The notes beneath the pieces are model-generated. The model was not told the origin of the DNA, searched no databases, and saw only the letters and a program-made list of their open reading frames with translations. Position numbers and translations under genes: made by a program. Source: an uncultured Pelagibacteraceae bacterium (GTDB taxonomy: Bacteria > Pseudomonadota > Alphaproteobacteria > Pelagibacterales > AG-422-B15). From it: a stretch of 64,000 nt of DNA. Each line of letters starts with the position of its first letter. Positions within the stretch are counted from its first letter, which is position 1. Location of the stretch: contig CACMBZ010000001.1 in NCBI GenBank assembly GCA_902612095.1, forward strand, positions 41,311 to 105,310, written 5' to 3'. Below, one piece after another: positions 1 through 64,000 of this stretch.

Positions 1-1024
1 GAACATTGTTATAGGTTTCTAGTTCAGCCAAACGAGAAACTTTTACCGTTCCAGGTTTACAGACTTCAGAAATGTCATTTCTCAAAACGTCAACAATCAT
101 TAAATTTTCAGCATTATCCTTCTTACTTGAAGATAATTGTTCTTTTAATTTTGCATCTTCGAATTCACTCTCACCCCTTTCAATTGTACCTTTTATTGGC
201 GAAACCATAATTTTGTTATTCTCTAATTTTAGAAATCTTTCAGGTGAATAAGAAAATATATTAAAATCCTCACTTCTAATTAAGCATGAAAAAGGTGTCT
301 CTGTATTTTTTCGATAATGCAAATAGTACCGAACGACATCATAGTCCTTTGGAATCTTAGATAAAAAACGTTGAGTGAAGTTAGCTTGGAATATGTCACC
401 ATTTTTTATGTAATTTAGTATTTTATTAATTTTTGAAATATATTTTCTTTTATCAAAATCTTTTTTCCACTTAAAACCGAGTAGTTTGTTAATTGGATTA
501 TTTATCCGCGGCACCGAGTACAAGTTTTTTGCATTTTGTAATCGAATTTGATGTGATAACTCAATTTTAAATTCTTTATCTAAATTAATTGAAAAAAGAT
601 AAGCTCTTTTCAATTTGTTATCGAAAGCAATCACTATATCGAAGAGACCAAAAAATAAATTTGGCAATATTTTTTCTAATGGATTTGCACTTTCAATCTT
701 TTCCTTTGCAAGGCCTGCTTCATAAGAAACATAGCCTGCTAAACCACACTGAAACTTTGGTAATGATTTAATTTTTTTTGATTTAAAACTTGATATTAAT
801 TTATTTATTCTTGCAAATTTTTTTGAATTTAAATAATTTTTGCTTGCATTGAACTTTATAGTGTAGATAGGATCAAATGCAATATAGGAATACCGATTAT
901 TTTCAGATATCGTTTTATTTGCACTATCTAAAAAAATTAAATTTCTTTTATCTTGAAATCTTATTAATACTTCTTCCGGATTAATGTAATCAAGTTTATT
1001 TATCTTTATCTTTTTTTTTCTCAT
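1..1024 (-). CDS. pabB: aminodeoxychorismate (PABA) synthase component I, 5' part (about 341 codons); gene continues past window start
   Basis: Absent from ORF track because it is open at the window edge. Hand translation from ATG 1024-1022 gives MRKKKIKINKLDYINPEEVLIRFQDKRNLIFLDS...SPERFLKLENNKIMVSPIKGTIERGESEFEDAKLKEQLSSSKKDNAENLMIVDVLRNDISEVC, the chorismate-binding-enzyme core. The PIKGT lysine favours PabB over TrpE. Confidence 0.75.
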   Translation of the reverse strand, partial: MRKKKIKINKLDYINPEEVLIRFQDKRNLIFLDSANKTISENNRYSYIAFDPIYTIKFNASKNYLNSKKFARINKLISSFKSKKIKSLPKFQCGLAGYVSYEAGLAKEKIESANPLEKILPNLFFGLFDIVIAFDNKLKRAYLFSINLDKEFKIELSHQIRLQNAKNLYSVPRINNPINKLLGFKWKKDFDKRKYISKINKILNYIKNGDIFQANFTQRFLSKIPKDYDVVRYYLHYRKNTETPFSCLIRSEDFNIFSYSPERFLKLENNKIMVSPIKGTIERGESEFEDAKLKEQLSSSKKDNAENLMIVDVLRNDISEVCKPGTVKVSRLAELETYNNV

Positions 1025-1033
1025 ATAAAATAC

Positions 1034-1118
1034 TGGTAGGGATATCCGGAGTCGAACCGGAACGCCCGAAGGCACCAGATTTTGAGTCTGGCGCGTCTAC
1101 CAATTCCGCCATATCCCC
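1034..1118 (-). tRNA. tRNA-Leu (anticodon CAA), 85 nt, class II with long variable arm, CCA encoded
   Basis: Reverse complement folds as GGGGATA / TG / GCG-GAATTGGTAGA-CGC / G / CCAGA-CTCAAAA-TCTGG (anticodon CAA) / 13-nt variable arm TGCCTTCGGGCGT / TCCGG-TTCGACT-CCGGA / TATCCCT / A / CCA. The acceptor stem is 7 bp with G1:U72. Confidence 0.9.
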
Positions 1119-1174
1119 ATTCTTAAAGACTTATTATACTTTACTTATATTCGTCATAAAGGCTTAGTAGAATT

Positions 1175-1804
1175 ATGTATGCAAATATATATATTAGCAA
1201 TGGTATGTTAATCTCAATTTATCATAACTTAAAAGCGTATTTTGTCTCACTTGGTGAGCGTTTTATAAAAACTAAGTTCGCTTATCCGTTTATCTTTTTG
1301 ATGGGATTAATTGAAGCAATTATTTTTCCATTCCCTCAAGAAATATTCATGGTTCCAATGATGGCATTAGACAAAAAGAAAATATTTAAAATTGCTGGAC
1401 TCTCAGTTCTTGGCTCAATCACTGGAGCGATAATTGCATATTTTATTGGTGTATACTTCTTCAATAGTGTGGGAAATTTTATTCTTCAGAATTTAAATTT
1501 GGTTGAGTCATTTAACTCATTTGTTAATGACATAGATAATTATGGTTTCCTTTACGTTTTCATAGGTGGTTTTACTCCTATTCCTTTTAAAATTGTTACA
1601 CTGACAAGTGGTTTTTTAGGTATTAATTTTTTTATTTTCTTAGTTGCAAGTGTGGTCTCAAGATCAGTGAGATTTTTTCTTATAGGCTATTTAATCTATC
1701 GATTTGGAAGCATTGCACTTGAATCATTTGAAAAAAGAATAAATTTATATTCATTTATTCTTATAACTTTAGTGATTTTAGGCATTTTATATATTACATA
1801 CTAG
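1175..1804 (+). CDS. DedA/YqaA-family (SNARE-associated) inner-membrane protein
   Basis: 209-aa multi-TM ORF. The GLIEAIIFPFPQEIFMVPM block is typical of YqaA-type DedA proteins. The true start may be an internal Met. Confidence 0.6.
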   Translation: MYANIYISNGMLISIYHNLKAYFVSLGERFIKTKFAYPFIFLMGLIEAIIFPFPQEIFMVPMMALDKKKIFKIAGLSVLGSITGAIIAYFIGVYFFNSVGNFILQNLNLVESFNSFVNDIDNYGFLYVFIGGFTPIPFKIVTLTSGFLGINFFIFLVASVVSRSVRFFLIGYLIYRFGSIALESFEKRINLYSFILITLVILGILYITY

Positions 1805-1808
1805 AATT

Positions 1809-2288
1809 ATGAGTCTTATTAACATCAACTTTATTATCTCAGCATTAGTAATAATTGCAGTATTCGTACTGCAATACGTATTTAATATGGCTCCTTGTGA
1901 CATGTGTCTCGTTGAAAGGTATCCTTACTATTTATTAATTATAATAGGTCTGGCATCAATTATTTTTAAATTTGAAAAAAGAGCAACAATTAAAAGGATC
2001 GCAAACTATGCTTCAATTCTGATTTTACTATTTGGATTTTTGTATACCTTAAGACATGTATTGGTCGAAAGAGGCTTGGTTAATTTAAATTCAGGATGTA
2101 CCTCTAATTTGTCTGATTTATCTGACAAGTCTAAACTTTTAGAAAGTCTTAATCAAACTCCATTGATTAGATGTGACGAACCTACTTATTTATTTAATTT
2201 TATTTCGGTAGCTGAGGCAAACTTGATTATGACATTTTTACTATTATCTATAACTTTGTATTTTGTATTTTTGAAAAATGAACGTTAA
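1809..2288 (+). CDS. dsbB: DsbB-family disulfide bond formation protein
   Basis: 159 aa, about 4 TM helices. PCDMCLVERYPYY resembles the DsbB PCxLCxxER first-loop CxxC. A second Cys pair (GCTSN...IRCDE) lies in a later loop. Confidence 0.65.
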   Translation: MSLININFIISALVIIAVFVLQYVFNMAPCDMCLVERYPYYLLIIIGLASIIFKFEKRATIKRIANYASILILLFGFLYTLRHVLVERGLVNLNSGCTSNLSDLSDKSKLLESLNQTPLIRCDEPTYLFNFISVAEANLIMTFLLLSITLYFVFLKNER

Positions 2289-2805
2289 AGAAAAAATTTT
2301 AAAAAAGATTATTAGAGTTGATCAGGCAGGTGAGCTTGGTGCTCAGCAAATATATCAGGGCCAGAAAATGATATTCAAACTTCAAAAAAATAAGAAAGAT
2401 TTTGACCAAATATCGAAAATGGCTAAAGATGAAGAGGAACATTTAGATTTTTTTGACAATATCGCCAAAGAAAAAAAGATCAGACCCACAAAACTGAAAG
2501 GCCTATTTGGTATTGGTGCTTACGCAATGGGTGTAGGTACTGCCCTCATGGGCCCCAAAGCAGCCTATGTGTGCACTGAGGCAGTTGAAGAAATTATTGA
2601 AAAACATTATCAAAAACAAATTGATCAACTAGAGGGAGTGGACGAAGAATTAAGAAAAAAATTAGTAAAATTTCGCGATGATGAAGTTGAACATAAAAAT
2701 ACCGCTATTGATGAAGGGTCGCGAGAAGCCTTTGGTTATTCTGTTTTAAGAAAAACAATCAATGAAACAACAAAAGCTGCTATTTTTTTGGCTGAGAGAA
2801 TTTAA
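2278..2805 (+). CDS. coq7: demethoxyubiquinone hydroxylase (Coq7 family di-iron)
   Basis: 175 aa. Contains VDQAGELGAQQIYQGQ and the repeated E...EExH carboxylate motifs (EEEHLDFF, DDEVEHKN). Overlaps dsbB by 11 nt. Confidence 0.8.
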   Translation: MNVKEKILKKIIRVDQAGELGAQQIYQGQKMIFKLQKNKKDFDQISKMAKDEEEHLDFFDNIAKEKKIRPTKLKGLFGIGAYAMGVGTALMGPKAAYVCTEAVEEIIEKHYQKQIDQLEGVDEELRKKLVKFRDDEVEHKNTAIDEGSREAFGYSVLRKTINETTKAAIFLAERI

Positions 2806-3363
2806 TTATCTTTCTAGTTGAATATCCCAATATAAGAAATCCATCCAGCTTTCATGCAAAAAGTTAGGAGGAAAAGATCGGCCACATTTATCTAAATCAG
2901 CCATTGTAGGTACTTTTGGAATATTGAGAGGCTTCATACCCGAGTTTTTCAAAAGTTTTCCTCCCTTTTTTACGTTACAACTTGAACATGCTGTTACAAT
3001 ATTTTCCCAAGTTGTTTCACCGCCGTGTGATCTAGGTATAAGATGATCAAATGTTAAATCTTTCTTTGAACCACAATATTGACAACTAAACTTATCACGC
3101 AAAAAAACGTTAAATCTTGAGAATATTGGATTTCTATTTGGCTTGATGTACGTTTTTAGACTAATAACGCTTGGTAAGTACATTTGAAAACTTGGACTTC
3201 TAATTTCTCTTTCATAATTGGATACAATATTTACTCTTCCAAGAACAACGGCTTTTACACTGTCTTGCCAGCACCACAAAGACAGAGGATAATGACTAAG
3301 AGGCCTGAAATCCGAATTTAGTACCAAAGCTGGACATTTTTCTAGAGGAACTGCGATACTCAT
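2806..3363 (-). CDS. HNH endonuclease-domain protein
   Basis: CQYCG...LTFDHLIPRSHGGETTWENIVTACSSCNVKKG is a complete HNH/zinc-finger motif, with an N-terminal domain of about 90 aa. Confidence 0.75.
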   Translation of the reverse strand: MSIAVPLEKCPALVLNSDFRPLSHYPLSLWCWQDSVKAVVLGRVNIVSNYEREIRSPSFQMYLPSVISLKTYIKPNRNPIFSRFNVFLRDKFSCQYCGSKKDLTFDHLIPRSHGGETTWENIVTACSSCNVKKGGKLLKNSGMKPLNIPKVPTMADLDKCGRSFPPNFLHESWMDFLYWDIQLER

Positions 3364-3407
3364 TAGTAATTAATATATGCAATTGTATAAAAATTTCAAA
3401 AAATTTT

Positions 3408-4061
3408 TTAATTTGAAAATTTTTCTACTAAGAATTTAATTGCTATGTCTAAGCCGTCTTGAGCAATCGAATGCTGAGTGTTCGGGGAAATATGAGCTTT
3501 AACATCTAAACTTAATTCTGATAACTTTTTTTCAGCTTCAATAGTTTCTTGATAAGGAACCATAGGGTCCATATCTCCATGAATTAGGTAAATTGGAGGT
3601 TTAGACTTTAATTCATTTTTAAGAAGTTCTGGAGCAATTAACCTTCCTGAAAAGCCAACAATTGCTCTCATTGAATTTTCTCTTCTAAGGCCGACATGTA
3701 AACTCATCATTGTGCCTTGACTGAAACCTACGAGCGCCAAATTATCATCACTTAACTCATAATTCTTAAGTTGTTCATCAATAAAACCATTAAGTGTATC
3801 AGCTGCATTTAATACACCTTTCCAAATAGTTGCAGGGTCACCCGATTGAAAATCAAACCATTGATATCCCATTGGGTTTAATCCACATTTTTCTGGTGCG
3901 TTAGGTGATAAAAAAACCGCATCGGGCATTTGAGGCTGAATATAATTAGCAAGGCCAATCAGATCGTTGCCATCTGCGCCGTATCCGTGACAAAATATTA
4001 CTAGTTTTGAAGGTTTTGAAGAGTCTTGGGGTTCTAAAACTGGTCCACTTAAGATTGGCAT
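3408..4061 (-). CDS. alpha/beta hydrolase, phospholipase/carboxylesterase (acyl-protein-thioesterase-like) family
   Basis: 217 aa with GFSQG nucleophile elbow, HG oxyanion region (FCHGYGADG) and C-terminal D...H. Its start overlaps the ecm stop (TAATG). Confidence 0.7.
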   Translation of the reverse strand: MPILSGPVLEPQDSSKPSKLVIFCHGYGADGNDLIGLANYIQPQMPDAVFLSPNAPEKCGLNPMGYQWFDFQSGDPATIWKGVLNAADTLNGFIDEQLKNYELSDDNLALVGFSQGTMMSLHVGLRRENSMRAIVGFSGRLIAPELLKNELKSKPPIYLIHGDMDPMVPYQETIEAEKKLSELSLDVKAHISPNTQHSIAQDGLDIAIKFLVEKFSN

Positions 4062-6016
4062 TAAGATACTTTTCTCTCAACTATGCTCACAATGTCACTC
4101 ATTATATCTTTCAGCTGATAATCCTTTGGAGTATAAACTGCTTGAACTCCATTTTTAATTAAGATCTTTTCATCTTCTGTTGGAATTATACCTCCTACAA
4201 TTACCGGGATATCGTCTACTTTATTTTTTTTCATTTCATTCATAATTTCCTCGACAAGCTGCACATGAGAACCGGATAGAATAGAAAGTCCGATGATGTG
4301 TACATCTTCTTCAACAGATGATTTTACTATTTGTTCTGGTGTTAATCTAATTCCTTCGTACAAAACATCCATTCCACAATCACTCGCACTTACAGCAATT
4401 TGTTCTGCTCCACTAGAATGCCCGTCAAGACCAGGTTTGCCTACAAGAAATTTTATTCTTCTTCCCATCTTATCTGACAATGACTCAACTCTTTTACGTA
4501 TTGGGCTGTAATCGTCATTATTGGATGGTTGAATGTTAGTTATACCAGTCGGTGCTTTGAACTCACCAAAAACATCCCGAAGTACTTGAGACCATTCACC
4601 TGTTGTTACACCTGCTTTTGCAGCTGTAATAGAAGCTTCCATTATGTTATCTCCAGATTTTGCCGCTTCGCTTAATTGATTTAAAGCGCTATCAACCTGT
4701 TTTTGATCTCTGTTTTGTCTCCAATCAATAACTGCTTTTACTTGTTCATTTTCAATTTTTGGATCAATTGTCTCTATGCCTCCATCATTTGATACAAGAG
4801 GTGACTCTTCGGTCTCAACAAACTCATTAACTCCAACAACGATTTGCTCTTTATCATTAATTCTTTTAAGCCTTTCTTTTTGAGAATTGACCAATTCCTG
4901 TTTTAAGTAACCACTTTCAACTGCAGCTACTGCACCACCAATTGATTGAATGTGATTAAATTCTTTCATCGCAGTCTCTTTAAGATTTCTAACCTTTTCA
5001 TCAATCACTTCAGAGCCATTGAATATATCGTCAAAATGTAGGAGATCTGTTTCATACGCAACAATTTGTTGCAATCTTAAGGACCATTGTTGATCCCATG
5101 GTCTTGGCAATCCCATTGCTTCATTCCAAGCTGGTAACTGAACTGCTCTTGCTCTTGCATCCTTTGAGAGAACGACGCCTAGCATTTCAATTAATATTCT
5201 ATATACGTTGTTCTCAGGTTGTTGCTCAGTTAATCCAAGACTGTTTACTTGCATACCATACCTAAATCTTCTGTTTTTAGGATCCTTAACACTATATCTC
5301 TCTTTTGTAATTTCATTCCACAAAGATACAAATGCTCTCATTTTACACATCTCAGTAATAAATCTGATTCCAGAATTAACGAAGAAGCTTATGCGACCTA
5401 CTACATTTTCAAATTCTTCCTCGGATAACACATTTGAGGTTTTAACTTTATCGAGATACGCTACTGCAATTGAAAGACCAAAAGCTAATTCCTGCTCAGG
5501 AGTCGCGCCTACTTCAACTAAATGGTAAGGACATACATTGATTGGATTCCAATTTGGCATTTCTTTAAAAGTAAACGTAATCACGTCAGATATTATTTTT
5601 AAACTTGGATCAGGTGGAAGAATATATGTTCCTCGTGAGAGATATTCTTTTAAGACATCGTTTTGAGTTGTTCCCCGTAATTTATTTCTGTCTATGCCCT
5701 GTTCATCTGCAACGGCTACATATAAACTCAGCAACCATGCAGCTGTAGCATTAATGGTCATTGATGTATTCATTTTATCTAATGGAATTTGATTAAAAAG
5801 CGATCTCATATCGCCAATATGACAGATTGGAACGCCAACTTTGCCAACCTCCCCTTTAGCGAGAATGTGATCACTGTCATACCCAGTTTGAGTAGGTAAA
5901 TCGAACGCTACTGAGATACCTGTTTGACCCTTTGATAGGTTCTTAAGATAGAGTTCATTTGACTTTTTGGCAGACGAATGTCCTGCGTAAGTTCTTATGA
6001 GCCAAGGTTTATCCAT
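4061..6016 (-). CDS. ecm: adenosylcobalamin-dependent acyl-CoA mutase, ethylmalonyl-CoA mutase type (MeaA/Ecm)
   Basis: 651-aa single chain with mutase barrel plus C-terminal B12 domain (GKPGLDGHSSGAEQIA = DxHxxG). The N-terminus PWLIRTYAGHSSAKKSN...GQTGISVAFDLPTQTGYDSD carries RTYAGHS, which I recall as MeaA-like rather than the RQYAGFS of methylmalonyl-CoA mutase. Divergent from ccr. Confidence 0.8.
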   Translation of the reverse strand: MDKPWLIRTYAGHSSAKKSNELYLKNLSKGQTGISVAFDLPTQTGYDSDHILAKGEVGKVGVPICHIGDMRSLFNQIPLDKMNTSMTINATAAWLLSLYVAVADEQGIDRNKLRGTTQNDVLKEYLSRGTYILPPDPSLKIISDVITFTFKEMPNWNPINVCPYHLVEVGATPEQELAFGLSIAVAYLDKVKTSNVLSEEEFENVVGRISFFVNSGIRFITEMCKMRAFVSLWNEITKERYSVKDPKNRRFRYGMQVNSLGLTEQQPENNVYRILIEMLGVVLSKDARARAVQLPAWNEAMGLPRPWDQQWSLRLQQIVAYETDLLHFDDIFNGSEVIDEKVRNLKETAMKEFNHIQSIGGAVAAVESGYLKQELVNSQKERLKRINDKEQIVVGVNEFVETEESPLVSNDGGIETIDPKIENEQVKAVIDWRQNRDQKQVDSALNQLSEAAKSGDNIMEASITAAKAGVTTGEWSQVLRDVFGEFKAPTGITNIQPSNNDDYSPIRKRVESLSDKMGRRIKFLVGKPGLDGHSSGAEQIAVSASDCGMDVLYEGIRLTPEQIVKSSVEEDVHIIGLSILSGSHVQLVEEIMNEMKKNKVDDIPVIVGGIIPTEDEKILIKNGVQAVYTPKDYQLKDIMSDIVSIVERKVS

Positions 6017-6149
6017 TGTTTTTCAACGTTTTTTTTTGGTTTTATTAAATCCTTTTGTTTAAAATGTATATACTAATCTAGCTAAAATGGCTATAAACCT
6101 AGAAAAAAGAAACATTAGTTTTATATATTTACACTACAGGAGCTGATTT

Positions 6150-7385
6150 ATGACCACTGAAGAAAAAGATATTTATGCAATAGGTGAAATTCCACCTCTT
6201 GGTTTTGTCCCTAAGAAAATGCACGCATGGGTAATCAGAAGAGATCGTCATGGAAACCCAATGCAATCATTTAAAGAAGAAGAATTTGATGTTCCTGAAG
6301 TTGGATCCAATGACGTTTTGATATTCGTAATGGCCGCGGGCGTAAACTACAACGGTGTTTGGGCTGGTCTTGGAAAACCTGTATCTACGCTTGATATGAC
6401 TAAAAAAGATTATCACATCGCCGGTTCTGATTGTTCTGGGATAGTTTGGAAAGTTGGTTCTGGTGTAAAAAAATGGAAAGTGGGCGACGAGGTAATCATT
6501 CATGGTATGCAGTGGGATCATGAGGATGCTGAGGTTAATGGTGGTGAACCAATGATATCAAAAACAAATAAGGTCTTTGGTTACGAAACAGCAGATGGAA
6601 CCTTTGCTCAATTCACAGCTGTTCAAGCGCACCAAGTTTTACGTAAGCCACCAAATTTATCTTGGGAAGAAAGTGGCTGTTATATGTTAACTCTTGCAAC
6701 TGCATATAGAATGCTATTTGGCCACGCTCCAAATGAATTAAAGCCAGGTGAGTTTGTTTTAATATGGGGCGCATCGGGTGGTCTTGGAAGCATGGCAGTA
6801 CAACTTGCAAAAATTGTTGGTGCTAAACCAATTGGTATTGTTTCTGATAACTCTAAAATTGATTATGTAAAAGATCTTGGAGCTGTAGGTGTTCTAAACA
6901 GAAAAGATTTTGATTGTTGGGGTGAACATCCTGATATTGATGACGCTGAAACATATGCAAACTATATGAAAGAAGTTAGAAAATTTGGAAAGGCCCTATG
7001 GGAATTTACAGGCAAGGGTAATAATGTTGACATGGTATTTGAGCATCCGGGCGAAACTACCGTTCCTGTCTCATGTTTTGTAGTAAAACCAGGAGGAATG
7101 GTTGTTATTTGTGCTGGTACCACAGGATATAATCTCACATTAGATGCTAGATATCTATGGATGCAAAGTAAAAGACTTCAGGGTTCACACTTTGGAAATT
7201 CAAAGCAAGCGAATGCAGCGAATGAACTTGTTATTGACGGTACATTAGATCCTTGTATGTCAGAGCTTTTTGCATGGAACAATATTCCTGATGCTCATGA
7301 AAAGATGCTTAACAATGAACATAAAGGTGGAAATATGGCTGTCCTTGTTGGCGCTGCAAAAGAAGGACAAAAATCTCTAAACTAG
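6150..7385 (+). CDS. ccr: crotonyl-CoA carboxylase/reductase
   Basis: 411-aa MDR-superfamily enoyl reductase with the long Ccr-type N-terminus (IGEIPPLGFVPKKMHAWVIRRDRHGNP) and GASGGLG NADPH site. Flanked by ecm and an Mcd-type dehydrogenase. Confidence 0.8.
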   Translation: MTTEEKDIYAIGEIPPLGFVPKKMHAWVIRRDRHGNPMQSFKEEEFDVPEVGSNDVLIFVMAAGVNYNGVWAGLGKPVSTLDMTKKDYHIAGSDCSGIVWKVGSGVKKWKVGDEVIIHGMQWDHEDAEVNGGEPMISKTNKVFGYETADGTFAQFTAVQAHQVLRKPPNLSWEESGCYMLTLATAYRMLFGHAPNELKPGEFVLIWGASGGLGSMAVQLAKIVGAKPIGIVSDNSKIDYVKDLGAVGVLNRKDFDCWGEHPDIDDAETYANYMKEVRKFGKALWEFTGKGNNVDMVFEHPGETTVPVSCFVVKPGGMVVICAGTTGYNLTLDARYLWMQSKRLQGSHFGNSKQANAANELVIDGTLDPCMSELFAWNNIPDAHEKMLNNEHKGGNMAVLVGAAKEGQKSLN

Positions 7386-7395
7386 AAAGTTAAAT

Positions 7396-9051
7396 ATGCA
7401 CGAACTAATTTCTAAATGTCAAAAATCCCTTATTACTGTCGATAAGTATTACGATGCTGCCCTGCAACATGTAAGAGGTGAGTTAATTGTTAATGGAAAA
7501 TTATCTCGTGATAATCTAGATAGGGAACAACATGCTGCACATGGCTTATCTTGGGTTGCTGCATATAGAGCTACTTTGAAAGAAATGGTTAATTGGGCCT
7601 CAAACCTAGACTCGACCGGGACGTTTAATGAAACAGAGCAATTAATTTTGCAAATTACTTTTTCGGAATACTGTGCGCAAATTAAATCTGGGATACCAAT
7701 GTCACAACTTGAGTATGTTCGTCCTCAAGATTTAGGATTAAAAAATGGTCTCTTTCAAGAAACAGGGACCGAAGAATTTAATGATCTGATTTTAAATGGC
7801 AATAGTACTGCAGATCGCATGAAACTTGCTCAATTATTAAAAGATGGATTTTCAAGTAAAAACTTTGGTAATAGCGGCCTAGATGAAACTACATCAATAA
7901 TTCAAGAACAATTTAGAAAATTTGTTGAAGATGATGTGACGCCAAACGCTCATGAATGGCATCTTAAAGATAACCTTATTCCGATGTCTGTAATTGAAAA
8001 AATGTCTGAACTTGGTGTATTTGGTCTGACGATACCTGAAGAATACGGTGGACTTGGAATGACAAGATTTGTTGACTGTGTGGTAACTGAGGAACTTGCA
8101 AGGGGTTATATTGGCATTGGCTCACTTGGTACACGCGGCGATATAGCTGCCGAATTATTGATTACAGGTGGCACCGAAGAACAGAAAAATAAATATTTAC
8201 CGAAAATTGCATCTGGTGAAATGCTTCCATGTGCTGTTTTAACCGAACCTCATTCAGGATCTGATATGGGCTCATTCAAAACAAGGGCAGTTGCAAATGG
8301 AGAGCACTATACAATCACAGGAAACAAGACATGGGTTACACATGGAGCTCGAAGTGACGTGATGATGTTATTAGCACGCACAAACCCTGATGAAAAAGGC
8401 TACAAAGGTTTATCAATGTTCCTTGCTGAAAAACAGAGGGGTGATGACGATAATATGTTCCCTGATGAGGGAATTAGTGGTGGCGAAATCGAGGTTTTAG
8501 GCTACAGAGGCATGAAAGAGTACGAAATGGCTTTTGACGGCTTTAAAGTTAAAAAAGAAAATTTACTTGGTGAAAAAGAAGGAAATGGCTTCAAACAAAT
8601 GATGGAAACTTTTGAAGCAGCTCGTATACAAACTGCAGCTAGAGCACTGGGTGTAGCACAATCAGCTTTTGAAACTGCAATGCAATACGCAATAGATAGG
8701 CTAGATACAAATGGCGGTTCGCTGTATGACAAACCTAGAAATGCATCGAAAATTGTTTCTATGGCTACTGAGATTATGGCTGCAAGACAATTAACTTATT
8801 ATGCTGCAAGAGAAAAAGATAAAGGACACAGATGTGATTTGGAAGCAGGAATGGCAAAAATGTTGGCTGCTAGAGTTGCTTGGGCATGCGCAGATAACGG
8901 AGTCCAAATTCATGGAGGTAATGGGTTTGCGCTTGAGTATCCAATAAGTAGAATTTTATGTGACTCCAGAATTTTAAATATATTTGAAGGAACTGCAGAG
9001 ATACAGGCCGACATTGTAACACGTCGACTTGTTTCTACGAACCCTGCTTAA
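7396..9051 (+). CDS. mcd: acyl-CoA dehydrogenase with about 170-aa N-terminal extension, (2S)-methylsuccinyl-CoA dehydrogenase type
   Basis: 551 aa against about 380-400 for ordinary ACADs. The ACAD core runs from about residue 170 (HEWHLKD...GLTIPEEYGG...IFEGTAEIQ). Lies 10 nt downstream of ccr. Confidence 0.7.
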   Translation: MHELISKCQKSLITVDKYYDAALQHVRGELIVNGKLSRDNLDREQHAAHGLSWVAAYRATLKEMVNWASNLDSTGTFNETEQLILQITFSEYCAQIKSGIPMSQLEYVRPQDLGLKNGLFQETGTEEFNDLILNGNSTADRMKLAQLLKDGFSSKNFGNSGLDETTSIIQEQFRKFVEDDVTPNAHEWHLKDNLIPMSVIEKMSELGVFGLTIPEEYGGLGMTRFVDCVVTEELARGYIGIGSLGTRGDIAAELLITGGTEEQKNKYLPKIASGEMLPCAVLTEPHSGSDMGSFKTRAVANGEHYTITGNKTWVTHGARSDVMMLLARTNPDEKGYKGLSMFLAEKQRGDDDNMFPDEGISGGEIEVLGYRGMKEYEMAFDGFKVKKENLLGEKEGNGFKQMMETFEAARIQTAARALGVAQSAFETAMQYAIDRLDTNGGSLYDKPRNASKIVSMATEIMAARQLTYYAAREKDKGHRCDLEAGMAKMLAARVAWACADNGVQIHGGNGFALEYPISRILCDSRILNIFEGTAEIQADIVTRRLVSTNPA

Positions 9052-9057
9052 TTTTAT

Positions 9058-9261
9058 ATGCCAGGTTTTTTATATTACTTATTAATTCCTATATCACTTC
9101 TTGCTGTTTTAGCGGTTTTAGGAACAGGTATTTACGCTATGTTTAAAGGTGGAGATTTTAATAAAAAGTACTCAAATAAACTTATGAGACTTAGAATTAC
9201 TCTGCAGTTTATTGCGATTGTAATAATTATGAGTGCTCTTTACTTTTCAACTAGTTCTTAA
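9058..9261 (+). CDS. HIG1-domain twin-transmembrane-helix small protein
   Basis: 67 aa with two TM helices separated by MFKGGDFNKKYSNKLMRLRI, as in the hypoxia-induced-protein N-terminal domain family. Confidence 0.7.
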   Translation: MPGFLYYLLIPISLLAVLAVLGTGIYAMFKGGDFNKKYSNKLMRLRITLQFIAIVIIMSALYFSTSS

Positions 9262-9824
9262 TGGTAAAACTCAATAAAATTTATACAAGGGCCGGTGATA
9301 AAGGCAAGACAGGGTTAGTATCTGGTAAACGTGTATTTAAGGATAATATAAGAATAAAAGCATACGGGACTGTCGATGAACTGAATTCTATACTTGGAAT
9401 TTTAAACACGAGTGCCAAATCATCTCTGAAAAAAATAATTTCAGAAATACAAAATGACTTATTTGATTTAGGTGCTGATCTCGCAACTCCAGTTGAAAAA
9501 AAACCAAAATATAAACCGCTACGCGTTACAAGCAAGCAGGTTACAAGAATTGAAAAAACAATTGACAAATATAACGCAAAGTTAGCACCCCTTAATTCTT
9601 TTGTGCTACCGGGAGGGTCTCAGTCTGCGGCATTTTTACACAACGCAAGAACTGTAACGCGCCGAGCTGAAACTCAGATTGTCGCACTTGCAAAAAAAGA
9701 AGAGGTCAACGAAGAAGCAATTAAATATATCAATCGGTTATCTGATTTATTTTTTGTTTTATCGAGAGTTGAAAACAACAATGGCAAAAAAGATATTTTG
9801 TGGAAACCTGGTAAGAATGTATAA
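9261..9824 (+). CDS. pduO: ATP:cob(I)alamin adenosyltransferase, PduO/MMAB type
   Basis: The N-terminal IYTRAGDKGKTGL motif and 187-aa length are typical of PduO-type ATR. Its start overlaps the upstream stop. Confidence 0.85.
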   Translation: MVKLNKIYTRAGDKGKTGLVSGKRVFKDNIRIKAYGTVDELNSILGILNTSAKSSLKKIISEIQNDLFDLGADLATPVEKKPKYKPLRVTSKQVTRIEKTIDKYNAKLAPLNSFVLPGGSQSAAFLHNARTVTRRAETQIVALAKKEEVNEEAIKYINRLSDLFFVLSRVENNNGKKDILWKPGKNV

Positions 9825-9867
9825 TTTATGTTTACTCAACTAAAAAAGATATTATAACACATAAATC

Positions 9868-10617
9868 ATGAAAATTTTAGTCCCTGTCAAAAGAGTTATT
9901 GATCCGTACGTTAACATCAGAGTTAAATCTGATCAAACTGGTGTTGAAACTGAGAATGTAAAAATGTCTATGAACCCCTTTTGTGAAATTGCAGTTGAAG
10001 AGGCAATTAGATTAAAAGAAGCTGGTAAAGCTGAAGAGATCATCGCTGTTTCAATCGGCAATCAATCTTGTCAAGAAACTATTCGAACGGCTCTTGCAAT
10101 GGGAGCTGACCGAGGAATACATGTGCTCACAGAAGAAAAAGTTGAGCCTATTTCAATTGCAAAAATTCTAGCAAAAATTTGTGAAAGCGAGTCACCTGGA
10201 CTAGTGATATCCGGAAAGCAAGCGATTGATGGAGATAACAATCAAACTGGTCAGATGCTTGCTGCACTAACAGATATGCCTCAAGGAACTTTTGCTTCAA
10301 AAGTAGAAATCGACGGCGACAAGGTTAAAGTCACCAGAGAAATAGATGGAGGTTTACAAACTGTAAATCTGAATATGCCCGCTATTATTACCACCGATTT
10401 AAGATTGAATGAACCTAGGTATGCTTCTCTGCCCAATATAATGAAAGCAAAAAAGAAGCCAATTGATCAAAAATCTCCTGAAGACTATGGAGTTGATGTT
10501 ACACCTAGAGTAAGTATTTTAAAAGTTATTGAACCTCCAAAGCGTCAGGCTGGAATCAAAGTCGAGAATGTTGGAGATCTTGTAGAAAAATTAAAAAATG
10601 AGGCAGGAGTTATATGA
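9868..10617 (+). CDS. etfB: electron transfer flavoprotein beta subunit
   Basis: 249 aa; [19 protein letters not shown]... is the canonical EtfB N-terminus. Confidence 0.9.
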
Positions 10618-11543
10618 CATCACTTTTTTATATCGAGCATGCAAACGGAAAGGTCAGCGATCAAAGTTTAAAAGCTATAACAGCAGCGTCTCAAATTGAA
10701 GGCGATGTTCACGGACTTATTGTGGGCTCAAATATTGATGAAGCTGTTGCGGAGGCTTCAAAAATTAATGGATTGAGTAAATTACTCCACTTGGATGATG
10801 CAGCATTTGATAATGTTTTGGCTGAAAAACTTACTCAAGTTATTTTTAATATTGCCGGCGATTATGACTACTTTTTGGCTGCAGCAACAACAACTGGTAA
10901 AAATGTGATGCCTAGACTTGCTGCAAAACTTGATGTCTCTCAAATATCAGAGATCGTTGCTGTTGAAAGTGCAGATACATTTATTAGAACAATTTATGCT
11001 GGTAACGCTATTGCAACTGTACAAACATCTGACGCAAAGAAAGTTCTCACGGTTAGACCAACTGCTTTCAAAGCTGCAACAACCGACTCTGCTGAATGCG
11101 AGGTTGCAAAGATAAATGCTGAGAATATTCCATCAATTTCAGAATTTGTGGGCGAAGAGCTAACAAAATCTGATAGGCCAGAACTTACTTCTGCAAAGAC
11201 AATTATTTCAGGTGGACGTGGAATGCAAAATGGAGAAAACTTTGAACTTTTGGATAAAGTAGCTGAAAAACTTGGAGCTGCTGTTGGAGCATCTCGAGCT
11301 GCCGTTGATGCAGGCTTTGTTCCAAATGATTATCAAGTCGGGCAAACTGGTAAAGTTGTAGCACCCGAACTGTACATAGCGGTCGGAATATCAGGAGCGA
11401 TCCAGCACTTGGCTGGCATGAAAGACTCAAAAATTATAGTTGCCATAAATAAAGATGAAGAAGCACCTATATTTGATGTGGCAGACTATGGTTTGGTAGC
11501 AGACTTGTTTCAAGTTCTTCCCGAATTAGAACAAGCCTTATAA
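10614..11543 (+). CDS. etfA: electron transfer flavoprotein alpha subunit
   Basis: 309 aa with C-terminal FAD domain (ISGGRGM...[11 protein letters not shown]...[29 protein letters not shown]). 4-nt overlap with etfB. Confidence 0.9.
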
Positions 11544-11547
11544 TTAT

Positions 11548-12081
11548 TTATAAATTACTATCAATATAATCTTGAAAGTAGTTACTGTCCCATTCAGTTG
11601 GACCAATAAACTTTGCTATTTGATTTCCCTCTTGATCAATAAAAAATGAAAATGGCAGTCCTGCTGCTCTTACTTCTCGTGGTATATTATTTTTATCGTC
11701 AAAGAATAAATCTATATTTTGGATTTCGTATTCATTAAAAAAATTTACTGACTTTTTCTTCGGCCCACGATCAACGCTTATTGCAAGTATCTGAAAATCT
11801 TGTTTATCATATTTTTGTTGCAATCTATCGAGTGACGGCATTTCTTCTTTGCAAGGTTCACACCATGTTGCCCAGAGATTAATTAAAAGCAACTTGCCAT
11901 TAAAATCATTTAAAGTGACATCATTGCTATTGATATCTTCGAATTTACTCAAAAAACCTTGTTTTTTTTCTATTATCAACTCATTCGCGTATGAATTTGA
12001 AGTATATAAACTGTTGCAAAAGATAAGGATTGTGGCATATACCATCAAAATTATAAATCTACTGCATAAAGAAATCATCAT
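11548..12081 (-). CDS. TlpA/ResA-like periplasmic thioredoxin-fold thiol:disulfide oxidoreductase
   Basis: Signal/TM anchor followed by the WATWCEPC active site. Confidence 0.7.
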   Translation of the reverse strand: MMISLCSRFIILMVYATILIFCNSLYTSNSYANELIIEKKQGFLSKFEDINSNDVTLNDFNGKLLLINLWATWCEPCKEEMPSLDRLQQKYDKQDFQILAISVDRGPKKKSVNFFNEYEIQNIDLFFDDKNNIPREVRAAGLPFSFFIDQEGNQIAKFIGPTEWDSNYFQDYIDSNL

Positions 12082-12108
12082 ATTTGAGAAATAAATAGTT
12101 TTAGTAAA

Positions 12109-13506
12109 ATGTCCATTAAAAAAAATAAGTTAAGAGATAGATTTAATAAAAAATCGAGTGAGTCTTTTATAAATATTAATTCGTCTTTGGAAAATGACAA
12201 ATTTTTATTTGAAGAGGATATTGAAGCATCGATTGCACACGCTACAATGCTCTCGTCTCAAAAAATAATTTCTAATAAAGACTCAAAAAAAATTATTTCC
12301 GGATTAAAAAAAATTAGGACTGAAATTAAAAATAATAAATTTATATTTGATGATAATCTTGAAGATATCCACATGAATATTGAAAGTAGACTAGAAGAGC
12401 TTATTGGTGATGCCGCTGAAAGGTTACATACTGGTAGATCTAGAAATGATCAAGTTGTAACAGATTTAAAATTATGGATGAAAAAAGATAATATACTGAT
12501 TTCAAAAAAATTAAAAAAACTGAAATCTGCGTTACTACAGGTTGCAAGTAAAAATATTTTGATTACGTTTCCAGGCCTTACTCACCTGCAAACTGCGCAG
12601 CCGATATCAGTTGGACATTTTTTTATGGCGTACTTTGAAATGTTTAACAGGGATACGAATCGATTCAGCGACTCTTTTAGAAGAATGAACGAAAATCCGC
12701 TTGGTGCAGGAGCCTTAGCGGGAACTAATTTTCCAATTAATAGAAACAAAACAACAAAAATGCTTGACTTTAAAAAACCTACAAAAAATTCATTGGATAC
12801 AGTTTCTGATCGAGATTTTGTGGTAGATTTTTTATCTAGTTCATCCTTAATGGCTGTTCACTTATCAAGGTTAGCCGAGGAAATTACTCTTTATAATTCC
12901 GATTTAGTGGGTTTCTTTAAAATCGGAGACCAATTAATGTCGAGTTCTTCAATTATGCCTCAGAAAAAGAATCCTGATGGCGCTGAATTAATAAGAGCAA
13001 AATCTTCGACAATTTCAGGAAATCTATCATCTATGCTTAACTTGCTTAAATCTCTTCCACTAACTTACAGCAAAGACCTTCAGGAAGATAAGGCGCTTGT
13101 AACCTCAACAAGTAAAAACATTCATCTTTGTCTCGATTGTATGATCGAAATAATCTCTACAATTAAAATTGAAAAATCAAACATCGAGAAAAAGCTTAAA
13201 TCTTCTTTTGCCAATGCAACTGATTTAGCAGATTGGCTAGTTATAAATCTTGGTTATTCTTTTAGAAGTGCGCACAATTTAACCGCTAAAATTGTCAACT
13301 TTGCAGAAAAAAAGAAAATAAGTTTAAATAAGATATCGATGAAGGATTATAAAAAATTTGATAAAAATATAGACAAATCTGTGTATGGATTTTTAGATTT
13401 GAAAAATAGTATTAACAATAAAAAAAGCTATGGCGGAACAGCAATATCTGAGATAAGAAAAATGATTAGTCAAGCTAGGAAAGAATTAAGTAATGAAAAA
13501 TATTAG
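12109..13506 (+). CDS. argH: argininosuccinate lyase
   Basis: 465 aa of the fumarate-lyase family (HTGRSRNDQV, SSIMPQKKNPD signature). Confidence 0.9.
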   Translation: MSIKKNKLRDRFNKKSSESFININSSLENDKFLFEEDIEASIAHATMLSSQKIISNKDSKKIISGLKKIRTEIKNNKFIFDDNLEDIHMNIESRLEELIGDAAERLHTGRSRNDQVVTDLKLWMKKDNILISKKLKKLKSALLQVASKNILITFPGLTHLQTAQPISVGHFFMAYFEMFNRDTNRFSDSFRRMNENPLGAGALAGTNFPINRNKTTKMLDFKKPTKNSLDTVSDRDFVVDFLSSSSLMAVHLSRLAEEITLYNSDLVGFFKIGDQLMSSSSIMPQKKNPDGAELIRAKSSTISGNLSSMLNLLKSLPLTYSKDLQEDKALVTSTSKNIHLCLDCMIEIISTIKIEKSNIEKKLKSSFANATDLADWLVINLGYSFRSAHNLTAKIVNFAEKKKISLNKISMKDYKKFDKNIDKSVYGFLDLKNSINNKKSYGGTAISEIRKMISQARKELSNEKY

Positions 13507-13615
13507 TATTTTGATTATTTTCTTATGTATTCTTGGTTGTGGGAAAAAAGGCTCTCTTGAATTTCCCCCAACAGAATCAAAAAGCAATTATAAAATAGAG
13601 ATCTATAAGGCTTAA
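13493..13615 (+). CDS. small lipoprotein, LptM/YifL/LppL-like (40 aa)
   Basis: Below the ORF-track cutoff. Hand translation: MKNISILIIFLCILGCGKKGSLEFPPTESKSNYKIEIYKA. It has a lipobox (ILGC) followed by GxKGxLxxP. Sits between argH and lysA and overlaps argH by 14 nt. Confidence 0.55.
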   Translation: MKNISILIIFLCILGCGKKGSLEFPPTESKSNYKIEIYKA

Positions 13616-13617
13616 AA

Positions 13618-14850
13618 ATGTCCTTTCTAAAATATGAAAATGATATCCTTAAATTTGAGGATATCTCAATAAGAGAAATTGCTGAAGGTAGACCTACACC
13701 ATTCTACTGTTATAGCAAACAAACTCTCACAAATAATTTTAGAGAGTTTTCAGATTCACTTACTTCACTTGATGCAACGGTGTGTTTTTCTCTCAAATCA
13801 AATTCAAATCTAACAATACTAAAAACTCTAACCGAACTTGAAGCGGGAGGAGATGTTGTTTCTGAGTGGGAAATGAGAAAAGCATTACAAGCAGGGATGA
13901 AACCAAATAAAATAGTTTTTTCAGGCATTGGCAAAACTGCTAGCGATATTCAATTTGCGATCAGTAATAATTGTTTACAAATCAATGCAGAATCACTCGA
14001 TGAACTTGATCATATAAATCAAATAGCTTCTGTGTCGGGAAAAATTCAGAAAGTAGGAATTAGGATTAATCCAGATATACAATCAGAAACGCACAAAAAA
14101 ATTAGCACAGGCAGTCTCGAGGATAAGTTTGGAATCAGTATAGAACAAACTTACGAAATTTTTCAGAATCGACAAAATTATCCAAATTTAGAGATTTCAT
14201 CTATAGCTTTTCATATAGGTAGCAACATTAAAGACCTAACACCATTTCAAAGAACATTTGAAATTATTGGTGAATTAGTTGCTAAAATAAATAGTGAAAC
14301 AAAAAAAATAAATACCGTTGATGTTGGTGGGGGAATTAGTCCTGAAAAAAGAAATTTTACTTTTGAAGACTATAAAAACTTAATCGTAAAATATTTTGAT
14401 ACAGAAAATCTTAAATTTATCTTTGAACCAGGTAGGCTTATAGCTGCAAATGCAGGAATATTAGTATCAAAAGTACTTTATACAAAGAATATCACTGGAA
14501 AAAAATTTGTCATTATCGACGCAGGTATGAACGATATGATGAGGCCTGCATTATACGATGCTCATCACGAAATAATGCCAGATGTTAGGACAAGTGAATA
14601 TGATGAAATAAATACAGATATAGTTGGTCCAATATGTGAGAGTTCTGACGTATTTCTCAATATTCAAAAATTTAATAAAGTAAAGAGTGGTCAATACGTC
14701 ATATTAAAAGATGTTGGGGCATATGGTTCAACGATGAGTTCAAACTATAATGCTCGACCACTTATTGAAGAGCTCATGGTAGATGGATCTCAAATAAGAA
14801 TAATTAGAAAAACTCAGTCATACGAAGACTTTATTAAAAATGAAATTTAA
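13618..14850 (+). CDS. lysA: diaminopimelate decarboxylase
   Basis: 410-aa PLP-dependent group IV decarboxylase (TPFYCYS, FSLKSN, GGGISP, EPGR, CESSD). Confidence 0.9.
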   Translation: MSFLKYENDILKFEDISIREIAEGRPTPFYCYSKQTLTNNFREFSDSLTSLDATVCFSLKSNSNLTILKTLTELEAGGDVVSEWEMRKALQAGMKPNKIVFSGIGKTASDIQFAISNNCLQINAESLDELDHINQIASVSGKIQKVGIRINPDIQSETHKKISTGSLEDKFGISIEQTYEIFQNRQNYPNLEISSIAFHIGSNIKDLTPFQRTFEIIGELVAKINSETKKINTVDVGGGISPEKRNFTFEDYKNLIVKYFDTENLKFIFEPGRLIAANAGILVSKVLYTKNITGKKFVIIDAGMNDMMRPALYDAHHEIMPDVRTSEYDEINTDIVGPICESSDVFLNIQKFNKVKSGQYVILKDVGAYGSTMSSNYNARPLIEELMVDGSQIRIIRKTQSYEDFIKNEI

Positions 14851-15236
14851 TAAGAAAAGAAGCTTCTTATCTGTTCTAATATATAATCAATATAACTGTT
14901 AATTGACCTGCTCAATTCAAATGCATTTACACTAGAGTTTTGTATAACCGCATCGATTGATATGAAAATTACTGGGGTCAATAAAAGTAGAAATGGGAGA
15001 GGAATACTTGTTTTGTTTTTTTCATAAACAACTGGTAAATTCTGATCCTTTGAATGATCCCGTTCTGCGTAAGTATTTACAATTTCTTCAATTTGTAACT
15101 TTTTATCATTTTCATAATTCTTATTTTCATGAAACCAAGAATGGTTACATCTTGTACATTTAACCTGTCTGCCAAAGCCAATATCCTCTATATTTACTAG
15201 ATACTTTGCCGAACATGATGGACAGGATATTATCAT
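14847..15236 (-). CDS. MJ0042-type zinc-ribbon protein with one TM segment
   Basis: N-terminus MIISCPSCSAKYLVNIEDIG...VKCTRCNHSW (CxxC...CxxC), then a hydrophobic segment. Confidence 0.6.
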   Translation of the reverse strand: MIISCPSCSAKYLVNIEDIGFGRQVKCTRCNHSWFHENKNYENDKKLQIEEIVNTYAERDHSKDQNLPVVYEKNKTSIPLPFLLLLTPVIFISIDAVIQNSSVNAFELSRSINSYIDYILEQIRSFFSY

Positions 15237-15296
15237 AGTCTTACTTAATTTTATTAATTGTAATTATTAGCAGTAAAATAGTGTAACTTATTTAAA

Positions 15297-15875
15297 ATGA
15301 TTAATGAATTAAAATCACATTACATTCATTTTTCTCTACTTTTATTTGTAATTATCGTACTCTTACAATTTAATTTCTTTCTCTTCAACATTCAAAGCTA
15401 TAAAAATACAGACCTTAATAAAAAAGAAATCGAAGGAATAGTCGTACTAACTGGTGATAAATTTAGAATATTAGAGGGACTTAAAATACTTAATAGTGAG
15501 ATTGGGTACAAGCTTTTAATATCAGGAGTTAATAAAGAAATTTCTATTGAGGAAATAAAAAAAGAATTTCCAAAATTTAATCAGCTGTTTAATTGTTGTG
15601 TTGAACTTGAGAGCATTTCAACAAATACCTTCGAAAATGTTAGAGAAATTTTTTTTTGGAAAAAGAATAATAATATTAAAAATATTCTATTAATAACATC
15701 TGATTACCATCTACCCAGAGTTGAACTCGAGGTAAATCGACTTTTATTAGATAAAGAAACTTTCTATTATGGTGTAAAATATGACAATCAAAAAATAAAT
15801 ATTCGTATGAAGAAATTAATTGTAGAGTATATAAAATATTTAAGGACAAAAATAAGTTTGAGTATAGGACTTTAA
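15297..15875 (+). CDS. DUF218 (YdcF/ElyC/SanA-like) protein
   Basis: N-terminal TM, then GIVVLTGDKFRILEGLKIL...LLISGVN...LITSDYHLPR, the typical DUF218 pattern. Confidence 0.6.
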   Translation: MINELKSHYIHFSLLLFVIIVLLQFNFFLFNIQSYKNTDLNKKEIEGIVVLTGDKFRILEGLKILNSEIGYKLLISGVNKEISIEEIKKEFPKFNQLFNCCVELESISTNTFENVREIFFWKKNNNIKNILLITSDYHLPRVELEVNRLLLDKETFYYGVKYDNQKINIRMKKLIVEYIKYLRTKISLSIGL

Positions 15876-15878
15876 ATT

Positions 15879-16613
15879 ATGATTTATGTAAGATCTCTTT
15901 TAGCAAATTTAGCATTTTATATTGTATTATTAATTTGTATTTTTTTTGCACCTATACTTTTTTTCTTACCTAAAATACATATGCTTGGCATCATACGTTT
16001 TCAATCAACACATACAAAATTAAGCCTTAAGCTATTTGCAAATCTAGAAGTTGAGTACCGTGGGTTAGAAAACATTCCAAGCACTCGAAAATATCTCATA
16101 GCTGCTAAACATCAATCTCTTGCAGAAGCTATTTTTCTTAATGAAGCGATTGAAACACCATCAATAATTGCAAAAAAACAATTATTATTCATACCAATTG
16201 TTGGACTTTGTTTTAAGAAAGCAAATTTCATATATGTCGATAGGAGAAAAGGGGAAACAAATATTCAGGCAATGGTGAATTCTGCAAAAAGAAGTATGGA
16301 CAATGATCCCCGTCCTTTATTAATTTTTCCTGAAGGGACCAGAACACCAGTTGGTCAACGTCGCCCATATAAGTATGGCGTTACAGCTTTGTACGATGGT
16401 CTCAAAATTCCTTGTCTACCAGTTGCAATTAATTGTGGTTACTTTTGGTCAAGGAGACGATTTCTTCGTTATCCTGGTAAAATGGTAATTGAATTTTTAA
16501 AACCAATTGAGCCAGGGCTAGATAAAACTGAATTTACAGAAAAATTATATAATTCTATTGAAAATCAATCTGATAAACTGCTTGAAGAGGCCAAGATTAA
16601 ATATCCAAAATGA
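15879..16613 (+). CDS. plsC: 1-acyl-sn-glycerol-3-phosphate acyltransferase
   Basis: Acyltransferase blocks AAKHQSLAEA (HxxxxD variant) and IFPEGTRT. Confidence 0.8.
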   Translation: MIYVRSLLANLAFYIVLLICIFFAPILFFLPKIHMLGIIRFQSTHTKLSLKLFANLEVEYRGLENIPSTRKYLIAAKHQSLAEAIFLNEAIETPSIIAKKQLLFIPIVGLCFKKANFIYVDRRKGETNIQAMVNSAKRSMDNDPRPLLIFPEGTRTPVGQRRPYKYGVTALYDGLKIPCLPVAINCGYFWSRRRFLRYPGKMVIEFLKPIEPGLDKTEFTEKLYNSIENQSDKLLEEAKIKYPK

Positions 16614-17344
16614 AGATATTTTCATTTAATAGAATAATCATTTTGGTATTGGCTATTTTGCTCATTTATTCAATTTATTGGATGTTTATTTCTTTTCAGT
16701 TGAAATCCCAATTATCAAGTAACCTTGAAAGATACAACATTAAGTATAACGACTTGAGGGTGACGGGGTATCCTTACAGAATATCAGGTTTGATTGTAAA
16801 TCCTAATCTCAACAGATCAGATAGCCTATCTAATATAGAAATAGGAAATATAAAAATTGATATGAATCCTTTCGATATAAGTAAACTAATGATGAGAACG
16901 GATAAAATAAATAGTTCATTTAATGAAGACGACTCTTTAAATTTTTTTTTGAATGATATTCAGCTCAGATTGTCGATGGATAAAGGACAAATTAATGAGA
17001 TTTATTCAATTTCAAATGATATGAGTCTGAACATAGGTGATTACAATATAGAGAATATAAGAAAAATTATTTTTAAAATGAATAAAGTTAATGAGAATGG
17101 CTATCGTGTTTTTTTTACAGCCGTTGCATCAAATGTTTTAGACTCATTTAAAAATGAAACAAGAATTTTGCTAGAGGGAAAAATTTCTGATTTAAGTACA
17201 AATTTAAATGGCAATATTCAACTAAACGTATCAAATGTTGAAAACAATGATAATTTGTTTAGCACCCCTTTAGTAATTAAAAATGGAATTATTTCTGTGC
17301 TTTTCATCCCTTTGATCGATTTAAAGGAATTATTTTCTTTTTGA
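16610..17344 (+). CDS. membrane-anchored hypothetical protein, possibly DUF2125-like
   Basis: N-terminal TM helix. The motif ...LRVTGYPYRISGLIVNPNL resembles the GFPxR block of alphaproteobacterial DUF2125 (weak, from memory). ATGA overlap with plsC. Confidence 0.4.
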   Translation: MKIFSFNRIIILVLAILLIYSIYWMFISFQLKSQLSSNLERYNIKYNDLRVTGYPYRISGLIVNPNLNRSDSLSNIEIGNIKIDMNPFDISKLMMRTDKINSSFNEDDSLNFFLNDIQLRLSMDKGQINEIYSISNDMSLNIGDYNIENIRKIIFKMNKVNENGYRVFFTAVASNVLDSFKNETRILLEGKISDLSTNLNGNIQLNVSNVENNDNLFSTPLVIKNGIISVLFIPLIDLKELFSF

Positions 17345-18256
17345 TCTACCAAAATCGGCATCAGAAGTGTCTTGACCTGCTTTAATTATTTTCTCACGCA
17401 CAATTCTTGTTTTTGAAAATAACTTATACAAACTATCTCCGTCTTCCCACCGTATTGATTTTTGTATAGCACTCAGATCTTCAGAAAATCTACCAATCAT
17501 TTCTAATACAGCTTCTCTGTTTGCCAAAATTACATCTCTCCACATAGTAGGATCTGAGGAAGCAATTCTTGTGAAATCTCTAAATCCACTCGCGCTATAC
17601 TTAACAATATCTGATTTTGTAAAGTTTTCTAAATCAGCTGCTGTATGGACCATATTATAAGCAATTAGATGGGGCAAATGAGAAGTCACTGCCATTACTT
17701 TGTCATGTCTAGAAGGAGTCATAGTTTCTACTTTGCTTCCCAATTTTTTCCAAAAAGTTTTTACTTTATTTATGTCTCTGGTTTTATTGCCTTTTAAAGG
17801 TGTAATTATGCACCATCTTTCTTCGAATAGTTCAGCAAAGCCAGCTTTTGGCCCACTTTTTTCAGTACCAGCAATAGGATGAGCAGGTACAAAATTTATC
17901 TTTTTTTTAATTAAACTTTCGACTTCTGAAATTGAAGACTCTTTCGCAGATCCAACATCTGTTACAATGGCATCTTTATTAAGATGTGGTGATATCTTTT
18001 TAAAAATACTTTTGTAACTGCTTAAGTGAGTACAAATAATAACCAAATCTGAATTCTTTACGCAGTCTGATATATTATTTTTTATTTCACTTGTTAATTT
18101 AAGTTTTTTAGCGATAGTTCTTGTTTTTAAAGACCTGGAGTAACCAGAGGTAATTTCTGCTAGTTTTTTCTTTTTTATAGCTAAGGCAATAGAAGAACCT
18201 ATTAAACCCAAACCAATTATACTAATTTTTTTAAATGGTCTCTTCTTACTTGGCAT
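17330..18256 (-). CDS. tyrC: prephenate/arogenate dehydrogenase
   Basis: 308 aa; Rossmann ISIIGLGLIGSSIALA, then ...PAHPIAGTEKSG, ...SHLPHLIA. Confidence 0.8.
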   Translation of the reverse strand: MPSKKRPFKKISIIGLGLIGSSIALAIKKKKLAEITSGYSRSLKTRTIAKKLKLTSEIKNNISDCVKNSDLVIICTHLSSYKSIFKKISPHLNKDAIVTDVGSAKESSISEVESLIKKKINFVPAHPIAGTEKSGPKAGFAELFEERWCIITPLKGNKTRDINKVKTFWKKLGSKVETMTPSRHDKVMAVTSHLPHLIAYNMVHTAADLENFTKSDIVKYSASGFRDFTRIASSDPTMWRDVILANREAVLEMIGRFSEDLSAIQKSIRWEDGDSLYKLFSKTRIVREKIIKAGQDTSDADFGRSKRK

Positions 18257-19310
18257 TATAAAACTCTTTCATAGCTTTAAGGACTTTTCTATTTTCTGTA
18301 GATTTACCAATAGATAACCTAATGCAATCTGGAAGATTATACTTATCCATTAACCTTACAATAATTGATTTTGACAATAAATACTGATTTAGTTTTTTTA
18401 CAGATTTGCCTACATTAATGAGTAGAAAATTTGCTCTGCTATCATAAACATTTACTGGCAATCTACTTAGTTCACTATTCATTTTTTTTAGCCAAAATTT
18501 GTTATGGTTTATTGCATTTTTTTCATATTTTTTATCTTTTAATGCCTCAACGCCGGCAAGTTGGGCAATTTGATTTACGTTAAATGGCCCTCTCACTTTA
18601 TTCATTAACTTTATTATATCTGTATGAGCGTAGCACCAACCCAATCTTAAGGACGCCAAACCATAAATTTTTGAGAAAGTTCTAGTGACAATGATATTTT
18701 TATATTTTTTGGCAAAGTTAATGCCATTAGAGTAATCTTTATCAGTTACATATTCTGCATAGGCAGAATCAATAATTATAAATATCTTCTTAGGGACACG
18801 TGAGATAAGCAATCTTAATTCTTCTTTGGATAGATAAAATCCTGTTGGATTATTGGGCTGCGCAATAAATATAATTTTAGTTTTTTTTGTGATTTTATTT
18901 AAAATACTTTTTACATCAAAGCGTAAATTCTTTGTTGTCGAACGTTTAACAACGCCCCCGCTGATTTTAGTGTAAATTTCAAACATTAAAAAACTGTGTT
19001 TAGGAATAATAACTTCGTCTCCTTTATTTAGAAAAAGTTGACAAGCCAGGCCTAATATCTCGTCTGATCCATTTCCAACGAAGAGGTTGTTGATATTTAA
19101 TTTGGTTTTTTTTGATAATGCATTTTTTAATTCCAGACTATTTCCGTCAGGATATTTGTGAGTTTTTGACTTGGCCGTTGATATCGCCTTTTGTACTCGC
19201 AAGCTCGGACCAAATGGCGACTCATTAGAGGACACCTTAATAACTTGCTTTTTGCCAGGAATTGATGAAATGCCTCCTTCGTAAAGCTTTATATTTTTAA
19301 GTTTTTTCAT
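18246..19310 (-). CDS. hisC: histidinol-phosphate (aromatic) aminotransferase
   Basis: 354-aa class-II aminotransferase (SSNESPFGPS, NPNNPTG, RTFSKIYGLASLRLG). 11-nt overlap with tyrC. Confidence 0.8.
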   Translation of the reverse strand: MKKLKNIKLYEGGISSIPGKKQVIKVSSNESPFGPSLRVQKAISTAKSKTHKYPDGNSLELKNALSKKTKLNINNLFVGNGSDEILGLACQLFLNKGDEVIIPKHSFLMFEIYTKISGGVVKRSTTKNLRFDVKSILNKITKKTKIIFIAQPNNPTGFYLSKEELRLLISRVPKKIFIIIDSAYAEYVTDKDYSNGINFAKKYKNIIVTRTFSKIYGLASLRLGWCYAHTDIIKLMNKVRGPFNVNQIAQLAGVEALKDKKYEKNAINHNKFWLKKMNSELSRLPVNVYDSRANFLLINVGKSVKKLNQYLLSKSIIVRLMDKYNLPDCIRLSIGKSTENRKVLKAMKEFYNAK

Positions 19311-19384
19311 ATTTCAATTGGCTATAAATAGGTGAATATCGCTAAATTTGAAAGAAAATCTTTGAAATAAATAAATCTTCTAAT

Positions 19385-19411
19385 TTGACAATATCCTATT
19401 GAATATATAAT
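19385..19411 (+). promoter_or_regulatory. candidate sigma70 promoter for the metXW leader
   Basis: TTGACA (19385-19390), 15-nt spacer, TATAAT (19406-19411). This places the TSS just upstream of the riboswitch P1. The spacer is short, hence low confidence. Confidence 0.35.
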
Positions 19412-19420
19412 ACATGAATT

Positions 19421-19470
19421 GCGCCGATTTGAGCACAGCTTGCGGGCGCAATAAAAATGCAGCTAAAGAG
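19421..19470 (+). promoter_or_regulatory. SAM-II (metA-element)-like / SAM-V-like S-adenosylmethionine riboswitch aptamer
   Basis: P1 is GCGCC (19421-25) paired with GGCGC (19445-49). The loop carries CGAUUU (19425-30) and AGCUUG (19437-42). The 3' tail AAUAAAAAU-GC-AGCUAAAG (19450-68) can pair AGCU:AGCU with the loop, giving an H-type pseudoknot. These blocks match my memory of the SAM-II consensus, and the element lies directly upstream of metX. Confidence 0.6.
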
Positions 19471-19477
19471 GTAGTTG

Positions 19478-19513
19478 AAACCGCCAAACTTAGTTGTTGG
19501 GCGGTTTTTTTTT
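19478..19513 (+). terminator. rho-independent terminator (riboswitch expression platform)
   Basis: AAACCGCCAA (19478-87) pairs with TTGGGCGGTTT (19497-507) with one bulged G and a 9-nt loop. It runs into a tract of 9 T (19505-13), 10 nt before the metX ATG. Confidence 0.7.
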
Positions 19514-19523
19514 GGAAAAAATT

Positions 19524-20639
19524 ATGAGTGAAAATAAAATTGTTACTTTAGCAGAAGATGAACCATTAAATTTGGATGGAGGTGGAAGTTTATCTAAATT
19601 TAAAACTGCATATACCACATATGGCAAACTTAATGATAAAAAAAATAATTCAATCTTAGTTTGTCATGCCTTGACTGGCGATCAATATGTGGCAAGTGAT
19701 CATCCCATTACAAAAAAAAATGGCTGGTGGTCGATGGTTGTAGGGCCCGATAAACCAATTGATACGAACAAGTTCTTTGTCATTTGCCCTAATGTTATTG
19801 GTGGGTGCATGGGATCAACGGGTCCAAAAGAAATAAATCCTGAAAACGGCAAAGAATTCGCGACTGATTTTCCTGTAATTACAATTGCAGATATGGTCAG
19901 AGCTCAAAAATTATTAATTGATTATTTGGGAATTGAAAAAATATTCTGTGTTACTGGCGGATCGATGGGGGGCATGTTGGTACTCGAATGGCTTTCAAAG
20001 TTTCCTGAAATGGTACATTCAGCAGTTCCTATTGCAACTGCAACAAACCATTCGGCTCAAAACATTGCATTAAATGAGCTTGCAAGACAGTCCATAATGG
20101 CTGATCCAAACTGGCAATCAGGGAATTACTATCATTCTGACAATAAACCCATGAAAGGGCTTTCAGTAGCTAGAATGGCAGCACATATTTCATATCTATC
20201 TAAAGAAGCTCTACAAAGTAAGTTTGGAAGAAATCTCCAAGATAAAAATAGCTTGGATTATTCTTTTGATGCCGATTTTCAAATTGAAAGTTACTTAAGA
20301 CATCAAGGATTTACTTTTGTTGATCGCTTTGATGCAAACAGCTATCTGTATATCACTCGGGCAATGGATTATTTTGATGTTTCCTCAGCAAATAATGGCT
20401 CCTTAATAGAGGCCTTTAAAAAAACGCAATCTAAAATTCTTTGTGTGTCGTTTACCAGTGATTGGCTATACCCGACATCTGAAAACAAAAAAATTGTAAA
20501 AGTTTTCAACTCTCTTGGGCTTAATGTCAGTTTTATTGAAATTGAAACTGAAAACGGTCATGACTCATTCCTATTGGATGAACCAAAGTTTTTTGAGGCG
20601 ATAAAAGGATTCATTAATTCAACATTTGAAAATTTATGA
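19524..20639 (+). CDS. metX: homoserine O-acyltransferase (MetX; acetyl versus succinyl specificity not resolvable)
   Basis: alpha/beta hydrolase with VCHALTGD, GGSMGGM, HDSFL. I place the start at MSENKIV (19524), because the track start at 19494 lies inside the terminator hairpin. Confidence 0.9.
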   Translation: MSENKIVTLAEDEPLNLDGGGSLSKFKTAYTTYGKLNDKKNNSILVCHALTGDQYVASDHPITKKNGWWSMVVGPDKPIDTNKFFVICPNVIGGCMGSTGPKEINPENGKEFATDFPVITIADMVRAQKLLIDYLGIEKIFCVTGGSMGGMLVLEWLSKFPEMVHSAVPIATATNHSAQNIALNELARQSIMADPNWQSGNYYHSDNKPMKGLSVARMAAHISYLSKEALQSKFGRNLQDKNSLDYSFDADFQIESYLRHQGFTFVDRFDANSYLYITRAMDYFDVSSANNGSLIEAFKKTQSKILCVSFTSDWLYPTSENKKIVKVFNSLGLNVSFIEIETENGHDSFLLDEPKFFEAIKGFINSTFENL

Positions 20640-21247
20640 GCTTAATAAACGAGAACAAAGATTTTGGGGTAATTGCTGAGCTAATTCCTAACAATGCTTC
20701 TGTTATTGATGTTGGGTGCAATGATGGGTCTTTGTTGGAGTATTTGAGAGAGTATAAAAATATTGATGGTCGTGGGATGGAAATCGATCAAAAAAAGGTT
20801 CAGCTTTGTTTAGCAAAAGGCATTTCAGTAATTGAAGGAGATGCAGATACTGATTTGTATGATTATCCAGATAAGTTATTTGATTATTCAATACTTACTT
20901 ATACGTTACAAGCTACAAAAAGTCCTAAAACAGTAATGCAGCAATTGGTGAGAATTTCTAAAAAAGCAATTATATCCTTTCCGAATTTTGGCCACTGGAA
21001 GATTGGCGCTAGTTTATTGTTGAATAGAAAAATGCCAGTAAGCAAGAAACTAAGTTATTCATGGCATGAAACTCCAAATCTACATTTTTGTACAATCAAT
21101 GATTTTATTGATTTATGTGAGGAGTTAGAGATCAAAATTGAAAAGAAAGGTGATCTTTCTAATAAAAAACTTTCCAATTTTAGTGGAAAAAATTTTCTTG
21201 ATAGCTACTTTAATGAAGTCGGACTTTTTTTAGTTTCAAAGGATTGA
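20636..21247 (+). CDS. metW: methionine biosynthesis protein MetW
   Basis: 203-aa SAM-MTase-like protein (VIDVGCNDGSLL), 4-nt overlap with metX; the classic metXW pair. Confidence 0.85.
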   Translation: MSLINENKDFGVIAELIPNNASVIDVGCNDGSLLEYLREYKNIDGRGMEIDQKKVQLCLAKGISVIEGDADTDLYDYPDKLFDYSILTYTLQATKSPKTVMQQLVRISKKAIISFPNFGHWKIGASLLLNRKMPVSKKLSYSWHETPNLHFCTINDFIDLCEELEIKIEKKGDLSNKKLSNFSGKNFLDSYFNEVGLFLVSKD

Positions 21248-22008
21248 ATATGACTGAAATACTAATTGTTAAATGCTTAAGCGATAATTATGCTTATATA
21301 TACTCAAATAAAAATGGGGATGCATTTGTTGTTGATCCTTCTGAAGCAGGTCCTGTAATTGATGTTCTAAATAAACACAGACTTAATTTAAAATTCATAC
21401 TAAATACTCATCATCATTTTGATCATGTAGGTGGAAATTTTGAACTTAAAGAAAAGTATGAGTGCAAAATAGTTGGCAGCAAAAAAGATTTTGAGAGAAT
21501 ACCAGGAATTGATATACAGGTTTCAGAGGGTGATATTTGGAATTTTGATGAACACAATGCTCAGATAATTGAAATACCTGGGCATACTACGGGCCACATC
21601 GCTTTTTATTTTGAATCCCTAAAACTTGTTTTTACAGGTGACACGCTATTTTCACTTGGATGTGGTAGACTTTTTGAAGGTTCACCAGAAATGATGTGGA
21701 AATCTCTTACAAAATTAAGGGATCTACCTGATGAAACAAAAATTTACTGTGGCCATGAATATACTTTAAGTAATGGAAATTTTATAAGCTCTATTTACCC
21801 GTCGGATGAAATAGAATCAAAAATAGACCGTCTGAAAAGCCTAAATAAACAAAACATACCATCTATTCCATCAACAATTGGGGATGAAAAGAGATTAAAT
21901 GTTTTCTTAAAAGCAGATGATGATGATTTGATCAAGTCACTGGGGCTTACGGGAAAAAGTCCAGAAGAAGTATTCGGTCACATAAGAAATCTCAAAGATT
22001 CCTTTTAA
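21244..22008 (+). CDS. gloB: hydroxyacylglutathione hydrolase (glyoxalase II)
   Basis: Metallo-beta-lactamase fold with THHHFDHVGG and length 254 aa. Confidence 0.85.
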   Translation: MNMTEILIVKCLSDNYAYIYSNKNGDAFVVDPSEAGPVIDVLNKHRLNLKFILNTHHHFDHVGGNFELKEKYECKIVGSKKDFERIPGIDIQVSEGDIWNFDEHNAQIIEIPGHTTGHIAFYFESLKLVFTGDTLFSLGCGRLFEGSPEMMWKSLTKLRDLPDETKIYCGHEYTLSNGNFISSIYPSDEIESKIDRLKSLNKQNIPSIPSTIGDEKRLNVFLKADDDDLIKSLGLTGKSPEEVFGHIRNLKDSF

Positions 22009-22727
22009 GTAAAATATTGTCCACCGTTTGCAGATATCGTAGAACCTGTTATAAAGCCCGCTTCATCACTAGCAAGGAATGTAACTATTCGTGAAACCTC
22101 ATCAACTGTTCCAAGCCTTCCTACAGGAATTTTTCCAATTAAACTTTTCATAAAATCCTCGGAGGCATCGGCTAGAATTTCAGTATCGATATAACCAGGT
22201 GCAATAGCGTTAACTGTAATATTCTTTCTAGCAGTTTCTTGCGCTAAGGCTTTGGTAAAACCTAGTAAACCAGCTTTTGCCGCACTATAATTTATTAGAC
22301 CCATCTCACCTTTTTGACCGTTAATAGAAGAAATGCTGATTATTCTTCCAAAAGATTTTTCTCTCATGCCTTCAAGTACACATCTTGTCATATAAAAAAC
22401 TGAATCTAAGTCAGTTCTTATTACATCATCCCATTGTTCAACTGACATTTTATGAGCCATTGAAGCTTTGGAAATGCCGGCATTATTCACTAAAATGTCA
22501 ACAGTACCCAGCTTATCAGCAACTTGCTTTACGCCCGCTTCACATGCAGCTGCATCAGCAACATTCCATTGAAATACCTCAATACCGTTTTCGGATGAAA
22601 ACTTATTTGCTGCATCTGAATTTGAACTATAGGTTGCAGCAACATTGCACCCCTCCTTTTTTAAAGCAAGAGATATTGCAGCACCTATTCCCCTTGTTCC
22701 TCCAGTTACTAACGCTACTTTAGACAT
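22005..22727 (-). CDS. phaB: acetoacetyl-CoA reductase (SDR)
   Basis: 240 aa; VALVTGGTRGIGAAI, NNAGI, YSAAKAG. Lies directly downstream of the thiolase. Confidence 0.8.
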   Translation of the reverse strand: MSKVALVTGGTRGIGAAISLALKKEGCNVAATYSSNSDAANKFSSENGIEVFQWNVADAAACEAGVKQVADKLGTVDILVNNAGISKASMAHKMSVEQWDDVIRTDLDSVFYMTRCVLEGMREKSFGRIISISSINGQKGEMGLINYSAAKAGLLGFTKALAQETARKNITVNAIAPGYIDTEILADASEDFMKSLIGKIPVGRLGTVDEVSRIVTFLASDEAGFITGSTISANGGQYFT

Positions 22728-22736
22728 AATTTTCTC

Positions 22737-23909
22737 CTATCGTTCGACGCACAAAGCGACACCCATGCCTCCACCAATGCATAATGTGGCAAGTCCTTTT
22801 TTAGCGTCCTGTCTTTTCATTTGATTTAATAATGTTACAAGAATTCTAGCTCCTGACGCACCAATTGGATGTCCTATAGCAATCGCTCCTCCGTTAACAT
22901 TAACTTTTGAAACATCCCATCCCATTTCTTTATTTACTGCACAAGATTGAGCGGCAAATGCTTCATTTGATTCAATTAAATCTAAATCAGAAACATCCCA
23001 CCCTGCTTTATCAAGAGCTTTTCTGCTTGCAGGTATAGGTCCTGTTCCCATCACAGATGGATCAACCCCAGCACTTGACCAGGATACAATTCTTGCCATA
23101 GGCTCAAGGTTTCTTTTTTTCATTTCATCTGAGGACATTACTGCCAGAGCAGCTGCGCCATCGTTTATACCACTTGCATTTGCTGCTGTAACTGTTCCCT
23201 CTTTTGCAAATGCAGGTCTTAAAGATGAGATTTTTTCTAATTGAACATTGTCTTTAATATATTCATCACTATCAAAAACTACTGTCTCTTTTCTTGATGG
23301 GACTTCAACTGGAACAATTTCATCCTTAAATACTCCATCTGCTTTAGCCTTACTTGCTTTCTGTTGTGAGTTAAAAGCAAATTCATCTTGTTGATCTCTA
23401 GTAATTTGCCATTGTTGTGCAACATTTTCAGCAGTTGTTCCCATGTGATATCCATTAAAAGCATCCCACAAACCATCTTTGATCATTGAGTCGATCATCT
23501 TATCATCACCCATTTTAGTACCATTTCTTAGGTGCATACAGTGCGGGGATTGACTCATACTTTCTTGTCCACCAGCAATAATAATATTTGCATCGCCATT
23601 CTTTATAGATTGATAGGCCAAAGCAACACTTCTTAAGCCAGATCCACAAACTTGATTAACTAGCCATGCTGGGGTCTCTTTATTTAAACCAGCATTTATT
23701 GATGCTTGTCTAGCAGGGTTTTGACCAGTTGCTGCAGTTAGTACTTGTCCAAGTATTACCTCATCTACATCACCACCTTCAATGCCTGATCTATTAAGCG
23801 TTTCTTTTATAACTATTGTGCCTAAATCGTGTGCTGGCATACCTGATAAAGATCCATTAAATGAACCAACGGCTGTTCTAACGGCAGATGTAATAAATAC
23901 TTCACTCAT
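22737..23909 (-). CDS. phaA: acetyl-CoA acetyltransferase (biosynthetic thiolase)
   Basis: 390-aa thiolase II ([41 protein letters not shown]). Confidence 0.85.
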
Positions 23910-23921
23910 AACTTTTCCTTT

Positions 23922-24641
23922 TTATTCGCCAATTATTGGCAATTTTTGTGATCTGGAGGCATCAAGATAACTTGCGGAGTGAATTTTGCAACTATTATTT
24001 AGGCTGATAACGAGTGGATTTGCAGTTGGTATTTCTAAGCTTGTTATGTCTTCATCAGATACATCAAACAAGTACTTACATAGAGCTCTTAAGCTGTTTC
24101 CATGTGCTGAAATAATAGTGGTATTTTTTAGTACTAAAGGTTTTATAGAATTTTCCCAGTAAGGAATTACTCTCGCATACGTATCTTCTAAACATTCCGT
24201 CATGGGTAAATTATTTATTCCTTTATATAAATCATCTTTATTAGGATTCATTTCACTATCAATTGGTAGTGCAGGTGGTGGTGTACTGTAGCCTCTCCTC
24301 CATTTTAAAAACTGATCTTCACCATATTTTTTTTTAACTTCATCTTTGTTTAATCCTTGCAGTGCTCCATAGTGTCTTTCATTTAATTCCCAGGCAGTTT
24401 CTGTGTGAAGATTATATATATTTAATTCCTCAAGAATTATTTGAAGCGTATTTTGTGCCCTTTTTAAAAATGATGTAAATGCAAATGAAGGAACTATTTC
24501 AGCTTCTTTGAGTAACAATGCTGACTTTAATGCCTCTTTTTTTCCTAAATCGTCTAATTCTACATCAACCCATCCGGTAAAAATATTTTTTACGTTCCAA
24601 ACACTTTTACCGTGTCTGATTAATATCAGTGTATTAGACAT
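23922..24641 (-). CDS. gpmA: 2,3-bisphosphoglycerate-dependent phosphoglycerate mutase
   Basis: LIRHGKSVWNVKNIFTGW, LNERHYGALQGLNKDE..KYGEDQ..WRRGY..PP, and AHGNSLRAL, collinear with full-length dPGM. Confidence 0.85.
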   Translation of the reverse strand: MSNTLILIRHGKSVWNVKNIFTGWVDVELDDLGKKEALKSALLLKEAEIVPSFAFTSFLKRAQNTLQIILEELNIYNLHTETAWELNERHYGALQGLNKDEVKKKYGEDQFLKWRRGYSTPPPALPIDSEMNPNKDDLYKGINNLPMTECLEDTYARVIPYWENSIKPLVLKNTTIISAHGNSLRALCKYLFDVSDEDITSLEIPTANPLVISLNNSCKIHSASYLDASRSQKLPIIGE

Positions 24642-25583
24642 TTATTTGTTTACTTGGTTAACTACATTATTATTTAAAAGATAATCGACCATTTGCTCTG
24701 CGATTTGTATAGCAACTTTTTCTTGCGCCTCTGCAGTACTAGCGCCGATGTGAGGTGTCATTACAACTTTTTTCATACCAGAAAATATACTGTCAGTTTG
24801 TGGCTCTTTCTCATAAACATCGCAGCCATATCCTCCTAAACCATTTTTATCAATTGCATTCTTAACATCATTTTCATTTACAATTCCACCTCTCGCACAA
24901 TTAATAATAATTGCTGTTCTTTTAATTGTTTTAAGGGTGTCTTTATTAATCATATATTTTGATTTATCTGATAGTTTATTATGAAAAGTTATAATATCTG
25001 AATGTAACAAAATTTCTTCAAAAGATACTTTTTCAACTTTATATTTTTTTTGTTCTGTATCACTTAATGTAGCACTATGAACAATAACATTCATTCCATA
25101 TGCTTGTGATATTTCAGAAATTTTTTTTCCTATATTCCCAAATCCTACGATGCCAATAGTTTTGCCCAACATCTCAGATCCAATGAAGTTTTTTTTCTCC
25201 CATTTTTTACTGTGCATTGACTCATTTGCCTCTGTAATTTTTCTCATTAATGCATGTATAATAGAAAATGTAAGTTCGGCTGTTGCTTGAACATTTCCAA
25301 GAGGAGTGTTCATGACTACGATGTTATTTTTGGTAGCTGAGTCAAGGTCAACATTGTCAACCCCTACGCCTGGCCTACCAATAACTTTCAGATTTTTAGC
25401 GCTGCTTATTATTTTATCAGTTACAGTGACTGCTGATCTAATTACTAACCCGGCATAATCTACGATTTCTCTAGAAAGCTCGTCTTCACTAAGACCTGTT
25501 TTCTGAACATATTCAATGTTGTTTTCATCAAATACTTTAAAAACAGCGTCAGAAACATTATCGGCAATTAGTACTTTATTCAC
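24642..25583 (-). CDS. serA: D-3-phosphoglycerate dehydrogenase, short form without ACT/ASB regulatory domains
   Basis: 313-aa D-2-hydroxyacid dehydrogenase (GIVGFGNIGKK, NCARGG, TPHIGAST) that ends right after the catalytic domain. Operon context with serC. Confidence 0.8.
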   Translation of the reverse strand: MNKVLIADNVSDAVFKVFDENNIEYVQKTGLSEDELSREIVDYAGLVIRSAVTVTDKIISSAKNLKVIGRPGVGVDNVDLDSATKNNIVVMNTPLGNVQATAELTFSIIHALMRKITEANESMHSKKWEKKNFIGSEMLGKTIGIVGFGNIGKKISEISQAYGMNVIVHSATLSDTEQKKYKVEKVSFEEILLHSDIITFHNKLSDKSKYMINKDTLKTIKRTAIIINCARGGIVNENDVKNAIDKNGLGGYGCDVYEKEPQTDSIFSGMKKVVMTPHIGASTAEAQEKVAIQIAEQMVDYLLNNNVVNQVNK

Positions 25584-26740
25584 TTTTTAAAGGCTTCTTT
25601 AGTTGTCAAATAAGCCCAGTCAATCCAAGGTAGAACAAGTTCAACATTTTTATTTTCAACTGTTGAACCGCCCCATATTCTAATTCCCGGTGGTGCCGTT
25701 TTATAGGAGTTTAAATCATATCCTGCTTCATTGCTTTCAAGCAATGAACAAACTTCCTTCATAAAATTTACTTTGTCTTCGTCATTAAGAGATTTAAACC
25801 ACTCATCCTTTGGAAGTATACAAATTGAAGTACAAGATCTGGTCTCTGGATCTTTAGCTAGAAATTCAAAATTATCATGCTTATCAATCCAATTATTAAC
25901 TAATTTTAGATTTGTTTCTGATATATCAATTAATTTATTTAAACCGCCTAACTCTAGGCCCCAGTTAAGGGAATTTAATACATCTTCAACACTGATCATG
26001 GATGGAGTGTTTATTGTTGCTCCAGAAAATATTCCTGAAATTAATTTTTGATTATTTGCTAGACGAAATATTTTTGGGATGGGCCATGGTGGAGTGAAAG
26101 TTTCAAGTCGTTCAACTGCACGAGGTGATAAAATCAACATACCATGGGCAGCTTCGCTTCCTAAAACTTTTTGCCATGAGTAAGTAATCACATCTAATTT
26201 ATGCCAATCCATGTGCATTGAAAATACTGCAGATGTGGCATCACATATTGTTAATCCTTTTCTTTGATCACTTATCCAATCAGTATTTTTTATTCTTACT
26301 CCTGCGGTAGTACCATTCCATGTAAAAACAATATCGTTGTCAGGATTGCTATCAGAAAAATCAGGGAGTTCCCCATATTCCGCTTTAATTAACTTTTTAT
26401 CTTTTAGAGGCAGTTGTTCTCCTGCGTCTATATTCCAGTCATGACCAAAATTTTCCCATGAATAAACTTCAACTCCTCTTTGACCAAGCATACACCACAT
26501 AGCCATTTCAACAGCGCCAGTATCAGACGCGGGAACAATTCCAATTAAGTAGTCATCAGGAATTTCCAACAGTTGTCTTGACTTATCAATTACCTCTTGA
26601 AGTTTTTTAACAGCTGCGCCAGATCTGTGAGACCTTGAAAGAGCTGCATTTTTTAAATTATCAAACGACCATCCTGGAGGTTTGGCGCAGGGACCGGATG
26701 AAAAGTAAGGATAATGAGGCTTCTGAGCGGGCTTTTCCAT
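25580..26740 (-). CDS. serC: phosphoserine aminotransferase (about 386 aa, long alphaproteobacterial/archaeal type)
   Basis: MEKPAQKPHYPYFSSGPCAKPPGW... I chose the start at internal Met27 of the track ORF; this removes the overlap with the upstream gene. Confidence 0.8.
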   Translation of the reverse strand: MEKPAQKPHYPYFSSGPCAKPPGWSFDNLKNAALSRSHRSGAAVKKLQEVIDKSRQLLEIPDDYLIGIVPASDTGAVEMAMWCMLGQRGVEVYSWENFGHDWNIDAGEQLPLKDKKLIKAEYGELPDFSDSNPDNDIVFTWNGTTAGVRIKNTDWISDQRKGLTICDATSAVFSMHMDWHKLDVITYSWQKVLGSEAAHGMLILSPRAVERLETFTPPWPIPKIFRLANNQKLISGIFSGATINTPSMISVEDVLNSLNWGLELGGLNKLIDISETNLKLVNNWIDKHDNFEFLAKDPETRSCTSICILPKDEWFKSLNDEDKVNFMKEVCSLLESNEAGYDLNSYKTAPPGIRIWGGSTVENKNVELVLPWIDWAYLTTKEAFKK

Positions 26741-26744
26741 TAAA

Positions 26745-27959
26745 TTAAATATCCATAAGCAAATTAACCAAGCCATCAGCAGGCTTGGGATCAAAGTAAG
26801 TTGACTTTTTAGGAACAATCTTACCTTTGTCTGCGATGGACATTATCTTTTTCATCGGTAAAGGGCAAATAAAAAATCCTATATCTGCCAAGCCTTTATC
26901 CACTTCATTTGCTAATTTTTTATGATCAAATTTACCAGGAATATTCGACAAATTTACTAAAGAACAATTACATTGTTTTTTAATGATACTATTTATCATT
27001 ATTTTTTCAACTATGTCAGTGTCAGTTTCATATTTAGTATAGAGTTTTTTATTTGATGTGAGTGAAACATTGTACCAAGTTTTATTTAAATATATCATCA
27101 CACTACCTGGGTCACATGGATTTTTAAATTTTAATTTTTTTTCTAGCTTAAACTTTTTCTTTAAAGCCTGAATTATTTTTTGTTTATTAAAATTTTTAAA
27201 TTTAGCTAGTCGATGAAAGCTCAATATATTGACAGAATGCTCATCAAATATTGCCGCAAGAAGGTTTATTTTTTCTTTTTTATTCTTATTAAGATTTTTC
27301 TTTTTGTTTAAATTTTCAATAGCGGAGTACCTGTGATGCCCATCAGCAATATAAAATTTTTGAATTTTTGATAATTTCTTTCTCAAAGATCGAATTTCAT
27401 TTTTTTCACTTACTTTCCAAAGAGATCTGGTTGTACCGCCTGGCGACTTAAATTTATAAAGAGGTTTTTTTCTTTCGTATTTTTTAAAATCAATGTGTCT
27501 GCTATTTTGATTTTTATAGGATAAATAAACTGGACCTATTTGCATTTTTGTGTGTTCAATTGTTTCCATAATAGAATTCGATCGTGCTTTGAATATTGCT
27601 TCATGTTTCAGAATTTGATTATTCCCTTCCTCGAACTCTATTGATGCAACTATACCAAACTGCTTCTTATTATATTTATCTAAACAATATACGTAAAAAC
27701 ATTCATCCTTCTCCTGAAAAATAATATTATTCTTAATCATAGACTCTAAGTGCTTGTATGCGTGCTTTTTTGAATTTTTTTTGGTAATGTTAGGGTAAAA
27801 TGCTTTTGGACTTACTACGTTTAAGAAATTATATTCTGACTCTTTTAAAATTTTATTTAGCTGTTTGTTCGTTAAATTATCAAAAGTTGGCAATACCACT
27901 TCCTCTACTCTTTTCTGTAAAGGCCTAAAGGCTTTGAATGGTTTTATTGATAAGGTCAT
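26745..27959 (-). CDS. DUF1015-family protein of unknown function
   Basis: 404 aa with N-terminal FKAFRP... and the family-typical ADGHHRY motif. First gene of the serC-serA-gpmA string. Confidence 0.75.
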   Translation of the reverse strand: MTLSIKPFKAFRPLQKRVEEVVLPTFDNLTNKQLNKILKESEYNFLNVVSPKAFYPNITKKNSKKHAYKHLESMIKNNIIFQEKDECFYVYCLDKYNKKQFGIVASIEFEEGNNQILKHEAIFKARSNSIMETIEHTKMQIGPVYLSYKNQNSRHIDFKKYERKKPLYKFKSPGGTTRSLWKVSEKNEIRSLRKKLSKIQKFYIADGHHRYSAIENLNKKKNLNKNKKEKINLLAAIFDEHSVNILSFHRLAKFKNFNKQKIIQALKKKFKLEKKLKFKNPCDPGSVMIYLNKTWYNVSLTSNKKLYTKYETDTDIVEKIMINSIIKKQCNCSLVNLSNIPGKFDHKKLANEVDKGLADIGFFICPLPMKKIMSIADKGKIVPKKSTYFDPKPADGLVNLLMDI

Positions 27960-28061
27960 ATTTATTTATTTGATAAAACGCTGATTAAGTAGGGTATTTA
28001 TATGTATATTTTATGCATAAATCTCGCAGATTTTAAGTTTTTTTATCTGAAATTATGGCTA

Positions 28062-28089
28062 TTGACATAAGAAAAGTGACGTTTATATT
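28062..28089 (+). promoter_or_regulatory. candidate sigma70 promoter of the rplU-rpmA-obg operon
   Basis: TTGACA (28062-67), 16-nt spacer, TATATT (28084-89), about 35 nt upstream of the rplU ATG. Confidence 0.45.
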
Positions 28090-28124
28090 CAGGCCACTTT
28101 TAATATCAAATAGTAATTTCTATT

Positions 28125-28559
28125 ATGTTTGCGATTATTTCAACTGGCGGAAAGCAGTATAAAGTTAGCGAAAACACTATGTTGAGTGTGAGCAAAATTG
28201 ATGGCAAAGATGGTGATAAGATCACTATCGATGATGTCCTTTTCGCTTGTGATAAAGAACAATTTTCTGTGGGATCTCCACAAATCAGTGGCGCGAAAGT
28301 TAATGCTGAAATTGTTAAACAAGACAGAGATAGAAAAATTTTAGTATTTAAGAAGAAAAGAAGAAAAAACTATCGAAGACTTAATGGTCACAGACAGGAT
28401 ATAACTTTTTTAAAAATTAATTCACTTGATATACCTGGATTTACTTCAAAAAAAGCTGTGAAGAAAGCAAGTGATACGAAGTTAGAAACTGAAAAGAAAA
28501 CAGTTACAAAAAAGAAAACTACAGTTAAAAAGAAAACTGTGCAAAAAAAGGATAGCTAA
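28125..28559 (+). CDS. rplU: 50S ribosomal protein L21 with about 44-aa Lys-rich C-terminal tail
   Basis: [14 protein letters not shown]... core of about 100 aa, then [36 protein letters not shown]. Confidence 0.9.
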
Positions 28560-28561
28560 TA

Positions 28562-28819
28562 ATGGCAACTAAAAAAGCTGGCGGCTCATCGAGAAACGGA
28601 AGAGACTCAGCTGGAAGAAGATTGGGTATAAAGAAATACAGTGGTCAAACTGTAATACCTGGTAACATCATAGCTAGACAAAGGGGTACTAAATGGCACC
28701 CAGGTGATAATGTAGGCCTTGGAAAAGATCATACAATTTTTTCGCTTGTTGATGGCTTTGTAAAGTTTGGTAAGAAAAAAAACGGAAAAACATTTATTTC
28801 TGTTGTTCCCAAACAGTAA
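28562..28819 (+). CDS. rpmA: 50S ribosomal protein L27
   Basis: [24 protein letters not shown]...[10 protein letters not shown]. Confidence 0.95.
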
Positions 28820-28838
28820 ATCTAAATCTTTTTTCTAA

Positions 28839-29828
<990 letters not shown>

Positions 29829-30938
29829 ATGAAATTAGAACAAACAAATAGAATTATTATCAAAATTGGATCTGCACTTCTATTCAATGAAACTTCGGGA
29901 AGTCTTAATAAAGAATGGCTTAATAGTCTTGCTGAAGATGTTAAATATTTAAGAGAAAATGATAAAGAGGTTATAATTGTTTCTTCTGGAGCAATTGCGA
30001 TGGGTGCAAAAGATTTAGATCTTGATATGAAAAATATGAAGATGGATATGAATCAAGCTGTATCTGCTGTGGGCCAAATACATTTGATGGGCTCATTTAA
30101 GAGTGCCTTTGAAAAAAATGAAATCAAAATTTCCCAAATTCTTCTTACCTTAGATGATACTGAACAAAGAAGAAGATCAATAAATGCCAGAAGAACAATA
30201 GATACATTATTAAAATTGGGTATTGTTCCAGTCGTTAATGAAAATGATACAATTGCGACAAGTGAAATAAGATATGGGGACAATGATAGACTTGCATCAA
30301 GAGTGGCTCAAATAACAAGTGCAGATTGTCTTATTTTATTATCTAATATTAATGGCCTTTATTCTGCTGATCCTAGTACTGATGAAGATGTAAAATTGAT
30401 AAACAAGGTAAGTGAAATTGATAAAGATATTGAAAAAATGATTGGGCAATCAATTTCGGATTACGGAAAAGGTGGAATGAAGACAAAAATTCAAGCCGCA
30501 AAGACAGCTATGCTATCAGGCTGTCACTTAGCAATTACTAATGGTTCTATAATGAGACCTGTAAAGTCCTTATTTGAGGGACGTCCATGTACATGGTTTG
30601 AACCAACTAAGACCCCCTTGGCAGCACGCAAGCAATGGATCGCGGGAACAATGAAGCCTGTAGGTAAAATAATAATTGATGACGGAGCTGTTGATGCACT
30701 TAAAAAAGGAAGCAGTCTCTTACCGGCTGGTGTAAAGTCAGTAGAGGGAAACTTTGAGAGAGGAGATGTTATTGAAGTATTGTCATCTGACCAAAATAAA
30801 ATAGGTATAGGGTTAGCCGGTTACGCTGCAGAAGAAAGTATTAAAATTATGGGACACAAAAGTGATGAAATAGCTAACATTCTAAGTTACTCTTACAGAG
30901 AAGAAATGATACATAAGGACGATTTAGTTTTGATATGA
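29829..30938 (+). CDS. proB: glutamate 5-kinase (with PUA domain)
   Basis: 369 aa; IIIKIGSALL, VSSGAIA, NENDT, and a C-terminal PUA region. Confidence 0.9.
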   Translation: MKLEQTNRIIIKIGSALLFNETSGSLNKEWLNSLAEDVKYLRENDKEVIIVSSGAIAMGAKDLDLDMKNMKMDMNQAVSAVGQIHLMGSFKSAFEKNEIKISQILLTLDDTEQRRRSINARRTIDTLLKLGIVPVVNENDTIATSEIRYGDNDRLASRVAQITSADCLILLSNINGLYSADPSTDEDVKLINKVSEIDKDIEKMIGQSISDYGKGGMKTKIQAAKTAMLSGCHLAITNGSIMRPVKSLFEGRPCTWFEPTKTPLAARKQWIAGTMKPVGKIIIDDGAVDALKKGSSLLPAGVKSVEGNFERGDVIEVLSSDQNKIGIGLAGYAAEESIKIMGHKSDEIANILSYSYREEMIHKDDLVLI

Positions 30939-32191
30939 GTATTGAATTAGAATTAGAAAAGATGGGTGAAAACAGTGTTAGGGCCTCAAAAGACATTAGG
31001 TCTTTGAACGAAAGAGATAAAAATAATATTTTAAAATCAATTATAGTAAGTTTAGAAAAGAATAAAAAAAATATTCTAGATGCTAATTCATTAGATATTA
31101 GTAACTCTGAAAATAGTCTTTCAAAAGCAATGGTTGATCGACTTATGCTAGATGACGAACGATTTGATGGAATATTGTCGTCAATTGAAAATGTTATTTC
31201 TTTAGAAGATCCAGTTGGAAACAAACTTTATTCTAATAAAAGGCCAAATGGAATGTTAGTTGAAAGAGTGTCTGTTCCTCTTGGTGTTATTGGAATTATT
31301 TATGAAAGCAGACCAAACGTTACAGTTGATGCGACAGTTTTATGTCTAAAAGCTGGCAATAGTGTAATACTAAGAGGAGGATCTGAGTGCTTTAACACTA
31401 ACTCAGAAATGGTAAAATCTATACAAGGGGCTTTAAAGGAAAATTCTGTTAGCGAACATATTGTTCAATATGTAAGCACTACAGATAGAGCGGCAGTAGA
31501 TTACATGCTTGCTAAAATGGGAAAATATATTGATGTTGTAGTACCTAGAGGCGGTAAAGGTTTAGTAAAAAAAGTTCAAGACACCGCAAAAATACCTGTT
31601 ATTGGACATCTCGATGGAATATGTCATTTATATGTTGATGAAACATCAGATACAGAAATAGCAAGCAAAATCATAGAAAATGCAAAATTGAGAAGAACTG
31701 GAATTTGTGGTGCAGCTGAAACCATATTAATTGATGAAAACTGTGTCGATACTCATTTACCAAAAATTATTACTGATTTAATTAATGGGGGCTGTGAAGT
31801 GAGAGGAGATAATGTATGTATGAAAATCTCAGACAAAGTTCTAAAAGCATCCGAAGAAGATTGGGGTACAGAATATTTAGATGCAATAATATCTATAAAG
31901 ACTGTTAAAGGGGTAGATGAAGCAATAGAACATATTGCTACATATGGATCAGGTCATACAGAGAGTATTATTTCTGAAGATAAAGAGAAAGTTGAAAAGT
32001 TTTTAAATACCGTAGGTAGTGCAATTGTTATGCATAACACTTCAACCCAATTTGCAGATGGAGGTGAATTTGGTTTAGGTGCTGAAATAGGAATTGCTAC
32101 CGGCAAATTGCACGCCAGAGGGCCAGTTGGATTAGAAGGGCTGACAACTTATAAATATATAGTGAGAGGAAATGGACAGGTTAGACCGTAA
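30935..32191 (+). CDS. proA: gamma-glutamyl phosphate reductase
   Basis: 418 aa; IYESRPNVT, LRGGSE, and a catalytic Cys context (RTGICGAAE). Confidence 0.9.
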   Translation: MSIELELEKMGENSVRASKDIRSLNERDKNNILKSIIVSLEKNKKNILDANSLDISNSENSLSKAMVDRLMLDDERFDGILSSIENVISLEDPVGNKLYSNKRPNGMLVERVSVPLGVIGIIYESRPNVTVDATVLCLKAGNSVILRGGSECFNTNSEMVKSIQGALKENSVSEHIVQYVSTTDRAAVDYMLAKMGKYIDVVVPRGGKGLVKKVQDTAKIPVIGHLDGICHLYVDETSDTEIASKIIENAKLRRTGICGAAETILIDENCVDTHLPKIITDLINGGCEVRGDNVCMKISDKVLKASEEDWGTEYLDAIISIKTVKGVDEAIEHIATYGSGHTESIISEDKEKVEKFLNTVGSAIVMHNTSTQFADGGEFGLGAEIGIATGKLHARGPVGLEGLTTYKYIVRGNGQVRP

Positions 32192-32749
32192 ATGAAAATT
32201 GGCATTTTAGGAAGTTCATTTAATCCAGCACATTTAGGACATTTAAAATTATCAGATAAAGCAATTCAAATTTTTGATCTTGATGAAGTCTGGTGGATGA
32301 TCACAAAGCAAAATCCATTGAAGGAAAAGGATGATTATATGTCATTTGAAGACAGAAATAATCAAGCAAAAAAACTAATAGGCAATAAAAATATTAAACT
32401 CAAATTTTTTGAAGATATTACTAACTCAAATTACTTAATTGATAATTTGAAACATATCAAATCTAACTTTACCGAGGATGAGTTCATATTTTTAATGGGT
32501 AGTGACTCTTTTGAAGAAATGGATAAATGGAAAAATTATTTAGATATTTTTAATCAAATGCCTATTGCTGTATTTAATCGTAATGAAAAATTATATAATC
32601 CACTCACGTCTATGGTTGCGGAAAAATTTAAAAACAACCAAATAAAATTGTCTGATGCAAAGTTGATATTTACCAAATCACCTGCTTGGATATTTATTCG
32701 TGACTTTAATGTAAGTGAGTCATCAACTGCCATTAGAAATAATAAATGA
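32192..32749 (+). CDS. nadD: nicotinate-nucleotide adenylyltransferase
   Basis: GILGSSFNPAHLGHL (H/TxGH motif), 185 aa. Conserved proA-nadD-rsfS-rlmH order. Confidence 0.8.
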   Translation: MKIGILGSSFNPAHLGHLKLSDKAIQIFDLDEVWWMITKQNPLKEKDDYMSFEDRNNQAKKLIGNKNIKLKFFEDITNSNYLIDNLKHIKSNFTEDEFIFLMGSDSFEEMDKWKNYLDIFNQMPIAVFNRNEKLYNPLTSMVAEKFKNNQIKLSDAKLIFTKSPAWIFIRDFNVSESSTAIRNNK

Positions 32750-33069
32750 CGCAAATACTAAAAAAAATATTAAGTGATTTAGAGGATAATAAGGCTCTGG
32801 ATATAGTTTCTATTGATATATCTAAAAAAACTTCACTGGCTGACCACCTAGTATTTGCAACCGGAACATCAAATAGACATATAAACGCGATTTCCCAATC
32901 AGTTCATAAAATGCTTAAAAGTCTAAATATTACACTGCCATCAATTGAGGGAAACCAAGACAGTGGTTGGATAGTAATTGATAGTGGTGACGTTATTATC
33001 CATTTATTTAAAGATGAAATTAGAAAATTTTATAACTTAGAAAATATGTGGTCCTCAGAAATTGAATAA
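32746..33069 (+). CDS. rsfS: ribosome silencing factor RsfS (iojap-like)
   Basis: 107 aa; DIS.KTSLADHLVFATGTSNRH...W.V.D.GDVIIHLF. Confidence 0.8.
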   Translation: MTQILKKILSDLEDNKALDIVSIDISKKTSLADHLVFATGTSNRHINAISQSVHKMLKSLNITLPSIEGNQDSGWIVIDSGDVIIHLFKDEIRKFYNLENMWSSEIE

Positions 33070-33080
33070 TTGATCCTTAA

Positions 33081-33515
33081 ATGAAAATTGAAATTCTACA
33101 TTTTGATAAATTTAAATTTGATCATGAAGAACAACTTCATGATATTTATATAAAACGTATTTCACAGTTTAGAAATATTATAACTGACATAAAAACAGTA
33201 AAAATTAATAATAAAGGAATTGAGAATAGACTTGTAAAAAAGAAGGCCAATGAGTGTTTTGTAAGCCTTGACGAGAAAGGTGAGCATTTTTCAACTGAAG
33301 ACTTAAAAGTATTCTTATTTAATAATAATTTCAAAAACTTGAAATTTATTGTTGGCAGTACTGATGGTATTCAGAAAGGTATACTAGAAAAAAGTAATAA
33401 GGTTATTTCCTTAAGTAAAATGACATTAACGCACTCATTTGCAGTAATAATTTTATTAGAACAAATATATAGATCTGCTACTATTGTATCTAATCATCCA
33501 TATCATAGAGTTTAA
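33081..33515 (+). CDS. rlmH: 23S rRNA (pseudouridine1915-N3)-methyltransferase
   Basis: 144-aa SPOUT protein; the C-terminal LSKMTLTH...LLEQIYR...NHPYH motif is typical of RlmH. Confidence 0.8.
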   Translation: MKIEILHFDKFKFDHEEQLHDIYIKRISQFRNIITDIKTVKINNKGIENRLVKKKANECFVSLDEKGEHFSTEDLKVFLFNNNFKNLKFIVGSTDGIQKGILEKSNKVISLSKMTLTHSFAVIILLEQIYRSATIVSNHPYHRV

Positions 33516-33517
33516 AA

Positions 33518-34666
33518 ATGAAAATTTTGTTTATTACACTATCGTTTGTTATATCGCTTTTTAGCTTTAATTATATCTCTGCAAATAACCAAGATCTTTA
33601 TAAAAAATTGGATGTCTTTGGGGATGTTTTTGACATTATAAAAAGTAATTATGTCGAGGATATAGATGACGAGAAAGTAATTGAATACGCAATTAACGGT
33701 ATGCTTCAATCATTGGATCCATTTTCAAGCTATATGGATTCAGAAATTTATACTGATATGCAAGAAGAAACAAAAGGCGAATTTGGTGGACTTGGAATTG
33801 AGGTAACAATGGAAAACGGGTATGTAAAAGTAATTTCCCCAATTGATGATACTCCGGCTGCGAGAGCAGGAATGCGCCCTGGTGATTATATTACACACAT
33901 TGATGAAATTGACGTGCTTGGATTAACACTAAGTGAAGCTGTTGAACTTTTACGAGGGCCTGTAGGTAAATCATTAACAATAAAAGTAGTTAGAATCGGA
34001 GAAGAAGACCCCATAGATGTGACATTAAAAAGGGCGGTTATAACTGTACAAGCAGTTAAATTTAAGGCTGAAGGTAACATTGGATACATAAGATTAATAT
34101 CATTCAGCGAACAAGCCGATAAAGGCATTAGAAATGCTGTAAAAGAATTATCAAACAGCATCGGAAAAAATAATGTTGAAGGCTACATAATTGATTTAAG
34201 GAATAATCCTGGTGGTTTATTGGATCAATCGGCAAAAGTTACAAATAACTTCCTAAAATCTGGTGAAATTGTATCAATAAAGGGAAGAGATAAAAATGAT
34301 ATATCAAGATTTACAGCGTCAGGTGGGGACATTGCTAACGATAAGCCAATTATTGTTCTTATAAATCAGGGATCTGCATCAGCTTCTGAAATTGTTGCGG
34401 GTGCGCTTCAAGATCATAAACGCGCAATTATTCTTGGAGAACAATCATACGGAAAGGGATCAGTTCAAACGATCTTTCCATTAAAAGACTCGAGTGCCAT
34501 CAGAATGACAACAGCGCTTTATTATACGCCCTCTGGTGACTCTATTCATAGAGTTGGAATAACTCCAGATATTGAAGTTGAATATATATACGATGAGGAC
34601 GAAGAAACCGATAATCAATTAAATTATGCTCTAGATCTTTTTGATAAAGAAAAGATGGTTGAATAA
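33518..34666 (+). CDS. ctpA: carboxy-terminal processing protease (S41, PDZ-containing)
   Basis: Signal peptide; FGGLGIE, PDZ region (SPIDDTPAARAG), DLRNNPGG, SASASEI, KGSVQT. Confidence 0.85.
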   Translation: MKILFITLSFVISLFSFNYISANNQDLYKKLDVFGDVFDIIKSNYVEDIDDEKVIEYAINGMLQSLDPFSSYMDSEIYTDMQEETKGEFGGLGIEVTMENGYVKVISPIDDTPAARAGMRPGDYITHIDEIDVLGLTLSEAVELLRGPVGKSLTIKVVRIGEEDPIDVTLKRAVITVQAVKFKAEGNIGYIRLISFSEQADKGIRNAVKELSNSIGKNNVEGYIIDLRNNPGGLLDQSAKVTNNFLKSGEIVSIKGRDKNDISRFTASGGDIANDKPIIVLINQGSASASEIVAGALQDHKRAIILGEQSYGKGSVQTIFPLKDSSAIRMTTALYYTPSGDSIHRVGITPDIEVEYIYDEDEETDNQLNYALDLFDKEKMVE

Positions 34667-34693
34667 AATTAATATTTTCAGCAACAGAACAGA

Positions 34694-35164
34694 ATGGATC
34701 AAAAACCAAGGTATAGAAGAGGAGTTGGAATGATTATTCTCAACTCTAATAATCAAATTTTTATTGGACAAAGATTTGATAAAGATAAATCAGCTTGGCA
34801 GATGCCACAAGGTGGAATTGATAAAGGAGAAAGCCCTGCAAAAGCTGTTATACGAGAAATGAAAGAGGAAACTGGAATTAAAAAAAATTATAAAATTATA
34901 TATGAAAGTAAAACTTGGTATTTTTATAAACTTCCTTCTTATTTAAGAAAAAAACTTTGGAAAGGTAGATTTATTGGTCAAAAACAAAAATGGTTTATAA
35001 TAAGTTTTACCGGAAATGATGAAGATATAAATATTAAAACAAAGAAACCAGAATTTAAGAAATGGGAATGGTCTACACAAGATAAAATACTTAAAAAAAT
35101 CGTTCCCTTTAAAAGAAGACTTTATACAAGCATATTTAAAGAAATTAATAATATCGATATTTAA
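34694..35164 (+). CDS. rppH: RNA pyrophosphohydrolase (Nudix)
   Basis: YRRGVGMIILN...WQMPQGGIDKGESPAKAVIREMKEETGI (Nudix box). Confidence 0.8.
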   Translation: MDQKPRYRRGVGMIILNSNNQIFIGQRFDKDKSAWQMPQGGIDKGESPAKAVIREMKEETGIKKNYKIIYESKTWYFYKLPSYLRKKLWKGRFIGQKQKWFIISFTGNDEDINIKTKKPEFKKWEWSTQDKILKKIVPFKRRLYTSIFKEINNIDI

Positions 35165-35547
35165 TTTAAAAGAAGTTTTAAACTATCAATTTTTTTCTGA
35201 ATTTTCATTTTTTGAGTCTCATCAGCAGTCTCAAGAGCTGAAGAATAATTCTCAATTTTATCATTAATAAAGTCATTATTCAAAGCAGCTTCTTCATCCA
35301 AACCCACAGCTATAACAAGTAGCTCGTTGTTAGAGAATTTAATAAAGCCCTCTTCAACAAACAATGATTGTGTTTGATCTGAATTAGTTACTTTTATGAT
35401 TCCTGGCCTAAGAGAGGTAATAATATTTGAGTGATTTGGAAGTACTCCAAGATCACCTTCCGCACCAGGTAAGACAACCATTTGAGCATCACCCTCAAGG
35501 TATATTTTTTCAGGCGTTACTAATTTATAGTTAAATTGATCAGACAT
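35161..35547 (-). CDS. atpC: F1 ATP synthase epsilon subunit
   Basis: 128 aa, last gene of atpHAGDC; ...LVTPEK...V.LPGAEGDLGVLPNH. Confidence 0.9.
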   Translation of the reverse strand: MSDQFNYKLVTPEKIYLEGDAQMVVLPGAEGDLGVLPNHSNIITSLRPGIIKVTNSDQTQSLFVEEGFIKFSNNELLVIAVGLDEEAALNNDFINDKIENYSSALETADETQKMKIQKKIDSLKLLLN

Positions 35548-35552
35548 TCAAG

Positions 35553-36989
<1,437 letters not shown>

Positions 36990-36993
36990 TTAA

Positions 36994-37878
36994 TTAAACT
37001 GCTTCTGCTCCAGAAATTATCTCAATAAGCTCTTTAGTAATAACAGCTTGTCTGGACCGGTTATAAAATAGTGTTAAATTATCAATCATATCAGACGCGT
37101 TTCTTGATGCATTATCCATAGCGCTCATTCTAGCGCCTTGTTCGCTGGCTGCACTTTCTAGTAAAGCTTTAAATATTTGAATTGTAAAGTTCAGCGGGAG
37201 TAGTTCATCGAGTATTTCACTCTCACCAGGCTCAAATTCAAAAAAAGTATTGTCATTTTTAGTTGTATCTGACTCGTTTTCAGGAATATCAATTGGAACA
37301 ATTTGTTGTTCAGTTGGAATCTGTGATATTACTGATTTAAACTTATTATAAAAGATAGAACATTTATCAAATTCTTCGTCAAAATACATTTTTATTATTT
37401 TGTCAGCTATATTTTTTGCATCCTGATAAGAAGCAGACTTAACAGATCTCATATCAACAACTTCGACGATTTTTTTTTCATGCTGTCTTTTAATAATGTC
37501 ATAACCCTTTTTTCCGACACAAATAATTTTTACTTGTTTGCCAGACTCTTCAAGGCTTGCTACTTTATCCCGAAGTGATTTAGTGACAATTGAATTAAAT
37601 CCACCACACAGTCCTCTCTCAGATGTAAAGAGGATCAACATATGAATTGAGTCCTTATTATCCCCGGTTAATAAATTTCTTTCATTTGAAGTTGGAGAGT
37701 ACCCAGATGATATAGATGATATAAGATCTTCCATGGTCTCAGAATAAGGACGACTTGACTCAGCAGATTCTTGGGCACGCCGTAATTTTGCAGCCGCAAC
37801 CATTTTCATGGCTTTAGTTATTTTTTGAGTAGACTTAACGCTACCAATTCGTTTTTTTAGATCGTCTAAACTTGGCAT
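36994..37878 (-). CDS. atpG: F1 ATP synthase gamma subunit
   Basis: 294 aa; MPSLDDLKKRIGSVKSTQKITKAMKMVAAAKLRRAQ. Confidence 0.95.
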   Translation of the reverse strand: MPSLDDLKKRIGSVKSTQKITKAMKMVAAAKLRRAQESAESSRPYSETMEDLISSISSGYSPTSNERNLLTGDNKDSIHMLILFTSERGLCGGFNSIVTKSLRDKVASLEESGKQVKIICVGKKGYDIIKRQHEKKIVEVVDMRSVKSASYQDAKNIADKIIKMYFDEEFDKCSIFYNKFKSVISQIPTEQQIVPIDIPENESDTTKNDNTFFEFEPGESEILDELLPLNFTIQIFKALLESAASEQGARMSAMDNASRNASDMIDNLTLFYNRSRQAVITKELIEIISGAEAV

Positions 37879-39405
37879 TTACCTATTTTTTTTAAACTCT
37901 TCAATTATTGATGTTAATTTACTGGAAGTATCATCGTTCAAGTCTCCAGATGAATTGATAGACTCAATAATATCTGAATGAGATGATTTTATAAGTTCAA
38001 ATAGATCTTTTTCGAAATCCCTTATCTGACTCAACTCCAGATCATCTAAGTAACCGTTCACACCAGTAAAAATTGAAACAACTTGCTCTGCAATTGTCAT
38101 CGGTGAATACTGGTTTTGCTTTAATAGTTCGGTAAGTTTTGAACCTCTATTTAATAGCTTCTGTGTCGAGGCATCTAGGTCTGAACCAAATTGGGCAAAT
38201 GCTGCCATTTCACGGTACTGGGCCAGTTCAAGTTTTATCGAGCCTGCAACCTTCTTCATCGCCTTGGTTTGCGCTGCAGAACCAACTCGGGACACACTTA
38301 AACCTACATTAACTGCAGGTCTGATACCTTGGTTAAACAATTCAGTTTCTAGAAAAATTTGACCATCAGTGATTGAAATCACGTTTGTTGGTATAAATGC
38401 ACTAACATCATTTGCTTGAGTTTCAATCACAGGCAACGCTGTTAATGAACCACCTCCATTTTCATCATTCATCTTGGCCGCTCTCTCAAGTAATCTACTG
38501 TGAAGATAAAATACATCTCCTGGAAATGCTTCACGTCCTGGGGGTCTTCTAAGAAGTAGTGACATTTGTCTATAAGCTACTGCTTGTTTCGATAAATCAT
38601 CATAAATTATTAAAGCATGCATTCCATTATCACGGAAATATTCACCCATTGAACAACCAGTATAAGGAGCAAGAAATTGTAGTGGAGCAGCGTCACTTGC
38701 TGTTGCTGCAACAACTGTAGTATATTCCATGGCACCAGCGTCTTCTAGGGCTTTCACTGTTTGAGCAATCGAAGATCTTTTTTGACCTATACCGACATAA
38801 ATACAATAAAGTTTCTTAGTTTCATCGCCAGATTCATTAATGGATTTTTGATTTATGATAGTATCAATAGCAATTGCTGTTTTTCCAGTTTGTCTGTCAC
38901 CAATAATTAATTCACGTTGCCCTCTGCCAATTGGAATCAAGCTGTCGATCGCTTTAAGACCTGTTTGCATTGGTTCGGATACTGATTTTCTTGGTATTAT
39001 ACCTGGCGCTTTAACTTCAATACGACTTCTATTCTGTGACTCTATGTTTCCTTTTCCATCTATAGGATTTCCAAGAGCATCTACAACTCTTCCTAGCAGC
39101 TCTTTACCTACTGGAACATCAACAATAGAATTTGTCCTTTTAACTGTATCACCTTCTTTAATATTTGCATCACTTCCAAATAGCACAACACCTACATTAT
39201 CATCCTCCAGGTTAAGGGCCATTCCTCTTGTACCATCATCAAACATTACCATTTCACCAGCCTGAACATTATCAAGTCCATAAATTCTTGCGATACCATC
39301 TCCAATTGAAAGAACTTGACCAACTTCTGTAATTTCAGAGTCAGATCCAAAATTTTTTATTTCCTCTTTGAGTATTTTTGATATTTCTGATGGTTGTATG
39401 TCCAT
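37879..39405 (-). CDS. atpA: F1 ATP synthase alpha subunit
   Basis: 508 aa; Walker A GDRQTGKT. Confidence 0.97.
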
Positions 39406-39965
39406 TAAGCGACCTCTTTCATTTTTTCTTTTAATGTTTGGAGTTGATTTTTAATACTGCTATCAATCATTTGACTACCAACTTGTATTTTAAGACCCCC
39501 TATTAAAGTCTCATCAACTATAGTGTTAATATTAAATTCTGAACTAAACTTATCTTTGAGTTTATCCTTAATATGTTTTAATTCATCTTCTTTCAGAACT
39601 TTAGCTGAAGTAATTGTTGCTGACATCTCACCCTTAAGTCCAGACATTAATTTCTCAAATGAATTAATGATTTCCATTAAGTAGTTTATTCGGTTTTTGT
39701 TAATTATTACTCCAATAAAATTTTTTGCCAGCTTAGACATTTCAATTTTCTCAGAAAGTGAATTAAAAAAATTAAATTTATTAGATTTGCTGATTGAAGG
39801 ATTCTTAACCATGGATAGTAAAGTGTCATCTTCATTCAGTATTTTTTTTAAATTTAAAAGTTCACTAGAAACAGTTTCGAGCACTTTAGCCTCTTTTGCC
39901 AGCTGAAATAATGCATTAGCATATCTATCAACTGATGCGATTTGTCTTGTACTTGCGTTAGCCAT
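39405..39965 (-). CDS. atpH: F1 ATP synthase delta (OSCP) subunit
   Basis: 186 aa, first gene of the F1 operon; YANALFQLA... OSCP pattern. Confidence 0.85.
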
Positions 39966-40049
39966 TATGTGGAAATTCCTTAAAAATTCATTCTTTCCGT
40001 ACCATTAACTCTCATATTTTTCAAGCATTGGAATGTCGCAATTCGAATT

Positions 40050-42044
40050 TTATACAAAGCTAAATGGGTCGATATCCACAGATATGTTTACGCTCGATAA
40101 TGATTTGGAATTCTTGAGCCAAGCATTGACTATTTTTTGCATATTTCTGGCTTTTTTGTCATGTATCAAAAATCTCTGCCTGTGGCGTCCTTTTAACTTG
40201 GACAATGGGGCTGGCGCTGGACCATATATTTCAAGTTCTGAAATATTTGGAATAGAACCAAACATGATACTGCATTGCTCCCTCACCTTGGCAATATTAT
40301 TTCCACTAACAATAATTGCTGCCATTTTTCCTGAGGGTGGAAGGTTATTAAGCTTGCGATAATATATTTCATTTTCATAAAATGCATCTCGATCTAATTG
40401 TGCAAGAGACTGAATGGTTTCGTTTTCAGGATAATATGTTTGAATAATCACTCTTCCTTTTGTTTGAGCCCGTCCTGCTCTTCCAGATACTTGGTATAAG
40501 GCCTGATAAGTTTTTTCAGAAGCTCTCAGATCACCACCTTTCAATGTCATATCCGCATCAATTATTCCAACACATGCAAGGTTAGGGAAGTGATAACCTT
40601 TAGTTATAAGTTGAGTTCCAATAATAATATCGTATTCATGATCTTTAATTTGTTTTACCTTTATTTCTAATTCATCTTGTGATTTTATATGATCACTAGA
40701 GAATAGGCATATCTTTGCCAAGGGAAAAGTTTTTGAAATTTCTGTAAATATTTTTTCAATGCCGGCTCCATAATCAATAAAGTGGCTATCATTATTTTGA
40801 CATGAAGGACATTCTAAGCCCTTTGTTAAAATACTATGACCGCAGTGATGACATAGTAATTTTCTATTTTTTAAATGTTCTACTAAGTAACTTGAGCAGT
40901 TTTTACATGTTATTTTATGCCCACATGACTTACAAATAATTACGGGTGCATATCCTCTTTTGTTGATATAAAGCAATGTCTGCTGTTTCTTTTTCAATGT
41001 ATGACTGATTTCTTTAATGAGTCTTTCAGATAACCATTGATCTTTTTTTAATTTTTCCTTTTTCATATTAACTATGAAAATTTCATTTTCTTCTTGATTA
41101 AAATACTTATTTTTAATCGAAACTTTATTATATTTTTTATTCATCACATTAAAAATTGTCTCGAGTGATGGGGTAGCGCTTGTTAAAATAATTGGAATAT
41201 CTTCTATTGAACTCTTAACGACTGACATATCCCGTGCGTGGTATATACCTTGTTCTTCTTGTTTATAAGAGCTGTCATGTTCTTCATCTAAGACAATCAT
41301 TGATAGGTTTTTGTATGGTAGAAATAAAGAGGAACGAGCACCAATAATAATTTGGGAAGTGCCATCAATAATGCTCTTTAATACTTTTGTTTTATAAGCA
41401 GTACTTATCTTTGAGTGCCAAACTACTGGCGAAAACCCAAATCGTTCTTCAATTCTATTTACAAAATCTCCTGTCAATGAAACTTCTGGGAACATAATTA
41501 AAACTTGTTCACCGTCTTTAATAAATTTTTTTATAATATCAAAATAAACTTCTGTTTTTCCAGATCCAGGGACACCATCAAGTAGGACAGTCTTAAAATT
41601 TCGTTGTTGGAAAATTTTTAGTATATCTTGAGAAGCCATTTTTTGCTCTAAACTTAGCTTTATTGCCTTAACATTTTTTTTAATATTCGAAGTGAGTTCT
41701 TTTGTTTTTTTCTTCTTAAAATAAAATTTACTATGCGACAAAATCATTTTGAGAACTAACCCTCTATCAATTAAATTGTAATTACTAACCCAATTTAAAA
41801 ACTTTATCATTTTTGAATTCAGTCTATATTCGGGTGAAATTTCTTTTATAAATTTCAACTTTATTTTTGAATCATTTAAAACACTGTTTACTTTGGTGAT
41901 AACTCCAATTTTTTCTCCTGAGCGCAAAGGAGCTAAAACAATCATTCCAACTCTAGGTTTTTCAATCGTTTCATGCTTATAGGTAAATTCTTCACTTACA
42001 TTGTGAGCTAATAAGACATCTATATAGTAAATAATTTTATTCAT
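40050..42044 (-). CDS. priA: primosomal replication-restart helicase PriA
   Basis: 664 aa; GVPGSGKTEVY, DEEHD, the Cys-rich zinc-binding insert (CKSCGH..CKNCS..HHCGH...CPSCQ), and TQLITKGYHFP. Confidence 0.9.
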   Translation of the reverse strand: MNKIIYYIDVLLAHNVSEEFTYKHETIEKPRVGMIVLAPLRSGEKIGVITKVNSVLNDSKIKLKFIKEISPEYRLNSKMIKFLNWVSNYNLIDRGLVLKMILSHSKFYFKKKKTKELTSNIKKNVKAIKLSLEQKMASQDILKIFQQRNFKTVLLDGVPGSGKTEVYFDIIKKFIKDGEQVLIMFPEVSLTGDFVNRIEERFGFSPVVWHSKISTAYKTKVLKSIIDGTSQIIIGARSSLFLPYKNLSMIVLDEEHDSSYKQEEQGIYHARDMSVVKSSIEDIPIILTSATPSLETIFNVMNKKYNKVSIKNKYFNQEENEIFIVNMKKEKLKKDQWLSERLIKEISHTLKKKQQTLLYINKRGYAPVIICKSCGHKITCKNCSSYLVEHLKNRKLLCHHCGHSILTKGLECPSCQNNDSHFIDYGAGIEKIFTEISKTFPLAKICLFSSDHIKSQDELEIKVKQIKDHEYDIIIGTQLITKGYHFPNLACVGIIDADMTLKGGDLRASEKTYQALYQVSGRAGRAQTKGRVIIQTYYPENETIQSLAQLDRDAFYENEIYYRKLNNLPPSGKMAAIIVSGNNIAKVREQCSIMFGSIPNISELEIYGPAPAPLSKLKGRHRQRFLIHDKKARNMQKIVNAWLKNSKSLSSVNISVDIDPFSFV

Positions 42045-42102
42045 AAATTTTGTTTGAATCTCTAACTATGATATAAATATATCAGTCAAAATATTATTTG
42101 TT

Positions 42103-42759
42103 ATGGAATTTTTTTTAGATACAGCAGATGTAGAAGTAATTAGAGAATTTAAAGAAACCGGCTTGATTAATGGAATTACAACCAATCCATCATTAGTGGC
42201 CAAATCAGGAAAAGATTTTAAAAAAATACTTAAAGAAATTTCTAAAATGATAAAAGGGCCGATCAGTGCTGAAGTTACAGCCATTGAATGCGAGGGAATG
42301 ATTGCAGAAGCAAAAATACTATCAAAAATTTCTAAAAATATTGTTATTAAGTTACCTCTAACAGAACAAGGACTTAAAGCTTGTAAGATACTAAGCGGCA
42401 AAAAGATCAAGACCAATGTAACCCTATGTTTTTCAGCTGCGCAGGCATTAATTGCTGCTAAATGTGGAGCAACATATATATCTCCATTTGTTGGACGATT
42501 AGATGATATAGGTGAAAATGGAATGAACCTAATTAGAGAAATTAAAGCAATATATTCAAATTATAAAAATATTAAAACAAAAATATTAGTTGCTTCAGTT
42601 AGAACTGTTGATCATGTTATTGAGTCTGGGATGATTGGTGCTGACGTAGTCACCTTGCCGCCTGCAACGCTTGCAAAGCTATATAAGCATCCCTTAACAG
42701 ATAAGGGTTTAAAAGCTTTTCTCGATGATTGGAAAAAAACAAATCAAAAAATTCTTTAG
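42103..42759 (+). CDS. tal: transaldolase, short type 3B (fructose-6-phosphate-aldolase-like)
   Basis: 218 aa; [15 protein letters not shown]...GITTNPSL...IKLP...ISPFVGR. Confidence 0.85.
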
Positions 42760-42762
42760 TGT

Positions 42763-43680
42763 GTGAATAATCAAGTTAAAGAATGCTTTCACGATTGGAT
42801 TGAGAATTTACAGAAAGTTAGAAACTTAAGTAACAACACGCTTATAAGCTACAAAAATGACATTGAAAAATTTTTAATTTTTTCAAAGGATTATTTTGGT
42901 GGAAGCTTATCAATGAGTGATCTTGATAATATGCAAATTTCTGACTTCAGAAGTTTCTTATCCTTTTTAAGAAATCAAGGCATTGGAACTACATCAATTG
43001 CACGAGTGATATCATCATTAAAATCTTTTTTTAATTTCTTAGTAAAGAATGAAAAAATAAAAAATAGTACGATACAATCTTTAAAATCTCCTAAAACAAA
43101 AAAGTCTTTGCCCAGACCAATTTCAGCTGATCTTGCAATTGAAGCTATTAAATATTCGCAAGAAATTGAAAAAGAGAAATGGGTAGGATTACGAAATAAG
43201 TCAATCCTTATGCTTTTATATGGATGTGGATTGAGAATATCTGAGGCATTAAATTTAAATTATGATGATATTAATGAGAATGAATATTTGGTTATTAGAG
43301 GAAAAGGTAACAAAGAAAGACTCGTGCCTTTAATGGAATTTATTAAGCGCGAAATAAAAGAATATATAAAAGAGTGTCCAAAAGGTTTTGAAAATGGTGA
43401 TCCACTTTTTTTAGGTAAAAGAATGAACCGTCTCAGTCCGAGAATTATTCAGTATACTTTGGAAAAAATTAGACATAATTTGTCTTTACCTGAAACTGCA
43501 ACCCCTCATGCGTTGAGACATAGTTTTGCTACACATTTGCTGGACTCAGGTGGAGACCTGAGAACAATTCAGGAATTATTGGGACATAGCAGTCTTTCCA
43601 CAACTCAAAGATATACCAAAGTTGAGACTGAGCGACTATATGAAGCATATTCAAAAACCCATCCGCTTGCTAAGAAATAA
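42763..43680 (+). CDS. tyrosine site-specific recombinase XerC/XerD family
   Basis: 305 aa, GTG start. Catalytic R...HxLRH...LGHSSLSTTQRYT(Y) motifs. XerC versus XerD cannot be decided by eye. Confidence 0.8.
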   Translation: MNNQVKECFHDWIENLQKVRNLSNNTLISYKNDIEKFLIFSKDYFGGSLSMSDLDNMQISDFRSFLSFLRNQGIGTTSIARVISSLKSFFNFLVKNEKIKNSTIQSLKSPKTKKSLPRPISADLAIEAIKYSQEIEKEKWVGLRNKSILMLLYGCGLRISEALNLNYDDINENEYLVIRGKGNKERLVPLMEFIKREIKEYIKECPKGFENGDPLFLGKRMNRLSPRIIQYTLEKIRHNLSLPETATPHALRHSFATHLLDSGGDLRTIQELLGHSSLSTTQRYTKVETERLYEAYSKTHPLAKK

Positions 43681-43701
43681 ATAAATTATATATTAACATA
43701 T

Positions 43702-44097
43702 ATGCAAAACCCGATATCAAGATGGCATGATGTTGTTAGTCTTCGTGACTATAATGCTCTGACAGAGATACTAGATGAACATGTTATTTTTTATTCTCCA
43801 GTTGTTTATACTCCTCAGCGAGGAAAAGATATTACATTAAAATATTTAATGGCTGCATCAGAAGTATTTAATGCTTCGAATTTTAAATATCACAAAGAAA
43901 TAATTAGAGAAACAAATGCCTGCCTTGAATTTACTTTGACTATTGAAGATACTGATATTAATGGAATCGACCTCATTACATGGAATGAAGCTGGACTTAT
44001 TACTGAATTTAAAGTATTTATCAGACCACTTCAGGGTGTTAACATAATACACAAGATGATGGGCAACATGTTAGAGAGTTTTAAAAATGTCAGTTGA
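43702..44097 (+). CDS. NTF2/SnoaL-like fold small protein, function unknown
   Basis: 131 aa. The pattern W......D...L.E.L.E.V.FYSPV... is typical of SnoaL-like/NTF2-like proteins. Assigned by resemblance only. Confidence 0.5.
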   Translation: MQNPISRWHDVVSLRDYNALTEILDEHVIFYSPVVYTPQRGKDITLKYLMAASEVFNASNFKYHKEIIRETNACLEFTLTIEDTDINGIDLITWNEAGLITEFKVFIRPLQGVNIIHKMMGNMLESFKNVS

Positions 44098-45007
44098 TTT
44101 TTTATTCCAATATTCTGCTCTAGAGCTTTTTTGGTTATTGGTACCGATTTTAATTGGAATAGCAGTTGTAGAAACATTAGCTATATATTTCTTTAAATTG
44201 AAAGGTAAAAATGATTTTAAAGAATGGATATTGAATATGTCCATGGGAGTTTTGAGTTACCCTGTAAATGGAATTTTTGCGTTTATAACACTTGGAGCTC
44301 TATTTTGGGCTAAGGAATTTCAGATTTATACATTCCCATTTACCTTGAGCGCTTTGGTATTGTGCTTCATACTTGACGATTTAACTTTTTATTTACATCA
44401 CAGAATTTGTCATCGATGGCGATGGGGCTGGGGGCTGCATCGAACTCATCACTCTTCAGAAAGAATGGGCATCGATGTAGGTGCAAGACAGCCATTTACA
44501 AAACACTTCACTGGAACTCGAATGCTCAAAATTCCACTTGTAATCATTGGCTTTGATCCAGTAATGGTTTTATTCTGTGTGTTTATAAACGGTTACTACC
44601 AATATTTGTGCCACACTCAAACTATATATAAGTTACCACATTGGTATGAGTATTTATTCAATACACCTTCACATCACAGAGTTCATCATGCAAGAAATCC
44701 GAAGTACCTTGATGCAAATTATGCTGGAACATTAATGGTTTGGGATAGAATGTTTGGAACATTTGTTGCTGAAGATCCAAAAGAGCCTTGTGACTATGGA
44801 TTGGTGGTTCCGATGACATCTTTGAATCCTTTCAGGATATTATTTGAAGAATATGCAAATATATTTAAAGACATTTCAATGCGCGGCATTTCTCTTAAAG
44901 ATAGATTTATGTACCTTTTTGGCCCTCCTGGGTGGTCGCATGACGGAACTCGAAAAACTTCAACTCAAATTAAAGAGGATTATAACAGGGCGATAAAAAG
45001 TCATTAA
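44087..45007 (+). CDS. fatty acid hydroxylase / sterol-desaturase-superfamily integral membrane di-iron oxygenase
   Basis: 306 aa, N-terminal TM helices, and three His boxes: HHRICH, HRTHH, HHRVHH. Confidence 0.75.
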   Translation: MSVDFLFQYSALELFWLLVPILIGIAVVETLAIYFFKLKGKNDFKEWILNMSMGVLSYPVNGIFAFITLGALFWAKEFQIYTFPFTLSALVLCFILDDLTFYLHHRICHRWRWGWGLHRTHHSSERMGIDVGARQPFTKHFTGTRMLKIPLVIIGFDPVMVLFCVFINGYYQYLCHTQTIYKLPHWYEYLFNTPSHHRVHHARNPKYLDANYAGTLMVWDRMFGTFVAEDPKEPCDYGLVVPMTSLNPFRILFEEYANIFKDISMRGISLKDRFMYLFGPPGWSHDGTRKTSTQIKEDYNRAIKSH

Positions 45008-45597
45008 TGACACCTCCAGCTCATTTTGCTCTTTCTGAAATACTAATTGTAATAGCTGGCGCATACTCAATAAGAGTCTTTTTGCAACATAAGCTAAACT
45101 TTGCTGCTGCTGGAGTTTTAGTACTGGCAGTCGCAGCTTTTTTAGCAACCCTTAGGTTTGGCTTGAACATGCATACCGAGCTGAAGTCTTCACATCAATT
45201 GTTCTCAGTTCTATCACTTCTATTCGGAGTGCCACTCATCACGATAGACGTCATCAAAAAAAGTCAGTTCCTTAATGAAAAGATAATTTTTATTTTTGCA
45301 TTAATAATGGCATTGATAAGTATATATATTTTCTTTCAAGCAAAGAGTTTAATCATTATGTATGCTGTTACGTGGCTTGTTCTTGGAATAATTTTTTCTT
45401 TTTTGATGCCAAGAGAAAAAATTTCCTCTCGTTTCGTATCAAGCTTCATTTTTTCAATAATACTGATTAATTTTATTATGAGACAGGTTCAGCTGTTTGA
45501 ACCAAACCTCGGCTGGCATTTTTATCATGTTGTTGTAGCAGTCTGGCTGTACTTGATGACTTTATTAATGACAAAAAAGGAAGTTAAATATGAATAG
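45007..45597 (+). CDS. polytopic membrane protein (6-7 TM), no recognisable family
   Basis: 196-aa hydrophobic ORF. Its start is coupled to the upstream stop (TAATG), which supports a real gene. Its 3' end overlaps lpdA by 14 nt. Confidence 0.5.
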   Translation: MTPPAHFALSEILIVIAGAYSIRVFLQHKLNFAAAGVLVLAVAAFLATLRFGLNMHTELKSSHQLFSVLSLLFGVPLITIDVIKKSQFLNEKIIFIFALIMALISIYIFFQAKSLIIMYAVTWLVLGIIFSFLMPREKISSRFVSSFIFSIILINFIMRQVQLFEPNLGWHFYHVVVAVWLYLMTLLMTKKEVKYE

Positions 45598-46975
45598 CTT
45601 GATTATCCACGTTTAACGCAGCTTCTTTTATTGATTCTGTTAGAGTTGGATGTGCGTGACACGTTCTTGCGATATCCTCAGCTGATGCTCCAAATTCCAT
45701 TGCAATTGTGAGTTCGCCAATAAGGTTGCCGGCATCTGCTCCAATGATATGAACACCTAATACTTCATCTGTATTTTTATCAGATAAGATCTTCACAAAC
45801 CCGCTTGTTTCATTCATCACTTTAGCTTTACCATTCGCTGAAAACGGAAATTTACCTATTTTGTATATGATGTTGTTTTTCTTTAATTCTTCCTCTGTTT
45901 TTCCAACTGATGCAACTTCTGGGGCAGTATAAATAACCGATGGAATTGTATTATAGTTAACGTGTCCAGCCTGACCGTCAATAATCTCAGCTACAGCAGT
46001 ACCTTCTTCTGAAGCTTTATGGGCAAGCATTGGTCCTACTTTACAATCACCGATTGCATAAATATTTTCAATCGAAGTATTAAAATGCTGATTAGTCTCA
46101 ATAAAGCCTTTATCATTCGTTTTTACTCCTATCTTCTCTAAGTTCAAACCAAAAGTGTAAGGTTTTCGACCAGTCGATATTAAAACTTTATCACAATCCA
46201 TATCAAGAGTTTGACCATTGTTTTCAACCGAAACAGAAAGCGAGCCGTTGCTTTTATTTACCTTTCTCAGAGCAGTGGAAAGTTTAAAATCAAATCCTTG
46301 TTTAATGAGTATTTTTTGAAAAGCATCAGAAATTTCTTGGTCCATTCCAGGAAGTATTCGGTCAGCATATTCAATAACCGTTACCTTTGACCCTAGTCTT
46401 GACCAAACAGATCCCATTTCCAGGCCAATGTAACCTGCACCAATAACCATTAAGTGCTTTGGAACAGACGATAAACTTAAAGCTCCAGTGGATGATAAGA
46501 TATCAATTTCATCAATGACCACTCCCTCAGGTGAAACAACTTCTGAACCTGTAGCAATAATTGTTTTAGATGATTTAATAACCTCAGAACTATCGCCAGT
46601 TAAAATCTCAATTTGCTCATTGTCAATGAACTTCGCAAATCCCAATTTTCTTGTAACTTTATTTTTTTTAAAAAGAAAGTCGATACCACTTGTAAGTGAC
46701 TCGACGCTTTCATTTTTAGATTTCATTATTTTATTTAAATCAAACGATACGTTATCAAAATTAATGCCTAATTGATTAAGTTCTGAAGCTTGATGAAATA
46801 AATGAGAAGAATGCAATAGAGATTTTGAGGGAATACATCCAATATTTAAGCAGGTACCGCCAAGCGTTTGTCCCTTTTCGATACAACAAACTTTGTATCC
46901 AAGTTGTGATGCCCTAATTGCGCAAACGTAACCAGCAGGCCCGCTGCCAATCACTGTGATATCAAATTGTTCCAA
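45584..46975 (-). CDS. lpdA: dihydrolipoyl dehydrogenase (E3)
   Basis: 463 aa; GSGPAGY and redox disulfide GGTCLNIGCIPSK. Confidence 0.92.
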   Translation of the reverse strand: MEQFDITVIGSGPAGYVCAIRASQLGYKVCCIEKGQTLGGTCLNIGCIPSKSLLHSSHLFHQASELNQLGINFDNVSFDLNKIMKSKNESVESLTSGIDFLFKKNKVTRKLGFAKFIDNEQIEILTGDSSEVIKSSKTIIATGSEVVSPEGVVIDEIDILSSTGALSLSSVPKHLMVIGAGYIGLEMGSVWSRLGSKVTVIEYADRILPGMDQEISDAFQKILIKQGFDFKLSTALRKVNKSNGSLSVSVENNGQTLDMDCDKVLISTGRKPYTFGLNLEKIGVKTNDKGFIETNQHFNTSIENIYAIGDCKVGPMLAHKASEEGTAVAEIIDGQAGHVNYNTIPSVIYTAPEVASVGKTEEELKKNNIIYKIGKFPFSANGKAKVMNETSGFVKILSDKNTDEVLGVHIIGADAGNLIGELTIAMEFGASAEDIARTCHAHPTLTESIKEAALNVDNQAIHI

Positions 46976-46976
46976 A

Positions 46977-48215
46977 TTAAACTCCTAACAATAATCTACT
47001 TGGATCCTCTAGACCCTCTTTAACTCTCACTAAAAAAGTTACGGCTCCTTTACCGTCTACTATTCTATGATCGTATGAAAGGGCAAGATACATCATGGGT
47101 CTAATTGTTATTTCACCATCAATAGCTATGGGTCTTTCTTCTATTTTATGCATTCCCAATATTCCTGATTGAGGTGGATTTAATATTGGAGTTGACATTA
47201 AAGATCCATAAACACCACCATTGGATATTGTAAATGTACCACCCTGCATATCTTCAATACTTAATTGGCCAGAACGAGCTTTCTGTCCAAGTTGATAGAT
47301 TTCTTTTTCTACTTCAACAAGAGATTTTTTATCGGCGTCTTTAACAACGGGTACGACGAGGCCTTGATCAGTTCCAACAGCAACACCAATATTGTAAAAG
47401 TTTTTATAAATGACGTCGTTGTTTTCAATTTCTGCATTTACTTCAGGAATATCTCTCAGCGCAGTTATACATGCTTTCACAAAAAAAGACATGAAGCCTA
47501 ATTTCACGCCATACTTTTTTTCAAATTCTGATTTATGATCATTACGTGTCTTTATAAGCTCACTCATATCAACCTCATTAAATGTTGTGAGCATAGCAGC
47601 ATTATTCTGAGCATCCTTTAAACGTTTCGCTATGGTTTGCCTTAAACGAGACATGGGCACTCGTTCTTCTCTTTTATTGGTTTGTCTAATTGTTTGAGGA
47701 GTATTTTCTTGTTTTTCTATATTTTGATAATTTATGACGTCAGATTTAGTAATTCTACCATCCTCTCTTGAAGAGGTTACAGTATTAATATTTATATTCT
47801 TTTCAGCAGCAATTTTTCTTACAGCAGGGGATAATTTTTGATTATTTAAATTATCAATTTGAATGGGCATCTCTTCTTTTGGTGGAGACTTTACTTCCTC
47901 AGGAATAATTTTTTCTGGAGTCGTAACTGATTTTTCATTTTCTGGTTCTGACTGTTTAACTTTTTGGTCTACAGATGCATTTTCATCAATAGACCCTAAG
48001 ACTGCACCAACTTCAACGGTTGAACCTTCTTCTGCGTTGATTTTTTGTATACAGCCATTTGATGGCGAAGGAACTTCAAGAGTTACTTTATCTGTTTCAA
48101 GCTCAAGCAGTGGTTCATCGACGGATACAGAGTCACCTTCATTCTTATACCATTTTGCTACCGTTGCCTCTACAACGCTTTCTCCGAGAGAAGGAACTTT
48201 GATTTCAACAGACAT
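46977..48215 (-). CDS. sucB: 2-oxoglutarate dehydrogenase E2 (dihydrolipoamide succinyltransferase)
   Basis: 412 aa; lipoyl domain ([12 protein letters not shown]) and catalytic DHRIVDG. Confidence 0.92.
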
Positions 48216-48241
48216 ATTTAATATTTAACACTTTAAGATTA

Positions 48242-51202
48242 TTATTCAATCGGCAGTTTAAATTTAACTAATGTTACGCCATCCTTGTGTGTTTTAATTT
48301 CATTTATATCACTCTCTACAGCTAGCTTTATAATATTGGCTTGGTTTTCTGCATGACGATTAGCTATACCAGTAGCAGGAGATGCGGATGCCTTTCTACC
48401 TATAAATAGTAGTTCTTTGTATTTTCCTGTTATTCCCTGTAATACTGACTCAATACGATGTTTAACAAATCTGAATGCTCCCATATTTGATGGCTCTTCT
48501 TGAACCCAAAATATTTCAGCATTTGGAAACTGCAACACTTCTTCTTTTAAAACTTCATAAGGAAATGGATACAATTGATCAAATCTTAAAATGTGTACAT
48601 TATCTTTTTTTAATTTTTCAAGATGGTCATCAAGCTCAAAATATATTTTTCCAGAACATAAAAGCAATCTATTTACTTTTGATTTTTGTTCTGAAGTCAG
48701 TTCTTTTCTTAAAATACGATGAAAGGTTGATCCATTTGTAAATTCTTCAATGCTAGATGTATTTTTTTTGTGCCTTAATGTAGATTTAGGTGTCATGATA
48801 ACTAGTGGTTTTCTGAAATCTCTATGAAGCTGTCTTCTAAGAGCATGAAAATAATTTGCGGGTGAAGTACAATTAACAACTTGAATATTGTCCTCGGCAC
48901 ACATTTGTAAAAATCTCTCTAATCTTCCACTTGTGTGTTCAGGCCCCTGACCTTCATGGCCGTGTGGCAAAAGCAACGTCAGACCTGACATTCTTAACCA
49001 TTTTCTCTCACCAGTAGTTATGAATTGGTCAATTATTGTCTGAGCATTGTTTGCAAAGTCACCAAATTGACCCTCCCAAAGCACTAGAGTTCTTGGATCA
49101 ACTTGTGAATAACCATATTCGAAACCCAAAACACCATACTCAGATAAAAAACTATCAATGATTTCAAAAAATCCTTGTTTTTCTCTAAAATGTCTCAATG
49201 GTACAAATCTTTTCTCGCTTACTTGATCATAAAGAACTGCATGTCTTTGACTAAAAGTGCCTCTGCCCGAGTCTTGACCTGAAAGCCTTACTCCATAACC
49301 TTCTGATAACAATGAAGCAAATGCAAGAGACTCAGCAGTTGCCCAGTCAATTCCATTACCTGTTTGTATACTTGATAATCTATCATCATAAATTTTTTTT
49401 ATTCTTCTATGTGGGTTAAAGTTTTCTGGAATGGTATGTATTTCTTCCCCAATTTTTAAAAGCTCATTTTCAGTAATAGCTGTTTTACCTCTTCTCGCAT
49501 CGATGGAAGCTACCGTTATACCTTTCCATGAACCTTCAAGCCAGTCAGCTTTATTTGGCTTATACGACTTTGCAAATTTTAACTCTTCATTCAATTTACT
49601 TGCATAAATTGATCTTTCATTTTCAACATCGTCATTAGCTAAAACACCTTCTTCAATAAGTTTTTTTTCATAAATTTTAAGAGTAGACGGGTGAGATTTA
49701 ATTTTTTGATACATTAGCGGCTGTGTAAATTCTGGTAAATCCATTTCATTATGGCCAGATCGACGATAACAAAACATATCTACTACAACGTCAGTTTTAA
49801 ATTTATTTCTAAATTCAACTGCTAATCTACATACATGAACGACTGCTTCAACATCATCTCCATTAACATGAAATATCGGCGCCTGTATGATTTTTGCTAT
49901 TTCGGTACAGTATGGAGCTGAACGACCATAATGAGGCATTGTGGTGAAACCTATTTGATTGTTAATAACAAAATGAATTGTACCTCCTGTGCGAAAACCC
50001 CTTAATTGCGACATCGCAAAAGTTTCTGCAACAACACCTTGTCCAGCCATTGCAGCATCACCATGAATTAATAGTCCTATTACTCTGTCGTTTGTTTTAT
50101 CTTGAAGCAATGTTTGCTCAGCTCTAACTTTTCCTATCACTACGGGATCCACTGCCTCCAAATGTGATGGGTTTGGCGTCAAAGAAAGATGAATTTTTTT
50201 ATCATCAAACTCTCTATCACTTGAAATCCCTAAATGGTACTTCACGTCCCCGGATCCTAAAACTTCATTGGGATCCTCTCCTCCACCCTCAAATTTTGCC
50301 ATAATTGATCGCAAGGGAACTTCCATAACAGATGAAAGAAGGGTTAATCTCCCACGATGTGCGGTTCCTATATATATGTCCTCGACTCCTGCTAAGCAGC
50401 TTTGTTTAATTATTTGTTCAATGCCTGGGACAGTCGACTCACTGCCAACGAGCCCAAACCTTTTGGTGCCTATAAATTTTTTATCAAGGAATTGCTCGAA
50501 CATTTCAGCTTCAAGCAAACGTTTGAATATTGCTTTCTTACCATTTGAGGTAAACTGTGTTTTATTTCTAACTTCCTCTATTCTTTCTTGAACCCATTGC
50601 TTTTGATCAGCATCTTGAATATGAACAAATTCAACACCTATAGATCCGCAATAAGTTTCCTTAAGTATTTCAATAATATTTCTGAGTTTAGCAAAGTTTA
50701 GACCAAGACTTCCGTCAATAAAAATTTCTTTATCAAGGTCATTTTCTTTGAAACCATAATTTCTATAATCAAGTTCAGAATATGTTTTAATTTCTTTTAA
50801 ATTTAGTGGATCCAGATTTGATGCGAGATGACCATTAACTCTGTAAGCCCTGATAAGTCTTATCGCCCTTATTGAGTCAAAAACCTGTTCTTTAAATGCT
50901 TCACTCGTAACAATGTTATCTTTGTTTAATGTTTGGGACTCTATTTTGATTTCACTCTCATTAATATTTTCTAAATTATCTTCTTCATTATTGGTTTCTA
51001 CATTTTGAGATGCCCAACTAGCACGAAGAATATTTTGTTGATTTAAGTTATCTGTAATGCCAGAAAAAAAAGTTCTCCAATCATCTGGAATGTCAGCGGG
51101 ATTATTTTGAAATCTTTCGAACATTTGTTCGATATAAACTGCGTTTGCACCGTGCAGGAAAGATGTTTTATCAAAAATGTCGTTTATGGATGACTTTGTC
51201 AT
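48242..51202 (-). CDS. sucA: 2-oxoglutarate dehydrogenase E1
   Basis: 986 aa with ThDP-binding regions (GDAAMAGQGVV, RFGHNE-like RSGHNEMD). Confidence 0.95.
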   Translation of the reverse strand: MTKSSINDIFDKTSFLHGANAVYIEQMFERFQNNPADIPDDWRTFFSGITDNLNQQNILRASWASQNVETNNEEDNLENINESEIKIESQTLNKDNIVTSEAFKEQVFDSIRAIRLIRAYRVNGHLASNLDPLNLKEIKTYSELDYRNYGFKENDLDKEIFIDGSLGLNFAKLRNIIEILKETYCGSIGVEFVHIQDADQKQWVQERIEEVRNKTQFTSNGKKAIFKRLLEAEMFEQFLDKKFIGTKRFGLVGSESTVPGIEQIIKQSCLAGVEDIYIGTAHRGRLTLLSSVMEVPLRSIMAKFEGGGEDPNEVLGSGDVKYHLGISSDREFDDKKIHLSLTPNPSHLEAVDPVVIGKVRAEQTLLQDKTNDRVIGLLIHGDAAMAGQGVVAETFAMSQLRGFRTGGTIHFVINNQIGFTTMPHYGRSAPYCTEIAKIIQAPIFHVNGDDVEAVVHVCRLAVEFRNKFKTDVVVDMFCYRRSGHNEMDLPEFTQPLMYQKIKSHPSTLKIYEKKLIEEGVLANDDVENERSIYASKLNEELKFAKSYKPNKADWLEGSWKGITVASIDARRGKTAITENELLKIGEEIHTIPENFNPHRRIKKIYDDRLSSIQTGNGIDWATAESLAFASLLSEGYGVRLSGQDSGRGTFSQRHAVLYDQVSEKRFVPLRHFREKQGFFEIIDSFLSEYGVLGFEYGYSQVDPRTLVLWEGQFGDFANNAQTIIDQFITTGERKWLRMSGLTLLLPHGHEGQGPEHTSGRLERFLQMCAEDNIQVVNCTSPANYFHALRRQLHRDFRKPLVIMTPKSTLRHKKNTSSIEEFTNGSTFHRILRKELTSEQKSKVNRLLLCSGKIYFELDDHLEKLKKDNVHILRFDQLYPFPYEVLKEEVLQFPNAEIFWVQEEPSNMGAFRFVKHRIESVLQGITGKYKELLFIGRKASASPATGIANRHAENQANIIKLAVESDINEIKTHKDGVTLVKFKLPIE

Positions 51203-51216
51203 TAAGCAGCTTAATT

Positions 51217-52098
51217 TTAGTTTTGATTCTTTAATACCTCAAGTAAAGTTGATCCTAAAGCTGCTGGAGAATTTGAAATTTGAATCCCAGCACTCTTCAT
51301 GGCTTCAATTTTATCTTCTGCTCCACCTTTACCTCCAGATACAATTGCTCCAGCGTGTCCCATTCTTCTTCCTGGAGGGGCTGACGTTCCCGCAATAAAT
51401 CCAACGGTTGGCTTTTTTACCTTTTCTTTTCTCAAAAATTCAGCTGCTTCTTCCTCAGCTGAACCACCAATTTCACCAATCATGATTATTGACTCAGTTT
51501 CTGGATCGGATAAGAAAAGTTCCAAACAATCAATAAAGTTGGTTCCATTCACTGGATCGCCCCCTATTCCAATACAGGTGGATTGTCCAAGGCCTTCCAC
51601 AGTTGTTTGATAAACTGCCTCATAAGTTAGTGTTCCAGACCTAGATACAATTCCAACATTTCCCTTTTGATGAATATGTGCTGGCATTATACCAATCTTG
51701 CACTCATCAGGAGTTATAATTCCCGGACAATTGGGGCCAATGAGACGTGATTTGGAAGATCTTAATTTATCTTTGACCTCTAGCATGTCCATAACAGGAA
51801 TTCCCTCTGTTATACAAACTATTAGGTTCATCTCACTATCTATTGCCTCTAAAATTGCTTTTGCGGCAAATGGGGGCGGAACATAAATTACAGTGGCATT
51901 CGCATCCGTTTTATCTTTGGCTTCTTTAACTGTATCAAATACCGGCAACCCTAAGTGCTCTGTTCCTCCTTTTTTTGGAGTAACTCCACCAACCATGTTG
52001 GTGCCGTATTTAATTGCCTGTTCTGAATGAAAGGTACCTTGTGATCCCGTGAAACCCTGGCAAATAACTTTTGTATCTTTGTTAACTATTACTGACAT
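51217..52098 (-). CDS. sucD: succinyl-CoA synthetase alpha subunit
   Basis: 293 aa; [11 protein letters not shown], and active-site His in MGHAGAI. Confidence 0.95.
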
Positions 52099-53255
52099 TA
52101 GACTAGCTTAACTATTTTTTTTGCCGCATCATCTAAATCATTGGCTGAAATAATTTCAATACTTGAATTATCAAGAATCTTTTTACCTTCATCAACATTT
52201 GTGCCTTCAAGTCTAACTACAAGCGGTACAGAAATTTCTAATTCCTTTGCGGCGGCAACAATTCCTTCAGCAATGATGTCACATCTCATGATTCCACCAA
52301 AGATGTTAACTAAGATGCCTTTTACACCTTTGTCAGAAAGAATAATTTTGAATGCACTCGAAACCTTTTCTTTAGAAGCTCCACCACCAACATCAAGAAA
52401 GTTTGCAGGCTCACCACCATACATTTTAATAATATCTAAGCTAGCCATTGCCAAGCCTGCACCATTAACCATACAGCCTATATTCCCATCCAATTTTATA
52501 TATGCGAGATCAAATTTTGATGCTTCTCTTTCATATTCATCCTCTTCATTTTCATCCCTTAATTCCTCAATTTCAGGATGGCGGTACAAAGCATTATCGT
52601 CAAAATTAACTTTAGCATCGAGACATAATAGTTTGTCGGTCTCAGTAATAATCAAAGGATTAACTTCAACAAGACTAGCATCTTTTTCTAAAAAAAATTT
52701 ATACATATTTTTTATAAGATCAGAAAGTTGACTCTCAAGATCTTTTTCGAGTTCAAAAGCTGTACTAATTGTATTTATATCTTTTTCTGTAACACCTATT
52801 GAAGGTTCTATTTGAACAGTTGTTATATGTTCTGGAGTATCTTTTGCAACTGCTTCAATGTCCATGCCTCCCATCTTAGATACAATAAAGGCAACTTTGC
52901 TAGTTGCTCTGTCTAATAAACAAGAAAGATATAATTCTTTTTTAATATCCGAGCCATTTTCAATATAAATACGTTTTACTTCTTTTCCTGATGGGCCTGT
53001 TTGAGGCGTGATTAAATTCATACCAAACATTTTTTCAGCCTCATTTACAGCTTCTTCTTTTGAAGAAACTACTTTAACGCCTCCACCTTTACCTCTGCCA
53101 CCTGCATGAATTTGCGCTTTAACAACCCAAATTGGACCCTTAACTTTTCCTACTGCTTCATTTATCTGACTTTTTTGATATGCAACGCTTCCTTTGGACA
53201 CAGGTATATCATAACCGTCAAATAATTCCTTTGCTTGATGTTCGTGTATATTCAT
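52098..53255 (-). CDS. sucC: succinyl-CoA synthetase beta subunit
   Basis: 385 aa; [12 protein letters not shown], and the ATP-grasp domain. Confidence 0.95.
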
Positions 53256-54218
53256 TTATTTAAGTGAAGAATCAATATTTTTTGCAGCCTCAAATAACTC
53301 ACTGACTGCTTCGATTGAAGTTTTAAAATATTTTTTTTCTTCTTCGTCTAAATCAAGTTCAACAACTTTTTCAATTCCAGCTGAGCCAATAACAACAGGA
53401 ACTCCAACATATAAATCTGAAACACCGTATTCACCATTTAAATATGCTGCGCATGGTAACGTTTTTTTCTTATCATTAAGATATGAGTCGGCCATTTCAA
53501 TTCCTGAGGCTGCCGGCCCATAAAAAGCGGATCCGGTTTCCAATAACTTTACAACTTCGGCTCCACCTTTTCTCGTCCTATCAATGATCTCGTCAAGCCT
53601 AGCCTTTGAAATTTTTCCTTTATTCACTAAATCAGTCAGGTTTTCACCACTAACTATAGTTCTATTTGGAACTGGTACCATTGTATCACCATGGCCACCA
53701 AGAACAAATGAGTCTACTTCGCTAATTGGAACATTCAATTCTTGTGATAAGAAATATTTAAAACGTGAAGTATCTAAAACTCCAGCCATACCAACAACTT
53801 TATTTTTTGGAAGCCCTGAATATTTTTGAAGAGCCATAACGATTACATCTAATGGATTTGTAATGCAAATAACAAAGGCATTAGGAGAAGTTGTTTTTAT
53901 ACCCTCAGCTACTTGCTTGATAATTTTCAAGTTTGTTCCCAAAAGGTCATCTCTGGTCATACCTGGTTTTCGAGGAACTCCAGCTGTTATAATTATTACA
54001 TCAGAGTCACTTGTATCCTCATAATTATCAGTACCAGACAAGGAAACATTAAAACCATCTATGGCTGAGGACTGTGCTATATCAAGAGCTTTACCTTTTG
54101 CAAGTCCAGACATCAGATCAAAAAGAACTACATCTCCAAGCTCTTTCATGGCAGCTAAATGTGCAAGTGTGCCTCCAATTTGTCCAGCTCCTATAAGTGA
54201 TATTTTTTTATTTGTCAT
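53256..54218 (-). CDS. mdh: malate dehydrogenase (LDH-like type)
   Basis: 320 aa; [34 protein letters not shown]. Confidence 0.95.
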
Positions 54219-54279
54219 GATGAGTTTATAGCTCGGTAAACTAACTAGATAGCGATTAAAATCAAGATAAATTAAATAT

Positions 54280-55773
54280 TTACTTCATTGTTGGAATGGT
54301 AAATTCAGCACCTTTTCTAATACCAGTTGGCCATCTCGAAGTAACAGTTTTGAGACGCGTAAAGAACCTTACTCCGTCCATACCATGCATTGCATGATCC
54401 CCAAATAAGGATCTTTTCCAACCACCAAAGCTATGAAAAGCCATGGGTACTGGTATGGGAACATTCACTCCAACCATTCCAATTTTGCATTGATTAGCAA
54501 AAGCTCTAGCTGTATCACCATCACGAGTATAAATAGTAGTACCGTTTCCGAATTCATGATCGTTAACCATTTTTAAAGCATCATCAAAAGTAGGTTGACG
54601 TACAACAGATAATACAGGTCCAAATATTTCTTCTCTATATATCTGCATATCTTCCTTAACATGATCAAATAAACAGCCTCCGATGAAGTATCCATTTTCA
54701 TAACCTTGAAGAGATATTGATCTTCCATCCACTATAAGATCAGCTCCTTCAGCAACTCCAGAGTCAACATAGCTTTTTACTTTTGACAAATGTACATCAC
54801 TGATGAGTGGACCCATTTCAACTTCTGGATCTGTTCCGGGGCCAACTTTAAGTCCCTGAACGCGAGGGGTAAGCTTTTCAATTAATTTATCACCTACATC
54901 ACCAACAGCTACGGCAACCGAAAGAGCCATGCATCGCTCTCCTGCGGATCCATAGCCTGCGCCGATAAGACCATCAACAACTTGGTCTAAATCTGCATCA
55001 GGCATTACAACCATATGATTTTTTGCACCACCTAATGACTGAACGCGCTTATTATGTTTAGAAGAGGTATGATAAATATATTCAGCAACTGGAGTCGAGC
55101 CAACAAAACTAACTGATGCAACTTCAGGATCGGTGATCAAGAGATCTACTGCTTCTTTATCGCCGTTAACCACATTGAAAACTCCATCTGGTAGACCTGC
55201 TTCTTTAAGTAAATCTCCCATCATGTACGGAACTGTTGGATCTTTTTCACTCGGTTTCAAAATAAATGAATTACCACATGCAATAGACATAACAAACATC
55301 CACATTGGAACCATAGCGGGAAAATTGAAAGGTGAAATTCCTACACAAACCCCAAGAGGCTGTCTCATGCTCCAGCTGTCAATATTTGATCCAACATTTT
55401 CAGAATATTCGCCTTTTAGCAAATGAGGAATACCACAAGCAAACTCAACTACTTCCATGCCTCTTGTTATTGACCCAACTGAGTCTGATAATATTTTTCC
55501 GTGCTCAGTTGTTAATTCCAAAGCTAATTTGTCCATATCTCTGAGTATCAAATCTTTGAATTTAAATAAAACTCTTGATCTAGTAAGAGATGGAGTGGCA
55601 GCCCATTCTTTACCTGCTTTAACAGCACACTCGATTGCAAGCTGTACATCGTCTTTGTTAGCGAGATTAACTTCCCTGATTTTTTCCCCATTGGCTGGAT
55701 TAAATACTTCGCCAAATCTATCAGAGCTTCCAACGTGTTCCTTGCCATTAATATAGTGAAAAACTTTATTCAT
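54280..55773 (-). CDS. mmsA: CoA-acylating methylmalonate-/malonate-semialdehyde dehydrogenase
   Basis: 497-aa ALDH. The end pattern [12 protein letters not shown] and catalytic GERCMA are typical of MmsA. Confidence 0.85.
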
Positions 55774-55841
55774 GATCTTAATAATTTTAATAGAGTCTGA
55801 TATTGTAGATTAATTGTAATCTATGGCAATGGCGGAAAAGT

Positions 55842-56075
55842 ATGAGAAAACTTGATCTTCACGGCTTCACACTCGAAGAGGCTTATCAAGAATTCACTGA
55901 TTTTATTTACGCTGCTTATCAAGAGAATATTTCTAAAGTGGAAATAATAACTGGAAAAAGTGGTCGCATAAGGCAAGAATTTCCTCATTGGGCAGAGAGC
56001 AGTCATCAAATAAGGTATATCGAAGCTAGCTGGCACGAGGGCAGTTATATCGTGAAAATTCAAAAAAAGTATTGA
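55842..56075 (+). CDS. stand-alone Smr-domain protein (77 aa)
   Basis: LDLHGFTLEEA...VEIITGKSG matches the Smr LDLHG...G(K/R)G pattern. Confidence 0.7.
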   Translation: MRKLDLHGFTLEEAYQEFTDFIYAAYQENISKVEIITGKSGRIRQEFPHWAESSHQIRYIEASWHEGSYIVKIQKKY

Positions 56076-56144
56076 GACCATGATCTGTCATTTTGGCAGA
56101 CGTATATGAGTTTAAATCAAAGTAAACAACATTATATGTAATGT

Positions 56145-56201
56145 TCAATGGTGGGTAAGTAATATTTTCATCAAATCCCCTAATCAACTACCCACCATTG
56201 A
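56145..56201. repeat. perfect 13-bp inverted repeat (TCAATGGTGGGTA / TACCCACCATTGA) around a 31-nt loop
   Basis: Read directly: arms at 56145-56157 and 56189-56201. Flanked by the direct repeats GTAAACAA (56122-29, 56202-09) and AATGTT (56140-45, 56212-17). Confidence 0.9.
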
Positions 56202-56293
56202 GTAAACAAATAATGTTGAATTATTTTATTGCGGTTTCGGTAATCATACTAATACTCAGTACAGTCACGTTTTTTGAAATTACAATAATTTAG

Positions 56294-57070
56294 TTATTGT
56301 TGGGCAATCATCTGCTTTATTCCAGCAATCGCTTTTGCAGGATTCAAACCCTTGGGACATGCTTGAGTGCAATTCATAATCGTATGGCATCTGTATACTT
56401 TAAAAGTATCATCTAATTCTTTTAATCTCTCTTTTCTTTCCTCATCACGGCTATCTTGTAGCCAGCGATATGACTGAAGCAGGACTGCAGGGCCCAAATA
56501 TTTGTCACTGTTCCACCAATAACTTGGGCATGAAGTTGAGCAACAAGCACACAGAATACATTCATAAAGGCCATCTAATTTTTCTCGGTCATTTCTTGAT
56601 TGTATATTTTCAGTATCATTCGCATTTTGTTTCTTGTTCATAAGCCATGGCTTGATAGACTTTAATTGCGTATAAAGTGTTTTTAAATTTGTAACCAAAT
56701 CTTTTATAACTGGCATGTGAGGCAGAGGATAAATTTTTATATCACCTTTCACATCACTGATTGCTTTAGTACAAGCAAGTGTATTTGTTCCATCAATATT
56801 CATTGCGCAAGAACCACATATGCCCTCGCGACATGATCTTCTAAAGGTTAATGAAGTATCAATTTCACTTTTGATTTTCATAACTGCGTCCAATACCATT
56901 GGGCCACAATCGTCTAGATCAACTTCATAAGTATCCATTCTTGGGTTTTTTGTGTCATCAGGAGACCAACGGTAGATTTTGAATTTTTTAGTATTCCCAT
57001 TGCTTTTTTCAGACTTGTAATAATCACCGTCTGTTAATTTAGAATTATTGGGAAGATTAAACTGAACCAT
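56294..57070 (-). CDS. sdhB: succinate dehydrogenase iron-sulfur subunit
   Basis: 258 aa; the three Cys clusters [36 protein letters not shown]. Confidence 0.95.
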
Positions 57071-58845
57071 TAATAAACTCTGGCCTTTGGTGCAATATAT
57101 TTAACTTCATTTGATAAAGTGTATTCGTGAACTGATCTATAATCCAGCTCACAACTCTTATCGTTCAGCCATGACATTGTATGCTTCATCCAATTTTTAT
57201 CATCTCTTTCCTTATAATCTTCTCGAGCGTGAGCTCCTCTACTTTCTTTTCTATTTAGTGCAGAGTTCATTGTAACTACAGCTTGTGCAATTAGATTTTT
57301 ATATTCGAGCGTTTCTAACAAATCAGTATTCCATATAAGTGATTTGTCTTTAATTTTAATATTCTCTGAGTTTAACCAAGTTTCTTCAATGAGTTTTTTT
57401 CCTTCAGACATAATCTCATCATCTCTAAAAACAGCGCAGTGTTTCTGCATAACTTTCTGCATTTGAGACCTTAATTCTGAAGTTGAAATATCCCCATCAG
57501 AAGATCGTGTACTATCAAACCTTGCAATGACTTCATCGACGACATGGCCGGGAATTTCCTTATTTGGTTCATCTTTATTTACCGTATCATTTATTCTATC
57601 TGCAGCTGCTTTGCCAAAAACTACTAAATCAATAAGAGAATTTGATCCGAGTCTGTTTGCACCATGAACACTCACACAAGCAGCTTCACCAACAGCCATC
57701 AGACCCTGTACGATCGTTTCATTTCCTTTTTCGAGGTTCATTACTTCTCCATGAAAGTTTGTTGGAATTCCACCCATATTATAATGAACTGTAGGTATAA
57801 TGGGAATTGGCTCTTTAGTTACATCTACCCCTGCGAAAACTTTTGCGGATTCTGAAATACCAGGTAATCTTTCTTCCAATATATCTGAGTCTATATGATC
57901 AAGATGAAGATAAGCATGGTCCTTATCTTTACCAACACCTCTGCCCTCTAAAATTTCTTTTGTTATAGAACGTGACACAACATCTCTTGAAGCTAAGTCT
58001 TTCGCTGATGGTGCGTATCTCTCCATGAAACGTTCGCCTTCACTGTTTACTAAATAGCCACCTTCTCCTCTTGCGCCCTCTGTTATAAGACAACCAACAC
58101 CATAAATACCTGTTGGATGAAATTGAACAAATTCCATATCTTGCAAAGGTAAGCCAGCTCTTAAAACCATAGCGTTACCATCGCCTGTGCAAGTGTGAGC
58201 TGAAGTTGCAGAAAAATAAACACGGCCATATCCACCAGAAGCTAGTATTGTTTGTTTAGAATTAAATACATGTAATTTACCGTCCTCTAAACACCATGCA
58301 ACAACGCCCCTGCATTCACCCTCAACCATTAATAAGTCCAAAACAAAATATTCAATATAATAGTCAACGTCGTGTTTTAATGATTGCCCGTATAAAGTAT
58401 GAATTATTGCATGGCCAGTTCGATCAGCGGCAGCACATGTTCTTTGTGCAGTACCTTCACCATAATTTTTGGTCATCCCCCCAAAGGCTCTTTGATAAAT
58501 TTTTCCATCCTCTGTTCGACTGAATGGAACTCCATAGTTCTCTAATTCTAAAACAGCTTTTGGTGCATTTTTGCACAAGTACTCAATTGCATCCTGATCC
58601 CCAAGCCAATCAGAGCCTTTCACGGTATCATACATGTGCCATCTCCAATCATCATCACCCATATTTCCAAGTGCAGCAGAGATGCCTCCCTGTGCTGCAA
58701 CCGTGTGACTTCTAGTTGGGAATACTTTTGAAATACAAGCAGTCTTATAACCATTCTCAACAGCGCCTACTGTCGCTCTCAAACCAGATCCACCAGCACC
58801 AACAACAACTACATCATAATCGTGATATTCAATTTCGTAATTCAT
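57070..58845 (-). CDS. sdhA: succinate dehydrogenase flavoprotein subunit
   Basis: 591 aa; [13 protein letters not shown] and the covalent-FAD His context ([10 protein letters not shown]). Confidence 0.95.
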
Positions 58846-58849
58846 TAAG

Positions 58850-59179
58850 TTAACCTATAAAAATTAGTAGTAGAGACAAACAAACAAAAATTAGTATTAG
58901 TAAAAAAAATATTGAGATTATTACATTTAATACTTTTTTAACCACATCTGAGTGAACATAATCATCAAGGATTTCGTGCACACCAGTATTCATATGAATT
59001 AATCCTAAGACCGTGAAAATCAATATGAACCCTAAACCCCATAAGTTGCTAAATTCACTCAAAATTAAATGATATGGCAGAGTGGAAAGGTGTATTATTT
59101 TTATAAATAAAAAAGCAACGAGTGGTAGCAGTAAAATCGTGCTCCATCGATGAAGTTTCCAAGTATTTTTGGCAGACAT
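58850..59179 (-). CDS. sdhD: succinate dehydrogenase membrane anchor subunit
   Basis: 109 aa, 3 TM; position between sdhC and sdhA. Confidence 0.8.
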
Positions 59180-59183
59180 AGAA

Positions 59184-59561
59184 TTAATATCCCATCATTA
59201 TTAAAACCCAAAATAGAACAGTGAGCAAAACAGTAAACAAAATTGTAATCCAACCTGTCAATTTGGCAGTATTTAATTCAAGCCCAATACCAACGTCCCA
59301 GAATAAGTGCCTTAAGCAGTTTAAAAAATAAAATAAATATGAAAACGTAAGACCTATTAATATTGTTCTTATAAATATATTTCCTGATAAAGAAATTATA
59401 AATTGAAAAGTTTCTTCGCCAGCGCTAATTGAATATAAAAATATTATTAATATGATTACACCTAATGATGAAACAATACCCGTTATTCTATGAAGAATTG
59501 ATAGTATCGATGTAATTTGCCATCTATAAACTTGTAAATGTGGTGATAAGGGACTGCTCAT
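59184..59561 (-). CDS. sdhC: succinate dehydrogenase cytochrome b556 subunit
   Basis: 125 aa; SPHLQVYRWQITSILSILHRITG motif. Confidence 0.85.
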   Translation of the reverse strand: MSSPLSPHLQVYRWQITSILSILHRITGIVSSLGVIILIIFLYSISAGEETFQFIISLSGNIFIRTILIGLTFSYLFYFLNCLRHLFWDVGIGLELNTAKLTGWITILFTVLLTVLFWVLIMMGY

Positions 59562-59609
59562 TAGTAATATTTATATATACCAAATTGCCGGTGATTAAAC
59601 GACAGTAAA

Positions 59610-61568
59610 TTATTTTTTTCTTGGAATTAAAGCCCAATAATCAAGACTTAACAAAACGGACGGATCAAAACGCTTGTTACTATCTTGATGTTGAAACTGA
59701 TAAGCCTGTGCATCGCCAATTCCATTTGTTCTGACTCGAATAGCACCTAATGATTCTGATACTTCAACTTTATCTAAAATTAAACTCCAGGCAAAAACAG
59801 TTGTTCCCGCAAAACACGGTGATGCGTGGGTTCCACCGTTGATCGCAATAATTTTAAAAGCATTTGAAAGTCCATTAAACGATAAAGCTCTTGTTAAACT
59901 TATAACATGACCGCCGTAAACAATTCTTTTTCCAAACCTACCACCTTTTTCAACAAAATGGTTAAAGTGAACTTTTGCATTGTTCTGGTATAATTTTGTT
60001 GCCATCATATGTTCAGCTTCCTCAACTGTCATACCATCAATATGATTTATTTTTTCGTTAATAGAATAATCCTCATAACAAAGATCAGAGCCTGAGGCTT
60101 TATAATCATATCCTGTACAATCAAAATCATATTCTTTTGCAATTTCTACAACCTCCTCACTTGTAAGCTCTTTATTTAATTCTGGTATAGACGGTTCTGG
60201 TTTATTTAGGTTTCTATTTTTTTTTCTAACCATAACCCACCTTTTATAATCAATAACTGGTTCGCCATGCTGGTTAGTGCCTACAGAGTGAACATAAACT
60301 ACTCCATTTTCTCCACTTGAATTTTCTTTAATGCCAATCACTTCTGAAGTTGAGCTAATTGTATCACCTGGATAAGCTGGCTTTAAAAACTTACATTCTG
60401 CGTAACCTAAATTAGCAATTGCATTTAAAGAGATATCGGGGACAGTTTTACCAAAAGCTATATTAAATAAAAGAAAATCGTCAATTGGCGATTTTTCTAA
60501 TGAGAGTTTTTTTGCAAACTCATCTGAGCAGTGAAGGGCGTACCTTGAACCGTATAAAGCCGTATAAAGTGCACAATCTCCATATGTTATTGTTCGTGGA
60601 GTTGCATGTATTATTTTTTGTCCTAGCTTAAAATTTTCAAAAAAATTACCAATTTTATATTTACTTGAAGAAGTTTGTATAACTTCTGATTGATCTAGTT
60701 CTGTAACTTTTGAAACAAGCAATTCTGCTTCTATAATTCGTTTTGCATGATTTACGTGTAATTCCTCTATCTGACTGCCTTCAAACGTAATTACTCCAAC
60801 ATTTGGATCCTTTTTTCTTGCATCCTCAAAGGCTGCAACAATTCGTTTTGCTTTGTCTAGTTGTTCAGCCGTAGGGGTAAATATTTTATTGCATATTTGT
60901 ATTTGTCCGGGGTGTATTAAGGTTTTACCATCAAATCCGAGACCATGACTATAGATGCACTCTTCTTCAAAGCCATTAGCGTCTCTGATGTCATTAAAAA
61001 CTCCATCAAGTAGTGATAATTTGTAGGCTTTTGTTGCCATCATACATTTCTCAAAACTTGTGACTAATGCAGTTCTTTTTAGTTCTTCCTCTATACCCAA
61101 CTCTGCAGACAAGTCATTAGTTCCCATTACAAAACATTTTAAGCATTTTGATGATTTTGCAATATCATACGCGTTTACAATGGATAGAGCTGTTTCCATC
61201 ATAACCCAAATTTTAGTTTCTTTATTTTTAAGATATTTTTCAAAAGCTTTAACATCTTTAGCTTCATTTACTTTAGGAATTAATATTGCATCGGGATTAC
61301 ATTTGTCCAAGACCTTAATATCTATTTTACCATCATCAGTATCCAAAGCATTTACTCTTATCACCTGTTCCTTATTTTTGTTTACACCAGAATTTATAAT
61401 TTCGATAATTGCTGCGCGTGCATCATTTCTGGCATTTGCAGCTACCGAGTCTTCTAAGTCGTAAATAATTGCATCTACATCAAGCGTACTGCTTTTTTTT
61501 AATGCTTTTGGATTAGATCCAGGAACATAAAGTACGCTTCTTCTTGGTTTTCTTACATCTTGTCTCAT
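59610..61568 (-). CDS. fusion protein: N-terminal CitE-like/HpcH malyl-CoA (beta-methylmalyl-CoA) lyase or thioesterase domain plus C-terminal MaoC double-hotdog mesaconyl-CoA-hydratase-like domain
   Basis: One uninterrupted 652-codon ORF. Residues about 10-283 are CitE-like: RSVLYVPGSNPKAL, DLEDSV, WVMMET, MGTNDL, GFDGKTLIHPGQ. Residues 284-305 form a linker. Residues 306-652 are a MaoC-type two-hotdog enzyme of about 347 aa, the size of Mch: IIHATPRTITYGDCALYTALYGSRYAL, GKTVPDISLNAIANLGYA, YPGDT. Confidence 0.8.
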   Translation of the reverse strand: MRQDVRKPRRSVLYVPGSNPKALKKSSTLDVDAIIYDLEDSVAANARNDARAAIIEIINSGVNKNKEQVIRVNALDTDDGKIDIKVLDKCNPDAILIPKVNEAKDVKAFEKYLKNKETKIWVMMETALSIVNAYDIAKSSKCLKCFVMGTNDLSAELGIEEELKRTALVTSFEKCMMATKAYKLSLLDGVFNDIRDANGFEEECIYSHGLGFDGKTLIHPGQIQICNKIFTPTAEQLDKAKRIVAAFEDARKKDPNVGVITFEGSQIEELHVNHAKRIIEAELLVSKVTELDQSEVIQTSSSKYKIGNFFENFKLGQKIIHATPRTITYGDCALYTALYGSRYALHCSDEFAKKLSLEKSPIDDFLLFNIAFGKTVPDISLNAIANLGYAECKFLKPAYPGDTISSTSEVIGIKENSSGENGVVYVHSVGTNQHGEPVIDYKRWVMVRKKNRNLNKPEPSIPELNKELTSEEVVEIAKEYDFDCTGYDYKASGSDLCYEDYSINEKINHIDGMTVEEAEHMMATKLYQNNAKVHFNHFVEKGGRFGKRIVYGGHVISLTRALSFNGLSNAFKIIAINGGTHASPCFAGTTVFAWSLILDKVEVSESLGAIRVRTNGIGDAQAYQFQHQDSNKRFDPSVLLSLDYWALIPRKK

Positions 61569-62581
61569 TTAGATAAATGTTCCTCAATTAGCATTTCAGC
61601 GATTTGGATTGTATTTAAAGCAGCGCCTTTCCTTAAATTATCAGAAACTACCCAAATAGATAATCCATTTTTTGTAGACGTATCCTCTCGAATTCGCGAT
61701 ACATACGTGTCATCATTTCCAGCACACTCTTTTGGAGTTACATAACCTCCATCAGCTCTTTCATCAAGTAGTGTGCACCCAGGAGCATTTTTAATAGCTT
61801 CACGTGCTTCTTCTACTGAAATTTTGTTTTCAAACTCAATATTTACAGCTTCAGAGTGACCAATAAATACAGGAACGCGAACACATGTAGCGCTAAAGCT
61901 GATCTCACTACTTAAAATTTTATGAGTTTCTTGTCTCATTTTTAATTCTTCTTTTGTGTATCCATCATCCATGAATTTATCAATATGAGGTATGACATTA
62001 AAGGCAATTGGTTTGGTAAACTTAACATTATCTTTAATATCATCGGAGAACATATTTTTTGTTTGCTCAAACAACTCGTCCATACCAGCCTTACCTGCCC
62101 CCGAAACAGATTGATAAGTTGATACAATAACTTTTTTTATTTTTGAAATTTCGTGCAATGGTTTTAAGGCAACAACCAATTGAATTGTTGAGCAGTTTGG
62201 ATTAGCAATTATATTTCTTTTTTTATAATTATTTAGATCACTTGGGTTAACCTCAGGTACGACCAGAGGAATATCTTCTTCCATTCTAAAATGACTAGAG
62301 TTATCTATAACAATACAGTTTTTTTCAGCAAACTTTGGTGCCCATTCCTTTGAGGTACTAGCTCCTGCAGAGAAGAGTGCCAATTCTACTTTTGAAGGAT
62401 CAAACTTTTCAATAGATTCTACAATTAGTTTATCCTCCCCAAATTCAATTTCCATGCCTTCACTTCTACTAGAAGCTACAGGAAATATTTTTGACGCATC
62501 ATATTTTTTTTCAGAGAGAATATTTAACATTTCTCTTCCGACATTTCCTGTGGCACCCACTATAGCAATATTAAAATTCAT
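61565..62581 (-). CDS. asd: aspartate-semialdehyde dehydrogenase
   Basis: 338 aa; IAIVGATGNVGREM, NPNCSTI (active-site Cys). Its stop overlaps the fusion-gene ATG (ATGA). Confidence 0.9.
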   Translation of the reverse strand: MNFNIAIVGATGNVGREMLNILSEKKYDASKIFPVASSRSEGMEIEFGEDKLIVESIEKFDPSKVELALFSAGASTSKEWAPKFAEKNCIVIDNSSHFRMEEDIPLVVPEVNPSDLNNYKKRNIIANPNCSTIQLVVALKPLHEISKIKKVIVSTYQSVSGAGKAGMDELFEQTKNMFSDDIKDNVKFTKPIAFNVIPHIDKFMDDGYTKEELKMRQETHKILSSEISFSATCVRVPVFIGHSEAVNIEFENKISVEEAREAIKNAPGCTLLDERADGGYVTPKECAGNDDTYVSRIREDTSTKNGLSIWVVSDNLRKGAALNTIQIAEMLIEEHLSK

Positions 62582-62584
62582 AAT

Positions 62585-63694
62585 TTAAAAGTTTTCTTTT
62601 AATTGATTTAATATTTGATCACCCATTTCAACTGTTGATAGATTTTTGTTATCATCGCCAATTAAATCCGCAGTTTTAAAGCCACTGGCAAGTACATTAT
62701 TTACAGACTTATTTATAAGATCTGACTCCTTGTCCATATTGAATGAGTACTTTAAACACATTGCAAAACTAAGAATAGATGCAATTGGGTTTGCTATTCC
62801 TTTACCAGCTATGTCCGGCGCAGAACCATGGACTGGCTCGTACAAAGACTTTCTAAAATTATTACTATCGACTGCACCCAAAGAGGCAGAGGGCAACATT
62901 CCAAGCGAACCTGTGAGCATAGCCGCCTCATCAGACAGAATGTCTCCAAATAAATTATCAGTAACAATAACATCAAACTGTTTAGGGTTTCTAACTAATT
63001 GCATCGCACAATTATCTGCATACATATGAGATAACTCGACATTTGAGTATTCATTTTTGTGCACATGAGAGACTTCTTCTCTCCACAAAATTCCAGACTC
63101 CATCACATTTGATTTTTCACAAGAAGTAACTCTGTTACCTCTTTTGCTTGCAAGTTCAAATGCTATTCGTGCAACTCTTCTAACTTCTTCAGTGCTATAG
63201 GATTGAGTGTTAATTCCAACACGATTTCCGTTACCTTTATCTTCAATACCTCTTGGTTCACCAAAATAAATACCACCAGTAAGCTCTCTAACAATTAATA
63301 TATCAAGACCTGATACTAAGTCTGGTTTAAGAGAAGAGGCATCAACCATTGACTCAAAACATAGAGCGGGCCTTAAGTTTGCAAACAAGTCTAATTCTTT
63401 TCTAATTCTCAAAAGGCCTTGTTCAGGTTTAAGAGAAAAATCTAAATTATCCCATTTTTCTCCACCCACAGCACCAAGCAAAACTGCGTGAGAGTTTTTA
63501 GCTTTTTCAAGAGTCTCATCAGATAGAGGGGTGCCATAGCGATCATAGGCAGATCCACCAATATCGTCCTCTTCTATCTCAAATTTAACTTTACTAAGTT
63601 CACCAATACTCTTAGCAACCTTTATGACCTCCTTCATTACTTCAGGCCCTATACCGTCCCCAGGTAAGACTAATAATTTATAAGAATTACTCAT
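62585..63694 (-). CDS. leuB: 3-isopropylmalate dehydrogenase
   Basis: 369 aa; [30 protein letters not shown]. Confidence 0.95.
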
Positions 63695-64000
63695 TTTATT
63701 TGTTGGCTATATAACCAGGGTGTTCTTGACTTCTGCTTATTTTCAAAATCAGAAATATGATTAACTTTAGCTAGTGTCAATCCAATATCGTCTAAACCCT
63801 CTAATAGGCTAGTTTTTTTGGCTTTATCAAGTTCAAAACTAACCTCATGATTTATATTTTTATCAAAATAAGAAATCTTCTGATTTTCTAAATCAATTAT
63901 AAAATTAAGACTGTTTTCCGCTGCTTTTTGTAATTTACTTACTTCAGACTCATCTAATTTGATTGGAAGAATACCATTCTTGAAACAATTATTATAAAAG
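63691..64000 (-). CDS. leuD: 3-isopropylmalate dehydratase small subunit, 3' part (103 codons); gene starts beyond window end
   Basis: Not in ORF track (edge). Hand translation: [102 protein letters not shown]. The TGA overlaps the leuB ATG (ATGA). Confidence 0.85.

Follow-up and report, generated by a model that had tools for sequence, protein, structure and literature searches.

Does the ethylmalonyl-CoA (EMC) pathway extend to the SAR11 bacteria, and if so, do its genes form a unit of their own? The question is raised by a window of 64 kb, the whole stretch of DNA analysed here, from an uncultured Pelagibacteraceae (SAR11) lineage. The EMC route is a well-known pathway of acetate assimilation that is not usually linked to SAR11, and none of the papers searched discusses it in this group, though public databases already name the proteins. 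An earlier note on this DNA had proposed a compact, self-sufficient module in which ccr, ecm and mcd, encoding crotonyl-CoA carboxylase/reductase, ethylmalonyl-CoA mutase and (2S)-methylsuccinyl-CoA dehydrogenase, are clustered with genes for cofactor supply and electron transfer. The reading that we consider probable is that an EMC-specific trio, carried by a widespread Pelagibacteraceae lineage, lies inside an old syntenic block whose adenosyltransferase (ATR) and electron-transfer flavoprotein (ETF) genes are general-purpose neighbours.

The layout of the locus agrees exactly with that first described. The ecm (meaA) gene (4061-6016, minus strand; 651 aa) diverges across a 133-nt gap (6017..6149) from ccr (6150-7385, plus strand; 411 aa; TIGR01751), and ccr is followed after 10 nt by mcd (7396-9051, plus; 551 aa; match to 6ES9). 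Continuing on the plus strand are genes for a twin-transmembrane-helix (HIG1-like) protein (9058-9261; 67 aa), a PduO-type ATP:cob(I)alamin ATR (9261-9824; 187 aa), EtfB (9868-10617; 249 aa; PF01012, Pfam ETF) and EtfA (10614-11543; 309 aa; PF00766, Pfam ETF_alpha). Gaps of 6 nt and 43 nt follow mcd and atr, respectively, whereas the HIG1-like gene overlaps atr by 1 nt and etfB overlaps etfA by 4 nt. The family scores also agree: the HIG1-like peptide reaches 77.9 bits against NF033233 (cut-off 49) and matches PF04588, and ATR reaches 211.7 bits against TIGR00636 (cut-off 108.5). Because the gaps are of 43 nt or less, ccr-mcd-hig-atr-etfBA probably form one transcript, with ecm and the adjoining est gene probably transcribed divergently from the 133-nt region. 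Promoter and terminator scans at the locus scored no better than shuffled sequence, and the operon structure is therefore read from spacing alone.

By every available sequence test, the products of the trio are Ccr, Ecm and Mcd, as the earlier note had held. Ccr scores 558.3 bits against the TIGR01751 equivalog, 180 bits above the cut-off of 378.6, and matches the solved Ccr 4GI2 with 609 bits and 62% identity. Residues aligned to the CO2-binding Asn81, Glu171 and His365 of K. setae Ccr are kept, while the position of Phe170 is occupied by Tyr, as it is in 4GI2; an identical protein is named crotonyl-CoA carboxylase/reductase in both NCBI (GIR05772.1) and JGI. Mcd matches 6ES9, the Paracoccus denitrificans enzyme (PdMCD), end to end (678 bits, 59% identity over 525 aligned residues). 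Its acyl-CoA dehydrogenase (ACAD) core begins at residue 164, which leaves the long N-terminal extension noted previously (~165 aa), and the match covers this extension: over the first 200 aligned positions, most of them in the extension, identity is ~45%. Mcd retains the catalytic Glu535 of PdMCD, its Ala285 and all three substrate arginines (Arg252, Arg376, Arg421), and an identical protein bears the name (2S)-methylsuccinyl-CoA dehydrogenase in NCBI (GIR05773.1). Ecm begins with MxKPWLIRTYAGHS, bears the MM_CoA_mutase and B12-binding domains in a single chain, and has a DGHSSG motif that agrees with the cobalt-ligand pattern DxHxxG. Its score of 555.7 bits is 320 bits short of the methylmalonyl-CoA mutase (MCM) equivalog cut-off (876), and it groups with the ccr-linked mutases, being 60-65% identical to the ccr-divergent mutases of 35 non-SAR11 loci, nearly all Rhodobacterales, versus 35-37% to the MCMs of P. 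shermanii and human. In 84 alignment columns, residues invariant across all 41 of 41 ccr-linked mutases differ in both MCMs, including RTYAGHS against RQYAGFS. For homologues 78-79% identical to Ecm, JGI uses the name '(2R)-ethylmalonyl-CoA mutase' and NCBI the name 'protein meaA [Pelagibacteraceae bacterium]'.

These data bear directly on the view that the three proteins are paralogues with other activities, namely an enoyl reductase that does not carboxylate, a mutase acting on methylmalonyl- or isobutyryl-CoA, and an acyl-CoA dehydrogenase of the generic kind. NCBIfam has no equivalog model for Ecm or Mcd, and therefore neither reaches a curated cut-off of its own family; in addition, the pocket residue Phe287 of PdMCD is replaced by Leu282 in the Mcd of this sub-lineage. 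Set against the Ccr score and CO2-site residues, the grouping of the mutase, the full-length Mcd match with its arginines, the adjacency of the trio genes, and the presence of a mesaconyl-CoA hydratase in the same window, a paralogous origin is very unlikely.

The AT-rich, SAR11-type host supposed from the outset is borne out by the distribution of the locus. All matches of 84-100% identity come from single-cell genomes (SAGs) and metagenome-assembled genomes (MAGs) of Pelagibacteraceae/Pelagibacterales, which include contigs of 1.3-1.4 Mb with ~34% GC, and the identical Ccr occurs on 856 contigs, the longest of 1.41 Mb. The lineage carrying the trio is an abundant, widespread and uncultured branch of SAR11. 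Across 45 Pelagibacterales loci, est, ecm, ccr, mcd, atr, etfB and etfA keep the same order and strands (45/45), with all seven present in 38; since the flanking genes have diverged to 47-60% amino-acid identity, this arrangement is not due to chance. The slightly higher GC at 4-12 kb (0.37, versus 0.28-0.34 in the flanks) and the next-best matches, which are Rhodobacterales with 68% identity or less, might raise the suspicion of a chimeric assembly, of contamination or of a recently acquired island atypical of SAR11. The GC3 of the trio (0.25-0.26), however, equals that of its neighbours, so that recent transfer is not indicated, and its overall GC is shared by other conserved genes (atpD, sdhA, phaA). 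Moreover, the locus recurs in dozens of independent SAGs, MAGs and 1.3-1.4 Mb contigs, and sequence identity within the trio falls together with that of its flanks, to as low as 70-84%. On these grounds the suspicion, to which we attach next to no probability, was rejected.

Is the cluster then a purpose-built, self-sufficient EMC operon, with ATR and ETF recruited beside the enzymes that they serve? The tight, co-oriented spacing from ccr to etfA and the exact conservation of the arrangement in all 45 SAR11 loci are as such an origin would predict, and Ecm needs adenosylcobalamin (AdoCbl) while Mcd needs an electron acceptor. The same neighbourhood, however, exists without the trio. Sinorhizobium meliloti has the order DsbB, HNH ... 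twin-helix, ATR, (rhomboid), EtfB, EtfA, Hbd, TlpA, and Azospirillum has twin-helix, ATR, EtfB, EtfA, Hbd; in neither do ccr, ecm or mcd stand beside this run. Gene order and orientation agree with those of the SAR11 block, where, as in S. meliloti, DsbB and an HNH endonuclease lie upstream and TlpA downstream, and ATR is 56-58% identical to the Rhizobiales and Azospirillum proteins in matching gene context. The SAR11 block differs in that est, ecm, ccr and mcd stand between the HNH and twin-helix genes, and in that hbd is missing after etfA. Conversely, atr and etfBA never occur within 10 kb of the paired ccr/ecm genes in the Rhodobacterales loci compared, and mcd does so in one locus only (L046). 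Judged from these gene orders, twin-helix, ATR, EtfB, EtfA and TlpA, with DsbB and HNH upstream, are an ancestral alphaproteobacterial housekeeping arrangement. Since the block exists without the trio in S. meliloti and Azospirillum, the trio adjoins an older block, and the adjacency of ATR and ETF is therefore no evidence of recruitment. Together with the dispersal of the remaining EMC genes (below), this makes a purpose-built operon improbable: of the module first proposed, the adjacency of the genes stands, and self-sufficiency and recruitment do not. Within the favoured arrangement of trio and older block, ATR probably serves Ecm by supplying AdoCbl, and ETF probably takes electrons from Mcd, as general ACAD biochemistry would suggest.

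Two further elements of the locus adjoin ecm. The est gene (3408..4061, minus), whose start codon shares 1 nt with the ecm stop, encodes an Abhydrolase_2 carboxylesterase (alpha/beta-hydrolase; PF02230, 145.9 bits), and the closest solved structure is carboxylesterase 4FHZ (195 bits), a Rhodobacter sphaeroides enzyme. In 41 SAR11 loci est is the next gene downstream of ecm, and no est-type gene stands beside ecm in the Rhodobacterales loci compared. The ecm-ccr intergenic region holds a 24-nt motif, TGGCTATAAACCTAGAAAAAAGAA (6088-6111), which is present at no other position of the window, shares sequence with a weak -35-like hexamer, is kept across SAR11 loci in which Ecm is no more than 77-79% identical, and is duplicated in loci L031, L033 and L037.

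The window also holds EMC genes beyond those listed earlier. About 10 kb from the trio lie phaB (22005..22727, minus), encoding an acetoacetyl-CoA reductase (TIGR01829, 321.6 bits; cut-off 302.1), and phaA (22737..23909, minus), encoding a PhaA-type thiolase, acetyl-CoA acetyltransferase (TIGR01930, 487.6 bits versus 240.6; NF004206, 555.5 bits, under its cut-off of 688). Some 48 kb away, a gene that overlaps asd by 4 nt and adjoins sdhCDAB (59610..61568, minus; Pfam HpcH_HpaI, MaoC_dehydratas and MC_hydratase) encodes a 652-aa fusion of a CitE/HpcH-like acyl-CoA lyase domain (residues ~7-280) and a mesaconyl-CoA hydratase, Mch (~301-651). The C-terminal 350 residues match full length the Mch structures 4E3E (432 bits) and 8HGN (beta-methylmalyl-CoA dehydratase; 391 bits), though here the enzyme is not free-standing. 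The TIM-barrel lyase domain, fused to Mch unlike Mcl1, CLYBL and RipC, keeps their DLED, ETA, D of gtnDlsa and IHPxQ motifs. Among solved structures it scores highest with the malyl-CoA/beta-methylmalyl-CoA lyase of M. extorquens (5UGR, 135 bits; compare also Mcl1 4L9Y), followed by CLYBL (121 bits); its alignment with CLYBL and RipC extends over the whole domain, and the ~23-residue insertion of Mcl1-type lyases is missing. As it also scores under all curated family cut-offs (CitE, 198 versus 443; haloarchaeal Mcl, 51 versus 500), the domain may instead act as a thioesterase or as a different acyl-CoA lyase. When 1.84 billion representative proteins were searched, the 150 best matches included one cluster with the full-length fusion in the same order, and the fusion is almost restricted to this lineage. 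An independent fusion of Mch and a CitE-like domain in reverse order (P0129) argues for a functional connection of these domains.

Arranged as a pathway, PhaA and PhaB would convert two acetyl-CoA to (R)-3-hydroxybutyryl-CoA in the first and second steps, from which a dehydratase encoded outside the window would form crotonyl-CoA. Ccr is predicted to convert crotonyl-CoA, NADPH and CO2 to ethylmalonyl-CoA, an epimerase encoded elsewhere would act next, and Ecm with AdoCbl would yield methylsuccinyl-CoA. Mcd would then form mesaconyl-CoA, passing electrons to its putative partner ETF; the Mch domain of the fusion would give beta-methylmalyl-CoA, and the CitE-like domain would probably cleave this to glyoxylate and propionyl-CoA. 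Five or more further EMC steps lie outside the window: with its main ORFs annotated, it contains no epimerase, crotonyl-CoA-forming dehydratase (crotonase/PhaJ), pccAB, mcm or malyl-CoA thioesterase gene, in keeping with the absences listed earlier, and none occurs within ~4 kb beyond its left or ~10 kb beyond its right end.

Such a route need not replace the glyoxylate shunt. Malate synthase is reported from all SAR11 subclades, and isocitrate lyase is described as a hallmark with mosaic losses (PMC10030771; bioRxiv 10.1101/2023.02.22.529538), which is consistent with an auxiliary role, either alongside isocitrate lyase, the situation in Paracoccus denitrificans, or mainly as a source of propionyl-CoA and glyoxylate (a precursor of glycine) from C4 units, these being 3-hydroxybutyrate, storage polymer or crotonyl-CoA derived from fatty acids. 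The nearby phaA and phaB point the same way, but the window gives no sign of aceA or glcB. As a general expectation, moreover, streamlined genomes of 1.3-1.4 Mb seldom hold two anaplerotic routes, and an auxiliary role is accordingly entertained only as a tentative possibility.

Compared with the EMC pathway of R. sphaeroides, Methylobacterium extorquens and P. denitrificans, the SAR11 version has the same Ccr, Ecm/MeaA and Mcd, as well as phaA and phaB; the divergent ecm-ccr pairing is common to Rhodobacterales loci, and one Rhodobacterales Mch is 51% identical to that of SAR11. Several differences are equally evident. Firstly, ccr is followed directly by mcd in SAR11, whereas mcd is missing from the surrounding 10 kb in 34 of the 35 non-SAR11 loci (mostly Rhodobacterales) that have a full-length ccr-linked mutase. 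Secondly, Mch forms one protein with a CitE-like lyase domain rather than standing alone beside a separate Mcl1, and ccr is without an adjoining TetR-type regulator. Additionally, Mcd departs from the P. denitrificans enzyme at Phe287, and the host, unlike those of the known EMC systems, has a streamlined genome of ~1.35 Mb and 34% GC.

Every ORF of the locus was found exactly at the coordinates, lengths and spacings given in the earlier note, and the domain assignments made there for each ORF agree with family and domain searches. Specifically, a 651-aa mutase that unites the mutase barrel and the B12-binding domain in one chain (Ecm; 4061-6016, minus strand) is encoded divergently, across a gap of 133 nt, from a 411-aa MDR-family reductase (Ccr; 6150-7385, plus strand), which is followed on the same strand by a 551-aa acyl-CoA dehydrogenase with its core starting at residue 164 (Mcd; 7396-9051). 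Four support genes lie downstream, likewise on the plus strand, and encode a twin-helix/HIG1 peptide (hig; 9058-9261), a PduO-type adenosyltransferase (ATR; 9261-9824), EtfB (9868-10617) and EtfA (10614-11543), each with the domain content previously described. Spacings of 10 nt between ccr and mcd, 6 nt between mcd and hig and 43 nt between atr and etfB, together with overlaps of 1 nt (hig/atr) and 4 nt (etfB/etfA), suggest that ccr through etfA are co-transcribed.

Generic promoter and terminator scans performed no better than on shuffled sequence, and an Rfam scan did not find a B12 riboswitch, its sole matches being one tRNA and one SAM-alpha riboswitch (RF00521; 19411-19487, plus strand; 44.7 bits against 36), the latter directly upstream of metX-metW. 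Within the divergent ecm-ccr intergenic region, a 24-nt motif, TGGCTATAAACCTAGAAAAAAGAA (6088-6111, plus strand), occurs only once in the window. Kept across SAR11 loci with an Ecm identity of 77-79% and duplicated in the three most divergent loci (L031, L033 and L037), this motif is a candidate regulatory site. On the other side of ecm, the start of est, a gene of the carboxylesterase family (3408-4061, minus strand), shares 1 nt with the stop codon of ecm. The adjacency of est and ecm is kept in 41 SAR11 loci, and no carboxylesterase-family gene adjoins ecm in the Rhodobacterales loci; a role for this putative carboxylesterase as an EMC-pathway thioesterase is conceivable.

Comparison with characterized relatives points to each member of the ecm, ccr and mcd trio being a signature enzyme of the ethylmalonyl-CoA (EMC) pathway. 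Firstly, the reductase scores 558.3 bits against the TIGR01751 equivalog (cut-off 378.55) and has 62% identity, across 407 aligned residues, to the Methylobacterium extorquens Ccr of known structure (4GI2). The CO2-binding residues of carboxylating enoyl-CoA reductases are Asn81, Phe170, Glu171 and His365 in the numbering of Kitasatospora setae Ccr. Alignment to this protein (6NA3) places the same residues at the Asn81, Glu171 and His365 positions of the window Ccr, while the Phe170 position holds Tyr, as in 4GI2. Taken together, the equivalog score, the identity to 4GI2 and the kept Asn, Glu and His argue, in agreement with the earlier note, for a Ccr rather than a non-carboxylating enoyl reductase.

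Secondly, the single mutase chain carries both PF01642 and PF02310 as well as the DxHxxG motif, its DGHSSG aligning to the DGHDRG of methylmalonyl-CoA mutase (MCM), and lies 320 bits under the MCM equivalog cut-off, with scores of 287 bits for HCM and 138 bits for IcmF. It is 35-37% identical to the MCMs of P. shermanii and human and 60-65% identical to the ccr-divergent mutases of 35 non-SAR11 loci, nearly all of them from Rhodobacterales. An empirical Ecm signature, defined as the columns invariant in 41 of 41 ccr-linked mutases and differing from both of these MCMs, comprises 84 alignment columns, among them those of RTYAGHS (RQYAGFS in MCM), and the window mutase shares all of them. Homologues 78-79% identical to it are independently named '(2R)-ethylmalonyl-CoA mutase' by JGI and 'protein meaA [Pelagibacteraceae bacterium]' by NCBI, and the mutase encoded beside ccr in Rhodobacter was reportedly identified as Ecm by Erb et al. 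in 2008. On the grounds of its closer kinship to ccr-linked mutases than to MCMs and its position below the MCM cut-off, the protein is predicted to be Ecm and not an MCM, ICM or HCM, in agreement with the original assignment.

Thirdly, the dehydrogenase aligns over residues 15-546 to the structure of Paracoccus denitrificans Mcd (6ES9; 678 bits, 59% identity), including the N-terminal extension of approximately 170 residues; the ACAD N domain begins at residue 164, and the extension aligns to its P. denitrificans counterpart. In this alignment, with the residue numbers of 6ES9 agreeing with those of the P. denitrificans Mcd paper (PMC5798300), the arginine cluster Arg252, Arg376 and Arg421 and the catalytic Glu535 are kept. 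Within the methyl-branch pocket, Ala285 is kept and Phe287 is replaced by Leu at residue 282; Leu occupies this position not only in the window but also in 32 SAR11 loci, and Phe is found there in 12 other SAR11 loci as well as in a single locus from Rhodobacterales. The overall identity, the three substrate arginines and Glu535 are those expected of an Mcd with its characteristic N-terminal extension, and the protein is accordingly best described as a predicted Mcd.

A scan of species-representative genomes revealed that Ccr at 84-100% identity is confined to single-cell genomes and MAGs of Pelagibacteraceae/Pelagibacterales, the next matches being those of Rhodobacterales at 68% or less. The exact Ccr protein is present on 856 contigs, the longest of 1.41 Mb, and the exact Mcd protein on at least 1000 contigs. 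All 45 SAR11 loci compared share one gene order, coq7, HNH, est, ecm <> ccr, mcd, hig, atr, etfB, etfA, tlpA, argH, lysA, and 38 of them are long enough for est through etfA to be fully visible. Over these loci, identity falls as low as 84% for Ccr, 70% for Mcd and 47% for the flanking LysA, and the trio has the same GC3 as the genes around it, in a window of 33.9% GC. Because the order is kept while the flanks have diverged and GC3 matches, the locus is old in the SAR11 clade; recent horizontal transfer of the trio is ruled out by this GC3 match and by co-divergence with the flanks.

The support genes have a separate history, as indicated by comparison with annotated Rhizobiales and Azospirillum replicons. 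A 3.7-Mb replicon of Sinorhizobium meliloti carries, in order, DsbB, an HNH endonuclease and, further along, a twin-transmembrane-helix protein, ATR, (rhomboid), EtfB, EtfA, Hbd and TlpA, and Azospirillum carries the twin-helix protein, ATR, EtfB, EtfA and Hbd; no copy of ccr, ecm or mcd flanks the block in either case. The Rhodobacterales loci pair ccr with ecm, have no atr or etfBA within 10 kb, and include mcd in a single instance. Most simply, est-ecm <> ccr-mcd can be read as sitting inside a pre-existing housekeeping block, and the support genes are older than the arrangement of the trio in SAR11. The earlier note had proposed a compact, self-sufficient EMC module; the identities of Ccr, Ecm and Mcd stand, and a dedicated module is not supported. 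Because S. meliloti and Azospirillum carry the block without the trio, the adjacency of ATR and ETF is inherited context and gives no evidence of such a module. ATR nonetheless probably serves Ecm by supplying adenosylcobalamin, and ETF probably serves Mcd by accepting its electrons. As for an etf locus free of the trio within SAR11, a search with the EtfB of the most divergent locus as query gave no relative below 80% identity, the trio was present in both of the contexts inspected (four loci), and a scan of viral contigs yielded one unrelated high-GC contig only. The HNH endonuclease gene of the window (2806-3363, minus strand) encodes a stand-alone protein of 185 aa that weakly resembles IscB in its HNH region. 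Its placement with respect to DsbB is that of the HNH endonuclease gene in S. meliloti, so it is a conserved gene of the chromosome rather than a mobile element.

Further genes of the pathway lie elsewhere in the window. At 22005-22727 lies phaB, which scores above the cut-off of its family and adjoins a PhaA-type thiolase gene (22737-23909). A 652-aa protein encoded beside sdhCDAB, with a 4-nt overlap with asd (59610-61568, minus strand), fuses a CitE-like lyase to mesaconyl-CoA hydratase (Mch). Residues 301-651 form a full-length Mch of double hot-dog MaoC fold (PF19315, PF01575), scoring 432 bits against 4E3E and 391 bits against 8HGN, a beta-methylmalyl-CoA dehydratase, and residues 7-280 form a CitE/HpcH-like acyl-CoA lyase domain. 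Since the product of Mch is the substrate of a beta-methylmalyl-CoA lyase, we consider it somewhat probable that the fused lyase domain cleaves beta-methylmalyl-CoA. Its best solved match is 5UGR, the malyl-CoA/beta-methylmalyl-CoA lyase of M. extorquens (135 bits). The domain lacks, however, an insertion of approximately 23 residues found in Mcl1-type lyases, such that the 5UGR alignment falls into two pieces, whereas its alignments with CLYBL and RipC run unbroken over the full length; it passes no curated cut-off, the haloarchaeal Mcl model giving 51 bits against 500. It may instead be a malyl-CoA thioesterase, for which we know of no solved structure, or have a broader, CLYBL-like activity. 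An exhaustive search against 1.84 billion representative proteins listed, among its best 150 matches, one full-length cluster of same-order fusions (77% identical). The search also found two junction-spanning fragments (48-50% identity) and a single fusion of reverse order, Mch followed by a CitE-like domain (P0129, 725 aa). The scarcity of same-order fusions among those 150 matches suggests that the fusion is nearly confined to the Pelagibacteraceae lineage.

The earlier note had seen no epimerase, crotonase/PhaJ, pccAB or mcm in the window, and annotation of the main ORFs agrees: no epimerase, (R)-enoyl-CoA hydratase, pccAB, mcm, malyl-CoA lyase/thioesterase, aceA or glcB was found in the window, in approximately 4 kb further left or in approximately 10 kb further right. 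One epimerase candidate, a 131-aa ORF at 43702-44097, proved to be SnoaL-like and not of the VOC family. A CoA-acylating methylmalonate-semialdehyde dehydrogenase (54280-55773, minus strand; 669 bits against 449) is encoded beside mdh-sucCDAB-lpd and would be a further source of propionyl-CoA or acetyl-CoA, implying a propionyl-CoA sink somewhere in the genome. Between this gene and sdhB, where the window has a gap of 520 nt (55774-56293), a closely related strain (L087, 17401-18916) carries an extra gene for a 335-aa short-chain dehydrogenase and a small Smr-domain gene. Just beyond the left edge of the window, at a distance of approximately 2.2-4 kb, locus L001 (846-2642) encodes a 598-aa AMP-forming acyl-CoA synthetase. 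Lastly, gpmA, a short SerA-like dehydrogenase gene and serC (604 bits, cut-off 477) adjoin phaA/phaB at 23922-26818 on the minus strand. Serine-biosynthesis genes are reported missing in SAR11 subclade I isolates, and the presence of these genes here raises the possibility that the window lineage may be prototrophic for glycine and serine.

The central carbon metabolism of SAR11 is usually described as a TCA cycle with a glyoxylate shunt. The route proposed here would be the textbook EMC pathway, with PhaA, PhaB, Ccr, Ecm, Mcd and the Mch domain identified by homology; we infer that the lyase domain performs the cleavage, that ATR supplies adenosylcobalamin, that ETF accepts the electrons, that the genes are arranged in an operon and that the missing steps exist. 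It is possible, if rather doubtful, that in a globally abundant SAR11 clade the isocitrate-lyase shunt has been replaced by this CO2-fixing, B12-dependent pathway, with its last specific steps performed by a lineage-restricted fused hydratase-lyase. If so, some of the cells of the most numerous heterotroph in the ocean would conditionally consume vitamin B12 and co-assimilate inorganic carbon. Published statements on the B12 need of SAR11 conflict: the group is 'supposed to neither require B12' (PMC8552899), is genomically B12-auxotrophic (PMC9296465) and is without MetH and MetE (PMC12478193). The predicted adenosylcobalamin-dependent Ecm, together with an adenosyltransferase, would provide one concrete B12-dependent enzyme in SAR11. 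Similarly, Ccr would be a carboxylase in SAR11 and might account for some of the CO2 that heterotrophs incorporate in the dark.

Among full-text papers outside subscription journals, none was found that links SAR11 to the EMC pathway or to Ccr, and the recent pangenome papers on SAR11 confine themselves to the glyoxylate shunt, serABC and phaABC (including PMC10030771; bioRxiv 10.1101/2023.02.22.529538). NCBI and JGI records of Pelagibacterales MAGs already give the exact proteins their correct names. The EMC pathway is itself textbook knowledge, and all of its enzymes are well characterized. The value of the observation consequently lies in physiology and ecology: the occurrence of EMC genes in SAR11 is correct, ecologically relevant and under-discussed, and involves no new biochemistry. 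Set against the known pathway, the lyase-hydratase fusion alone is structurally unusual.

Follow-up and report, generated by a model that had tools for sequence, protein, structure and literature searches.

Why does one bacterium of the SAR11 group carry, as a single polypeptide, two enzyme-like domains that elsewhere belong to separate proteins, and which reactions would such a protein serve? The question is raised by a locus in the window, i.e., the whole stretch of DNA that was analysed, 64,000 nucleotides from an uncultured Pelagibacteraceae bacterium. An ORF scan placed a fused mcl2-mch ORF at 59610..61568 on the minus strand, with an ATG start and 652 aa plus a stop codon, uninterrupted throughout. 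The initial annotation had described one unbroken frame of 652 codons, and this description held, with the strand now assigned. In DNA of 33% GC, this length is far beyond chance. All motifs that had been quoted are present in the ORF: DLED at residues 37–40, MGTNDL at 148–153, GFDGKTLIHP at 211–220, and HATPRTITYGDCALYTALYG from approximately residue 321. The locus is organized as follows.

61565..62581, minus strand: asd, upstream; its stop overlaps the start of the fusion by 4 nt
60720..61568, minus strand: N-half, residues 1–283, a CitE-like TIM barrel with a C-terminal lid, of the Mcl2 cluster (Pfam HpcH_HpaI, PF03328, residues 10–220, 1.3e-42)
60657..60719, minus strand: linker, residues 284–304 (LVSKVTELDQSEVIQTSSSKY), equivalent to the stop codon and 4-nt spacer of a split relative
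59613..60656, minus strand: C-half, residues 305–652, a double-hotdog mesaconyl-C1-CoA hydratase, Mch/MeaC (Pfam PF19315 and PF01575, MaoC/MC_hydratase at residues 305–603; structure matches)
56294..59561, minus strand: sdhC-sdhD-sdhA-sdhB, downstream, after a 48-nt gap
59184..59561, minus strand: sdhC, the first gene after the fusion, followed by sdhD, sdhA and sdhB

The flanking ORFs agree with the previously noted position between asd and sdhCDAB. In SAR11, the fusion is also found within ~6 kb of mdh-sucCD. Promoter-like and terminator-like matches did not exceed chance level and the scan was uninformative with regard to operon structure; the same scan found no terminator between the fusion and sdhC. 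A scan with Rfam gave no match near the fusion locus, and none of the papers searched describes the SAR11 fusion. Public names of the fused protein are generic or half-correct ("aldolase/citrate lyase family protein", "2-methylfumaryl-CoA hydratase").

Identity of the two halves

The C-half matched solved Mch structures over its full length (4E3E, 8e-129, residues 2–351 of the half; 8HGN, 1e-116), with ~55–60% identity. Alignment located the hydratase catalytic pair.

59967..59984, minus strand: codons of N529...H534 (QNNAKVH), the catalytic Asn/His pair, equivalent to MeaC N226/H231

All 8 active-site residues of MeaC (F71, S79, N85, R142, N226, H231, Y248 and G249) were kept, as F372, S380, N386, R443, N529, H534, Y551 and G552. 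Judged by these alignments, the C-half is a bona fide mesaconyl-C1-CoA hydratase (Mch, EC 4.2.1.148). Its AF2 model was of low confidence, with a shallow MSA.

For the N-half, the following codons were assigned by alignment.

61356..61358, minus strand: R71, catalytic Arg (MCLR Arg76; PMC3832036)
61194..61196, minus strand: E125, Mg2+ ligand (MCLR Glu141)
61113..61118, minus strand: N151-D152 (MCLR Ala167-Asp168), with Asn for the Ala that is invariant in MCL, followed by D152, which binds Mg2+
60765..60767, minus strand: E268, Glu for the superfamily-wide catalytic Asp, a hallmark of the Mcl2 cluster (PMC3832036)

R71, E125 and D152 align with R76, E141 and D168 of MCLR, so that neither the catalytic Arg nor either of the Mg2+ ligands has been lost. 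E268 occurs within QIEELH and is invariant in the alignment of the N-half. The E-x-L-H signature was present in 145 of the 150 nearest 50%-identity representatives of this half, whereas all five solved lyase-type (non-Mcl2) references have Asp. The Asp-to-Glu change was previously described as the sole exception in the whole superfamily and as confined to the R. sphaeroides Mcl2 cluster (PMC3832036). Two further features were different from those of malyl-CoA lyases. The Ala preceding the Mg2+-binding Asp, which is 100% conserved in both MCL clusters, is replaced by Asn151 (GTND in the N-half versus GAAD/GVAD in Mcl1), and the MCL insertion following this Asp is absent (~17 residues versus ~40 in 5UGR, an Mcl). 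The alignment of the N-half was unbroken with CLYBL and other short CitE-like proteins, but fell into two pieces with Mcl1. Its GTND and [IV]-E-x-L-H signatures are common to proteins named (3S)-malyl-CoA thioesterase (GTND...[IV]ENLH). In a neighbor-joining tree, which is a distance tree only and does not include the R. sphaeroides Mcl2 sequence among its members, a clade of 146 of the 159 sequences contained the N-half and the thioesterase-named proteins, and CLYBL, RipC, Mtb CitE and both Mcl1 references fell outside it. The AF2 pLDDT of the N-half was ~80–93. By residues and clustering, the N-half belongs to the Mcl2 ((3S)-malyl-CoA thioesterase) cluster and not to the lyases, as had been suspected from its motifs; Glu268, Asn151, the missing insertion and the tree all point this way. 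To our knowledge, thioesterase specificity is known for just one member of this cluster, R. sphaeroides Mcl2. A true citrate lyase beta subunit, CitE, was also considered and rejected (TIGR01588, 195 bits versus a cutoff of 443; the neighbors are asd and sdhCDAB, not citCDEFXG).

It had been proposed that the protein channels mesaconyl-CoA to glyoxylate and propionyl-CoA, in which case the N-half would be a lyase of beta-methylmalyl-CoA (or citramalyl-CoA). The intact catalytic Arg and Mg2+ ligands would suit such an enzyme, and the best PDB match of the N-half by E-value is indeed an Mcl (5UGR). In addition, lyase and thioesterase chemistry share a single active site in several CitE-like enzymes (CLYBL, Rv2498c and the haloarchaeal ones). 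However, the N-half deviates from MCLs in all three features that define them: Glu268 occupies the position of the Asp with which lyases protonate/deprotonate the enolate, Asn151 stands where both MCL clusters keep their Ala, and only ~17 residues are found where Mcl1 has ~40. Moreover, Pelagibacterales encode a separate canonical Mcl1. We therefore regard the channelling reading as quite unlikely.

The other alternative raised in the initial annotation, an itaconate degradation module in which itaconyl-CoA hydratase (Ich) would be joined to (S)-citramalyl-CoA lyase (Ccl), fared worse. NCBIfam similarity to both components could be detected, although it was weak: RipB_Ich scored 97 bits and RipC_Ccl 159 bits, far under the cutoffs of 340 and 375 (models NF038241 and NF038242). 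The C-half is a 350-aa double-hotdog Mch, ~55–60% identical to solved Mch, and not a ~175-aa RipB, and the characterized haloarchaeal Mch is inactive on itaconyl-CoA (PMC5592240). In turn, the N-half carries Glu in place of Asp and groups apart from RipC, and no itaconate CoA-transferase gene was found nearby. An itaconate function is thus very improbable.

Distribution and origin of the fusion

A fused ORF of 652–654 aa was detected in 39 of 39 Pelagibacterales genome loci, with 75–99% identity, and the best 120 protein clusters all corresponded to the same fusion, either full-length or cut off at contig ends. The domain matches and these 39 loci bear out the reading of the ORF as a single-polypeptide fusion of a CitE-like protein with a full double-hotdog mesaconyl-CoA hydratase. 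Its synteny with asd was also kept in 39 of 39 loci.

Outside SAR11, the two parts are separate and abutting genes. Adjacent CitE-like and mch genes were found in 22 non-SAR11 alphaproteobacterial loci, with a spacing of mostly -4 to +20 nt; in some of these loci, the two genes are in the same frame and are parted by a stop codon alone. For example, in R. rubrum Rru_A1200 (annotated as thioesterase) adjoins Rru_A1201 (Mch). This arrangement fits the proximity of mch and mcl2 in R. sphaeroides that the initial annotation mentioned. Linkage to sdh was likewise found in non-SAR11 Alphaproteobacteria: the gene pair adjoins sdhCDAB, or a gene for an AFG1-like ATPase, in several lineages. The most informative case was a low-GC relative in the split state, whose gene order (leuCD-leuB-asd-[287 aa]-4 nt-[355 aa]-sdhCD) is identical in synteny to that of SAR11, including the link to asd. 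In clustering neighboring genes, we applied a GC3 > GC1 > GC2 filter against spurious antisense ORFs in high-GC genomes. Fusions in non-SAR11 taxa had been hinted at by tblastn matches spanning 7–651, but ORF-level analysis resolved these into two adjacent genes. The split, abutting genes in other Alphaproteobacteria and the syntenic low-GC relative indicate that the fusion arose within the SAR11 lineage, where two neighboring genes, mcl2 and mch, were merged in frame.

Both halves are under strong purifying selection (omega ~0.05–0.07 in unsaturated comparisons). The linker, in contrast, is near-neutral, with omega near 1 and 27–59% identity among SAR11 lineages, and AF2 pLDDT was <35 for residues 288–308. 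These data also bear on the possibility that the stop codon between two genes was lost by an assembly or sequencing error. Relatives outside SAR11 do have two genes, in some cases with only a stop codon between them in the same frame. However, an identical fusion was recovered from 39 SAG/MAG loci that are independent of one another, as well as from hundreds of metagenomic contigs contributed by many studies, and the linker was kept in frame across lineages that are only 27–59% identical in this segment. These results refute an artefact.

Ethylmalonyl-CoA pathway context and proposed function

The far end of the window contains genes of the ethylmalonyl-CoA (EMC) pathway, which the initial annotation did not connect with the fusion.

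4061..6016, minus strand: B12-dependent acyl-CoA mutase, a single chain with the size of Ecm, divergent from ccr; passes subfamily-level models only
6150..7385, plus strand: Ccr, crotonyl-CoA carboxylase/reductase (TIGR01751 equivalog, 558 bits versus a cutoff of 379)
7396..9051, plus strand: Mcd, (2S)-methylsuccinyl-CoA dehydrogenase with an N-terminal extension (6ES9, 8.5e-203 over residues 15–546; Pfam ACAD domains)
9261..9824, plus strand: PduO-type cobalamin adenosyltransferase
9868–10617 and 10614–11543, plus strand: ETF beta and alpha
22005..22727, minus strand: phaB, acetoacetyl-CoA reductase (TIGR01829, 321.6 bits, above the cutoff of 302.1)
22737..23909, minus strand: phaA, thiolase (thiolase family matches)

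PhaA and PhaB are the first EMC steps. The mutase can be called Ecm-like, a designation based only on its size, its position beside ccr and a score under the MCM equivalog cutoff. Co-occurrence of the fusion with Ccr was observed within this one window; Ccr is widespread in Pelagibacterales, and the ccr cluster, including PduO and ETF, is conserved on other SAR11 contigs. In addition, a separate Mcl1-type lyase with the Ala, the insertion and the Asp is represented by clusters of 4159 and 962 members that are named from Pelagibacterales in general rather than from the genome of this window. The fusion locus and the ecm-ccr-mcd cluster suggest that SAR11 genomes carry an apparently complete EMC pathway with a B12-dependent mutase and a cobalamin adenosyltransferase, for an inventory that covered PhaA, PhaB, Ccr, the mutase, Mcd, ETF and Mcl1. 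The premise that SAR11 is devoid of the EMC pathway was thereby overturned, as was the argument that it has no B12 enzymes and hence no EMC pathway, since the window encodes both the B12 mutase and the PduO adenosyltransferase. SAR11 was described as B12-auxotrophic (PMC9296465).

We consider it likely that the ORF codes for a bifunctional enzyme, derived by in-frame fusion of mcl2 and mch, both activities of which serve the EMC pathway. The C-half would reversibly hydrate mesaconyl-C1-CoA (2-methylfumaryl-CoA) to erythro-beta-methylmalyl-CoA via Asn529/His534. The N-half would be Mg2+-dependent, with Glu268 in place of the lyase Asp, and would most likely convert (3S)-malyl-CoA to malate and CoA. 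The intervening lyase steps would be carried out by the separate Mcl1 that Pelagibacterales encode. In the EMC scheme, the thioesterase is step 14 and the hydratase is step 8, with two Mcl1 reactions in between. The fusion most likely supplies two non-consecutive steps of the pathway, and by pathway logic there is no obvious kinetic gain from joining them. That these steps are non-consecutive had escaped the initial annotation. Mcl2 is a trimer, as is MeaC, so that joining them would meet little physical obstacle. Most likely, the fusion does no more, in a streamlined genome, than lock a pair that was already coupled in translation into expression at a 1:1 ratio. Isocitrate lyase and malate synthase are also present in SAR11, so a malyl-CoA route to malate would be partly redundant. 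Paracoccus denitrificans is a precedent for both routes in one organism (PMC6747724).

A different use of the pair would be salvage of TCA-linked CoA esters, in which the two halves would act consecutively on the C4 series and clear side-products of SucCD and KGDH. [quoted passage not shown] The gene neighborhood might be read in the same way, both the position of the pair beside sdhCDAB or the AFG1-like ATPase gene in several alphaproteobacterial lineages and the ~6 kb that separate it from mdh-sucCD in SAR11. However, the EMC gene set and the separate Mcl1 account for the pair without a new function, the sdh-linked pair of R. rubrum works in the EMC pathway (mutant fitness of Rru_A1201 was -3.42 on butyrate), the sdh synteny may be mere inherited gene order, and the source of fumaryl-CoA is hypothetical. 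As the explanation of the pair, salvage is unlikely. It could be an extra role beside the EMC pathway, not a replacement.

It is also possible, if rather unlikely, that the fusion is a functional coupling via (S)-malyl-CoA instead of a neutral merger. Such coupling may take one of three forms. The tethered Mcl2 domain may capture malyl-CoA before the Mch domain dehydrates it to fumaryl-CoA; the pair may turn stray fumaryl-CoA or malyl-CoA from TCA enzymes into malate; or a C3-symmetric fusion trimer may dock the Mcl1 hexamer and form an end-of-pathway EMC metabolon. If true, any of these would explain why Alphaproteobacteria have kept the pair beside sdhCDAB and why the two genes became one in the lineage that is most streamlined.

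With two EMC activities in one chain as the preferred reading, what is new is the fused architecture of known enzymes, a modest and fairly ordinary lineage-specific variant. SAR11 are among the most abundant ocean bacteria, and their C2/C3 assimilation therefore matters for marine carbon flux. Pathway reconstructions that rely on current protein names can overlook the thioesterase step or wrongly count the fused protein as a lyase. The fusion also links Mcl2 to Mch in the manner of a natural Rosetta stone and, being a single protein, is a convenient construct for work on the Asp-to-Glu switch, which seems to part thioesterase from lyase chemistry in CitE-like enzymes.

Relation to known systems

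The closest counterparts of the N-half are Mcl2 of Rhodobacter (Cereibacter) sphaeroides and its cluster (e.g., R. rubrum Rru_A1200). They have in common the CitE-like TIM barrel, the catalytic Arg and the Mg2+ ligands, the cluster-specific Glu for Asp, the GTND and DGKTLIHP signatures, a gene located beside mch, and membership in an EMC gene set. The N-half, which is ~40% identical to Rhodobacteraceae members of the cluster, differs in being covalently joined to Mch by a linker of ~20 aa, in having two inserted residues (NPxVGVI), specific to SAR11, directly ahead of the lid strand, and in that its activity is predicted. Mcl1 (MCL) belongs to the same superfamily and has the same metal site, with 35–40% local identity; unlike Mcl1, the N-half has Asn151 for the invariant Ala and Glu for the catalytic Asp, and does not have the ~23 extra residues of the MCL insertion. 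CLYBL is, similarly to the N-half, a short CitE-like protein that can be aligned end to end with it (residues 8–278), and it has malyl-CoA thioesterase chemistry. However, CLYBL keeps the catalytic Asp (D320), has G-G-E-D where the N-half has G-T-N-D, and is located outside the Mcl2 clade. With regard to the C-half, Mch/MeaC of Chloroflexus aurantiacus (4E3E) and Methylorubrum extorquens (8HGN) have the same double hotdog at ~55–60% full-length identity, and share with it the catalytic Asn/His pair and six residues that bind the substrate. In contrast to these enzymes, the C-half forms the C-terminal part of a 652-aa polypeptide, in which its own N-terminus is attached to the lid domain of the other, CitE-like half.

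The fused gene and its origin

The fusion is encoded by a single unbroken ORF (59610..61568, minus strand, ATG start, 652 aa), in which Pfam detected HpcH_HpaI at residues 10-220 (1.3e-42) and MaoC plus MC_hydratase at residues 305-603. This bears out the initial annotation, which had described a single polypeptide joining a CitE-like domain to a mesaconyl-CoA-hydratase-like domain; every motif it quoted was found in the ORF, and the location between asd and sdhCDAB was also confirmed. The 5' end of the gene and the asd stop share 4 nt, leuB is upstream of asd, and a 48-nt spacer is followed by sdhC, sdhD, sdhA and sdhB, with mmsA, mdh, sucCD, sucAB and lpdA farther downstream. The 520 nt between mmsA and sdhB (55774-56293) contain no convincing gene, a long interval for so streamlined a genome. 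The sole ORF in this gap has 86 aa (55821-56081, minus strand), and Rfam gave no match there at the gathering threshold.

The window belongs to SAR11, sharing 97-99% identity with single-cell genomes of Pelagibacteraceae. The same single ORF (652-654 aa, 75-99% identity) was present in 39 of the 39 Pelagibacterales loci fetched, the order leuB-asd-fusion-sdhC-sdhA was kept in 36-39 of them, and the best 120 protein clusters were the same fusion, either full-length or cut by contig ends, some on contigs of 1.3-1.4 Mb. An assembly artefact is thus ruled out, and the fusion is real and well conserved.

Whether relatives carry one gene or two, as the initial annotation had asked, depends on the lineage: the gene is fused in all of these Pelagibacterales loci and split in non-SAR11 Alphaproteobacteria. 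In 22 loci of the latter (from Rhizomicrobium, Rhodospirillales, Magnetospirillaceae, Thalassospiraceae, Hyphomicrobiales and Rhodobacteraceae MAGs), the halves are separate co-directional genes, spaced mostly by -4 to +20 nt, and in several both lie in one frame with the stop codon alone between them. An adjacent pair also occurs in R. rubrum, comprising Rru_A1200, whose annotation is malyl-CoA thioesterase, and Rru_A1201, the Mch needed for butyrate growth; this agrees with the proximity of mch and mcl2 that the initial annotation gave for R. sphaeroides. After proper gene calling, the split loci read asd ... [Mcl2-like][mch], followed by sdhCDAB or an AFG1-like ATPase gene, and the SAR11 neighbourhood is therefore an alphaproteobacterial gene order that was inherited.

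The nearest non-fused relative (P0241, 57% identity; loci L079-L082) is found on contigs of 33% GC with the arrangement leuCD-leuB-asd-[287 aa]-4 nt-[355 aa]-sdhC-sdhD. This gene order matches the window exactly, except that mcl2 (287 aa) and mch (355 aa) are still two genes, each in its own frame. This split state in identical synteny suggests that the fusion was born within the Pelagibacterales radiation, probably via stop-codon loss and frame adjustment. Among the best 150 representatives, fusion to Mch was seen only in the SAR11 cluster. The linker (residues 284-304) shows only 27-59% identity between SAR11 lineages and evolves almost neutrally, against an omega of ~0.05-0.07 in both domains. 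An AlphaFold model that is confident over the N-half has its lowest confidence in the linker, which behaves like a flexible tether.

In some Alphaproteobacteria (loci L054, L071, L078), mch lies beside sdhCDAB without an adjoining Mcl2-like gene, and therefore the mch-sdh linkage predates, or is independent of, the mcl2-mch pairing. In Phreatobacter-type genomes (compared set L056-L076), mch is located amid TctC, aldo-keto reductase, TenA and ECF-sigma genes.

Identity of the two halves

Residues 301-651 align full-length with the solved mesaconyl-CoA hydratase of Chloroflexus (4E3E, 8e-129) and with solved MeaC of Methylorubrum extorquens (8HGN, 1e-116). MeaC uses the catalytic pair N226 and H231 and binds the malyl moiety through F71, S79, N85, R142, Y248 and G249 (PMC10164722). 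All eight residues are identical in the C-half (F372, S380, N386, R443, N529, H534, Y551, G552), N226/H231 corresponding to N529/H534. The initial annotation had described this half as a full two-hotdog MaoC enzyme resembling mesaconyl-CoA hydratase, and these data identify it as a bona fide Mch. The alternative that the protein is an Ich-Ccl itaconate module fails, as NCBIfam cutoffs were missed, the C-half is identified as Mch, and a characterized haloarchaeal Mch was inactive on itaconyl-CoA (PMC5592240).

The N-half aligns end-to-end with short CitE-like proteins, CLYBL among them, whereas it aligns with Mcl1-type lyases in two pieces only, these having ~40 residues where the N-half has ~17. 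R71, the catalytic Arg, is retained, as are the two Mg2+ ligands E125 and D152, but two diagnostic positions deviate, with Asn151 for Ala and Glu268 for the catalytic Asp. According to Zarzycki and Kerfeld, this Ala is 100% conserved in both MCL clusters, and the catalytic Asp is kept throughout the superfamily, "the only exception" being the cluster with the R. sphaeroides malyl-CoA thioesterase, where a Glu is conserved instead (PMC3832036). Among the 150 closest 50%-identity representatives, drawn from 1.84 billion proteins, 145 carry E-x-L-H, and GTND...[IV]ENLH also occurs in Rhodobacteraceae proteins named "(3S)-malyl-CoA thioesterase" by UniRef, JGI and NCBI. In a distance tree, the N-half and thioesterase-named proteins fell within a clade of 146 of the 159 sequences, which left out CLYBL, RipC, Mtb CitE and both Mcl1 references. 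The signatures, Glu268 and tree placement identify the N-half as a member of the Mcl2 cluster, consistent with the initial impression that this domain is closer to Mcl2 than to Mcl1, and three lyase-defining features are missing from it. Another Mcl2-type domain (residues 4-281, signatures GTND and MVERLH) was seen in P0258, a protein of 868 aa, where it is fused to a ~580-aa Ala/Pro-rich C-terminal region. That region bears no relation to Mch and includes a stretch predicted to be hydrophobic; the architecture is distinct from the Mcl2-Mch fusion, or possibly a gene-calling artefact of a high-GC genome.

A separate Mcl1 and the EMC gene set

No second CitE-like gene was detected in the window or in ±10-kb SAR11 loci, and metagenomes were therefore scanned with an A/T-biased back-translation of the Mcl1-specific motif DGPFGDF. 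Of 80 matched ORFs, 76 were Mcl1-type, with the invariant Ala, insertion and catalytic Asp all present, and many were on marine contigs of 27-35% GC. Exact look-up placed Mcl1-type ORFs in clusters of 4159, 1731 and 962 members; names in the 4159- and 962-member clusters included "CoA ester lyase [Pelagibacterales bacterium SAG-MED03]", "[Candidatus Pelagibacter sp.]" and "[Candidatus Pelagibacterales bacterium]". On the strength of these named members, SAR11 has a canonical Mcl1 of its own. The possibility that the N-half is itself a lyase, the fusion channelling mesaconyl-CoA to glyoxylate and propionyl-CoA in one protein, had been raised initially; it fails, contradicted by this separate Mcl1 and by Asn151, Glu268 and the absent insertion.

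The Mcl1-type set (loci L114, L147, L134, L139; P0538-P0612) is named 'CoA ester lyase' by NCBI and 'citrate lyase beta subunit' by JGI. Mcl1-type lyases also occur in other low-GC marine lineages (L118, L128, P0621, P0636; L144, L096, P0568-P0575), and clusters named 'Gammaproteobacteria bacterium' contain Mcl1-type proteins of 313-315 aa.

The premise that SAR11 is without the ethylmalonyl-CoA (EMC) pathway was overturned by annotation of the window's remaining genes.

EMC-related genes in the window
4061-6016, minus strand: Ecm-sized B12 acyl-CoA mutase (subfamily-level models only; divergent from ccr)
6150-7385, plus strand: Ccr (TIGR01751, 558 bits vs cutoff 379)
7396-9051, plus strand: N-extended ACAD, Mcd (6ES9 match over the whole length, 8.5e-203)
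9261-9824, plus strand: PduO cobalamin adenosyltransferase (TIGR00636)
9868-11543, plus strand: ETF beta and alpha (Pfam ETF domains)
22005-22727, minus strand: PhaB (TIGR01829, above cutoff)
22737-23909, minus strand: PhaA (thiolase families)

We take 6ES9 to be the solved methylsuccinyl-CoA dehydrogenase; its PDB record reads only 'Acyl-CoA dehydrogenase'. Ccr homologues with 84-100% identity were abundant and named from Pelagibacteraceae and Pelagibacterales, and the ecm-ccr-mcd-adenosyltransferase-etfBA cluster was found again in other SAR11 contigs. The genes at 4061-11543 form a conserved SAR11 cluster for the EMC core, and phaB and phaA follow at a distance in the window. This cluster implies adenosylcobalamin use and EMC capability in these genomes, and an EMC gene set with a B12-dependent mutase in SAR11 is a more noteworthy by-product than the fusion itself.

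Elsewhere in the window, an alphaproteobacterial SAM riboswitch (RF00521; 19411-19487, plus strand; 44.7 bits vs gathering score 36) lies directly upstream of a 381-aa alpha/beta-hydrolase ORF (19494-20639, TTG start), possibly encoding a homoserine O-acyltransferase. The ORF at 25580-26818 (minus strand, 412 aa, TTG start) matched no Pfam family at E <= 1e-8. About 70 nt of it run into the end of the neighbouring DUF1015 gene (26745-27959), and its start codon may be mis-assigned.

Proposed role of the fusion

The analysis establishes what the two domains are, which diagnostic residues they carry, how the fusion descended and what genes accompany it. The best-supported interpretation is that the protein serves the EMC pathway as a bifunctional Mcl2-Mch enzyme, with predicted activities and assembly. 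[quoted passage not shown] Because the fused steps are non-consecutive, substrate channelling is not expected. The economical account is that a streamlined genome merged two genes whose translation was already coupled, and tethering is sterically plausible since Mcl2 and MeaC are both trimers.

It is also conceivable, at low probability, that the fusion reflects coupling through (S)-malyl-CoA as a shared intermediate. Haloarchaeal Mch efficiently interconverts fumaryl-CoA and malyl-CoA (~5% for Chloroflexus Mch; PMC5592240), SucCD and KGDH are documented to form malyl-CoA as a toxic by-product, which is cleared by the CitE-like thioesterase CLYBL, and the fusion is syntenic with sdh/TCA genes; however, the EMC context makes such coupling unnecessary.

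A literature search found no published description of a SAR11 Mcl2-Mch fusion, and the only names under which databases list the protein are "aldolase/citrate lyase family protein" and "2-methylfumaryl-CoA hydratase". The fusion is of modest interest and useful for annotation: both enzymes are well known, as is the pathway, and what is new is the fused architecture.
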